From: Selaginella moellendorffii
Taxonomy: Eukaryota; Plantae; Lycopodiophyta
Assembly (NCBI RefSeq): GCF_000143415.4
Contig: NW_003314356.1
Location: 62,001 to 126,000 of the forward strand
DNA: 64,000 nucleotides
Direction: 5' to 3'
Part shown: piece by piece, positions 1-64,000 of the stretch
How positions within the stretch are numbered: position 1 is the first letter of the stretch
Layout: every line of letters begins with the position of its first letter
The notes under the pieces: generated by a model
What the model saw: the letters and a program-made list of their open reading frames with translations, nothing else
The model's database searches: none
What the model was told of the DNA's origin: nothing
Made by a program: the position numbers and the translations under genes

Positions 1-2260
1 ACTGCCATGTTGCTTTCCAGTGATAGAGGAGGAAGAACCCCATAATGGTACAGCGTTGGCACTCAACTATGGTGTCTGATTAATTGAGCAGCCAGTCACG
101 TTCATATTAGTGGCTCCAGTGACGATAACTCGAGAGCACCACTGCTGTATTCGCAGTGCACTCCTCGTTGGGAAATTTCAAGCAAATACTGGATATTTTG
201 ATCGGCTCCAAAACTGTAAACACAAAATTTCAGGATTGTATCCCCACTGCAAGAATATGGCAACCATAAATTCTCTGCCTTTCATTATTAGAGCTCAACA
301 CTGAATCTCAGTAGTTTCCAATCAAAAGAACCAAAATAAATAAATCCCAGCCTTTCTGCCACTCCTGGGAATAAGAAGGGAGACCTGCAATAGGAAAACC
401 AGGCTGTAAAACACACAAGCACCTCCAAAAGCTCATTCATTGGAAATAAGAACAACTACTTTTTCTAGAATTCGACATATTCTACTTTACCATAAATTAC
501 CTGGACAGTGTCATGAGTTTAAGGTTGATTAAACCTGCAATCCTTACTATTATGTGCTGAGATTACTTCATTTTCACATTTTTACATCTTCATTTTCCGA
601 TCCATCTTTTCTCCTACAGAAACATCAAACATCAGTAAGTGATCCACATCAATGAGAAAGAAAAGTGCCACAAAGATATCAGAGTCAATAACAATAAAAA
701 GAATAGTTGTATTGATTGTGAGCCATTAGCTTGAATGCCACAGCAGTTTGTAAAAATAATCACAAGACTGGATGTGTAGTTTACAATGGCACAAAAGGGA
801 AGAGACCTCTCTTACCTCACTCATTTGATCGAGAAAACGTGACTTGTCATCTTTCTCTCTGAAACATACACAAAGTGAGCAAATGAAAGGAGTTGAGAAT
901 GTAAAGGCACATATATCTGGTGAGCTCGATGACATAGCAAAAGTGTACATGACAACATCAATCCTAGAGGTCCCACCTCGATCAGGCTGCTTGCATTATA
1001 GAATTGGTGCTGGATCATCGCTGCCATCTTCACTCGGACTGGGACTCAGCTCAAAAGTAACGATGTTTGTCGAAATAAATGCTACTTTCTTCATGAATGA
1101 CAAATATCATTGGTGTTATTCAGACTGAGAAGGACCGTCTCCATTATAAAGCCACACTAATAAAAAAGAGCATAAGTGAAAGCAATGGAAAACATGAGAG
1201 CAATACCAAGAGGAAGCAAGAACGAATGTTGGAGTTCTGTACTTGTGTTTGCAAGTGAATCCAAGCGTTCCCTTGCTGGCCTGGCATACTCACAAGAGGA
1301 GGACAACAAAAGGCCTCGTCCAGTAGTTTTATCATTGGTGCCGCCAAGGTTTCACTGCCACCAAGGCCAGCAAGCCCAATTTCCGTCCAGCTCTCGCCTA
1401 AAGAGATTGCAGGATTTAAATACATTCTGTTCATCATTTGGTTTTACTGTTACTTTGAAAGATTGAATCAGCAACTCACCACAGCTGAGAACAGTTTGAA
1501 CCAGCTACGTTCTGGCACATAAGAAAATTGGTATGCTATTCAGATGGAATCATGTCAAGGATTGAGCAACTGAAACTAAGCTTTTCACCAAGGCAAGAAC
1601 AAATAAAAAATGTAATAAAATTACCAGTCCTTCCCCCTGGGTCAAGCAGATAAATTCTAATTGCTGACCCACTGCATTGGCCAGTGCCGGGTGCTTCCTG
1701 GCCTGAGTGGCATGACACAAGATCAGATCACCCGAAAGAACACAAAACCTGAGGAGTTACCTGCTAATTTCCAGAGCTTTCTCATGGAACCCAAGGAGAG
1801 CCTCTTCCCGCAATAGTCCACTTTCTTTTTTTATTGAAACGACCAAGGAAACAAACAGCCTGTCAAACACACTTGAGGAGAGTTACTTACCTCCTAAACC
1901 TGATCAGCTGCTGATGGTGAACGTATCACCTGGCTCTTTTCAATCTTGGCATATGCAACTCACTGTCCTTGGCAAATAAAAAGGTTCTGCAGGATGCTCG
2001 TCAGTGCTCTGGTATGGAGCGCTGAACTTGTTGACCACATGCAAACCAGCCAGTTCTCGCCTCTCTAGGATGTTCCTTTTGACAGAAGAATAGTACGCAA
2101 TGGCCAGCTCAATCCAGGGCATTGGAATTTGAAGACATCGCAGCCAATTCTTGCATCTACAAGAACAAACAATGGAGGCTAAAGTGGAATCCAGAAAAGC
2201 TTACCTTCCATATACCAACTTATAGCATGGAAGGAGAGTCCCGCAGCCAAGTTGTGACAC

Positions 2261-2264
<4 letters not shown>

Positions 2265-2300
<36 letters not shown>
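2265..2300. repeat. (AG)18 microsatellite
   Basis: Perfect AG dinucleotide run. Confidence 0.95.
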
Positions 2301-2304
<4 letters not shown>

Positions 2305-2481
2305 CAGCTCACAATCTGCCCTAAAAATTTCCTTGATTTGGAACGTCATTAAAATCACATTGAAGCGTTGCCACCCCTTTGGCACTTGATCTATGCCGTC
2401 TATTTGAAGTTTTTGAATTTGAACCATTAGATTATAAGCATATTCATAAATAATATTCTAAAAATGGAATAAAAGACGCCG

Positions 2482-2570
2482 GATGCCATATGCCAATAGC
2501 ACGTTTAAATAAGGGAGTAAGATGATTATGATGATGCCATATGCCAATAGCACATTTAAGTAAGGGAGTA
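2482..2570 (-). repeat. Two copies of a 38-bp unit resembling a Helitron 5' end
   Basis: GATGCCATATGCCAATAGCAC.TTTAA.TAAGGGAGTA at 2482-2519 and 2533-2570. On the minus strand it reads TACTCCCTTA.TTAAA.GTGCTATTGG, homologous to 44055-44084 and to the 48555/54776 site. Confidence 0.6.
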
Positions 2571-2598
2571 CTAGCAAAAAGTCCCAGCTACGCTGGGA
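2571..2598 (-). mobile_element. Helitron-like 3' terminus
   Basis: Minus strand: hairpin TCCCAGC-GTA-GCTGGGA ending 11 nt before a terminal CTAG, followed by T. This is the canonical Helitron 3' signature; the 5' end was not located. Confidence 0.6.
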
Positions 2599-4121
2599 GG
2601 ATCGTGTTTATTTCTGATGTTTTAGTAGTTTCAAAGAATTGTAATTGTAATTGTAATTTTTAACATAATCATTTTGAAAAAATACATAGTTAAACATCTT
2701 TATATTTAAATATCTTTATATTTAAAATCCCGTCTACAATTGATTCTATCACCAACACACATCATAACATAATAAATATAATTCATAACGTTATATCACA
2801 TTTAAAACTCTATTTGTCGAGTGAAGAGACTGCCATTATAAGTACTTTTCCTTTGAATTTTATATAACCTTCACTGCTATGGATTCTGTGAATGGCACTT
2901 TCAGGGCAACATGTTCCTCCTCTTCCTCCATATTTCTAAAATTAATGCAGAAAATTTCAAGATTGGCAAGGTGCTGGAATCAATAGTCAAGCTTGCCATT
3001 GTGTAGCTGCATTGTGTAGCTCGAAGTTGTCCAGGCCCAGAGGGCGCTGAGTGTTCTTCTCTAGAAGGTTTTCCAGGCCTAAAGGTCAATGCAACGCTTT
3101 TGATGGTAGGGATTCGTGTGTGCAACCAGAAAACGTATTCCATGTTTGCCAAAAGCATTATAACCAATTGTGCTTTAGATTGAAGGCTGCAAAATAAACT
3201 GGTCTTACCAATATGACTGCTTGGCCACTTCTCATGGAAAATACATGTTTATGAAAAGTTTGCTTCCCTTATATGTAATAAAGAATAACATTTTGGCACT
3301 ATTGATGTTTGGTAGCTAAAGGTATTGGGCAAAGAAACTTTTTATTCTCTAAAGCTCTACTTACAGGTCTATTCATGATTCATAACTCATGCTGCATGAT
3401 TAGTACAACTGCTTAGGGATGCTATGTTTCCACAACCGACTGTGGGATACACTGAGATCACTCCAATCCTCACCAGAATTCTCATGCTTAAACACTCAAG
3501 ATCATACTGCTCTCCTAAAGAACACTCCAAGAACACTTTGGAACACTTTTAAACACTGTTAATCATGGAAAGAAAGGGCCTAACCGCTCCTGTCACTGTC
3601 CTCCTACTTATATCTCTTGCTCCTAGCCAAATCTCCTAAATTGGACTGCAAATCCTTCTCTGCACTTTGTCTTGTAGCGAAGACCTTGGGCACCCAAATC
3701 ACAGAGGAATATCTCAGTGGATCTCCTCTCCTTGCCCTAGTGCCATGTGGATGAAATGCACCTTTTACTGTTTCCAGAGTTTGAATGGTACATGGTGATA
3801 CCCTACATAAATGATGATGACATTAGCCCAAGGTTGAACCTCCAAAGATCATCAAAGATCAGCTTTAGAGTAAATTAGGAAAATCTCTTTTCTAATGTAA
3901 GTCAACTAATATCTAATTGCCTGTTACAGGTGTCGAGTTTACCAATCAGGCAGCAGTACACTATCCCAAAATCTTTCTTGATGCAAAGAGAGATTTACCA
4001 TTTTAACAAAATGAAGATCTGATTTTCTTTTTGCGTCCTTGATCGTGGTATACCTAGTCCATGCTAAGCGTTTGACAAGTTCCAGTATTCATTTCATTGT
4101 GTATTACCATTCATAGTGGTA

Positions 4122-6318
4122 TCATTGTACTTCACATACAAAAGCATCCTGTACGAACTCGTCCAGTAGACTTTCAAAAATCTGCTCACAGATGTCGGTT
4201 GCAATAACTAGGTCTTCTTCATCAGTAGGATAGGCTTCGGCCTGGATAAAACAAGTTGAGCAATACAAATCCAGAACGCTCATGATTTTGTCAGTCACAA
4301 CTGTAGCAACCTCCGAGTGAGAGACAAGTGCATGTTTAAGACGTGGCATGCCCAAGTACCCGGTCATAAACTCATAAAGAGCCTTGCTAAACATCTTGCA
4401 ACTCTGATAGTTTGGGTGCCGCTGCAGCGGAAAGGAGAAAGAGGACGACGTGTCGAGCTCTACAAACTTCAATGCAAACTTTAGAACGTAATCCTTTTTG
4501 CTGCTCGGTCCTGCTGGCCCACCACATAGTATTTGATCCCAGGTTACTTTTTTTGTCAAAAACCTTTCTATATTTAGCCGAGATGAAAGATTTTCTGAAA
4601 GCGGTAATTTGTTTAGATTGCTTGGTGGTTCCTCTGGTGCTTCACAAGGCGCATCTGCAATTTCATCCAAAGCAAGAACATCAACTTTTAAACTATTGAA
4701 AGGCTTACGCAAACTCATGTGTATAATGTTGGCTGCAAAAAAGATTAGTTAACCAATGCTTCTCTAGTTTCTGTACTTGATGTAAATGTTTTGGTTCGGA
4801 TTGTTTCACACCTAAAATGTCTGTTTCAGCATGTTTCTTGAATAAGTAATTACACTCCACCTGCCCAGAATTGCTCATCTTTATCACCTTGTCGTCCTTA
4901 TCAATACTGTCAAACGCTGCACGTATGCAATTGATATCATATTCATATTCTTCCGAAGTAAGATCTGCACCATAATCTTTGATTGATTCATCTATGCAAA
5001 TCTCTTCTGGTATATCGTCTTCTTCAATATTAAGCAAGTCCTCTAGCATTTGCGCTTTAGAAATTCTTAGACAACCAGCTGTATTTCTTTTTCTGAGTGC
5101 CAGTTCGTGTATTGGTCTCAAACCTTGCTCTTCACAGTGAATACTAAACATGGCACTTTCAGCACTTGATTTCTTGTGCTTTGCATTTTTTCTCGATGTA
5201 GAGTTACCTCTTGTCAGAGTTTTATTATCCTGGCTCGAAATACGGACAGGAGGGTAGGAATGTAACGGGTTACTTCCATTTGTCCAAACCCCTTCAACCA
5301 AATGTCCAGATTTAGCTTCTTCATTGTTCTCATTTAACTTTAAACTTGGCACTGGACCCGGACCCTCCTCTCCATTCATTTCATCCCTTAAATTTATTTT
5401 CGGTTGTAAGAGCTCGTTTCCACCACGATTTTCTTGTATACTGACCTTTGCGAAATCGTCAGGGTCATCTAAGCCTTGATTATTTTGACCTGATTTCTTG
5501 GTTTCACTGTCCATTTGAAATACAAGTGGTATATCTGAGGTGTGAATATCAAAACCACTTGAACTGCTTCCAATTTCTCCAATTCGATTTCGACGGCCTT
5601 CTCGGCTGGATGTCCAACATCATCTTTTGATTTGGAAAAACTGTTTACTTGGCCTAGAGTTCGCATGCTCTTTCTAGGCAAATGAGAAACTATTGAGTTC
5701 TTATATATTAATACCAGTTCACTTGCACATGGCTCCACCACAATATCTGTCTTCATAACATCTTCTCCAGGTTTAGCTTCATTATTTTGATCTCCAGACT
5801 CGCTGTCAAAAGATTCCGAATAGTTTGTGGTGTCGGTTGCACTGACATCTGATTCATCTGTAGCTGCGTTGTTGCTAGTATTCCTGAACCTTTGGAACTC
5901 AATAAAATTTTGCAATTTACCACCATCATAATGGAGTTCATTATGTTTATTTATTCTCTCTCGTGTCTCCCTGATTTCTGTGTCGAGCTTCTGCCAAATC
6001 TCAAATTTATTATGAAAATCTTAATAGATTTACCTTTAACTCAATCTTTAAAACATGCCGTTTCAACTTAAGTCTCCAATCTTGTGCTTCTCTCTGCTTT
6101 TTTACCACATCTTTTTCAAGCCATCCAATCTTTTGTTCTTCATAGTCTGTGAAAATGTAATGTAAAACATCCAAATTACGAGCCATGTTATTACATAGAC
6201 TGCCACACTTCCAACTTGGCTGTTTACGTTTTTTAAATTTGTCGTCACCTCGTTGTTTGTTAGACTCGCAAAATTCAAGTAATTTAGGGTTGTCATCCGG
6301 CCAAAACAAAGTAATCAT
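4122..6318 (-). pseudogene. Frameshifted gene ending in a DUF4378-like (TRM/LONGIFOLIA/CAP350-type) C-terminal motif
   Basis: Adjacent or overlapping minus-strand ORFs 6010-6318, 5469-5915, 4705-5514 and 4122-4718 in different frames. The last ends IATDICEQIFESLLDEFVQD, resembling the DUF4378 terminal helix. Confidence 0.45.
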
Positions 6319-6557
6319 GCAAAAGTGTTTTTTTGAAGAGGTTGAGCCTTACCCAGTTTCCGTTTGCTTGTTTTTTTACATAGGATAAAATAGATTCGTC
6401 ACTACATTAAGGAACATTAGACAAGAATGAATGTTGATTGGTTGAACCAGAAACTGTTACCGCAATGGATGTGGTATTTTCCATGGATTGCTTGCCCGCT
6501 TGAGATTTTTAACTAGCCTGTTAATAAAAATGAGAAGGTTAAGAATTGGTCTTAAAT

Positions 6558-6582
6558 CCCCCCTCCCCCCCCCCCCCCCCCC
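6558..6582. repeat. poly-C tract
   Basis: C6-T-C18 run followed by G-T7. Confidence 0.9.
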
Positions 6583-6745
6583 GTTTTTTTACCTTCTCGA
6601 GATTGGAACATGACACTTTCTGCACTTTGACAAATGTACAACATGACTCCTTATATTAGTATCTGCAAGCAGCAAAAACATCACAAAATATACATTAAAA
6701 TACATCCAAATATCAAAAATATATACATCAGGTATATATTAACTA

Positions 6746-9011
6746 TCACACACCTTCACAGCAATGCCCTTCAAGTAACGGCCCAAACGAGATTTTACTC
6801 TCTCTTCCCGGTGAAGTAGTTCTATCATTAGAGCACTCTCCCTCGCTGGGAATTCTAGTTTCACAAAGTTTGGGACTCCAATTATCTTTCATATATAGTC
6901 TGTAGGTTGTGTATAACATGATAACGCTAAACGGATCAGGATAGTTTCTTCGTCCACTATCTCTGAGTCTATCCAAATTTGGCAGTTTTATTTGAAATAT
7001 GTCCGGACAGGACCTAGAGAGGCGTGTTTTCAATCTGGTTCTGGCAGTGGGTAGAAGAATTTCGTGGGTGTCCTGTAAAACGAACTCTGAGCTCTTTAGA
7101 GCCTTATCAAGGATTTGATCGTGCTGATTGTCGAAGCCTGTGGTGTACCTTGGTGGACTACTACAGCCAACTTGCTCCAACTCTGTCAAGTCTACCTTTG
7201 CTTTTGAGAGAATAAGAGGTGCCGGGCAATAGATAATCTCTTGTGAAGGTTTAAGTTCCGTACAAGTACCACAATTTTCTTCAAGGCGCAAGTCAACATC
7301 GTCTGGCATGCTATGTTCATTGTTTTGGATCAGTGCATTTATGCTATGTGCTATTCTGCTGGCTGAGTTTCCTGGATAAGATACTTCCATTCCCTCGTTC
7401 GTAAAACTGGGAAGACAGGCAGCGTCAACACGATAGATAAGCTGTTGGGCGAGATCTTTAATCAAAGGAAGGTAGCTCTTTTTATCAGTGTTTTGTCTGA
7501 AGCTGCCCGTAGATTGGAAGTCTGTGTTCTCAGTTCTTTTCAGAGATGCATCTTTGTCTTTCTCCAGATTTTGTTCCCCTGTTTTGTCTCTTTTTTTTGC
7601 CTCTTTTCTTGGTTTTTCTTCATTTACTGATTTCATTGCATATGTATTTGCCAGGCTGTCCTCACAAAAGGTTGTTTTGGGCTTTTTACAATGAAAATAA
7701 TTTCTTTTTTTCATGGAACTATAATTTAATAGTTGAGGGGAATACGAGACCACATCAGCAGACCTTTTTTGTTGACGAGTTGAACCAGACCGTCTTAAGG
7801 GCAAAAAGGATGTTTTAGACAGCTTGTGCTTGACTCGTTTCCCTTCTGCTTTCTGAAAAAAGAATAAATACTGAAAATGGGTTTTCATGGCTAACCTGAC
7901 GTTTTGAGCTCGGTAAAAGTCCCAGTCCAGACAAACTTTTATGAACTTGAACTCCGGTTTTCCAGGACGCTTTTCTAATGACTGGTTCCTTTGGTTTTGA
8001 CTTCGATCCTGAATCAAACCCCACAAGTTTATTGCTTCTAATAAGCTCAACTGTGTTGCTGCCACAGGAGCGTAAGGTTGTGACTTGTTCGCTTTTCAAA
8101 GTATTTTCCAATTCAAGATCCGGCAGGCCCATTTCTTGCAGATTTGTCAGGGAACCAAACCAAGGCCCAACTCCCTCGCGAGAATGACGCACAAATTCAG
8201 AATCCCATGGAGGCTTTTGCAAGTTTGTTTTAGGTTTAGATTGCCACCTGTAGAAATGATGATGTACTAAAGCGACGTGAAAGACTCACTTTACCCCAAT
8301 TTACAGCGCCGGATCTGATCAAAGTGCTTCACACGGTCTTTGCAAGATATCTTTTCAGGATTTGTTGCTCGTTTCCTTTTTGTCTTCGAAAGTCCGACCT
8401 GTGGTGTTCAAAATATTAATGAAGGAAAAAACTAGCAAGAATCTCACTCCGTCATCATGTGCATGCACTGTAGTACATGATTTCTTTCTTGACTGGTTCT
8501 GCACACAATGGGAGGAGCTACTGCTCTTTTTCAGGGAGTTGACGTCTAGTGTGGCGGTTGCAGAAATCGGGACTAAACCAGCTGTCCGAAGGCAACAGTT
8601 AGGAGCTTCAGCTTTTGTCCGCTGGTATTTGTGCAGAGGAACTTTATGTCTGAGCGATTCTGCCGGCAGAGAATGCTTTTTACCAGTAGGCTCTGTGCAT
8701 GAATACGGCAAGTAACAGTGCAGGGATCTTCTTCGATTTCCACCGACAGGTGCTTTTCCCTCCGCTCCTTTCCAGAGCAGTTGAGCTTCAAAGCTTTCCA
8801 ACATCTGCTCGTCGTTGATCTTCGTGATCGTTTGCTGTCCTTTTTCTTTTACAATGCTTGATATTCGATTGTTTTCTAAAAAACTCTGGAACAAGTCTAG
8901 ATCTGCTGGAGCATGCCTGGCCACAAGAGCTATCAGAGGTGGGCTCACGTACTCAGGGAAAGCCATAATCTTACAACAGCTGCAATACGACCACAAACCT
9001 ATTAGTATCAC
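6746..9011 (-). pseudogene. Broken long ORFs of unknown function, possibly the upstream part of the 4122-6318 gene
   Basis: Minus ORFs 8355-9011 (218 aa), 7815-8222 and 6746-8065 (439 aa); low-complexity K/S/E-rich, no recognisable domain. Confidence 0.3.
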
Positions 9012-9138
9012 CCTCTGTCGGTTTCAGTATATTCTCCTGGACAATTTTTTTATGTCGAGAAGAGTGTTTTCCAGGATGATTTCTAGCTTGTTTTTAAGAA
9101 GACTCTTATTGCCCTTCCCTGCAGTTCAAGAAAACTTG

Positions 9139-9744
9139 GAGTATCACCTCCTATGACATACAAGATACTTGATTCGGTAATCTTGCACAGATGCCTCATA
9201 AAGTCACTAAATGCTAGCATATTCTGTTTGAGAAACTGAAAAAAGGTAAAACTCAAGTCAGAATGAAAATAATTTAGCATCTTACACACATGAATGTCAG
9301 CAAATATACAATCAAGCCACAGAACCTGGGATTTTCTGAAGTACATACCTTTACTATAATAGATGTAATCCTGGGTGTCTTCAAAGCTACATTTTCCAGC
9401 AAATGATCTGTAAGTTAAGGATTCAATTTTATCACTCTTTTAGATTTTACTCACTCTTGCAAAAATTGAATCCTTAACTTACATTTGCTGGAAAATGTAG
9501 CTTTGAAGACATCCAGGATTACTTCTATTATAGTAAAGGTATGTACTTCAGGAAATCCCAGGATCCGTGGCTTGATCGTATATTTGCTGATATTCATATG
9601 TGTAAGATGCTAAATAATTCATTCTGACTTGAGTTTTTCTTTTTTCATTTTTGCAATCAGAATTTGATAACATTTAGTCACATTATCAGGCATCTATGCA
9701 AGATTACCAAATCAAGTATTAGTATGTCATATGAGGTGATACTC
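9139..9744. repeat. Long imperfect inverted repeat (foldback), ~290-bp arms, ~31-bp loop
   Basis: 9139-9430 is the reverse complement of 9462-9744, with scattered mismatches and small indels (outer ends GAGTATCACCTC / GAGGTGATACTC; inner ends TAAGGATTCAATTTT / AAAATTGAATCCTTA). Confidence 0.95.
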
Positions 9745-10701
9745 TCCAAACTAGCCATAAAGTGAATGCAAGCATATTCATGAACTCGCCCCAATTCATC
9801 CATGTGTCTACAGAATATCCTGAACCTGCTATATGGCCTGTCTAGGCAAGCTCCTCCTACACTAGGGGAGGCCAGGAAAATCCAAGGCTACCCAACTCAC
9901 TCACTGGCTGACAAGACCAAACCAATCAAGCTAGGGACCCAAGGTCTATATTGCACTGCACAGGATAAATCCCACATAAGAGGATGATGAAGTGTGCTCA
10001 ACCGTGTTTCCACTGGTCGGTTGCAAACTACTCCAGGGCATCAGGTAAGGTGCAATTGGTCCAATTGCCCCACTGTCACACTCTTGCAAGACATAAATAA
10101 AAAACACTCTTTTACTAATCAGATACTCTTAGGGCCATTGTGTTGCCACTAGCAGGCTGTGAGCCACTCTCTTCTACTCAAGAATTCCTTCAAAATCTCT
10201 ATGTCAGAGCATCCCACCATTGGCAAGTAACATAGTAGTTCTGGGACAATGATCTTGAATCCAAGAGTGTTCTCATAGGAGTTAGATTTGAGAGTGTCCT
10301 CCATGTATGTTGCTAGTGGCAGGCTGTGAGATCTCTCTCTCCATATTCAAAGTCCTCATAATCACTAGTATACACTGTTAAACACTTTCAAATGCAGGAC
10401 CACTGGAAAGATGGGGGTGGGGCCCAGCCTGACCCTACTCTGCCACCTATGCTATATTTACTTTTATCTACCTCCAAACTAGATCTCCAAATCCACTCCT
10501 AATTTTGACCTCTTTAAAAATACCCCAAACCCTCCTTAGCATAATTATCTTACCCTAATGCCATGTGGATTATTGCTGCTCTTCAACTTTGGATGGTATA
10601 CCCTAGCAATTCCAGCTGCAAGATGTGAGGGATTTTAAGGGAGAAAGAGGTATTTAGGCATCAACCTCATCTTAAGAACCATCTAAAACATTCTAACACC
10701 A

Positions 10702-10928
10702 TGTTATGATCTGGCATAAAAAGACAAAGATCTAGTCTCCATAGACTATGTTATGCCACCTCTTGAAATTCCTTACCACCCAACCACCCCTGAGCTACCT
10801 CAAAAGCTCCACTATGCTGCTGCTCCACTGTGAGCCCTAGGGTAGGTTAAGTTCCCTACCCTAACATGCCTTAATATACCCATGGCTTCCATTGATGTTG
10901 ACCACATGGTTAAAGCTGGTGCTTAACA
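10702..10928 (-). repeat. 3' LTR of family C (227 bp)
   Basis: TGTTA...TAACA ends; reverse complement aligns with LTR 60457-60697. Confidence 0.85.
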
Positions 10929-13900
10929 ATTCTTCCCCCTCAACAAAGTCCTTATCCCAAGGATGAGTTGTACCAGTGATTACCCTTTATAGGGAACTCT
11001 ACTCAAGCTCCTGGTCCATTTCCTACAGTTATATATATCAAGGAGGCATTAGGCTTGTCATTTTGAGATAGTACACCTTTCAACTAGCTAACATAAAATA
11101 CTAGATGAATTTTCATCCTAGTTAGCAATTGCACTGATAAACCGCCTTACCAATGCGCTCCAACACTTCATATGGACCAGCATACCAATGAGAAAGTTTA
11201 TCACTCTTCCCATTCCACAAAGCTACTAAAGTGTTCCACTACTCACTTGACAAAAAAATCACTTGCACAAAAACGAAATCACCCACCTTATATTCCTGGA
11301 ATTGGCAATACTCATTAGTAAACTTTTCCACTTTATCCTGAGCTACCTACAAATTCTGTTTGCAAACCACTAAAATCTCATCAAGTTCCATGGCTAAATT
11401 AGTTCTCTTGGAATTAAGCTTATCTTGAACATCCTCACTCAAATGCAATCTTAACTCCACCGCTATTCAGGGATGCCTTCCAAACATGGCAAAGTAAGAA
11501 CTTAGTTTGGTTCTATTATATTGGCTGTTATTATAAATAAATTGCACCAATGGAAGATATAAATCTCAATGTCCTTGCCTTTGACCAATGTTATAGTGTA
11601 GCATATCCTCCACTACTTGATTCATATGCTCAATTTGCCCATCCATCTAAGGATGATCTTCACTCAAGTTTCAAAGTCACTTGCATAGCCTTTGCAAAGC
11701 TTTTCTAAAATCCACTAGTGAACTTTGAATCTCAATCACTAATGATGTCTTTCAATAAACCAAAATTAGGAAAAATCTTTTCTAAATGGATTGTAGCTAA
11801 GTTTGAGGCAGTGACAGTCTTCCAAAGAGCCAACAATCATACATACTTCGTCAATCAATCCACTATAACCCATATTTGCTCTTTTTACCTTTGTGTTCAT
11901 GGCAAACAAGGGATGAAGTCTATAGAGATACTACACTAATGGCTCTAAGGAATAGGTAAAAGTTGCAAAAGCCCCCCTTAAACCACTAACAGAGTTTACA
12001 TGATTTATAATACTTGAGGATATTAGCTTTCATATTCCTTCAATAAAAATTACACTTAATCAACTTATACATCTTCCCCCCAAAATGACCGGCCTCTAGA
12101 CAATCATGATAATGGAATAAAACTTGAGTAATTAACACATCCACCCGTGGCAAATATACATGGCCATTGTAGTAAAAAATCCCATCCATTAATAGAAAGG
12201 TGCTTCCATCTAGGCTCTCAAAAAGACAACCTCAATATCTTTAGCCTAAGCACACTTAACCAATTGCCCAAACTCATTGGCCACCTTACTTAAATGATGA
12301 CAAAATTGTGTTTGTAATGCCATCACATAATAAATATGAGATTAAATATTTGCCACCACATTTTATTTTCCCAAATGATGCTCAATAGGAAACTCCCCAA
12401 ACTCCATGAGGTTGACCATCCAATGAGCTTGCCTAGTGTTCAACTCCTTTTATGTGAAAAGATACACAAGAAGTTTATGATCCATCAACACTACAAACAC
12501 TGCACTATAAAGATAGTGCTACCATATCTACAAAATATGAATAATAAAGAGTAACTAATAAAGAGTAAAAATATCATCCAAAAAAATTAATGCCTAAATA
12601 ATGCTTAAATACCTTTATCATCAATCGAGTAAATATGGTTGGTCAAACTAAATGGCATAATTGTAAACTCAAAATGCCCAAAGCTCATGTTAAATGCTGT
12701 CTTGGAGATAGATGCATCATCCATTACAATCTAATGATATCCACTTCTCAGATCAATCTTGGTAAACACCCGTGCTTCACCAAGTTTGTCTAAAATATCA
12801 TCTACACATAGCATTGGCATTTTATCCTTCATTATCTTCTTGTTCAAGGCACAATAGTCAATACATATTTACATTGAACCATCCTTCTTCTTCACAAGCA
12901 AGACTGGAGCACCAAACAGAGACTTACTTGGCTGAATAAATCCAAACTCAAGTAACTCCTTGATTTGTTGTTGAACTTCTTGCTCCTCTGTATAACTCAA
13001 CTGAAATGGATGCCAGAAAATTGGCCGTGTCCCCAGCTCTAACGTAATCCCATGCTCCACATCCTTTAATGGAGGCAACCCATGAGGAAGTTCAAATGGA
13101 AAAATATTGGAAAACTTATCGAGTATATCCTGTGCTATTTCTTCTCCCCTACACGTGCCTTGGTCCCTCAAGTCACAAACAAATAGCAAGTAACTCGAAA
13201 GTGCTTTTCTATTATGATAAGCCCATTTCAAAGATGTAACGGAGAGCATAACAACTAAAGGTTGAACTCCCACTTCAAACCACACATCTTTAATGCCACT
13301 ATACTCTAGCAAGATATGCTTAATACTCCACTTTATATTCGGATCTACCTTCACCAACTATGGCATCTCAAGAATGAGATCCTAGATATCCATGATATAA
13401 AAAGTCTTCACAAGTATGGTTTTGCCAACCAAGACTTCCAACCCCTCGACACAAGCATCAAAATGTTAAGCAGAGGTAGCTGCACCTTCCACTATATATG
13501 GAAGAACTCCTTGTGTCATTATAGGCCATGCTCCTCAACAAACTTTGTCGAAACAAAGTTGTCATTGTTCCCACTATCCAGTAAAATTTGCATTAGACCG
13601 CCACAGAACATGCCCTCCAGCATTAAAGCTAATTCACGAGTGTCCTCGAGCTCCATCTTTTTCCACACATAGTTGAGTTGAAGAACAATGATTGAAAGCC
13701 TCTTCCTCGAACTGGAATGGTCGTTCTTGTCATCCTCATGCTACAAAGTTTGCAACTTTTTAGTATTTGATTTACCGTTAGTAGAAGATTGGCCATTCTT
13801 TTACCCTGCTGTTTGTTTTTCAACTATAGACAATCAGTCTTATAGTGTCCAAGTTTGCTGCAATGATGCAACCCTTCTTTGACCCCTTTGCATCCAAAGT

Positions 13901-14151
13901 AGTCATCACAGATTTCAGCTTGTGATGCTTGTTTCCATCCTTGTGTCCATGACAATCATTATGATGATTCTTGATAGAAGGACTCCTTGAACGCTTGTGA
14001 GACTTGTACTTGTCATTGTCAAGTCGACGAGCCATATCAAAGAGCTCCTTCAAACTCTTTTTAGGCTGAGAATGACGCAAGTGTTGTTACATGCTCTCAC
14101 TATGAAGGCTATCAATGAAGTAAAACTTGTTTTGATCTAGATCCTTCATTG
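10702..14151 (-). mobile_element. Degenerate Ty3/gypsy LTR retrotransposon, family C (3' LTR, decayed pol, partial gag)
   Basis: Homologous to the plus-strand element at 60457-64000. ORF 12869-13357 has ELPHGLPP...SKSLFGAPVLLVKKKDGSM; PPT adjacent to the LTR at 10929-10944. Cut in gag by the family B insertion at 14152. Confidence 0.9.
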
Positions 14152-15055
14152 TGTAAGGAACCAACTCCCTGAGGTGTTGTAGGCTAAAGGATCCCCGAAA
14201 GCATGACCGAAATGACAAAGAGTTTATCAGATGGGACCGAGTCTGAGATCGAGTCCAAGACCGACTCTGAGACCGAGTTCGAGATAGAGTCCGGGATCAA
14301 GTCCAAGGCCGACTCGGAGACCGAGTTCGAGATAGAGTCCGGGATCAAGTCCGAGGCCAACTCGGAGACTGAGTTCGAAACAGAGTTTGAGATCCGAGAT
14401 CGAGACCAAGACCGAGTCTGAGGTGGAGTCTGAGGCCGAGTATGAGGTTGAGTCCGAAAGTGGGTTCGAGATCGAGGCTGAGATCGAGTCTGAGACTGAG
14501 TCTGAGATCGAGTCTGAGACCAAGTCTAAAGTCGGGTCCCGGCTCATGTGGAGTGGTGCCCCACTTGAGTACCTTATGGCTCATTGGTCCTTGCCCTTCC
14601 TAGGGGCTTGGGCCTCCCCTTTGAGATAGAAGTTGGGGGGTAGAGGTACCTATACTATGCCGTTAGGCCATGGTGTTTCGCCCCGGTGTCCCGAAGCAAG
14701 TGTTGCACCCAAGGCTTGGGATTTAGAGGGTCCCATGATCAAGTCTTGTTGTACCAAGGGATGTTAGGAACTTAGAGGCTTGGTGTGCTTGGCTGCTTGT
14801 GCCTACGGGGAGTGTAGCCAAACCTTAAGTCCAGTCTAACCTGGGGAGGGGGATTGGGAGAGATTTGGGAATCCATGGATGGATGGGTAACGCTTCATTG
14901 CTCGTGCAGTGAGTAGCTGAAACCAAGTAGGACCAAGTAGGAGATAGTACAATAGGCGAGAACTTTGGCGAGGGAACTTAGCAAAAACCAAAGCAATGTT
15001 GGTTGGATAGATGAGGTAAGCTGGCAAATTGGAAGGGAAAAATTTGTGGCTTACA
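14152..15055 (+). repeat. 5' LTR of family B copy 1 (904 bp) with GAGTCC/GAGACC/GAGATC hexamer array
   Basis: Aligns with 51890-53024; followed by the PBS at 15059. Confidence 0.88.
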
Positions 15056-15324
15056 ATTTGGTATTAGAGCCTTTTCCTCAGTTCTAGCAAAGGATAAAGG
15101 CGGATTGCTGGGAGATAGCAAAGGCAGGGCGTAAACAAACCAAGGCGGAGACAGAACCTCCGCCAAAGCTAGAGCCTTTGATCGAACAAGAGGCTATGCA
15201 TGAGGAATTCTTTCATGATGAGGACTCCAATGAGGAAACTTCCAAACAACAGTTCGGTGGCGAGGTTCGGTCGTCCAAAACTTGATTGGACATTCTAAAA
15301 GGACAATTGGCATAGACCAATGCC

Positions 15325-16590
15325 TTGCTAAAGACTCTCGTACGCAAGCTAAAGCGTGACAAGAAGCAGAAGAAAAGGCAAAAGACTATAGATGCTGGCA
15401 GTGCAAAAGGTGCAAACCCTTCGGCAAGGACTGAGGCAAAACCAAACAAGGTCGAACAGACCGAAGTAGAATCAGTCCCTCAAACAGTTCCCAAGTACAA
15501 ACCAAAGCCCTCACCAGTCTTCAAAGGAGTGAACAACTATAAGGTGGTGGAGGATTGGTTTTACGATATGGAGGACTATTTCCAAGCGTTGTTGTTACCG
15601 AGCTCGGAAAAGGTCCCATGTGCAAAACCATACTTGGCAGATAATACTAAGTCTTGGTGGAGAACGACAAAGGCCAACGAAGGACCGGTGGCCACTTGGG
15701 AAATGATGAAGGCGAGGATCCGTGCGACTTATGTTCCTCCGAATGCTACTCTACATCTAAGGGACGAGCTGAGTAGGCTGAAGCAGATCGGGACCATTCA
15801 AGAGTATGTGAATGGGTTTATGGCAAAGAGGATATTTGTCATGGACATAGGGGATATGGATTCGTTCCATGCCTTCATATCAGGCTTGCAAACTTGGGCT
15901 CGCGGTGAAGTGATGCGTTGGAACTCGACCAACTATAAGGAAGTATTGGATGCAGCCATCAAGGTGCATTTCAATGATAACCTGCAAAAGGGGAACACGA
16001 TGGGGTTGGGGTCCACATTTAGCAAATGGGCTAAACCAAGGGGAACATATAGCAAAGGTAAATTTAAGAAGAGTTTTTCTAAAAATGAGTCCTTGGGGTT
16101 CCGGAAAGGCAAATCCGGTGGCCAGCGAGCAAGTACGTGGGGGAGTCAAGCAAAAAGAGACAAACCCAAGGATAAAAAAGTCAAGTCAGTTAGCAGCGTG
16201 GGAAACAATGTATGCTACAACTGTGGTGAAGCGGGACACTTTTCGAGGGAATGTCCTTACTCGAAGAAGGCCAGAGCCAATAAAGCCATTAAGTCGGGTG
16301 AAATCCAAACTGAGGTATTTGATCCAGTCCCTAGCTCAAAGTTACTCATTACACGAGCAACTTTGGTAAAGAGTCGTTTGCAACATCTACTAGCCCTTCG
16401 AGGGAAGTTCAGAGGTAGCTTTGTTAAGATCCTTATTGACACGGGTGCTTCGGATAGTTTTGTGGCTGCAGACATAGTCCAGCAAGCTGGACTAACAATG
16501 CAACGGCTGGGCAAACCAAGGACTATAGAGTTTGTTCAAAATAGCCAAAGCACTGATGAGGTATTTCGACAAGTGAAAGTCGAAGTATGA
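15325..16590 (+). pseudogene. Gag + aspartic protease of family B
   Basis: 421-aa ORF with gag core, CYNCGEAGHFSREC knuckle and ILIDTGAS; upstream part broken by stops. Confidence 0.9.
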
Positions 16591-17002
16591 ACATGGAAAG
16601 TAGACATGGACTTCACCATGTTAGACATGGCGGGATTTGACGTGATCTTCGGGATGGATTGGTTCAATCGGACAAGGTAGAAACCTTGTGGTACTAGTGA
16701 ATGCCCAAGGAAGAAGATCCAGGGTGGAGGCCCAAGATCTAAACATAGGGCAATGCAAGGCCAAAGATTCCTGCCTAAACCTGGTGTCCAGGAGAGGACA
16801 ACTCACTAAAGAAACCAAGGCAGCATTTTTGTGCTTACTCTCGGCGAAGAATGACAAAAAGGTGGGAATGAAAGAAGTACCTTTAGTGATCCAATGGGTG
16901 TTGGACCAATTCTAGGATACCATGCCGGAGGAGCTACTGGCAGGGTTGCCCCCAACTTGACTGATAGAACATAAGATTGAGCTGGTCAAGGGTGCTGAGG
17001 AG

Positions 17003-18682
17003 GTGGTTCGTCCCCCCTATCGTTTGAACAAAAAAGAGATCGAGGAGCTCAAGTGCCAACTAGAGGAGTTGGTGGACAGAGGGTATGTTAGGTTGAGGAA
17101 GTTGCTGTATGGGGCACCGGTGTTATTTTTGAAAAAGAAAGATGGATCTATGCGCATGTGCATAGACTACCGGTTGCTCAACAAATATACAAAGAAGAAC
17201 AAGTACCCTTTGCCAAGGATTGAGGATTTGTTCGATATGTTGGGAAAAACAAAATACTTCTTGAGGATTGACCTAAGGTCAGGATACTACCACATCAGGG
17301 TAGCAGAGGAAGATGTCGAGAAGACAACCTGTCGAACAAGGTATGGGAGCTTTGAGTTTCTGGTGATGCCCTTTGGGCTATATAACGCGTCGGCAATGTT
17401 TTTGGCATTGATGAACCACATCTTTGTACCCTATCTAGATCACTTTGTGGTCGTCCATATTGACGACATCCTGATCTATAGCGAAACACTAGAGGAGCAT
17501 GCCAAACACTTGAGGACGGTGTTTGAGAAACTAAGGGAACACCAGCTATATGCTAAAAAGAGCAAATGTGACTTTGCTCAAGAAGAGGTAAAGTTTCTCG
17601 GGCATGTGGTGGGCAAGGATGGGCTCAAGGTGAACCCTAAGAAGGTCCAAGCAATCCAGGATTGAGAGCGACTATCAAATGTACACGAGTTAAGGGCATT
17701 CTTGGGGCTATACAACTACTACCGAAAGTTTATCAGACACTATTCGAAAGTAGCCCTGCCCTTAACGGACCAAACAGGAAAAGAGAAGGTATGGACAGCG
17801 AAATGCAAGGCGGTATTTGTCCACCTCAAAGGGAAGTTGAGGAAGGCTCTTGTGTTGGCGTTACCAGACTTTGGTAAAGACTCTAAGGTAGAAACGGATG
17901 CTTCAGACTTTGCGTTGGGTGCAGTTTTGAAGCAAGACAACCATCCAGTAGCGTTCTTCTCGAAGAAGTTAGACAAGGCTCAACGAAAGTGGCCTGCCCA
18001 CGAGAAGGAATTATTTGCGGTGGTTAAGGCACTCAAGGAGTGGCAACACTACCTTGGGAGACACCTCAAGGTTTACACGAACAATGTGGCAACGAAACAC
18101 TTCTTGTCACAGCCCGACCTGAGAGGGAAATAAGGTCGGTGGGCTAATGCTTTGGCCGAGTTTGATTGTGAGATTCTGTACAAGCCTGGGAAGAGCAACA
18201 TTGTGGCAGATGCATTAAGTCGAAAAGTGAACTTGAAGTTGGCGATATCCAACGTGACAGCAACCTTTTGGGATGATGTGTGGACAGCATATGAGAACGA
18301 TGGTCTAGCATAAGAAGTGTTGCTGAGGAATCTGGAGGCACGGGAAGCTCACCAGAGAGGTGAGCTGCTAACAGAAGAGAAAATGGGCTATGCAGAATGC
18401 AATGGACTCATCTATTACAAATAAACGAGAGTGTATGTTCCAGAAGGGGAACTAAGGAAGGTAGCCTTAGAAGAGTGTTATGACGGACCTCTTGCGGGAC
18501 ACGGTGGAGTGCCCAAGACGATGGGCTTACTCAAGAGGAAGTACCACTGGCCAAATATGGCTAAGGACATCCAAGACTATGTAAAGACATGCCCAACATG
18601 TCAGCAGGTCAAAGCTGTGACTAAGGCTAGTGGGGGCTTATTACAAAGCATCCCAATTCCAGATTCCAAATTTTTAACCTGA
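17003..18682 (+). pseudogene. RT / RNase H / integrase N-terminus of family B (stops and frameshifts)
   Basis: ORFs 17003-17665, 17702-18133 and 18431-18682 with RT, RH and integrase Zn-finger motifs. Confidence 0.9.
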
Positions 18683-21364
18683 ATTTCTTTTCATGAGAAC
18701 TTCATTTAGACCAATTTTTTTAATATTTTAAATTCTTAGTTGTATAAAATTTCTTCCATGTTTTTCCTTCTCAAGTATTTTGTCTCTTCATCATTTAAAT
18801 TCCATAGTAGTTATCTTTTATATTATAAGGTACAAAATGTCTTACACACTGTTGATTTATTGGTAAAGTATGTTCTATAGTATTGGTGTATTAATACTTT
18901 TTATTTTATAAAACAGGTAAACAAAATATTTTTAAAACTATTATTTTTTATATTTCCCTGTGGAGTTGTATTTTTCCCATAAATGTGACATATAATTTTG
19001 CTCTATTTAGAAACCATTAACTTTTATTCTTTTAAATACTTAATTTACCATTTTGAACTAACAAGATATTTTCCTTATGTTCTGATAGGGATTGAGATAA
19101 TACATATACAGAAAAAGAGCAAGATCAAAAGACTTATGTAAACCATATGGTTTAACTATAGAAAATAAATCATTGTGTAAATATTGAGGCAAAAGATAAA
19201 ACTCATATAAAGCTGCTGATAAGTAAGGTTATGAGCAAGAAGACTAATTCAAAACATAAAAGATAGCTAATTTTTTATATATTATTAAGAAATGGATTTG
19301 ATATTTGATTGTGTATGAGATATCTTATACCATATTAGATACCGTGTCATATATGAGACATGAATTCATATTTTTATCATGAAGCTTTAATACAGATTTG
19401 TCTTAATACAAATATTATATCTCTAATGTAATTATTATATTTGGATGAAGATAAAAGAGAATATTATTTTGATTTAGAATCTAGAATATAAACCATTCTC
19501 CACTGTTGGCTTATGAAGTTTAATATAAATGTGGTAGCAAGCTAGATAGATTTATTTATGTATGTTTTAAAATGTAAAACTAGACATATAATAGAAATTC
19601 TATTATTCTTTCTTAAACTATGAATGTTAGAGGCATCATTATAGTTCAGATAAAAAGAATTTAACTCAGTATGCAACTAAAATTATAGTTTCTCCAAACT
19701 AAGCTATTATTTTTTGGTAGTGTATGATTCTTTGGTTTTGTGAAAACTCAATTGCTTTTCAAGCATGTGCACCTTTTTATAAAGGCAATAAGACATCAAA
19801 TTCAAATTTAATGATGATAAAAAATGATCTTATCTTCCCCAACACTTGCATTATTATCTATTTCCACTATTGTGCATTTCTCTAGAGATGAATAGTAGAA
19901 AATTTTAGATAAATCTAGCTTCATATACAATCAAAATTTCTAAAATTGTAAAATTAGAAAAAGAAAATTTATTTATCTTGGATATGCTATATCTCCTAGA
20001 GATAAAATATATCAAGCTCTAAAATCAAGCTTTGGATATGAAAGCTTCTCTAGCAAGAGTCTCAGAATATAATTGAAAGGAGGAATAATGCATGTTAATT
20101 GTCATTTCTATTGTCACTTGAATATTCACAACAACAAAACTATAACTTGAAATTTTGTACTATGAAGGCCAAGTGTATGGTTACAATGCTGTATACTAAT
20201 ATTAGCGTAGTGGGATTTTGGTAGCCATCAGATTGGTTTCAATCCAAACCACTCGTTCCTATATGTAAGTTAGGGTTTTTGGGCTAATGGATATGCATAT
20301 TTTTATATTCCCTTTCCATATTCCATGCACTCACTTTGGTGGAGATGAGGGGCACCTTTGATTGTCCCTAGGGAGTGCTTGGATTTGGGATTTTGGTTTA
20401 GATCTAGCTTTTGCATCGTCTAAATCTAGCTTTTTCCATTTCCTTTCTTTTGTTCTTTCCTTTCAGGATTTCGGTTTAGATCTAGCTTTTTGCATTGTCT
20501 AGATCTACCATTTCCTTCCAGTTTTTTGTCATTTCTCTTCTTTTGCTCTTTCTTTTTTGTTCATCTTCATGGCAGATCAGCAATCTCCTCCTTTGACTTC
20601 AGAGTAGTAGTTGGTTCAATTGCTTGATGCTATGTGCTTGCAATTGACCAACCAAACTCAATTGATGGCGGCATTCACAGCACGTGGTCCAACTTCTCCT
20701 GCTCTTGGTGCCAATCCTCATGTTTGGCTGGAGTTCTTTCGTGGGAATCTTGGGGATGATGTGTACCATTGGTTCGATTACTTCACGGTGATTGCCACAT
20801 ATCATTCTTGGGATGATGCTCGACGTTTGCGTGAGTTCCCCACATGTCTCCAAGGGACGACGTTGTAGTGGTACAATGGATTGAGCGTAGCCACTTATGG
20901 GGATTGGAGTGTTCTTCCGGACGTCTTCAAATGCGCGTTCGGACATGCTGACGATTGTGATGATGCCTTCCAACAATTGCATCATCTTCGCCAAGGGCCA
21001 TTTGAGTCGGTGATGCAATTTGGCATTCGTTTCCGAAGTCTTCTGCTTCGTGTGGAGCCCAATATGTCAGAGCGGATCAAGCTAGGAATGTTGTGGCCAG
21101 CACTTCATCAAGATCTTGTCGGACTTGTGCATGCACTTGCTCCTACCACCCTTGACGATGCTCTTCGCTTGGCACAACGTTATAAGACGTCGCCTCTTCC
21201 ACTTCTCGTGCACGTCCTTCAGCTCCACTTTCTATGAGTGATGGTCCTATTCCAATGGAGGTTGATGCTGCTGCTACTCGAGTCCAAGGACAAGGGCAAG
21301 GACGTGGTTGTGGCCATGATGTTTGTTGCTAGGTGTGTGATGAAGTTGGTCATACTTATTAGCG

Positions 21365-23170
21365 TTGTCGGTGCTTTCCAGATTGGCGACCTCCATTTCC
21401 TGGGTGGAGACCTTGGCGTTAGCAATGTCCTGTTGGTGCTACTGTGGTGGAAGGTTTGGACACCGAGGTGCATTCGGGAAACAAGGAGTCGCACGAGTAA
21501 CGGAGGGACCTTGCGCGAATAAGTTAGTGACCCCTCCATCTTTCTTTCGGGAGTATCATCAAGGGGTTCACTCAGCACCGGTTCATCCAGTGTTTACTTT
21601 CCAAGCTCATTTCTATAACAAGAGGTCTCCTATTATTCTCTTCGTGTTGGTTGATACAGGTTTGAGTTTATCTTCTATTGCTCGACCTGTTGCCACACGT
21701 TGTCGTCTACATTTGCATCATGCGGCGGATCCAGTTTTCATTCTTTATGGCAACGGCCGTACACATGCATGTGCACGAGATGAGGCAGACCTGGTTGTGC
21801 GTGTGGGCGATCTCGAGCTTGAGTTGCAGTCATTGCGGGTGGTGCCGAGTCAAGCTTTTGACCTCATTCTTGGTATGGATTGGTTGCAGTGCAATCATGC
21901 CAAGTGTGACTTTGAGGCTTCTCCCCCTTGTCTCATACTTCTTTATATTTCATCCATTCCTTTCACTTCCATACCTCTTCGTCCCTCTACTTCTACCTCT
22001 ACTTCCATTACTTTTGTTCCTCCTCTATTTCCTCCTATGTTTTTATCTTGTTCTACTCTTCCCTTTTCCAATCCTTCCAATGATCTTTGTGTTGCAGCTA
22101 TTGACCGGCTCATGAAGGAGTATTCTGATCTCTTTGAATTTGACCTATCATCTGGGGCCAAGATTGTCACATGTCATCCGATTCCAACCGGGGATGCTCA
22201 TCCAATCAAGATTCTTGTTCGTCATCAGTCACCCAAGGAGATCAAGATTTTATGTGCAAGCGTCAAGGAGATGTTGGAGAAGGGTGTTATTCAGAAGTCG
22301 CGGAGTCCTTGGGCATGTGAACCTCATCTTGTGACAAAGCCTGATAGGAGTATTCGTTTCTGCATTGACTATCGTCCATTAAATGAAGTGACAATCCTGG
22401 ATGTGTACCCTCTTCCTCACACTGCTAATCTCTTGGATTGTCTGGGGCGAAATCGTTGGTTCACCAAGCTAGATTTTGCTTCTGGGTACTGGCAAGTACC
22501 GATAGTTGAAGAAGATATTCCTAAGACTGCTTTTCGTACACCGTTTGGTTTGTACGAGTTTTTGGTGATGCTGTTTGGTTTGAACAATGCTCCAGCAATT
22601 TTCCAGCGGATGATGGACGAGGTTCTTTGTGATATGCCAGAGGTCACTACTGACTTTATTGATGATGTCTTGATTCACTCGGAGGGGATGTGGGAGGAGC
22701 ATATTCGTGATGTGTGTAAAGTGTTGGATCGGCTACGGGATGTTGGTTTAAAGCTGAAGCGGTTGAAGTGTGTGTTTGGGTCCAAGGATACAACTTATCT
22801 TGGGTACCGTATTTCTCGTGAGGGTTTGCAAGTTGATCCTAACAAACTTGTAGCCATTCTAAAGTTCCCTACTCCAAAGTGTGTGAATGATGTGCAGCGC
22901 TTCCTGGGCAATGTTTGGTATCTCGGTCGTTTTGTGGATCATCTTTCTGATCGCACTGCACCATTGCGAGCATTGCTGAAGTCATCAACGTCATCTTTCA
23001 TCTGGTCTTTAGATTGTGAGCGAGCATTTGTGGATCTCAAAGAGCTATTGACGACTCCTCCGGTTTTGGCATATCTTGACTATACTCAACCTTTTATTTT
23101 GCACATAGATGCTTCTAATATTGGTCTTAGAGGTGTATTAATGCAAGAAAGCCCCAGTGTGCTTGGTTAG
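21365..23170 (+). pseudogene. Protease-RT-RNase H of family A copy 1
   Basis: VLVDTG, LDFASGYWQ, FIDDVLIHS and HIDAS motifs. Confidence 0.92.
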
Positions 23171-23326
23171 TGTCATCCCATTACATATATAAGCCATACG
23201 TTACAACCAGTAGAGGTGAACTACTCCACGACAGAGAAGGAGTGTTTAGCGGCAGTTTGGGGTTTCGAGAAACTTCATGCATATCTACATAGTTCTCGGA
23301 CGTTACTTGAAGGTGACCATGTTGCC

Positions 23327-23731
23327 TGTCAAGACCCCCAACAAGATCAAGACTGGAAAATGCTAAAGACAAAGAGAAAAAGCTAGTGAAAACAAAGAAG
23401 AGGCCTTAGACTGGTGTTGATTCAGATTGTGGAGAAATGGAACAAGGCTAACCTATATATACTATAGGTTGATGAAGCTCCACCACTCTTGGATCGAGGA
23501 CGGCCTAAATATAGCTGAGGTCGAGGAGGCGCCACATCAATATCAGGAATGTGGCTCGAGACTCAGGAATCGGGAAGTGTCTTGAGAGTCAGGAATAGGG
23601 AAGTGTCTCGAGAGTCAGGAATGTCTTGAGAGTCAGGAATAGGGAAGTGTCTCGAGAGTCAGGAATGTGGTCTGCAGGTCAGAAATCCGGTGAGAGTCAG
23701 GAATATGGCAAGAATTGGGGGATTCCTGACA
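23327..23731 (-). repeat. 3' LTR of chromovirus
   Basis: TGTCA...TGACA; internal GAGAGTCAGGAAT repeats. Confidence 0.97.
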
Positions 23732-23742
23732 ACACCCCCTCC

Positions 23743-26700
23743 TCAAGAACGAGTGGAACGAGAATGTGAATGAGAACGACGAGGAGGATGAGATGAGCGG
23801 CGAGGGATGGGAGATGGAGAAAAAGAATGAGGACTGGGACGACTAGGATAGCGGCGGTGGAAGTCCTGAACAAGGTCAGGAGAATGAATCAGGTTGTCCG
23901 CAGGTTCCCAAGTGCGTTCTTCAGGCCCATAACCCTTCCAGTCAACCAGATAGTAGAGTTTAGACCGTGAAATCTTGGAATCAAGGATGTCCTGAACCTC
24001 GTACTCAGACCCATCCTCGAGCTGCACTGGTGGAGGTGGAGGAATGACCCGATTGGGAATAGGACTGGGAATATAAGGCTCAAGGAGAGAGGAATGAAAA
24101 ACAGGGTGAATTTGATATGAGGAGGGAAGTGCAAGGCGATAAGTGACAAGATTAATGATGGCAGTGATAGGGAAAGGACCGAGGCGTTTGAAATCAAGTT
24201 TTGGACAGGGCCTGGTGGTGGAGATATTTCGCCTGAGGAGCCAAACTTTATCCCCAATATTGTAAGGGGGACAATCCTGACGATGGACATTGGCAAATGT
24301 TTTGTGAGATTCCTGAGCACGATGGAGGTAGAAGGAGATGGAGTTGTGGATTTTTTGGAGGTTGGAGACAAATGCCTCAGAGCGGGGATTTGAATGAGAG
24401 GATTTGGATGGAGAAGGAAGTGAGAGATTGAATCGGGGATTTCGGCCAGAGTTTGCAAAGAATGGGGAAATTTGAAGAGAGGAGTGAATAGAGTTGTTAT
24501 AGGAGAACTCAGCAAGGGGAAGGATATCGAACCAATTATCCTGATGATAGTTGATGAAACACCTCAAGAATTGTTCCAACGTCTGAATTGTTCGCTCAGA
24601 CTGCCCATCAGTTTGAGGATGATACGCCGAAGAGAGGTTGGCCTTCACTCCAAGCAGCTGCAAAAACCGTTGCCAGAAATGAGAGATGAACTGAGGCCCC
24701 CGATCCGAAACCACATCTGTAGGAATCCCATGAAGTCGGAAAATTTCCCTGAATACCAGTTTTGCCATGTCCTCGCCCGAAAACTCCTTGGTACATGGCA
24801 AGAAGTGTGCCATCTTTGTGAAGCGATCCACCACGACTAAAATGCTGTTGAAGCCTCCAGAACTCGGAAGATCACTCAAGAAATCCATGGAGATGGATTC
24901 CCAAGGACCTGAAGGGACCGGAAGGGAACGAAGCAAACCTGAAGGAAGGTGGTGAGGTACCTTATTTCAGGTGCAAGTGTCACAGGAGGTAACAAAAGCT
25001 TTGATGTAGTCGTCCATGTGAGGCCACCAAAAGTCCCGTGTAACTAGCTCATAGGTTTTCGCAATGCCGAAGTGACCAGCAGTCGGGCTATCGTGGCACG
25101 CCATTAGGACCAACCTTCGAGCATCACCTTCAGGAACGTAAAGCTGCTCCCCACGGTATAATAAGCCATCTAAGAACTCGAACTCGTCAAATCGCCGGCA
25201 GTCGGGAGTCACAGGGTGTCCAGCCTGAAGATGGGGGAAAATGTCGCTGACGAGATCATCGGATTGAAGATCATTTCTGATGGCATCCATCAAGGAGGAG
25301 TCCTGAGGGGCCAGGGAAATTGCCATAACTTGAAGCCGATCAAGACCGAGGATAATTTGATCCTGTTGATCGAAGGCAGGATTACCAAGCCTGAGACTGA
25401 GATAGGAGCGCCTTGAAAGAGCATCAGGAAGGCCTTGAAGCTTTCCAAGTCTGTACTTGATAACAAAGTCAAACCGACTCAGGAATTGTGCCCACCTTGC
25501 TTGACGACGGCTTAAAACTCGAGAAGTGGCAAAGTACTCGAGATTTTTGTGATCCGTCCAGACTGTTGTTTGATGGCTCGCCCCTTCCAAGAAATGGCGC
25601 CACTCTCCAAAGGAATCCACGATGGCAAGGAGCTCGTTGTCGTGGATTTCGTAATTGATCTCCGTAGGCTGGAATTTCCGAGAATGGAAAGCGACCGGAT
25701 GAAGTTCTTGATCCGCTCCAAGTTGAGACAGCACAGCACCGATGGCAAAGTCGGAGGCGTCAGCCTCGATGAAGAAAGGTTGTGAGGAATCAGCATGGAT
25801 CAAAATGGGAGCAGAACTAAAGGCTGCCTTGAGAGTGTCGAAGGCGTGCTGGGCAGCAGTAGACCAAGAGAAGGGAACATCCTTGCGAGTGAGATGCGTG
25901 AGAGGAAGAACAATGTCAGAGTAGTGATCAATGAATTTGCGGTAGAAGTTGGTGAAGCCAAGGAAAACCTGAACGTCCGACATTGATTGTGGAGGCTCCC
26001 ACTCGAGAATAGTCTTGACTTTGGCAGGATCCATCGTGATACCCTCAGGAGTGACAATGTACCCAAGGAACTCCACAGACTGCTGATCGAAGGAACATTT
26101 CTCAAGCTTCGCGTATAGGCCGTGTTCTCGCAGCTTCGCCAGCACCTTGCGTACATGTTCGTCGTGCTCCTCCTGAGTTCTTGAGTAGATGAGGATGTCA
26201 TCGAGGTAGACGATCACCATCTGATCAAGAAACTCCCGAAAGACGTCGTTCGCCATGTGTTGGAAAACTGCTGGAGCATTTGTCAAGCCAAATGGCATGA
26301 CAGTGTACTCGAAGTGGCCATAGCGGGTTCGGAACGCAGTCTTCCATTCATCACCAGGCCGGATCCGGATCAGGTTGTATGCGCCACGGAGGTCAATCTT
26401 GGTGAAGAAGCGGGCACCGCTGAGGGGCAGCGGATAACGGTTCCGAATAGTCACCTTGTTCAAACCTCGGTAATCGATGACTAGCCACAAACTCCCATCC
26501 TTCTTCTTGACAAAGAAAACAAGCGCTCCCACCGGGGACTGCGAATGCTGAATGAACCCTAAGGCAAGGTTCTCATCCACGTACTCTTTGAGGGCCTTAA
26601 GCTCGGACGGGGATAACCCATAGATAGGCCCCCATGGAGGCGACGCTCCTTCCTATAAATCAATGGGACAGTCATAAGGCCGATGAGTAGGCAGTACACT

Positions 26701-27446
26701 AGCTTTTTTCTTGTCAAACACATCCCCAAAATCATGATACTTCTCAGGAAGACTGACAGGAAAAACATGCATAGCAAAAAGGAAAATAGGTTCTTCATGA
26801 AGGAGTTCTTGCATAGTGATTGTGGAGATAGGAGGAGGTGTATGACTAAATGGAATGATGAGACGAGGATACTGTCAAGTGTAAGATGGAAGAGAGGAAA
26901 AAGAAGAGGGTGAAAACTTCGTAGAGTCAGGAACAAAACCCCGATTTGAGTTTAGGGAACTTTTCCTGATTCGGACTCGATGAACAGCAGGGGAAGCCGT
27001 GGGAGATGGTGATGTGGGAGAGATGAGCTGTAAGTCCTTCCAACAAATCTGAGGCTGATGTAGTTGGAACCAAGGAAGACCGAGCACCACAGAGGACTTG
27101 TTGTTGATGATGTTGAAGGCGATATCGGTGACGGTGGACCCAATGTGTACTAGAACGGGCAACGTTTCCCTAAGTCCAGAAGATGGAGACACAAAATGAC
27201 CGCCGATGCCTTCAACCCTCAGATCCCGTATGGTAGGAGAAAGAGGAACGTGAGTTCGGGCAGCAAAGTCCGTGTCCATGAAGTAGGAAGTTGCACCCGA
27301 GTCCAGTAGCGCCAAAGCCTTGAGTCCTGATTGTCCGGTGAAAGAAAGGAGACATGGGACGCAGAAGTTGCGGGAATTGGTGGTGGCTTTGATGAAAGGT
27401 GGTGAGGAGCTTGATAAGGAAGAAAAGTGATTTTTATTCAGGGAGT
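23743..27446 (-). pseudogene. Chromovirus pol: protease, RT, RNase H, integrase, chromodomain (a few stops/frameshifts)
   Basis: LLDSGAT (26875-27315); YLDDILIYS and EADASD (24967-26580); integrase core plus YEVQDILDSK...YLVDWKGYGPEERTWEP chromodomain (23743-24936). Confidence 0.95.
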
Positions 27447-27470
27447 AAGCTCTATTTCGTTAAAGTGGGA
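27447..27470 (+). repeat. Left TIR
   Basis: Exact reverse complement of 40669-40692. Confidence 0.97.
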
Positions 27471-28579
27471 TTTATTCAGTAAAATGGGACTAGGTACAAA
27501 TTTTCAAGTATTTGAAAATGACGTGAAATTATATGTTTTTTGTCCAGGGGCTAGACATATCTGGGGCATGGTGACTAGCGCGGTGACCTTATGTCCAGAC
27601 TGAGTCCATCTAGTTGTATAATAAATCTCATTGTCAAGGTGAACAAGCCGAATCTGAAGCTAAAGAAGAGCGATGGCATGCGCGCACACACTATTTGTTT
27701 GTTCATTGAGCGTGTGGTGAGCTTTCCAAGATGAACATCATTCCTATTAGCCAGACATATAACTTAATGGTGAGAACATTTAGATATTATTCAATGTTAT
27801 CTTTTTCTAACGAATCTAATTGTGAAGGTGTAGCAAGAGGCATTGCTAGTCTGGAGAAGTCATTTAACTCATTTGACCCTTAGTGTATTTTCATGAAACT
27901 AAATAACATTCATATTATTAAGGAATTTCTCTAGTACCTTTTTTTTACGACATAGAGGCTTGCATTTCTTTCAAAGGTGATTTAGTAAAAGGCCTGAGGG
28001 CACATGCCATTCTATTTCTCAGACCGGTATTAAGATATACTAGTGCAAAGGGAAAAAGGTATTTGGTGATCAAGTAAATGGCATGAGGGCACACGCCATT
28101 ATAAGCCTAAGCGCTAGTGGACACCTCCTTTTTGGTACTCTCAGCGGTACTATCATCCTTCTCCGGGTCAGTTGTTTTGCTTTGGATTGTTGTCTCTGAC
28201 GTTATTGGGGCGTTCTCGATAGTTGTTAATGTTGCCGTTTGTTCAGAAAAATGATCACCTGGAGTATAGTACGGGGAGTTTGGAAGACTTATATATTCTA
28301 CATCTTCACCTATCTCCTTCTCCGTCTCCTTTTCTGCCTCACTTACAGATTTTGTGCTTGCCATGAGAACGCTCTTCACCCTAAAATATGGAGTTCGTTG
28401 TGTTATAAAAGGAAACCAACACACACGCTGCAAGGGAATGATGGTACATAAAGCACGTAAGCCCACAATATGGGTTTATGTGCCATTAATATGGGCCACA
28501 CGCCATATTATTAGATTTATGCACGTGTGATTGGTAAATGCATATGTCACATCATCTTTGTTTTACCTCACACACTATA

Positions 28580-31500
28580 TCAAGCCTCCTCTGATTCAGA
28601 TTCGGATTGTTCACCTTGAAATAAAATACATTAGAAACTTTGTAAAGGAATATTAATGAATCTCACCTTGAACCCGAGTTATGAATGCTCTTGCTGCATC
28701 TCTTGCATGGTCTGGCAAGGTGATGGTGGCACTCTGCTTCCGCATCCAACCATGCACAACATTATCCACCGATATGCTCATGCTGGGATCCCTTGGATTC
28801 AGCACCCATCTCTTTTCTAGGCAATCCTTCGTATATCCGGAACTTGGCTTGAACCACTCCACAGTTACATTGAAGGAGTTAGTTTCCGCGTCCTCCTCTG
28901 CATCAGTGATGCAGCGCCCCACCCATATCATTTGTTTTTTATTACTAGGTCTGACAAGCACGACCATTCCTTTGCAGACCTGTACTGGATTGAATGCTGA
29001 ATCCGGCTTCTTGTTCCTCGGCCCACAATAGTGATCCTCAACATCGTTATCTGTCATTGCATTTCCAGAGGACATTGTTCCGCTACTATCTGGTGCTCTG
29101 GGTTCTGGCCAAAAGGACTCTTCCAATTCTTCATATACAACCGGCCCATTTTGGATAGCAGATATAATCTTCTCCCAGTATTCGAGCAAAGGCTTGCACC
29201 TCTGAAAATAGGATTCTCCACCAAACACCAACCCCCTCTTCCAGAAGGCAATATGCTGTCTAATCCCGGCCACTATACTTTCCTGGTCTTTGAGTCCATC
29301 CGGGTGCATCGGCCGTGGGGAACCCTGAGGAATCATAGGTTCCCCAGTTATGGGATCTCTCTTGAAGAGTTCAATGCCGTCCACTGGCAGCCACACTGTG
29401 TCCCATTCTCTCATCTTGTACCTCATCACTAGAGCACCGTCACACATGCTGAAATGAAACTGAAGAGGCTTGGAGTGGCCAATCAGCGTTTCGGATCCAT
29501 CCCTGATGTAGCCTCTTACAAACCCCTTAAAGTCTGGAACCTCTGTCAGAAGTGCAGCTTCAACAGTGCCTTTGATGCAATTTTGGAATTCATCGTAGAG
29601 TTGTGGGAGGGTGAGGACATTGGATCGCCGGAGGGACTCTGCCAGGTGACTGAACATGGCATCGACGTCTTCATGAGTGTGCCCAACCATGAGAAAGCCA
29701 AGTGTAACCGTTTCAAATATGCCTTTGGCAACAAGCATCGCCAAGTACGCGAAGACGTACATGTTTTTGTTCTCACTGCCAGCATTGTCTGTTTGGAGCA
29801 GAAAATGGGGTGGAAGGCCACATCGGCCGCAAGAACTTCCTTGAGATTCTGCTTCGTTTGGATGAGGCTGTGCATTCACCGGGCGACCAGCCTCGTCGGA
29901 ATGGCATGAGGCCTCACGTGATAACCCTACAATCTGACGGCCAACATATTCACTGGGATGGCATGGGGCCCCACGCGATACTGCAAGCCTTTGCTCCTCC
30001 TCCAGCTGAACCCTGTATGGGGTTCGATCGACAAGGGCCTTATGCAAGGGTTGGCCGTTCAGCTTAGTCTGCGCACTTTGCAGAGACCTTAAGTGTTTTG
30101 CTAGGGACGCAATCATCATGTTTGCACCCCCGCCACCCCATAGAGGTACAAAGAAGTTCCCATAGTTCTGGGCACCATGCCCATGAGCGATTATGCCAAA
30201 CAGAGACACAGGCAGCTGCATGGATGAAGAGATTGCCTTGGGGGCAGGATTGAGTCGAGGTAAGCACGTCTTTTTCTGGTCCATTTTGTCGTGGATGATG
30301 CAGAGGTAAGAGTCAGGTCTCTCCATGGAGAGAATCCTGTTATGATAATATGCAGTCCTGCAGCTTCTCTGCTCGATGTTGTGGTCGAGCCGCCTTCTAA
30401 CCAACGTCTCTCGCTCTTGAGCGCTGCAAGAATTCTTCGACAAAGCCATTTTGATAGCAGTGCACTCGTCACACTTTGAAAAGCTGGAGTACTTTCCTAT
30501 ACTCACATCCCTGAACCTGTTGCTCCACAATCTACTAAATCTAGATTGGCTCAGCTTCCTGTAGCCATTACTCTGGAGTTCCCGATTCACATCTTCCAAT
30601 ATGGCCCCCTTGGTATACATGGAAGGGAGAACTCGTTGGGTGTCTCGTGTTCCATCTTCCAAGAGGCGGGTTTTATGTGGTTGCTGCTCGTTACATGTCT
30701 CGACAAACCTCTTGAAGATTGCCTCTCCATATACAACATGACCCCTGGTTTTGTGCGTACCGTCGTTCCCATGGACTGCCTGTTGAACCCTTTGTTCCTC
30801 GAACTCAGTTTTGATTCTGTAGAATGTGCTTCGAGGGACTCCATAAATGATTCTCCATGCCTTCATGCAGACCAAACCCCTCTGGAAGACCATGCCCCCC
30901 ACCTGATGTTCTGAAGCATCAACAGATGACCGTAATGCCTCATACACAAAATTGCGAGCTGCCTTCCAGGACAATGTCTTGTATCTTGCTCTCTCCTCTT
31001 CAATAGCATCCCAATCAGCATGTTGACAGCACCTCCTCTTGCAACAAGCAACTGTCGAGACCATTCGAACCTCCATCGCCATTTTCTGCCTTTTCGGTTC
31101 GTTGCTCAGATCCCTTTGGCTGCGCTTTAGGAAGGTGTACTTTCTTTTCCCATGAAGAGATGTTCTGTCATCAGTTGTAGTGGTGTTTGATTGTGAATCC
31201 TTCACATTCTCAAACACTAAGTGCCTCAATTTCCACCGCACAATGCTTCCAATAGTCAGACTGTTTTCTTCTGTGTCAACAACCTCTAAAATCGCAACTC
31301 CAATATCATCCCAGCCCAATTCTTGATTAGCAACCGCATCTCTTGGATCGACAACTGTGGCTAAGCCCTCAGCTACCACCTCCCCCTCGGGGTTGTTTAG
31401 AAACACTTTTGCCTGAATCCATGTAGCACGGTTCTTAAGATCCACGGAGGGAACATGCGTCGCACTTGCGCTGTCCCCAACATCTGCTTTCTTCTGAAGA

Positions 31501-31721
31501 TTTTTCAAGGCAACAACAACATTTACCCCGACGACCATCTCTCCTCGTTCAATAGCGACCACATTCCCATCGAAGACAGTCTCTACTGATACAGCAGCAT
31601 TGCCTTCCCCAAGCCTTTCACAGTGTATAATAAAGTTTTGATCCATAGACACAAGGGTCCCTTTTGCAACTCTCTTCCCACCATTCAAAATGTAAACCTT
31701 TTCCCCAACCCTGAAGGCCAT
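28580..31721 (-). CDS. Sola-like DDD transposase (DUF7869-type), ~1,030 aa; predicted exons 31721-28667 and 28614-28580
   Basis: Uninterrupted 1022-aa ORF with CCxxxC, VCMKAW...YGV, HGN, CDEC...H, HDKMDQ, LQTDNAGSENKN and FLMVGHTHEDVD. A 52-nt GT-AG intron (28666-28615) gives a last exon GEQSESESEEA*; without splicing the ORF stops at 28653. Confidence 0.88.
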
Positions 31722-32586
31722 TCTGAAAGTGCAGAAAAGAAGTTAAGACCATACAAAAAATGATTGGAGAATGGCCTAAATCATAACATACCAAACAACC
31801 TCAATAGCATGAGGCCACATGCCATTATTCAAACATGCTATTGACACCCACGTGAAATTTCGCATTCACAAAATTGGCATGAGGCCTCATGCCATCTTGA
31901 TATACACACAGCTGCAGGCAAGTAAAAACATACATGACAATACGCTAGCCATGAAATTGCAAGGGCCCAAGATGGCATGTGGCCTCATGCCATTTCTAAA
32001 TGTGGTCCTAAGCCATTCCATGGTGAACATACCAGGAAGCACAAGTGCCGAATATCAAGAGGAAGCGGTAGCCACACCAAAGACAGTGCCGCTCGCAACA
32101 CCGCAACTACTCGTAGCGCCGCTCGCAACACCGCAACTGCTCGTAGCGCCGCTCGCACAAACTGCCACTCGCATAAACTGCCGCTCGCAATGGCGCTCGC
32201 AATGCCGCAACCGCTCGTAGACGCATAAACCACAGCCCACAACGCCGCTTACACAAGCAGCGCTCACTGCGCTCAGCGGAACCAAGAACACGGCGCACAA
32301 AAATGATAGACCTAGGAATGAGTTCGAGAATTCAAAAATAACACACGCTTGAACGTCACATCAAATCCTCTGACAAACCAGATCTTATGATTCCTCTGAC
32401 AAATTTCAAACTGAGTAGCTTCTAGACTTTGCTGTCGGAGGTTGAACTTTGTCACATCATGTCCTTGCCTCGATCCAGCTGTGCCATGTCAGTGATTCGA
32501 ACTTTGCCATGCCATGTCAGCGATCCGCGCCAAGATTATTCGCCGTGTAAAGGAATAATTACGCTGTGTGTGTACGTCCATTTATG

Positions 32587-33960
32587 GCAATATAAGGCCA
32601 CACGCCATTCAAAGAATAATGCTCGACATAAGGCCACACGCCATTCAAAGAATAATGCTAGTCGAGCATTTTTTGGTGCATTTTTGGGTTCAAAATTGCA
32701 TGAGCCCACACGCTATAAAGTTTACCTGTACCAAAAATAGAAACAGCTTTATTTACTTGGGAATTTAAGTGGTTGAGGCATTTTTAAACTTACAAACACA
32801 TGCCCTACTTACATTCCTTTGGTTGCCTAAAATTCAAAAATATTATAAACCTTTCTTTTTGCATTTTCAATGTTTTCAATTATGGTTTTTGATTTTCGTA
32901 GGACCAGCCTAGTAATCTATTTGCATCCCGTCATGTTTATAGCTAGCTTTCGTTCGTCCCCTTCGCTAGCCTGAGATACATCTGCTCGGCATCTGCCTCT
33001 TACAGCATTTGCCCAGAAAGGGCATCTTTCTTCACGCAGCATTTGCCACATGTTTAGGGTTTAGGGTTTAGGGTTTAGGGTTTAACAATTCAGTAGCTTG
33101 ATAAACATGCAAATACAGAACTTGATGCAAAATCCTTTGATATGTCACAATGCCCCTAGGACCATAAACACATTTCAATAGAGAGGGTCCTTTCATTTCA
33201 TAACTCCTTACGTAGATCTTGGTGAAACCAGAGTTAGTGAAGTTAGTTTCTTGTGATCCCGCATCTGATTGTGATGTCCCTTTGCAGTTTCGATGGAAAG
33301 GTCAATGCACACCAAACTGTGAAATCTTGGAGCAAAATAACGGTCGGATCTATGGCAAATGCCCCTGAAACATTGTAAGGCTCGTGTGGTCTCATGTGGT
33401 GTCCGATTGAGATGCTTCTTTGCAGGGTCATCAAGAAAGACATTGTATACCATTCTGTAAAATCTAGTTGCGATCTAACGGTTGGATCTCCAGAAAACTC
33501 AAAAAAATCTCGCGCGTGTCAGAATATCCTAGGAATATACTCCTATGTGCCCCTGAAAATGGCATGCGGCCCCACGCCATTCAAGAGATAATGCCAGATG
33601 ACGCCGAGAATTTTTTGGTGCATTTTTTGGGTTCAAAATTGCATGAGCCCACACGCTATAAAGTTTATCTTTGCCAAATAGAGAAAAGTTTATCTGTGTC
33701 ATGTGAGGTAGTTACAGTCCTTTGTGCTCGGCATCTGCCTCTTGCAGCATTTGCACTGAAAGGGAATTTTTCTCCATTCAGCATTTGGCCCTGAAAATGG
33801 CATGCGCCCACACGCCATTCAAGGAATAATGCCACAGGACGCCTGGATTTTTGGGTTTAAAATGTTTAGGGTTTTTTGGGTTTTTTCAAAATATTTTGGG
33901 TCCAACGTTTTTTGGGTTTCTTTGGTTCAAAATTGCATGAGCCCACACGCTATAATATTG
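32587..33960 (+). repeat. Three copies of a ~100-150-bp unit in the divergent promoter region, each with a palindrome pair
   Basis: CACGCCATTCAA..ATAATGC...TTCAAAATTGCATGAGCCCACACGCTATAA at ~32623-32720, ~33559-33665 and ~33797-33956. Confidence 0.85.
33053..33084 (+). repeat. Interstitial plant telomere repeat (TTTAGGG)4 inside the DNA transposon
   Basis: Four perfect TTTAGGG units plus TTTA. Confidence 0.95.
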
Positions 33961-34685
33961 ATTTGAGAGAAAAATAGAAACAGATAGAATTTCTTTATTT
34001 AGCTGAACATCTGCCATTTTTGGAAATACAAGATGCTTTGGAATATCCAATCATGCATGGTATAAATATAGCGAGGGTATTAAATGATATCCCAATCATG
34101 ATCTTTCTTTTGGATTTCGCGTGCATGCAGTCCGAGGAATGATGACGTTGCGGATTTCTTTTGGATTTTGCGTGCTTGCATGCGCGCGGCAATCCAGAAA
34201 TTAATGGTGGCGCCCAAGTCCGAGGAATGATGACGTGGCGGGATTACCAACCGTTGTGACATTTCGCGCGTGTGAGGTTAGGTTTTGCATTTTGCTTTGT
34301 ACTCGCGCTCGCATCACACTCGCGCTCCCACTCGCATCACACTCGCGCTCCCGCTCGCATCGCGCTCCCACTCGCGATCACGCTCACTTCTCTACAGGTT
34401 TCTCGTGTGCATCGGCATCCACTCGCGCTTGCATCACACTCGCGCTCGCATCGCGCTCGTGTGCATCGGCGTCCACTTCAAGACACACCCAGTTTGTAAC
34501 TTCGCCGCCAACTCCGCCGCCCACTCCACCACCCACACGCAGCCCACTTGGCGTCCCGGGAGATTTCAGCACCACTCTCCAACTGTAAATGGCAGAGTAG
34601 CCTTGCTGCTACGATCCGCTGCACACACAGTGCACATTCGCCAGCGAGTCCGGCCTCGATTGTCACGGCCTCCATTCGGCTTCAA

Positions 34686-37600
34686 ATGGTAAGTCTTTTA
34701 GACGAAGTAGAAAATGGCATGAGGCCACATGCCATTCAGTAGCAACATTGGCATGCACCGATTGGGCTCTCGAGTGCAGTCCGGTTACAGATGGCGTGTA
34801 GCCTCACGCCATCTTAGGATGCAGCCTCAAGACATCTGATGCAGTGGTGAATGGCGTGTGGCCTCACGTTATTTCCAGCTGCTAGCTTTTCATCTGTTAG
34901 CTCTAATTGTTGTGCATTTTTGAACAGGCGAGGAATTGCGTTCTTCTTCCAGCCACTGTCAATGTGGATGCAGAGAAGGGGGAGGAGCTCACCAGTTGGA
35001 CTTTCGGGATGGAAGGCGAGGATTTGATGCTGTACAACACAGATGGTGGGAGAAAAGAATGCATGGGGATCCTCATCCAAGTGACAGACACTCCATGCAG
35101 TTCCATGCAAGAATATGGACTGGCACTTGTGGTAGAGACAGCGTCCGCCTTCAAGATCCACCTTGCACATCCTAGCGGCTTCCCGGAGGGGGGCAGCGGC
35201 TATGAGGAATTCCTAGAGGGAGCTAGGGAGAGGTTGTCCAGGAGGCCCACAATTTCAAAGACGCTGCGGGTCTATGAAGATCACATGGAATCCACGGACC
35301 TCACCTACGGCGATGTTCAAAAACTATATTCCAACATTGAGCCGTTGAGAGTGCCTCCAGTTTGCGAAGCGAAGGGGAAGGGGGTCGATCTGGAAACTAC
35401 CCCGAAGCAGAAAAGGGTGGTCAAGCTCAAGCCGACGTCCGACTCTGCTGCTCCAAAAAAGAAGCTACTCGGTGATGCCATTGCCTCGGGTTCGAACACT
35501 ACACCCACCAAAAAGAAGAGCCGCAAAGAGCAGAAAGAGCAAGAAGAGGCAGCAAAAATCGTCGCAGATAATAGTACTTGTTACTATTCCAACAAAGTAT
35601 ATACAATCGACGTGAGCCGTATCGAGATCCAAAGCAAATACAACCACAGGCTAGTATCTGATGAGTGGGTGGAGAAACTGAAGCAGAAGATGCTGGCAAG
35701 TCCAGTAACACCCGACATCGCAGACGTGATCCCCTACTACCGAACAATGAAGGGCGAGACGAGGTTTCCAGACTTGATCAATAGGAAGGTGTTGGACGAT
35801 CAGAACATCCGGTTCTATGCCGTCTCCGGGCAGCATTCTAGCTTGGCGATGCAACAGATAGTTGTGGATATTATGGTGGGCGAGGAGGTGAAGAAAGTCT
35901 TCAAGACAAGAGTTGTCCGCCTGATAAAAGGCAACTCGCCCCTCCGATCTATCATATACATCTCCCACGCGCAGAATGTCAAGCAAGAAACGTGCTACAA
36001 ATTGGGTCTGCACGAGACATTGGCACGAACACGGAAGCTCTGGGTTCAACTGAAGAAGCCACAAAAACCAGGACAAGGACGTGCACTAGCAACTAGCGCC
36101 TGGCAGGTAAGCCTCGTTGCATGTGGCATAGCATGTGGCCTCACGCCATTTCCATTGCAGGAATTCTCGAGTCTTCTCTCGAAAACACTGGGGGTCAATG
36201 ACACACTCAGCATCCATAACATTCTACTCGCGACAAAAGTTGTTTTTGACAAATGGGTAGATGTGCTAAGGAGGTACCATGACGGGGAGTTGCTAAACTC
36301 AATGGGTGTGGAGGACGGCCGGAAGCCCAATGATTTGAAGCTCAACGCCTTGCGTTTCTCGCGGTCTCTAGACGACGACGACCTTCTGACAGTGGCTAAT
36401 GCTCTTCTACTTGGTGAGGTAGTCTTCAACAAGACCAAAATGACTCCCGGCCATATTGTGACATACGAGGACTTGTGCACGACTCTGAGAGCTCGTGCGC
36501 TATTGAAGGATTGGATCTTCGAGCAAGTGGCCGTGGCGAGGGTGAGCATCGACACCACGCAAGAGATGATGGAAGAGCTGGACTTGTCAAATGAAGACAT
36601 CGACGAGAACGTGAAGGGGGCCCCCAAGTTCATCGATCTGCTGCGGGATGCCACGAAAAGTAAAGCTGAGAAGTTGGATCAGTATCCAAATTTCATTAAG
36701 AGGGATGTCGACCGCCGGCTTCAGAAACAGCTCGACCCCGCAGCAGAGGCCTATCGAGAACCTTACCGGGTATACGTGAATTCGGATGAGGATCAAAGGT
36801 GGAGGAGCATCGTTTCCCGCGGAGATGAGCAGGTCAAGAACATCTTTTGTGTGATGGACTTCACAAACGAGGAGATCACTCATGCAGACGAAGTCAGCTC
36901 CATCATTGACTTAATGGTGGGACTTGCGGAGGTGGAATCTTCAGTCCACTATATGATCTACGACTCCGAATCCTATCACAAGTTCTGGAAGGCCTTGAAC
37001 GAGGTGAAGGCTCGGTTGAAAGGCAAGGAGATGCGGGAGATCCATGGGATAATGGCTAAGAAGAAGATACCGACGAATGTCCGCATCTTCACAGTCGCCC
37101 TTGTTATTGGTCTTGCAGCAGAGTGGGACTGGAGTGACTTCCCAGCTTCGTTCAACAAAGCCGATCGAATTGATCTGAGGGAGGTCAATTTACCCGTGCC
37201 TGAGGAACTGAAGACGGCTATGGAGCTTTCGAATCCAAAGAAAGCTCCAGGTGCAGCATGGGAAATGCTCAGCTGGGTCTTCAACGCAATAGCGGGTGAC
37301 TCCAAGGGCAAATGCGTTGTCGAGTACAACTGCGGCGGACTATTCTTTCGAGCCGCACTACTCAAGGGTGTCCCGTGTGTTGCGGTGACAAACTCCATTG
37401 AAGAGGTGACTTCAATGGAGCATATAATTACAGTTGCCAAAGAAAAACAGTATCTTCTCTACGAACCTGGTGAGTACGCACTTTAAGTTTAAATGTTATC
37501 TCACAAGCTCTGTATGCAGGAGCGTGGCCACCCCCAGATGCTGAAACGGCGTTAACAGCTACTGATGTTAGGCCGAGGTCACAACCTGCACAAGGTAAGG

Positions 37601-40261
37601 TCACGTGAGGCCTCACGCCATTTTGATTATAGATCGTTGTGAATATTCAGACACGAGGACTGAAAAGCGCACTGGTGGCGCGTCGAAGAAGGACAAACAG
37701 ACAAGCAATAGGAAAAAAGGAGGTACAAATTATATTTGCAATGGCGTGTGGTCTCATGCCATTCCTTGCAGGAGACACTTCTTCAAAGGCAAAACAAGCA
37801 AGCACCAGCCAAGCTCAAATTGACAGTGGTCATAAAAAGCGAAAGCACGTTGGACAGTCGTCGGGATCAGAGGCGTTTGATTCGAAAAGGAAGAAGGGCA
37901 ACGAAAAGATGATAGGTAATGCCTCGCGGTTATGGCGTGTGTGCTCATGCCATTCATTGCAGATCAAGGGCTGAGTGAAAGGAGCCAGTCACCACCTTCT
38001 AACTCAGATTCCTATGGCGGACTCCCCTTCCCCAATCTCAATGGAGAGGTACAATGGATGAGGGATGCTTTTCAAGTCAGGGCCACGTTTTTCTCATCTC
38101 GTCGTCTTCGAAGGGTGCAAGAACGTGCAGAAACCATGTTAAGACAGTCGGGTGAGGATACGGTCCTAGGTCACGCACTAAAACAGGCTATGGATGTCTT
38201 GTATTTTGAGATGGAGACTTGGCCAGATGATTTTTCCAAGATGGTCCTGGAAAAACAAGCAATCCAGCCTGAGCAGCCTATGGAAGAAATGCAAGAGGGG
38301 GATGAGGAGCCAGAGAAAGATAATGAGCAGGAAGAGCAGAAGGACGAAGAGGAGGACGAAGAAGAGGAGGACGAAGAGGACTTGGATGGTCCTCACAATG
38401 GTGACGATCACAATAACGACGATGACGATGATGACGATGATGGCCAGCCTGAGGTGGCCAAAGAGCAGCGGAGGAAGGTCATACAAGACAAACCATCAGG
38501 TAAATAATAGTACATCCATTCCTAACCTTTTACCATTTCTAACATTGTCCATGTAGGTCGCAGAAGAAATGGTAAGTAGAGATTATTCAGTTGAATTAAG
38601 ATACAAACTCTAGCCTTTAGTGTCGAGGAAGGATAGTGCCAAGCAAGGGTCGAAACGTATGTCCAATCCTTCAGAATCAGCAGTGCGCCCAAGTGATATC
38701 GGTCCTAGTTCCTCAATAGCAGTTGATGGTAAATACAGTATAGTCGATTCAATGTGCTAATGAGTTTGTTTTTAGTAGCACGGGAGGATACCATCTCAAT
38801 CGAAGGGAGATATTTGGACATGCATATGGATCCGCCAGTGGACTCTACTTGCCTACAAGAGTCATCAGAGCTGGTGGAGGCTACTATCCATATCAACGCC
38901 AAGCAAGCTGACCACGCTCCACTTGATGCTGCCCATACCACTGAGTCAATCTTGTCCACGTATCCAACTGACGGTGACCAGGCGCCATTGGACCCGCATG
39001 AGGCCGCCCCAGCCGCCGAGCCGGTCGTATCCTCATTTCCAACGTGTGCCCAATCGTCTGACTACGCGCCGTTGGAACCTCCCTACACCGCCCCTGCTGC
39101 CTGTTCGGTCATGTCCACTTTGCCAACGGAGGCACCAGCTGAAATGGCGTGTGATCACACGCCATCGGAACCACCCCATGCCACTGTTGAGCCAGTTGTA
39201 CCAGAGTCTACAGCTGAAATGGCATGTGCCCACACGCCATCGGATGCAATTGACCCCACATTGCAGAGGAGAGTATTTCCGCCCTTCACGTTTCCTCGAC
39301 CAAAACCCTCTGAACGACCATCGGGAGCACCATTCGCTAATATTGTAGATGGTAAAATTGACTTGTACCATTTTTTATGCTAACGCATTTCATTTCAGAG
39401 TCACGGCGAAAGTACTGTATCGTTTTTGATCTGAACGGTGTCCTTTTCTCCCATGAGCGTGGCTCGTCCTCGAATGTCACTGCACCCTCCAAAGCCTGCG
39501 GTCGCAAGTTGGTCAAAAGAGACAGATTCACATTAATCACACGGGAGAAACTGCGGGATCTAATAATGACCATGCGACACTTAAAACAGAGGGCCGGGTT
39601 CAATTTGCAATTGGGAGTTTGGACATCCATGATGCGCCACAATGCATTAACATTGCTACAGATGATGCACGATCAGACGCGAGTAATATTACCATTTGAC
39701 TTTCTCCTAACGCAGGAGGATTGCTTGACTATGGTCCATGTGAGGGGTAGCAAGCCCATCTTTGTCAAGGCAGAGGCTGTAGTGATGAACCGGACTGCTA
39801 GGTCAAGTGAAATCCTCATCATCGATGACTCGCCGATTAAAACTGCAGCGAACACGCACACATATGCAGTGCACCCCATCTCTTGCAGTATGGAAACTAG
39901 GGAGAAGAAACCGTATGTTCTGGGGGACCTTGCAAAACGGCTTGAAGCGATGGTGATAGAGAACCGGCCAGTCCAGGAGGTGGCTGCAGAAATTAACCAA
40001 ATGGCAGATGGAACGGTATATCAGAAGCCATTTGATCGGACAGACACCAGTCATCATTTATGGCATGTATATTGTCTAGCCAAGCACTATCCGCATCTCC
40101 ATAATCTGCTCAACCGGATGGGTTCTTCGACCACTGAACATGAGCGTGGACGTATTAGAGAAGAGATGGCATTACTATTGGGTTTAAATCCTGATAGTGT
40201 GGAGAGTGATGAAATTCCAAGATTATTGTATAGGCGTTGGAGGCAAAAAATAACAGTCTGA
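34686..40261 (+). CDS. Predicted 11-exon accessory protein (~1,626 aa): ParB/Srx-like domain + degenerate N6/N4-MTase-like fold + basic/acidic linkers + FCP1-like HAD phosphatase
   Basis: Exons 34686-34688, 34928-36106, 36161-37469, 37520-37594, 37651-37722, 37772-37915, 37963-38499, 38557-38571, 38621-38728, 38776-39351, 39399-40261. All introns GT-AG (239 nt, then 47-57 nt); phases compatible; 4,881 nt with no internal stop. The first exon and two acceptors (37632 vs 37650, 38775 vs 38778) are uncertain. Confidence 0.78.
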
Positions 40262-40668
40262 GATGGCATGTATTTATTTAAAAATGTAACTTATTATGGC
40301 ATGGGGTTCCATGCCATTGTATTAATATTAAAAGACAATTCTTTGAGAGGATTTGCATTATACTAGAAGTGTTACAGCATGTTATTGGAAGTCTGCGAAG
40401 TTGTTTTATTAATAAGGGGAAAGTAAAGATTGAATGGGGACTTGGGCTCCACCTAGACTCGGAGCAACTGAGCCAATATTAAAAGGATGGAAAGAAATTG
40501 GACAACGATGACAAGGAGAAGAGAGAGGTGAAGCAGTGAGAAGTGATTGAGTAGACATTTCCTTGTTTAAAATAAAATGGCATGTGCCTCAATGCAGTTG
40601 AATTTTGTTATATTTATATACTATATAAAGGTTTGGAAACCTTATTTTACAAGTGGGATAATGACAAT

Positions 40669-40692
40669 TCCCACTTTAACGAAATAGAGCTT
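40669..40692 (-). repeat. Right TIR
   Basis: Exact reverse complement of 27447-27470. Confidence 0.97.
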
Positions 40693-40694
40693 GA

Positions 40695-40739
40695 GTCCAA
40701 ACAGACAGCTCCTACTCTATTTGGACAGGGTCGTTTCCC
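40695..40739 (-). promoter_or_regulatory. -1 ribosomal frameshift signal (G GGA AAC + downstream stem-loop)
   Basis: Heptamer 40739-40733 in the gag frame, 6-nt spacer, stem GTCCAAATAG/CTGTTTGGAC. The -1 frame is open into the protease once the DNA transposon is removed. Confidence 0.8.
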
Positions 40740-41689
40740 GACTGCAACAGAGGTGGACTTTGAGGCAAAGTGAACTCGAGCAATCGGGGAGGCTTCTTGG
40801 GACACACAGCTGCTTTGTGATTAGGATCAGCACAGTAGAGGCAAAGATTATGAGATATTCGACGTTGCTTCTCAGCAGGACTCAACTTCCCTCTAATGAG
40901 TCAGGGAGTACCAAAAATATTCATCGGGACCGGAGCAGTAGGTTCAGGACTATGCCCCGAAGACTCAAGCTGGGATTCCTGAGTCTGGGACGGAAAAACA
41001 GCGGCGCAACGACTTTCCTGACGACGTTCAAAGAGACGATTGTCACATCGAACAGCTTTGTTGATGGCGTCCGACAGGTCCTTGGGATCCTCCATGGTGA
41101 GCAACAAATCCTTGACACCGTTGTTGAGGCCGAAACGAAATTGGTCAATCAAGGCCCGCTCATCCCACTGAGTGTCCAAGGCAAGGAGTTGGAACTCTGC
41201 AGCGTAGATCGAGGCAGGACAAGACCCCTGAGAGAGACGTCTCATCTTTGTGGTAGCAGCCCGAACCCGATCCGTCTCGCCAAAACATGCTTCAAGCTTC
41301 TCTTTGAACAATTGAAGATCCATCAGCTCCGAAACCACGACCCCTTTCATGCTCTTCTCCAGAAGAGGAGAAAACCATGACAAAGCTGCACCCTCGAGCA
41401 ACGTCCCAATCGCGCCGATTTGAGACTCGGGAGTGGGGTACCGCCGATGTTGAAGTGCAAAGATCAGCTCCATTTGGTTCAAAAATCCACGAAGCTCCGA
41501 ACGCTTGCCTGAAAATTTCGCCGGGAAACTCACCTTCGGTTCAGGAACTTTGCTGGATCCTTGAGCCGAAAGTGAAGCAAGCTCCTGCTGCATGCGAAGA
41601 AGGGTCGCCTTCAGCTCGGTATTCTCAGACTGGATTTTTGCAAGGACTTCGGCAAAGAAATCAGGATGGCTTGGAGACTCCATTGGCAA
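40715..41689 (-). pseudogene. Chromovirus gag (one premature TGA at 40901-40903; CLYC...H...C knuckle downstream)
   Basis: PAKFSG...LLEGAALSW...QFRFGL gag motifs; the frame continues past the TGA to CLYCADPNHKAAVC and a GGGAAAC slippery site. Confidence 0.9.
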
Positions 41690-41762
41690 GAAGAAAGAAA
41701 AGAAAGGGGGAAAAAGACAAAGGCAATCAAAGAATCAAAGCGAGTTAAAAGAAAAGCAAAAA

Positions 41763-41778
41763 CCACAATCTGAATCAA
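41763..41778 (-). promoter_or_regulatory. Self-priming primer-binding site
   Basis: 16 nt starting 2 nt inside the 5' LTR boundary; exactly complementary to LTR 41871-41886; no TGG tRNA-type PBS. Confidence 0.85.
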
Positions 41779-41780
41779 AC

Positions 41781-42185
41781 TGTCAAGACCCCCAACAAGA
41801 TCAAGACTGGAAAATGCTAAAGACAAAGAGAAAAAGCTAGTGAAAACAAAGAAGAGGCCTTAGACTGGTGTTGATTCAGATTGTGGAGAAATGGAACAAG
41901 GCTAACCTTTATATACTATAGGTTGATGAAGCTCCACCACTCTTGGATCGAGGATGGCCTAAATATAGCTGAGGTCGAGGAGGCGCCACATCAATATCAG
42001 GAATGTGGCTCGAGACTCAAGAATCGGGAAGTGTCTTGAGAGTCAGGAATAGGGAAGTGTCTCGAGAGTCAGGAATGTCTTGAGAGTCAGGAATAGGGAA
42101 GTGTCTCGAGAGTCAGGAATGTGGTCTGCAGGTCAGGAATCCGGCGAGAGTCAGGAATATGGCAAGAATTGGGGGATTCCTGACA
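41781..42185 (-). repeat. 5' LTR of chromovirus
   Basis: TGTCA...TGACA; TATATAAA on the minus strand at 41908-41915. Confidence 0.97.
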
Positions 42186-42619
42186 TTGCCGTTACTTCAT
42201 TATTGAAGCAGAAGAACTTGGTTAGTTGTACTGTGCAGTGGGCTTTGAAGCTTCAGATATATGATTTTGATGTTGTTCATCGCTCAGGGAGTTCTATGGC
42301 TAATGCTGATGCCCTTTCTTGAACTCCCCTTCCTTCTCCACTCTCTTCTCATATTTCTGATGAGCTTGTTGTTCCAGCATCTGTGGATTTTCTAAACGAA
42401 GATTCTGTGCCATCGGCAGTTGCTATACTTGATGTTCAATGTTCACAAAGCGCAGAGCAAGATTTACCTTCTCTTGATGAGGTTTGCGAGGCTCAAAAGA
42501 TTGAGCCGTGGATTCGAAGGCTTCGAGATGTGTTTGAGAATCCTACATCACTTGCTGATGACTTGCCTTTCCGGCATTTACATTCTTAATATCACCTTGA
42601 AGATGGCCTTCTTTATTTT

Positions 42620-43828
42620 GTGGGGACGGATCCTGATGATCATTTACGGCTGGTGGTGCCTTCTATTTTTATTCCGCGGTTTCTCCATGCCTACCATGAT
42701 TCTTCTGTTCTAGGTGGGCATATGGGACATCGTCGTGTGACCGAAAAACTGCGCAGGTCTTTCTATTGGCCGGAGATGCGACGTGATGTTATCCGGTATG
42801 TGCGTAGCTGCGTTTGGTGCCAAGCTCATAATACTCCCCCTTGTGCTGCGGAAGGACGGTTGGAGTCAATTGCAGTTTCCCGTCCGTTTGAGTTGGTGGC
42901 ATTTGATCTTATGGGACCTTTTCCACGGTCGACTACTGGCAATGAGTATGTTATTATTGCTTCTGACTACTTGACTCGTTGGGTGGAAGTTGGTGCTCTT
43001 GCTAGCGCCTTTGCAATTGCTATTGGATACTTCCTCCTCAATTGAGTGGTGTTTCAGCATTCTTGTCCAGAGTGGATTCTTTCGGATAATGGTCCTGCAT
43101 TTATGGCTGAGGCATTTCATGTTTTGACATCTCGATTGGGGATATGCCGCACTTTCACAAGTGCTTATCATCCACAATCAGACGGTCTGGTGGAACGGCT
43201 CGTTAAGACATTCAAAGGGATGATTGCGAAGTATATGAACTTTCAGCATTCGGATTGGGATGGTTATTTGCCGTCTCTTCGGTATGCCTATGTCACAGGG
43301 GTGCAGAGTTCTGTTGGTGCTTCACTATATAAACTTCTATATGGTCATGATCCAATATTACCAACGGAGCTAGGTTTACCTTCGCAATTGCCACGAGCTC
43401 CCGATGCTAGGTCATTGGATCAATATTTGACGAACATTCTTCCACTTGTCTAAGCAGAGTCTGCCAAACACTTAGGCTGCATACAAGTGGGACAACAATG
43501 ACACTACAACTCCCATCATCGTCCACTTGTAGAGTATAAAGTGGATGATTTGGTGTTAGTCTGTTTTCCCCATTTTACGGTATGTGGTTTATCTAAGGGG
43601 CTCCTTGTGCAGTGGAAAGGACCGTATAAGGTGTTGTGGCAAGTTGGACCACAAGTTTATGAGGTTCGGCATGACGTCCAGCAGGCCGATCCTCTGGAGA
43701 TTGTGCATGTACAGCGGTTGAAACGCTTCATACAAAGGGATCAAGAGCAGTTAATACCATCTATAGATCCGCCAATGCCTCCTCCTGACATTCCTCCAGA
43801 TCCCGGCCTGTCTACAAGAGAACCCTGA
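42620..43828 (+). pseudogene. Integrase of family A copy 1
   Basis: H-H-C-C Zn finger, FDLMGP, SDNG, SAYHPQSDGLVER and GPY/F motifs, with in-frame stops. Confidence 0.92.
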
Positions 43829-44027
43829 CGGCCTTCAATTATTCCGAGAGGAGGGGATGATGTGAGGGCCAAGTGTACAGCTATGATCATCTATGATTTA
43901 TCATTTTTCATTTATCTGATAGTTCTTTTATCATTTATCTGATAACAAATTATAATACATCTGAAAAATTTAACCTTGTATACAATAAAGTTAGAAAAGA
44001 AGATCTATTTATTTTGGGTATGCTATC

Positions 44028-44054
44028 TCCCAGCAGAGCTGGGGTCTCTGCTAG
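44028..44054 (+). mobile_element. Helitron-like 3' terminus
   Basis: Hairpin CCCAGC-AGA-GCTGGG ending ~11 nt before CTAG, followed by T; closely similar to the terminus at 2571-2598. Confidence 0.6.
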
Positions 44055-46229
44055 TACTTCTTTATTTAAAAGTGCTATTGGCATTGGGGGATAGATATTC
44101 TCTTACCCTTGGATTCGTGAGATTGATGGTCTAGATGTAAAATTCTCTTATTAAACAGTTAATATGGCTGTCTGTATCTGGAGCATTTTGGATGCGGAAA
44201 TTTTATTTTGGGAGAAGCAATGCACTGGATGAGAAGTAGAATTTTCCCATCCATACATTCAAAACCTCAAGAACTTCTGTAGTTCAGAACTGGGACATCA
44301 GAGGTGATTTTTTTTTTGTTCTCTGTTCCTCATTACCGGAACTCGCTGCCATATCTGGAGTGTGAGGTAGTAGTTCATGGAGAAGGTAGCTGACCTATTT
44401 CATCACTTTGTTTCATTTTCGTGCTACTGCAGAGTGACAACTTGTGCATCGAGACAGAGGAGGATGAGAAAGAGAAGCTGCAGAAAGAGTAAGCCCACAT
44501 CCCATCTCTATGGCTGTGTGTCTGAATCCAACTGTGTTATAGGGAAGAGGAATGTTAGCTCCAGAAGAAGAAAAAGAGACGAGAAAAGGCCCTTCCTGTC
44601 TGGCATTTTTGGATGAGGTCGACAGTGACACTGATGAAAGCGAAATGACAGTGATGAAGGGTAAAAGCTGGTAGGGTGTCATCTGATATGGTTTGGCAGC
44701 TTCAATCAAATCCACTAAAAGATGAGAGATCAATGGTGGATGACGAACAGGTAAAGAATCCTTGAGTTGGATTGAATGAACTTCTCATTTCTTCTGGCCT
44801 TTGCATCTAAAAAAGTCCATTGAGCACGTTGCGCTCTCCAGAGCCATCAGTCACACCAACACTCAAGAGTACCTTAGCATGCAGGTTCTCGATATATCCC
44901 ACATCCACTGTCGCTGAAGAGAAATGCGGTTGTTCCCTCAAATCAGAATCTGAAGAGTCTTATTTTATCAAAACTTGTATGCTATTGAATCTGTTAATAT
45001 AGAAAAAGGTCAGCCTTTTGTTTCAGATTGTGAAGACGATCTTTGCGATTGGCATCCTTCTATACTGGATGTTGAACCAGAGGTAAAAAATAGCAGGTTA
45101 TTTAAAGGCACAGTGGCTGTGAAATATTTATCCCTCAAATTATAGACATGATAAAAAAGAAGTTCTGCAAGGAAGTAACTCGAATTTTGAGGCTTTTGAT
45201 TTGTCCTCAAAACACCACGTGTGGAGGACTTGGAGTGGTGCTTACGATCCCCTACAGAGGCCAAATATGTGGTTTTCAAAATTCCTTCAGCTTTGCATTC
45301 TAATTTCTCTCCTATGCCAGGCAGAAGCTAACTATCATTGGAGGCACAAGTAGAACCGCACAGAAAAGTCAGCTTGTGGAGAGCTTGGCTCACACGGTGA
45401 AGGGGAACAAGATTGGAGTGAAGCATTTGCTAATGGAGCCATTAGAGTGTTAGGGAAAGTATCCTAGCTGGGGAGGAATAAGCAGCAGCCTTGGCGTGTT
45501 CTGGACAAGTCTGCCTTTATAGCGCTGGTAGTGGGGTATGTCCTCCTCCTTCATGTGGGGTACGTCCTTCTCCTCCTTCACACATTCATTCAGGTACTAC
45601 ACTTTTCCTTTCCCTTTTTCACTATGCTGTTGCAAAATTGAGATAACAAGAGCTCAGCTCAATCACTCAGAGCTTAACTGATGGATGAAAGCTGATTCAC
45701 CCTTGTTTTACCTGGCAGGTATACTGTAGGGCCTTCTTTTTTGGGTGGATCGACTGCTAATGCATTCTTAAGAGGGCGGCGGATGATTATTCAGTGAGTG
45801 TGAGGCAGATGAGCAAGAAGAATGCAAGCTCCTTCACAAGCATTAGATCCAAGAGCAGACACACATCAAAAATATAGTCTCCGGCATTTAGCATTATCTG
45901 GAGATGAGATCAGACACACATACCTTCTGCATTTGCAATAGCTTCATTGGAAATGGCAACAAGGATGCGTATCCACAAGAGAATTATAAAGCTAACTTGG
46001 CCATTGATTTTCAAGTAAATCAGAAAAAGATGTCTTGAAAAATGAGAGATGAAAACTAGAATAAAAAGAAAGAAAAATAAAATAAACCAAGTTTTGAAAA
46101 GCTGTGTCTTTAAAGCTTCCACTTCTTTTACAGAAATACACACTCAAATATATCAAAACACTCTCCCAACTTTACAAAACACATCAAAAACTTAGCTGTC
46201 ACCTTTTGCCAGCATTATATATGGAAAAA

Positions 46230-46730
46230 GATCCTTGGTTTCAACCACCAAACTCCTGTGCCGTCTGCGAGGTAGAGCTTAGATCACAGTACATTCAACA
46301 AGCTCCCAGCAGACTCCCTCACACGCCCTCACTCCTCTTGCCCAGCATCCCCTCGGAATCATTCAGCTTCCTGGCCCTTGCAAACACATGCTATTGCAGC
46401 GATCTGCAGTGAGATTTAAGCTGTGGTTGTGGACTCCAAGTATTGCCACACATTCACGAAAGAGATCTCCTATTTGAAGGCCATGGCACGGAAGAGCTCT
46501 AGACCTTCCCATCCTTGTCTAGAGAGCAAAGCCCACCACCATGGAGTTTCACATCGTTTACATGGGCATCTTGTACTTTGCCTGCTCGAGCTTGCCACTG
46601 TGCCATCATAGATAGGCACGATAGTAAGCCTTTTCCCGGCCATCTTGCCAAAAGAGATTCACCCTACCACAATCAGGTTCCAGGCAACGAAACTCCACTG
46701 TGTCATCTTTTCAAAAACCCAGTTTGCTTC
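46230..46730 (-). pseudogene. Relic of a PLS-class PPR gene
   Basis: Minus-strand translation gives EANWVFEKMTQWSFVAWNLIV and GSLLGAC (E-motif-like), with stops and frameshifts. Confidence 0.6.
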
Positions 46731-47691
46731 TTCTAGGAGCCCGTTCTGGTTGTTCAGCGACTTTTGACACATCCTACAATGTGACCATCACTCTTGGTGC
46801 ACAACTCATAAACCACCATCTCGGGTGCACATACTCAGCTAATCTCATAAACCAATTATCTGTGAATTCTCAAGTGACTAAAAATTCAATGATCTATGAG
46901 GCTGTGGGTAGATGCTCTGTGGTCACTAGAGCATTGGTTTTGGATGGACATAAAGGTTAATGTTTTGCAAGTAACAAATCCTGCCATTGATCCTGTACAA
47001 GGGACTTGTGATGTCTCTTGACGTCAATATTGGAAAGTGAGAAAACTTTCTAGAACCAAAAGCTGAGAATGTTGCTCAGGTGTGGGTTATAATTACAGTT
47101 AATCATCCGGCTATTGTCTTGCATGTGCTGCTGAAGTTACTGAGCCAGTTACTGAATCGAAACTTTGATCCAGTTTTGAAGGCTTTGATAATTCCAACGT
47201 TATTTGACATTAGTAATGGACTTGAATGATCACTTTCTTCTGCACTAGACAAGCTGTGTGAATTGCTGATTAGGCTGTACGTGGAGGATCACAGCTTGGG
47301 TGGAGGTGCTCGGGAAAACTTTCTGGTAGAAAGTAGAGTTTTAAACCTTGGGAGAATAGTGAGGTTGGATAACAAAAGCAAGATAACTTGAGCACGTTGT
47401 GTAAAATTCTGTCTCAGCTCCTCTAGACAGGAGGACATTGTGTGCATCATCGTCTCCAAAACGTTCAAGCCATGTCAATAGTGCTTCTAACAAGGATTTT
47501 CAGATGGGATAGGATCTTTCGATTCATACCTTGCTAAGATGCTCTCAATGATGTTCTCTGGAGCTCTGGCTGCTTGATTCATGCAGGATGGGCTTAATAG
47601 AAACTAGAACATTTTTTATTCTATGAGACCAGGAGCACTGCAGCTTGGAATAGTTCTCGGTTCCCAATGTACCCACTGGGAATAAGGATAA

Positions 47692-47721
47692 GGGAACACC
47701 ATCTGCGAGATTTGTCAGCAG
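47692..47721 (+). pseudogene. Fragment of a RING-CH/RINGv E3 ligase exon
   Basis: GNTICEICQQ followed by a GT donor; an inverted second copy lies at 48361-48384. Confidence 0.45.
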
Positions 47722-48560
47722 GTAACGTCATCTGCACTGAACTTATGATTTTCTTACATTGCTCATATTCGCTGATTTTGATCATTGTATCTTTTCTTTT
47801 TTTTCCTTGGTGTCTGATGCCTCGCCTCTGTTTTTCAGCCTTTTAAATGCTACACAGCAAGAGTCCGGTCTCCTCTCACTCCTGTTGCTCTCTCCCTGAT
47901 GACCACTTGAGGTATGTGTACTCTTTCTTTTCCTTGTCATGCTTGCATCGATTTCCTTGTCATGCTCGCTCTTTCTCATTTGATGTTGTTGAGATTGCAT
48001 GGAGTTATGCATCCAAGTTGACTGTGGGAATTACTCATCCCTTGCTGAGCGTGGCAAAGTTTCTCGAGTCAGAATTCTCCTTGTTTGGTATCTCTTATCC
48101 GGCTGTAAGTTCCATGGCGCAATGCTCCTGGCTGCCATGGAATCAAAGACATGCTGGTTGTGTTCTTTGCTCTCCACACATGGACATTGAGAAACTCGAT
48201 GCTGGTTTGGGCAAATCCCATTTCCATAAGAATGGAACCAGCTCATCGCTACTGATCCAAAACCAGTTTTTCCATGTTCAGTAGCATCACCACCATCACA
48301 AAGATCACTCCACAAAGCCACCATCACTAAAATCCCAGCAGGGCGAAAGTAGATGATGTACCTGCTGACAAATCTCACAGATGGAAATGGGATATTGAAG
48401 GATAGTGTTCCCCTATATCTTGAGGCATTTTAGAGATATTAAAGAGTGGTTATATAATAACCATTTATAAAATGAATGGTTTGGCTTTGGAGAGACAAAT
48501 CAATGATACAAGTGGTATGTAGTAGGATATGTAGGATTATAGATTTTAATATTATACTTC

Positions 48561-51500
48561 TGTGAGGGCCAAGTGTACGGTTACGATGCCGTATACTAAT
48601 ATTAGCGTAATGGGATTTTGGTAGACGTCGGATTGGTTTCAATCTGGACCATTCACTCTTGTATATAAGCTAGGGTTTTTGGGCTAATTAATATGCACAT
48701 TTCTGTATTCCCTTTCCATATTCCAAGCACTCACATTAGTGGAGGTGAGGGGCACCTTTGATTGTCCCTGAGGAGTGCTTGGATTTGGGATTTTGGTTTA
48801 GATCTAGCTTTTGCATCGTCTAGATCTAGCTTTTTCCATTTCCTTTCTTTTGTTCTTTCTTTTCAGGGTTTTGGTTTAGATCTAGCTTTTTGCGTTGTCT
48901 AGATCTACCATTTCCTTCTAGCTTTTTGTCATTTCTCTTCTTTTGCTCTTTCTTTTTCGTTCATCTTCATGGCAGATCAGCAATCTCCTCCTTTGACTCT
49001 AGAACAACAGTTGGTACAATTGCTTGATGCTATGCACTTGCAATTGAACAACCAAACTCAGTTGATGGTGGCGTTCACGGCACGTGGTACAACTCCTGCT
49101 CTTGGTGCCAATCCTCGCGTTCGGCCAGAGTTCTTTCGCGGGAATCTTGGGGATGATGTGTACCATTGGTTCGATCACTTCACGGTGATTGCCACATATC
49201 ATTCTTAGGATGATGCTCGACGGTTGCGTGAGTTTCCCATGTGTCTCCAAGGGACGGCGTTGCAGTGGTACAATGGTTTGAGCGCAACCATTCATGAGGA
49301 TTGGAGTGTTCTCCCGAACGTCTTCAAACGCGCCTTCGGACATGCCGATGATTGTGATGATGACTTCCAACAATTGCATCGTCTTTGCCAAGGGCCATCT
49401 GAGTTGGTGATGCAATTTGGCGTTCGTTTCCGAAGTCTTTTGCTTCGTGCGGAGCCAAATATGTCGGAGCGGATCAAGCTAGGAATGTTGTGGCCAGCAC
49501 TTCGTCAAGATTTTGTCGGACTTCTGCATGCACTTGCTCCTGCCACCCTTGACGATGCTCTTCGCTTGGCACAACGTTATGAGACGTTGCCTCTTCCATT
49601 TCTCGCTGTACGTCCTTCCGCTCCACTTTCTATGGGTGATGGTCCTGTTCCAATGGAGGTTGATGCTGCTACTACTCGAGTCCAAGGACAAGCGCGAGGA
49701 CGTGGTCGTGGCCGTGATGTTCGCTGCTGGGCGTGTGATGAAGTTGGTCATACTTATCGGCGTTGCCGTTGTTTTCCGGATTGGCGACCTCCATTTCCTA
49801 GGTGGAGACCTTGGCGTCAACAACGTCCCATGGGTGCTGCTGCAGTGGAAGGTCTGGACACCGAGATGCATCTGGGAAACGAAGAGTCGTGCGAGTAAAG
49901 GAGGGACCTTGCGCGAATAAATCAGTGACCCCTCCATCTTTTTTTCGGGAGTATCATCAAGGGGTTCACTCGGCACCAGTTCATCCAGTGTTTACTTTCC
50001 AAGCTCGTTTTTATAACAAGAGGTCTCCTATTATTCTCTCTGTATTGGTTGATACAGGTTCGAGTTTATCTTCTATTGCTCGACCTGTTGCCACACGTTG
50101 TCATCTACACTTGTGTCGTGCGGCGGAACCAGTTTTCATTCTTTATGGCAACGGCCGTACACATGCATGTGCACGGGATGAGGTGGACCTGGTTGTGCGT
50201 GTGGGCGATCTCGAGCTTGAGTTGCAGTCATTGCGGGTGGTGCCGAGTCAAGCTTTTGACCTCATTCTTGGTATAGATTAGTTGCAACGCAATCATGCCA
50301 AGTGTGACTTTGAGGCTTCTCCCCCTTATCTCATACTTCCTTATGTTTCATCCATTCCTCTCACTTCCATACCTCTTCGTCCCTCTACTTCTACCTCTAC
50401 TTCCATTACTTTTGTTCCCCCACTCTTTCCTTCTATGTTTCCATCTTGTTCCGCTTTTCCCTTTTCTGATCCCTCTGATGATCTTTGTGTTGTAGCAGTT
50501 GACCGGCTCATGAAGGAGTATTCTGATCTCTTTGAATTTGACCTATCGTCTGGAGCCAAGATTGCCACATGTCATCTGATTCCAACTGGGGATGCTCGTC
50601 CAATCAAGGTTCTTGTTCGTCGTTGGTCACCTAAGGAGATCAAGATTTTACGAGCAAACATCAAGGAAATGCTAGAGAAGGGTGTTATTCGGAAGTCGCG
50701 GAGTCCTTGGGCATGTGAACCTCATCTTGTGATGAAGCCTGATGGGAGTATTCGTTTCTGCATCAACTATCGTCCGTTAAACGAAGTGACGATCCCAAAT
50801 GTGTATCCTCTTCCTCACACTGCTGATCTCTTGGATCGTCTGGGGCAAAGTCATTGGTTCAACAAGCTAGATCTTGCTTCTGGGTATTGGCAAGTACCAA
50901 TGGCCGAAGAAGATATTCCTAAGACTGCTTTTCGCACACCATTTGGTTTGTACGAGTTCTTGGTGATGCCGTTTGGTTTGAACAATGCTCCAGCAACTTT
51001 CCAGCGGATGATGGACGAGGTTCTTTGCGATATGCCGGAGGTGACTATTGACTTCATTGATGATGTCTTGATCCACTCGGAGGGGATGTGGGAGGAGCAT
51101 GTTCGTGATGTTTGTAAAGTGTTAAATTGGCTACGCGATGTTGGTTTAAAGTTGAAGCGGTCAAAGTGTTTTGGTCAAAGGACACAACTTATCTTGGGTA
51201 CCGTTTTTCTCGTAAGGGTTTGTAAGTTGATCCTGACAAACTTGTGGTTATTCTAAAGTTCCCTACCCCAAAGTGTGTGAATGATGTGTAGCGTTTTTTG
51301 GGTAAGGTGCAGTATCTCAGTCGTTTTGTGGATCATCTTTCCGATCGCACTACACCATTGCGAGCGTTGCTGAAGTCATCAACGTCATCTTTCATCTGGT
51401 CTCCGGATTGTGAGCGGGCGTTCGTGGATCTAAAAGAGCTATTGACGACTCCCCCGGTTTTGGCATATCCTGACTACACTCGACCTTTTATTTTGCGCGT

Positions 51501-54500
51501 GGATGCTTCTGACATTGGTCTTGGAGGTGTGTTGATGCAAGAGAGCTGGTCAGCGCCATCCCATTGCATACATAAGCCGTACATTACAACCAGCGGAGAT
51601 GAACTACTCCACGACGGAGAAGGAGTGTTTAGCAGCAGTCTGGGGTTTTGAGAAACTTTATGCATATCTACATGGTTCTCGGACGTTACTTGAAGGTGAC
51701 CATACTGCTATTACTTCATTATTGAAGCGGAAGAACCTGGTTGGTCGTACGGCTCGATGGGCTTTGAAGCTTCAGATATATGATTTTGATGTTGTTCATC
51801 ACCCAGGGAGTTCTCTGGCTGATGCTGATGCCCTTTCTCGAGCTCCTCTTCCTTCTCCACTCACTTCTCATGTTTCTGACGAACCTATTTGTAAGGAACC
51901 AACTCGCCGAGGTGTCGTAGGCTAAAGGAACCCTGAAAGCATGACCAAAAAGACAAAGAGTTCATCGGATAGGATCAAGTCGAAGATCGAGTCCAAGACC
52001 GACTCTAGGACCGAGTTCGAGATAGAGTCTGGAATCGAGTCCGAGACCGACTCGGGGACCGAGTTCGAGTCTGAGTTCGAGACCGAGTTCGAGACGGAGT
52101 CCGAGATCCGAAATCGGGTCCGAGACCGAGTCCGAGGTCGAGTCCGAGGTTGGGTCCGAGATCGGGTCCGAGATCGAGTCCGAGACCGAATCCGAAGTCG
52201 GATCCGAAATCGGGTCCGAGATCGAGCCAGAGACTAAGTCCAAATACTAATACGGGTCAAGGGGTGAAAGCCCAAAGCGTGTGTCCCCCAGGGGGGGGGG
52301 CTACAGGGGGTTCCAAAAGTATAGTAGGGATAGTGAGGTCCAGGAACCAGTTTTGAAGGGACTCTCCAGTGGAGCTCCCAAACCGACTTGAGGTTGAGAC
52401 TGGGACCAAGGGGCCTTGGGTGGGAGTGAGCATGGACTTGGCTGGTGCTGGAGGGGCAATCCAAGGAAGTGCTCAAGAGCAGCTCCCACTCCCGAAAGGG
52501 AAATCGATTGCGGTGCTCCCGGCTCATGTGGAGTGGTGCCCCACTTGAGTACCATGCGGCTTATTGGTCCTCGCCCTTCCTAGGGGCTTGGGCCTTCCTT
52601 CGGGATGGAAGTGGGGGGGTAGAGGTACCCATACCGGGCCGCTAGGCCACGGTGTTTCGCCCCGGCGTCCCGAAGCAAGTGTTGCACTCAAGACTTGGGA
52701 TTTAGAGGGTCCCATGATCAAGTCTTGTGGTACCAAGGGATGTTAGGAACCTGGAAGCTTGGTGTGCTTGGCTGCTTGTGCTTGCGGGGAGTGTAGCCGA
52801 ACTTTAAGTCCAGTCTAACCCGGGGAGGGGGATTGGGAGTGATTTAGGAATCCGTGGAAGGATGGCTAACACTCCGTTGCTCGTGCAGTGAGTAGCTGAA
52901 ACCAAGTAGGAGCTGGTACCATAGGCGAGAACCTTGGCAAGGGAACTTAGCAAAAGCCAAGGCAGTGTTGAACGGATAGACGAGGTAAGCTGGCAAATTG
53001 GAAAGGAAAAATTTGTGGCTTACAATTTGGTATCGGAGCTTTTTCCTCAGTTCTAGCGAAGGATAGAGGCAGATTGCTGGGAGATGGCAAGGGCAAGGCG
53101 TAAGCGAACCCAGGTGGAGATGGAACCTCCGCCAGAGCTGGAGCCTCCGGTCGAACAAGAGGCTATGGATGAGGAATCCTTGCATGAGGAGGACTCCAGT
53201 GAGGAAACTTCCAAACAGGAGTCCGGTGGTGAGGTTCGGTCGTCTAAGGCTCGATTGGACGTTCTAGAAGGACAATTGGCGCAGACCAATGCCCTGCTGG
53301 AGACTCTCGTACGCAAGCTAAAGCGTGACGAGAAGCGGAAGAAAAAGTGAAAGACTGCGGATGCTGGCAGCGCAGAAGGTGTGGACCCTTCGGCAGGGAC
53401 TGAGGCAAAACCAGACAAGGTCGAACAAACCGAAGTGGAATCAATCCCTCAGGCAGTTCCCAAGTACAAACCAAAGCCCCCACCGGTCTTCAAAGGAGTG
53501 AACGACTATAAGGTTGTGAAGGATTAGTTTTACGATATGGAGGACTACTTCCGAGCGTTGCGGTTACCGAGCTCGGAGAAGGTCCCATGTGCAAAACCAT
53601 ACTTGGCAGATAATGCCAAGTCTTGATGGAGAACAACGGAGGCCAACGAAGGACCGGTGGTCACCTGGGACATGATGAAGGCGAGGATCCGCGCAACATA
53701 CGTTCCTCTGAATGCCACTTTGCATCTGAGAGATGAGCTGAGTAGGCTGAAGCAGACTGGAACCATCCAGAAATATGTGAATGGGTTCATGGCAAAAAGG
53801 ATACTTGTCATGGACATGGGGGATATGGATGCATTCCATGCCTTCATATCAGGTTTGCAAACCTGGGCTCGCGGTGAGGTGATGCGCTGGAACCCGACCA
53901 ACTACAAGGAAGCGTTGGATGCGGCCATCAAGGTGCATTTCAACGATAACCTGCGAAAGGGGAACACGACGGGGTCGGGATCCACGTTTAGCAAAGGGGC
54001 CAAACCAAGGGGAACGTATAGCAGGGGGAAATTCAAGAAGAGTTTCTCTAAGAATGAGTCCTCGGGGTTCCTGAAAGGCAAATCCGGTGGCCAGCGAGCG
54101 AGTACGTGGGGGAGTCAAGCGAAAAGAGACAAACCCACGGATAAGAAGGTCAAGTCGTATAGCAGCGTGGGAAACAACGTATGCTACAACTGCGGTGAAG
54201 CGGGACACTTTTCGAGGGAATGTCCCTACCTGAAGAAGGCCAGAGCCAATATGGCCATCAAGTCGGGTGAAGTCCAAACTGAGGTATGTGATCCAGTCCC
54301 TAACTCAAAGTTACTCATTACACGAGCAACTTTGGTAGAGAGTCGTTCGCGACATCTACTAGCCCTCCGAGGGAAGCTTGGAGGTAGCTTTGTTAAGATC
54401 CTTATTGACACGGGCTTCGGATAATTTTGTGGCTGCAGACATAGTCTGGCATAGCGGCTGAAACGCTTTGTATAAAGGGATCAGGAGGAGTTAATACCAC

Positions 54501-54775
54501 CTACAGATCCACCGATGCCTCCTCCTGACGTTCCTCCGGATCTCGGCCCATCTTCAAGAGAACCCTGATGGTCTTCCATTATCCCAAGAGGAGCGGATGA
54601 TGTGAGGGCCAAGTGTACGGTTACGATGCCATATACTAATATTAACGTAGTAGGATTTTGGTAGCCGTCGGATTGGTTTCAATCTGGACCACTCGCTCCT
54701 GTATATAAGCTAGGGTTTTTGGGCTAATTAATATGCACATTTCTGTATTCCCTTTCCATATTCCAAGCACTCACA
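48561..54775 (+). mobile_element. Ty3/gypsy family A copy 2, both 175-bp LTRs, 4-bp TSD CTTC, internally deleted and carrying a family B fragment
   Basis: LTRs 48561-48735 and 54601-54775 (TGTGA...TCACA); CTTC at 48557-48560 and 54776-54779; gag 48969-49898; GGGAAAC at 49874-49880; pol fragments to 51889; integrase tail from ~54452. Confidence 0.93.
51890..54450 (+). mobile_element. Ty3/gypsy family B copy 2 (5' LTR 51890-53024, PBS, gag, start of protease; truncated)
   Basis: TGTAAG...CTTACA LTR, TGGTATCGGAGC PBS, gag ORFs 53084-53350 and 53657-54424 highly similar to copy 1. Confidence 0.92.
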
Positions 54776-55019
54776 CTTCTTTATTTAAAAGTGCTATTGG
54801 TGATATTCTCTTACCCTTGGATTTTTAGGATGGATGGCTTAGATGTAACATAACACTCTTAAAACATTATGGGTTTCATATATCTAAGGGTTTTATGTTG
54901 TCACTGCACAGCATTGGGAATGAAAAAAGGAGAGCGAGCCCCTTGAAAATACCATTTTCCTCAATTTGGTACATAAATTTTTTGTTTTAGATACATGATG
55001 GTGGCTTGATTCTTCACTT

Positions 55020-58000
55020 TGTGAGACACAAAATCCCTAGGCCCCAAAGTGGAGCCGGAAGGGTGACATGTGGTGGTGGCCAAAGCGAAAACCAAACGAG
55101 AGTAACACGTTTGGACTAAAAGCCCCGACTTGAAAGGTCGAGAGCGGGAGTGGAACTCCCAACACAGTGCTCGAGGAACGAGCACAAAGCGAGCAATAAG
55201 TGAGGCTCCAAAAAGGGACCCAAAAGGACCAACATATGACACGTGGAAGTGTCCGAGATGGACCCGAGTTGGAGTCCAAAGTGGAGTTCGAAGTGGAGTC
55301 CGCGAAGGACCTCGAGATGGAGTCCGAAGTGGAGTCCGAGAAGGACCCCGAGATGGGGTCCGAGGTGGAGTCCGAGGTGGACCCGAGATGGAGTCTGAGA
55401 TGGAGTCCGAGACGGACCCGAGATGGAGTCCGAGATGGAGTCAGAGGTGGAGTCCGAGATGGAGTCCGAGGTGGAGTCCGAGGTGGACCCGAGATGGACC
55501 CGAGATGGAGTCCGAGATGGAGTCCGAGATGGACCCGAGATGGAGTCCGAGATGGACCCGAGATGGACACGAGATGGAGTCCGAGATGGAGTCCGAGATG
55601 GACCCGAGATGGAGTCCGAGATGGACCCGAGATGGAGTCCGAAGTCGAGACCGAGACCGAGACCGAGACCGGGACCGAGATCGAGACCGGGACCGAGATC
55701 GGGACCGAGACCGAGACCGAGGCCGAGGCCGAGCCCGAGCCTGAGCCCGAGTCCGAGTCCGAGTCCGAGTTTGAGTCCGAGTCCGAGTCTGAGTCCGAGT
55801 CCGAGTCTGAGAGGGTGAAAGCCCAAAGCGTTCGTCTCCTAGACCCTAGGGGGTTTGGTGAGCTCCAAAAGTATAGTAAGGGGGAGGACTGCAGTGGAGC
55901 CAATTTGGCCAGGAAAGGCCAGTTTGGCCCAGGAAGGCCGGACCCAGTGTTGGGTGATAAGCTGCCCACTGGGAAGTCCAAGACTAGAGTGAACACGGAC
56001 CGACAAGCTAGGTAGCTTGGTGAAGTGTTCAAGAGCTGGCTCTAGTTCCCCCGGGAGATCGACTGGCCGATGCTCCCAGTCCAAGTGTGGGTGGCACTAC
56101 CTACTTGGATACCTGTCGTGGCTTAATGGAACCTCGCTCTAAGCCCATGGCTAGAGCACCTAAAGGCGAAAGGTAGGGAGAGTACCCATGAGGCTTGCGT
56201 AAGGCCACGGTGTTCCAAAATGTTGTCCCAAAGTCCCAAACGGTGAAAGGGAAGAGGAGTAGGCCTCTAATGCAGTGACCAAGGATATGGTCACATGGTG
56301 AGGAAGTCCCAAAGGATAGTGGGACTTAGCAGTCGGGCCTGCGGGCCTTGATCCAGTGGCAGTGTTGGCAAACACGGCCATGGACGAAAAGGGACTTGGT
56401 GGGGACTGGAAAAGAGATGTCGGGGAAGGCTATTCCCCATATCTGTGGGCATCCTAGGGATGCTAAGGAGTGGATCGGGGATGATCACTCACAGATGGAT
56501 GGCCCAGTCTTTGAGAGACGGTACTATGATGCTGGTGGCGTTAGACCAAAGGTGTGACCAAGATGAATGGGCATGGCCTTAGCGTAACGGGCCAATATGT
56601 CGGGGGTACCTTGGGGTGTCGGTCATGGGATCAGACACGTGGAGCACTTGGACCAAGTGCAAAAGTTGAGTGGCATGGATGCCATTCTCGGGGCTAGCAT
56701 GCCCCAAGTCCTAACTGGGACTTATGAAGTTTGTGAATGAGACTCCTCCAAGTGGTCGGAGGTGCGGTTAAGTGACTAAAGTAAAATGGAAAAATTAGTC
56801 GCTTACAATTTGGTATCGGAGCTGTTCCTTAGTCCGACTTTTATTGGTGCTCAAGTATATCACCACTGGTGTTGGCAGCGAAAGGTCCGAGGAGTGGGCC
56901 TATCCTTGAGGAGTAGCAGGTCGGGAAGACATGGCTCTCCATTACAGTTCATATGGGAACTTGTAGACAAAATGGTGGATAGAAAAGGGCCAATAATTTA
57001 ACGACTTTGGGATCTTGGGAACAGTATAAGGTTTCCTCAGAGAGCTGAGGATGTGATCCAGATGAGGGTTTGACGCAGCAAACGGGCTAATGTAGTTGTG
57101 GTAAACAACTATAGTTGGGATCACGGGAAAGGGGTAGACTCCAAAACAATAAAGGAGTCACAAGATTACCTTCATATAGTTGAGGCTAGTGTTCATAACT
57201 TTGAGACCAGAATTGATAACCATGGGAGGTCAAATACAGAAGAGGACACAAGTCCTTTAAATGGTAGCCGGGGCTACCTCTAATAAATGCTGGAACAACC
57301 CAAGGAGTTGGGGGTGTACTCAGAGGATGAGTTGGTATTCTCATCACATGGACAAGTGGTCCTAAGGGGCAAAAGGTGCCCCAAGAGAACAAATCAAGTG
57401 TCGGAGTAACACTTGCAAACATGGTCTTTGTGAGCAAGACCTGAATACAAAAAGTTGTATTCCAGCGAGTTGACACCTCGAAGACTAAGACCTCGTAGGT
57501 CGTTGGATCAGCAAAGTCTAAAATGCTGGATGACTCAAGTGGAGTCAGAGAATGGTCATAAGGGATTGGTTGAAGCATTTAGACGGAGGTGTATGGTGCC
57601 CCATGAGGTATGGGGAGGATCATAAGATCCAAGTATGAGAACAGTGAGTATCTCATTGATGGCAGAATGTGCCATATTAAAGTCGTGGGAAAGATGTTCC
57701 CAGAAGAAAGCAACTTTGGCCCAGAGTTGGGTGCAAACACTATGGTGCGGTGTTAACGGATAGTTAGCATGAGGAACAACTATATTGGTCTTGGCAAAGA
57801 CCTAAACACTAATAAGTAGTGTTATAAGGATAGGCTCGTAGAGCCGATGGTGTGGAGATACCGAAGGTGCCAAGGCGTGCTGCCTTGAGGTCAAGTTGGC
57901 GGGTTCATGAGAACCCTGTCCAAAGGAATCCCAATGGAAATGGGAATGGCATAGCTTAAGCTAGAAAGCATGCGGTTAGAGTGTGGTGACCCAGATAATG

Positions 58001-59039
58001 ATGGAAGTGTGGAAACACTAGCAATGAGTTGTAGGACTTGACAACTATGAGGCAACTAAGCAAAAGGTGCAAAATAATTCGTTAAACTAGTAGGAGGCAA
58101 CTACCTAAGACTTCTTATTGGGATAAGGAAGTAGATATACCCTTATGGGGGGTCAATTGCTTATGTTGCGATATAGTAAGTCAATGTCGAAAGGGGAATG
58201 CTCATTGCCAAAGATGCCATCATTGGGACACCCAAACACTCTAGAACACCAGAAGGTGGTGTTTAGTGTCATGAGGGCAATGGATAATGCCCAAGGGACA
58301 AAGTCCCTAGCGAATGAAGGATAGAAGGTGCTATCCAAATATCCAAGGCTGTGGAGACGGGAGAAGTCCGTCTACCCAAATTGGACAAAGCCAAAGGGGA
58401 TTTTGGCAAGGCTAGGGATGGGCATATAAAGGCCCACATGTAGCAACGGTAATCCTAGGGTATGGGATTACAAGGTGAGCAAATCCGGATTGAGGAACCA
58501 CTCCTAGGCTGTCAGGTAGGTTCATCCCTATGAATACTTGCCAAAGCATGGTAGAAAGTGCAAAGTTATCTTCCTAGTCTGGAGGAGAATGACCGAAGGA
58601 AATATATGAGGCCAAAAGGCAAGTAATAAAGGGATAGAACCGAACCATAGGAATTGACAAGCATGACCAAGGGTGGTTATGCAAGTTGGGAGTGGAGAAT
58701 CAAGTGGGCGCTCAAGCATGTTGTTACTAGCGACTGGGATGCCATGGAAAGTCAAAAACATGGGATTGTCCATGTTAGACTATATAGCAATTGGAAAGTT
58801 TGCGAAAGGAGAGGCCTTAGCAAGCTAAAGGGACAAAGTTCCTTTGAAAGGTTCCCAAAGACAATTCTAGGTAATTGGATACCTAGAAAGCCAAATGTAA
58901 ATAGTTCATAGAACGCACGAAATCAGAGTGGCGCAGCAAAAGCGTGGTCTTGAAGCTTGCCATGAGGCAAGGCTATCAAGGTTGGGGAAATAATTCCCGA
59001 TTGTTCAAAGAGAGGGCTTTGAACGAAAGTCGATGGTTA
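55020..59039 (+). mobile_element. B-related LTR element (family D): ~1.8-kb LTR with GAGTCC/GAGATG array, iMet PBS, non-coding internal region
   Basis: LTR ends GCTTACA at 56807 followed by ATTTGGTATCGGAGC; shares GGGTGAAAGCCCAAAGCGT and CAAAAGTATAGT with B LTRs; start TGTGAGAC at 55020 is tentative; no gag/pol ORF recognised in 56820-59039. Confidence 0.65.
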
Positions 59040-60456
59040 AAGCTCTATTTCATTAAAGTGGGATTTATTCAGTAAAATGGGACTAGGTACAAATTTTCAA
59101 GTATTTGAAAATGACGTGGAATTATATGTTTTTTGTCCAGGGGCTAGACATATCTGGGGCATGGTGACTAGCGCGGTGACTTTGTGTCCAGACTGAGTCC
59201 ATCTTGTTGTATAATAAATCTCATTGTCAAGGTGAACAAGCCGAATCTGAAGCTAAAGAAGAGCGATGGCATGCGCGCACACACTATTTGTTTGTTCATT
59301 GAGTGTGTGGTGAGCTTTCCAAGATGAACGTCATTCCTATTAGCCAAACATATAACTTAATGGTGAGAACATTTAGATATTATTCAATGTTATCTTTTTC
59401 TAACGAATCTAATTGTGAAGGTGTAGCAAGAGGCATTGCTAGTCTGGAGAAGTCATTTAACTCATTTTGACCCTTAGTGTATTTTCATGAAACTAAATAA
59501 CATTCATATTATTAAGGAATTTCTCTAGTACCTTTTTTTTACGACATAGAGGCTTGCATTTCTTTCAAAGGTGATTTAGTAAAAGGCCTGAGGGCACATG
59601 CCATTCTATTTCTCAGACCGGTATTAAGATATACTAGTGCAAAGGGAAAAAGGTATTTGGTGATCAAGTAAATGGCATGAGGGCACACGCCATTATAAAC
59701 CTAAGCGCTAGTGGACACCTCCTTTTTGGTACTCTCAGCGGTACTATAATCCTTCTCCGGGTCAGTTGTTTTGCTTTGGATTGTTGTCTCTGACGTTACT
59801 GGGGCGTTCTCGATAGTTGTTAATGTTGCCGTTTGTTCAGAAAAATGATCACCTGGAGTATAGTACGGGGAGTTTGGAAGACTTATATATTCTAAATCTT
59901 CACCTATCTCCTTCTCCGTCTCCTTTTCTGCCTCACTTACAGATTTTGTGCTTGCCATGAGAACGCTCTTCACCCTAAAATATGGAGTTCGTTGTGTTAT
60001 AAAAGGAAACCAGCACACACGCTGCAAGGGAATGATGGTACATAAAGCACGTAAGCCCACAATATGGGTTTATGTGCCATTAATATGGGCCACACGCCAT
60101 ATTATTAGATTTATGCACGTGTGATTGGTAAATGCATATGTCACATCATCTTTGTTTTACCTCACACACTATATCAGGCCTAATGAACCATATCACATGT
60201 GCGCACATGCTATATATATGGAGAAGTATTATGCAAGGATAGAAAAATTCAATGCATGATTGTGGAGAGCAATGGCATGAAGCCACATGCTAAATAACAT
60301 TTTAGAGAAAGAATTAAAATAAAAACATGCAAACAGTACTGAGTGGACCAAGACTTAGAAGTGCACAATTGAATGAGGTATTTCTAATAAATATTTCACT
60401 CACCTCATATAGGAATGGCTACCACTCTCAAATGGCATATCGCCTCATGCCATCAC
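59040..60456. mobile_element. Left end of a second Sola-like element copy, interrupted by a family C LTR element
   Basis: 59040-60180 is nearly identical to 27447-28586 including the TIR (1 mismatch). 60181-60456 differs but has further palindromes (60191, 60272, 60432). Left flank GTTA is the candidate TSD. Confidence 0.92.
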
Positions 60457-60720
60457 TGTTAGGCGCCAGCTTTGACTACGTGGTCAACGTTGGTCAAAGG
60501 GAGGCTCAAGGGTATATTAAGGCATGTTAGGGTAAGGGACTTAACCTACCCTAAGGCTCACAGTGGAGCTGCAGCGCGGCGGCGCAGTGGAGCTTTTGAG
60601 GTAGCTCGGGGGTGGTTGGGTGGTGAGGAACCTCAAGAGGTGGCGTAGCATAGCCTAGGGCAACGAGATCTTTGTCTTTTTGTGCCGGATCATAACATTG
60701 GTATCAGAGGATTGGTTGCG

Positions 60721-61689
60721 ATGGCCGACCAAGCTGAACGCTGGAATCCTATCATCGATGGTGGTGCCGACAATGGTGCCGACGAAGCTGCGGAGATTTG
60801 GACCATTCAAGATGTGGTTCATGAGCTGCGAGCCCTTAATAAAAATCAGCAAGAGATGCAAGACGAGATGCATGGCATGATGGATACCATGCATGGGCGT
60901 GTTGAGGCACTCGAGGCTGGACGGGGTAGCGCTCCAAGTAAGCCTTCTTTGGTAGATCGACTCAAGATTCCAACCTTTTCCGGTGATGGTGGTGTGGACG
61001 AGTGTCTCGCTTGGCTAGCCAATGTGAAGAAGTTCTTGGCTGCTAGAGGAACTCCAGATGCAGAGGCTTTAGTGGCTATTCCGATGGTTTTGCGTGATGC
61101 GGGTCTTCGATGGTGGAATTGGCTTGAGGAGTCCCGTGTTGCGGATAAGAAATCACCAGTATCTACCATGGATGAGTTTGAGGCTGCTTTCCATTTACGT
61201 TTTGCCCCTCATTACGACGTGGAGAATGCTCGTACAGAACTTCGCCATTTCCAGCAAGGGAAAATGACGCTTGGGGATTATATTGAGAAGCTTACTCGCT
61301 TGATTAGTCGTGTTCCAACGAAGGATCCAGATCAGAACAAATCCTACTTCATTGATGGCCTACATAGTGAGAGCATGCGGCAACACTTGCGTCATTCTCA
61401 GCCTACAAAGAGTTTGGAGGAGCTCTTTGATGCGGCTCGTCGACTTGATAATGACAAGCACAAGTCTCGCAAGCGTTCGCGGAGTCCTTCTGTCGAGAAT
61501 CGTCGTGATGATCACCGTGGACACAAGGATGGGAACAAGCATCACAAGTTGAAGTCGGTGGTGACTACCTCAGATGCAAAGGGGTCCAAGAAGCAGAAGT
61601 TCTTTGTGAAGAATTATAGACAGGGTTGTCATCATTGCAGCGAACTTGGACACTACAAGGCTGATTGTCCACAGTTGAAGAACAAGTAG
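60721..61689 (+). CDS. Gag of family C
   Basis: IPTFSG...WWN...FQQG...FIDGL gag core and zinc knuckle; ATG just downstream of the PBS. Confidence 0.88.
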   Translation: MADQAERWNPIIDGGADNGADEAAEIWTIQDVVHELRALNKNQQEMQDEMHGMMDTMHGRVEALEAGRGSAPSKPSLVDRLKIPTFSGDGGVDECLAWLANVKKFLAARGTPDAEALVAIPMVLRDAGLRWWNWLEESRVADKKSPVSTMDEFEAAFHLRFAPHYDVENARTELRHFQQGKMTLGDYIEKLTRLISRVPTKDPDQNKSYFIDGLHSESMRQHLRHSQPTKSLEELFDAARRLDNDKHKSRKRSRSPSVENRRDDHRGHKDGNKHHKLKSVVTTSDAKGSKKQKFFVKNYRQGCHHCSELGHYKADCPQLKNK

Positions 61690-64000
61690 CAGGACAAGAA
61701 GAATGGCCAATCTTCTTCTCACGGTAAGTCCGATACTAAAAAGTTGCAAACTTTGCAGCGTGAGGAGGAGGAGAACGACCATTCCGGTCGGAGGAAGCGA
61801 CTTTCGATCGTTGCTCGTCAGCTCAACTGTGTGTGGAACAAGATGGAGCTTGAGGATACGCATGAATCAGCTTTAATGCTGGAGGGCATGTTCCGTGGCG
61901 ATCCAGTGCGGATTTTACTGGATAGTGGGAGCGATGACAACTTTGTTTCGGCAAAGTTTGTTGCGGAGCATCGCCTGAACACACGTGGAGTTCTTCCATA
62001 CATAGTGGAAGGTGCAGCTACCTCTGCTCAGCATTTCGATGCTTGTGTCGAGGGGCTGGAAGTGTTGGTTGGCAAAACCACACTTGTGGAGACTTTTTAT
62101 CTCGCGGATATCCATCGTGTGGATCTCATTCTTGGGATGCCATGGTTGGTGAAGGTGGATCCAGAGATAAAGTGGAGCATTAAGCGTATCTCGCTGGAGT
62201 ATGGTGGCGTTAAAGATGTGTGGTTTGGCGAGGGCGTTCAACCACCAGTTGTTATGCTCTCTGCTACATCTTTGAAGCGGGCTTGTCGTAATGGAAAAGC
62301 ACTTTCAAGTTACTTGCTGTTTGTTCGTGACTTGGGGGACCAAGGCACGTGTGGGGGAGAAGCAACAGTACGGGATGTACTTGATGAGTTTTCTGATGTT
62401 TTTCCATCTGAACTTCCTCATGGATTGCCTCCATTACGAGGTGTGGAGCATGGGATTACATTGGAGCCGGGGACGCGGCCAATTTACCGGCGTCCATTTC
62501 GGTTAAGTTATGCGGAGGAGCAAGAAGTTCAACGACAAGTCAAGGAGTTACTTGAGTTTGGATTTATTCAGCCAAGTAAGTCTCCGTTTGGTGCTCCGGT
62601 CTTGCTTGTGAAGAAGGACGGTTCAATGCGGATGTGAATTGACTACCGTGCTTTAAACAAGAAGACAGTGAAGGACAAGATGCCGATGCCACGTGTGGAT
62701 GATATCCTAGACAAGCTTGGTGAAGCACGAGTGTTTACCAAGATTGATCTGAGGAGTGGATATCATCAGATTGCAATGGATGATGCATCTATCTCCAAGA
62801 CGGCATTCAACACAAGCTTTGGACATTTTGAGTTTACCGTTATGCCATTTGGTTTGACGAATGCACCGGCCACATTTACTCGGTTGATGATGGAGGTATT
62901 TGGGCGTTATCTTCATGAGTTTGTGGAGATTTTCTTGGACGATATTCTTGCTTTTAGCAAGAATATGGAGGAGCATAGGGTGCATTTGCGCAAGGTTCTT
63001 TTGTTACTTCGAGACAGCAAACTTTATGCGAAGAAGAGCAAATGTGAATTTGCAAAGTCGGAGGTGGAATATCTAGGCCATATTGTGACATCTAAGGGTG
63101 TCAAGACGGATCCAAGGAAGGTGGCTGTGGTGGAAAACTGGCCTACACCGACTATAGTGGCCGAGTTGCGCAGTTTTCTTGGTATGGCTAGTTACTACCG
63201 ACGTTTCCAGCATAAGTTTGCAAAGGTGGCTATTCCATTGACGCGGTTGTTACGCAAGAATGTGCCATTCGAGTGGAAGACGCCACAAGAGGAGAGTTTT
63301 GTGGCGCTGAAATGATTGTTGATCGAGGCTCCAGTGCTTCACATTGCTGATCCATCGAAACCTTACGAGGTGACATGCGATGCGAGTGGTTATGCACTAG
63401 GAGGAGTTCTCATGCAAGAGGGACAGCCTATTGCATATGAGAGTCGAACTTTGAATTCCGCGGAGCAACGCTATTCCACATATGAGCAAGAGTTACTCTC
63501 TATTGTTCATGCTTTGCGGACGTGGCGGCACTATCTTTATGGTGCAGTGTTCGTGGTGTTGACAGATCACAAACCACTTGTGTATCTTTTCACACAGAAG
63601 GAGTTGAACACTAGGCAAGCTCGTTGGATGGTCAAACTCATGGAGTTTGGGGAGTTTCCTATTGAGCATCGTCCGGGAAAATCAAATGTGGTGGCGGATG
63701 CTTTATCTCGTGTTCGTCATTTGACGATGTTACGAACACGATTTTGTCATCATTTGAGTAAGGTGGTCAGCGAGTTTGGGCACTTGGTTGAGCATGCTCA
63801 GGCTCAGGATGCTGAGGTGGCCTCTTTGCGAGACCAGATGGAAGCTCCTTTCTCATTGGTGGATGGGATTCTCTACTACAATGGCCGTGTCTATTTGCCA
63901 CGGGTGGATGCGTTAATTACTCAAGTTTTATTCTACTATCATGATCGTTCAGAGGCCGGTCATTTTGGGGGGAAGAAGACATATGAGTTGATTAGGCGCA
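61690..64000 (+). pseudogene. Pol of family C (PR, RT, RNase H, start of integrase) with in-frame stops
   Basis: ORFs 61744-62637 and 62668-63315 in the gag frame, separated by TGA codons. Confidence 0.9.

Follow-up and report, generated by a model that had tools for sequence, protein, structure and literature searches.

A young, likely Sola1, transposon of Selaginella moellendorffii carries a predicted eleven-exon gene for a protein with ParB-like, methyltransferase-like and FCP1-like domains

The window, i.e. the whole 64,000-nt stretch of Selaginella moellendorffii DNA analysed here, contains a DNA transposon with terminal inverted repeats (TIRs) and a target-site duplication (TSD), inserted into an LTR retrotransposon and carrying a transposase gene and a second, accessory gene, in the following setting:

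23328–42186, minus strand: Ty3 chromodomain LTR retrotransposon, host of the insertion
23328–23732 and 41782–42186, minus strand: LTRs of the host Ty3, differing at 6 of 405 sites (1.5%)
27443–27446, plus strand: left copy of the 4-bp TSD, GAGT
27447–40692, no strand assigned: complete TIR DNA transposon, likely Sola1, 13,246 bp, delimited by its TIRs, its TSD and contigs of other copies ending at 40692
27447–27469, plus strand: left TIR, 23 bp
27673–40598, no strand assigned: 22-bp palindrome, ATGGCRTG-N6-CAYGCCAT, in 24 dispersed copies
28653–31721, minus strand: transposase ORF (DUF7869, Pfam 1.3e-41), 1,022 aa, uninterrupted, head-to-head with the accessory gene
34582–34621, plus strand: 40-nt piece ahead of the accessory ATG that matches the 3' end of LSU rRNA at 39 of 40 letters
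40670–40692, minus strand: right TIR, 23 bp, complementary to the left one without mismatch
40693–40696, plus strand: right copy of the TSD, GAGT
59040–60181, plus strand: a second, partial copy that comprises just the left end, 98.7% identical

The transposon is young and full-length, with two open genes, and its empty insertion site was seen in runs X2 and X4. The HDKMD, DN and GHTHED motifs of the transposase are conserved with 10 homologs and may correspond to the acidic catalytic triad of Sola1, to which the element likely belongs. Sola1 reportedly prefers AWWT target sites, as Bao et al. are said to have described in 2009; the one complete target, GAGT, does not fit this preference, but a single site is too few to judge it by. 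For the Ectocarpus element Sola1-1_Ec32, the available part of the description gives a 4-bp TSD and a target bias other than AWWT (PMC12477816). At the LSU-like 40-nt piece reads pile up, loose-ended to either side, and the Rfam LSU match is weak (E = 6); Rfam detected no structured RNA families across the element.

The initial annotation had proposed that separate ORFs are joined into one intact gene by ten introns, and the computed model agrees: the accessory gene (34686–40261, plus strand) has 11 predicted exons totalling 4,878 nt, and its spliced translation is open throughout, with 0 internal stops, for 1,625 aa plus a stop, which the 1,626 residues originally given had included. Exons and domains are arranged as follows, all on the plus strand:

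34686–34688: exon 1, the ATG only, the least secure part of the model
34928–36106: exon 2, N-terminal domain without known fold, basic linker, then ParB/Srx-like domain
about 35582–36106: ParB/Srx-like domain in exon 2, with an SGQH motif at 35825
36161–37469: exon 3, encoding a helical region followed by the beta-class N6/N4-MTase-like domain
about 36761–37468: MTase-like domain in exon 3, with a degenerate motif IV (DFTN) and a motif I-like EYNCGG
37520–37594: exon 4, 75 nt
37651–37722: exon 5
37772–37915: exon 6
37963–38499: exon 7
38557–38571: exon 8, a 15-nt micro-exon
38621–38728: exon 9
38779–39351: exon 10
37520–39351: exons 4–10 together, a low-complexity, basic, acidic and Pro-rich linker with in-frame indels in other copies
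39399–40261: exon 11, NIF/FCP1-like HAD domain and C-terminal tail
about 39401–39898: NIF/FCP1-like HAD domain in exon 11, with DLNGV at motif I

Introns 1 to 10, all GT-AG, measure 239, 54, 50, 56, 49, 47, 57, 49, 50 and 47 nt, with phases 0,0,1,1,1,1,1,1,1,1 in order, and an alternative to acceptor 9 lies 3 nt upstream of it, in frame (38775). The micro-exon, the nine introns of 47–57 nt and the run of eight consecutive phase-1 introns had thus been correctly recognised, while the count of six plus-strand ORFs had not: there are seven stop-to-stop ORFs of at least 100 aa within the gene, five of them in the frame of the model.

To assess splicing we applied a rule that ignores reading frame, with G|GTAAG, GTAAA, GTAAT, GTGAG or GTACA as donor and, as acceptor, the first AG at least 45 nt downstream, which had to be YAG and no more than 60 nt away. 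Of 14 plus-strand donors this rule passed 10, the very ten of the model, and of 8 minus-strand donors it passed 1. With random entry frames, exons 4–11 would all be open with p = 9e-4, consistently with the earlier argument that so many compatible junctions are improbable by chance, in a test that is not fully blind because the rule was written after the gene model was known. From donor 1 the rule predicts a 51-nt intron followed immediately by a stop, whereas the model uses a 239-nt intron, and the 3-nt first exon is therefore its least secure part. The junction of intron 2 is shared with S. moellendorffii SELMODRAFT_409495 (RefSeq XP_024528744.1), which has WQ then EF exactly there; three unspliced homolog ORFs (P0030, P0031 and P0034) terminate at WKV or WKVG, i.e. 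at the intron 2 position, and two others (P0033 and P0040) start just past it. Moreover, other copies show five indel events in coding sequence, of which four are in frame and stop-free, a +3 at acceptor 9 being judged by hand. In three RNA runs, of each of which about 12% was sampled, there were almost no reads on the element except rRNA and no junction-spanning reads or contigs, and the X1 and X12 contigs retain their introns. As no junction read was found, we infer splicing from sequence, and we consider it very probable that the ten introns are removed to give one mRNA. The dN/dS comparison of copies that had been proposed as a check is uninformative at about 1% divergence, and there is no clear purifying signal among near-identical copies: 5 of 20 and 12 of 30 listed differences were synonymous (counted from the first 40 difference rows of 44 and of 69, respectively, with 9 non-coding rows and 1 indel row excluded from the latter set), and 22% is expected without transition bias.

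For the domain encoded at the end of exon 2, the ParB/Srx fold is supported in the predicted structure, a modest model (mean pLDDT 52). The top 11 Foldseek rows were all Noc, ParB, PadC or KorB (best E 5.6e-4), in line with the ParB call made initially, and VIA aligned PadC (Z 9.3, rmsd 3.2, 99 aligned) and KorB (Z 8.9, rmsd 2.8, 94 aligned) among the best fold matches; Atlas gave DUF3723 for this region (0.97). The alignment with pNOB8 ParB extended over model positions 224–526 (Z 8.2, rmsd 5.0), and a helical region follows the ParB-like domain. The accessory protein thus has the N-terminal nucleotide-binding domain fold of bacterial ParB, Noc, KorB and PadC, but differs from them at the arginine of GxxR, the CTP-binding motif of ParB, which is replaced (SGQHS at aa 301), with S or T there in all aligned homologs covering the position (DGQHT in P0031), so that CTP clamp-sliding cannot be assumed.

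A beta-class MTase fold, also called initially, is supported more weakly in the predicted model than the ParB/Srx fold: VIA matched M1.HpyAVI (Z 7.2, rmsd 4.8, 151 aligned), MboIIA (7.1), CcrM (6.8) and RsrI (6.3), values that tie with those of other Rossmann-like folds although the beta-class alignments are among the longest, and the permuted beta-class order, motif IV before motif I, is kept. The Atlas lead for this region scored 0.81, and Pfam N6_N4_Mtase matched the Riccia sorocarpa homolog described below (P0056) at 5.8e-4, below the cut-off. The catalytic motif IV of beta-class N6/N4 enzymes is (D/N/S)PP(Y/F); here it reads DFTN (aa 627) and, in the four homolog groups covering it, DLRR, DSAN, DATT and DLTH. 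Since PPY/F is absent from all of these, the domain probably does not methylate DNA. The reverse proposal, that the domain is active and marks the element with 4mC or 6mA, as suggested for algal proteins, could appeal to the beta-class order and fold, to the Asp that ends the motif IV strand and to the glycine-rich motif I-like loop, but the missing PPY/F, together with the TSPPY retained by active Marchantia 4mC enzymes, makes it very unlikely.

The C-terminal HAD domain belongs to the NIF family (PF03031, 26.7–28 bits against a cut-off of 21.8; Pfam E 5e-6), with HAD motifs II (WTS) and IV (IDDSP) present. Its motif I is DLNGV (aa 1349), compared with the DxDx(T/V) of FCP1/SCP; the nucleophile Asp is retained and the second Asp is changed to Asn, and a DLNG-type NIF subgroup exists in plants and fungi. 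As the key motifs of the ParB, MTase and phosphatase parts are all altered, FCP1 phosphatase, as the domain had been named, and MTase are family labels for putative activities.

Independent support for the fusion came from Riccia sorocarpa R1sor_025532 (KAL3675584.1, UniRef A0ABD3GAX4), in which ParB-like, N6_N4_Mtase and NIF parts follow in that order, regardless of any splice prediction made here. Its ParB-like part aligned by blastp at 2e-16 (23% identity), and its NIF match (1.9e-5) begins at profile position 36, past motif I. Because the NIF domains of the two proteins align non-significantly (E 0.37), there may have been two separate captures of the tail, or the Riccia fusion may be an annotation artefact. 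The Riccia and S. moellendorffii homologs share 23–28% identity with the accessory protein and are automatic annotations only; the S. moellendorffii records differ from it in having neither the NIF tail nor most of the ParB part. Of 14 HMMER matches, 11 were kept, P0029, P0032 and P0039 being dropped as spurious on inspection. Searches of Pfam, PHROGs, NCBIfam and PDB sequences did not directly detect the ParB and MTase parts, phage tblastn gave no match, and a word-seeded search with the 859-aa ORF found no homologs among proteins of 472–1504 aa or 30–471 aa. By eye, the N-terminal domain looked similar to the N-terminal domain repeated in the transposase, but profiles gave this likeness no support (best score −4.1, with no valid shuffle control).

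The 22-bp palindrome is specific to the transposon: the element has 24 sites and the partial copy 6, and there are none in the rest of the window (control mean 0.27). Twenty of the 24 are non-coding: seven lie in introns 1, 2, 4, 5 and 6 and 13 in other non-coding DNA, the remainder being in exon 10 (two) and the transposase (two). Most are between the genes and in accessory-gene introns, and they are not clustered at the element ends. Five of 20 related loci examined carry a different palindrome of their own in 4–10 copies (controls 0–1). No significant accessory homolog flanked the 80 relative transposase loci kept from 219 found (best E 0.047–0.2), all short or decayed, which leaves this element as the single case that links a palindrome to a ParB gene.

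Bacterial ParB and KorB bind dispersed palindromic parS/OB sites, from which we infer that the ParB-like and helical regions may bind the candidate palindromes, a conclusion held by a narrow balance of probability. By a similarly slight balance we favour a general reading in which the second gene of this young, likely Sola1, transposon would encode one protein that binds the element's own palindromes and regulates the expression of the element through its phosphatase-like tail. ParB-like binding would provide family-specific self-recognition, as VANC does on VANDAL elements, which are Mutator-like, and the MTase-like domain would be a DNA-binding or scaffold module. More tentatively, and as a possibility rather than a probability, the tethered HAD domain might act, over the gene body and the divergent promoter, on a nuclear phosphoprotein, e.g. 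the Pol II CTD, keeping the element expressible (anti-silencing).

Several other readings were weighed against this one. If intron 3 were retained, a stop at 37484–37486 would end the main product at about 835 aa, with the ParB and MTase part only, and linker and NIF would belong to a separate or alternative transcript; all four S. moellendorffii members of the cluster end directly after the MTase-like domain, the accessible part of the Ectocarpus report gives the protein there just two domains (PMC12477816), and the sampled RNA runs hold no junction reads. Nevertheless, the intron 3 sites (donor 37470, acceptor 37519) pass the frame-ignoring rule, CTCAC at −17 resembles a branch point, the 75-nt exon 4 is open in the joining frame only and carries a +12 in-frame indel in another copy, the Riccia model is fused, and the Selaginella records look partial because most of the ParB part is missing; two products are thus quite unlikely.

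A KorB-like autorepressor would bind the same palindromes to limit transposase expression, with a HAD domain that dampens Pol II or is inactive. The rank of KorB among the fold matches, the sites in the shared promoter region and introns, the near silence of the element in three RNA runs and the role of SCP-type CTD phosphatases in gene silencing would suit it; on the other hand, repression and activation are not separated by the present evidence, host methylation explains the silence equally well, and published parallels, of which only VANC was tested, lean towards anti-silencing in the portions available (bioRxiv 2025.02.11.637652, PMC5735166), so we regard it as unlikely. We give still less credence to the palindromes being transposase-binding or synapsis sites, with the accessory protein a TnpA-like or target-choosing co-factor of transposition, or unrelated to them. 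Relative transposases are indeed flanked by palindrome arrays where the second gene was not seen, and subterminal repeats of CACTA and hAT elements are bound by transposition proteins; yet a ParB-type dimer fits sites with two-fold symmetry. Also against it, the copies here are not end-concentrated, their pattern between genes and in introns being that reported for VANC sites in the part of the source seen (PMC5735166).

A ParB plus MTase accessory gene is already known from Ectocarpus Sola1, so the domain combination is less unusual as transposon cargo than initially thought, and what is added here is the phosphatase-like domain. In the available sections of its report (PMC12477816), Sola1-1_Ec32 is likewise a large TIR element with a 4-bp TSD and AA...TT termini, whose ParB-like and N4/N6-MTase gene lies on the strand opposite the transposase and for which self-binding was proposed. 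It differs in size (21.5 kb with 282-bp imperfect TIRs, against 13.2 kb with 23-bp perfect TIRs here), in its protein (1,104 aa, against 1,625 aa with added linker and NIF/HAD domain) and in an MTase predicted to methylate, where motif IV is degenerate here. Plavaka PAG2/PAG3 of Bostrychia, as far as the preprint was available (bioRxiv 2025.02.11.637652), also couple a ParB-like part with an effector, on a DNA transposon whose inverted-repeat arrays are the proposed binding sites, but the host is EnSpm/Plavaka, a 2OG oxygenase serves as effector, a separate gene encodes the MTase, and the repeats are tandem and gene-adjacent rather than dispersed through introns; the word phosphatase is absent from the main text. 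VANDAL/VANC of Arabidopsis shares a protein encoded by the element itself and family-specific short motifs that are concentrated in introns, intergenic and terminal non-coding DNA and differ between families, according to the sections at hand (PMC5735166); its motifs are 8–9-bp same-orientation repeats, in contrast to a 22-bp palindrome, no ParB-like description is given there, and its binding and demethylation were demonstrated, where binding is predicted here. We found no published description of a phosphatase-tailed land-plant form.

Beyond the favoured reading of a palindrome-binding regulator, it is conceivable, though doubtful, that Sola1 elements of seed-free land plants regulate themselves through a bacterial-type partition protein, i.e. 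a ParB reader, a parS-like palindrome and a captured CTD-phosphatase-like domain taken together. The ParB-fold reader would then co-evolve with a family-specific palindrome, as an independent counterpart of VANDAL/VANC that targets Pol II phosphorylation and not DNA methylation, and its binding sites would lie within its own gene's introns, where the CTCAY half of the palindrome would also be a branch point.

These data widen the range of ParB-MTase accessory genes to homologs from a liverwort and a lycophyte; the methylase is apparently dead, and a phosphatase-like effector has joined it. The element offers test material, namely a young full copy with two open genes and a sharp 22-bp candidate site absent from its flanks, and relatives with different palindromes suit swap experiments. 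Should binding be confirmed, the accessory protein would also give plant chromatin research a natural module for site-specific DNA targeting.

Joining the eleven predicted exons within 34686-40261 (+) gave 4,878 nt, equal to 1,625 amino acids plus a stop codon, with zero internal stops, and the intron lengths, phases and 15-nt micro-exon of the initial annotation were all reproduced. The introns measured, in order, 239, 54, 50, 56, 49, 47, 57, 49, 50 and 47 nt, the first two in phase 0 and the following eight in phase 1. A frame-blind splice rule for donors, drafted with the model already seen, passed 10 of the 14 strong plus-strand donors, the very ten used in the model; of 8 minus-strand donors it passed 1. 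Only a single frame was open in six of the eight exons 4-11, so that their openness under random entry frames has p = 9e-4. CTNAY branch-like words were found in 9/10 introns, 15-36 nt from the acceptor, and introns 7-10 had 30-32% GC vs ~48-50% in the surrounding region. The 3-nt exon 1 is the weakest part of the model, and acceptor 9 is ambiguous in position by 3 nt. The accessory gene is real and probably intact.

This gene lies in a transposon inserted into a chromodomain Ty3 retrotransposon, at a point between its gag and protease. The features of the window are as follows.

27447-40692: transposon, 13,246 bp, 23-bp perfect TIRs and GAGT duplication
34582-34621 (+): LSU rRNA-like piece, 39/40 identical to the LSU rRNA 3' end in RNA-run reads
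32080-32250 and 34301-34467: GC-rich arrays of short CTCGC-like tandem units, one upstream of each divergent gene
59040-60453: incomplete second copy of the transposon, with 1,142 bp of its left end (98.7% identity)
2901-9439 (-): run of long ORFs (112-449 aa), from an unassigned gene or element
10692-23320 and 42192-64000: a number of Ty3 retrotransposon copies, nested and in part decayed, 82-90% identical to one another

Contigs from other sequencing runs terminated at 40692, and the empty site was present in two runs. The LTRs of the interrupted Ty3 element differ at 6/405 sites, so the transposon inserted even more recently. An uninterrupted 1,022-aa ORF matching DUF7869 (1e-41), with motifs conserved among its homologs, faces the accessory gene head-to-head. 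The TIRs, 4-bp target duplication and AA...TT termini match those of Sola1-1_Ec32, whose best blastp match is given as Sola1-1_PPa in PMC12477816; Physcomitrella is listed with Sola1 in a table of PMC9033089, and PMC5751038 states that Pfam models for Sola were then absent. The element is likely a Sola1. The second tandem array varies in length among copies, and four telomere-type TTTAGGG units occur in the intergenic region (33053-33080). In the partial second copy, the 1,142 bp are followed by ~270 bp of differing sequence with three further palindromes, truncated by another Ty3 element; no corresponding right end was found. Four of the ORFs in 2901-9439 gave zero matches in a Pfam scan.

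From three raw RNA runs, of which about 12% was read, 193, 118 and 254 reads fell on the element; almost all were rRNA reads over the 40-nt stretch, where >100 reads per run stacked with loose ends at both sides. This piece lies in sense orientation, 65 nt 5' of the accessory-gene ATG, and matched LSU weakly in Rfam (model positions 3338-3373); it is a captured rRNA hairpin. Introns were retained in the X1 and X12 contigs, and no joint coincided with an intron in the RNA runs or other-copy contigs. An X12 contig (96% alike) carries 26 unrelated letters attached inside intron 1 at 34694, possibly a truncated or chimeric copy.

A HMMER search over 1.84 billion proteins returned 14 matches, 11 of them retained as homologs. 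The named ones come from one lycophyte and two liverworts, which together with introns of about 50 nt points to a seed-free land plant as the source. Intron 2 contains no stop within its 54 nt and is therefore not demanded by sequence alone; in the S. moellendorffii protein XP_024528744.1, WQ is directly joined to EF at the exact junction, and among unspliced homolog ORFs three terminate at WKV or WKVG and two start just after. Coding indel events in other-copy contigs were divisible by three in 4/5 cases (+15, +12, +3, +9), the fifth (+1) coming from a contig of depth 2.4, and non-coding ones in 2/4. Riccia sorocarpa KAL3675584.1 (1,064 aa; 23% identity to residues 150-513, E 2e-16) has N6_N4_Mtase (5.8e-4, below cut-off) then NIF (1.9e-5), the order of the model. 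Against a fusion, 4/4 Selaginella homolog records end past the MTase-like domain, as the less likely reading of a locus making two products would have it, and the model and Riccia NIF domains gave no significant alignment to each other. We consider it highly probable, from the genomic evidence, that the ten introns are spliced into one mRNA.

The canonical motifs are GxxR for ParB, DPPY for the MTase and DxDxT for the NIF phosphatase. All three domains have altered signatures (SGQHS, DFTN and DLNGV, respectively); the ParB and MTase changes are common to homologs, and thus belong to the family instead of reflecting decay of this copy. An AlphaFold model built on 24 sequences had a mean pLDDT of 52, with the ParB-like core mostly at 70-88. 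Foldseek rows 1-11 were Noc, ParB, PadC and KorB (best E 5.6e-4), and VIA aligned the ParB-like part with PadC (Z 9.3), KorB (8.9) and pNOB8 ParB (8.2). For residues 616-850 of the ORF, VIA matched the beta-class MTases M1.HpyAVI (7.2), MboIIA (7.1), CcrM (6.8) and RsrI (6.3), at Z equal to other Rossmann-like folds and with alignments among the longest. Atlas gave DUF3723 (0.97), a name that also occurs in fungal Starship papers, and a weak pointer to N6_N4_Mtase (0.81); the last exon clears the Pfam NIF cut-off. Less probably, the MTase-like domain would be an active 4mC/6mA writer, for which those fold matches speak; active Marchantia 4mC enzymes carry TSPPY (bioRxiv 2021.02.12.428880), and with DFTN in its place the domain is likely dead.

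The element contains 24 copies of the 22-bp palindrome ATGGCRTG-N6-CAYGCCAT, and six more lie in and adjoining the partial copy; none was present at ≤3 mismatches in the remaining 49 kb of the window (100 Markov controls: mean 0.27, maximum 3). Twenty of the 24 are non-coding, and introns 1, 2, 4, 5 and 6 contain seven of these. The palindrome finishes 9-11 nt short of the intron end and provides a branch-like CTCAY in introns 2, 5 and 6. The last 31 nt of introns 2 (36107-36160), 5 (37723-37771) and 6 (37916-37962) are alike, with 5 and 6 at 90% identity, a likeness suggesting introns made or spread together with the palindrome. A different recurrent palindrome was present in 5/20 relative transposase loci (control counts 0-1):

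L012:48-2939: own palindrome, 10 copies
L001:641-1725: own palindrome, 7 copies
L011:559-4492: own palindrome, 6 copies
L004:630-1577: own palindrome, 4 copies

These four measure 17-24 bp; the fifth array (L017, 6 copies), 9 kb from its transposase, may be unrelated. No accessory gene was detected in the relative loci examined, which are short or decayed. This pattern would suit palindromes that are transposase-binding sites, with the accessory protein an unrelated co-factor; the ParB-type fold would suit binding by the accessory protein itself, less probably as a KorB-like autorepressor. We lean towards the palindromes as candidate sites for the accessory protein.

The accessory protein would then be a self-targeting regulator of its element: binding to the palindromes, as a dimer, would fall to the ParB-like and helical region, with the methylase-like domain as a non-catalytic module for DNA binding or scaffolding, and the long acidic linker would tether the HAD domain, which would act on a nuclear phosphoprotein, most simply the Pol II CTD, so that the element stays expressible. 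The putative pro-expression phosphatase action is the most tentative step. VANC is shown to bind motifs that are specific to the family and lie in introns and intergenic DNA (PMC5735166), and several eukaryotic N6A-MTases are traced back to phage ParB-terminase loci (PMC4738411). Among the papers listed, none described a land-plant Sola1 accessory gene or a ParB-MTase-FCP1 fusion; Repbase, Bao et al. 2009 or supplements might already mention a second gene in moss Sola1. Transposon accessory genes of this kind are already known; here an added NIF domain, a loss of catalytic motifs across the family and palindromes dispersed through introns make the published self-binding idea directly testable.
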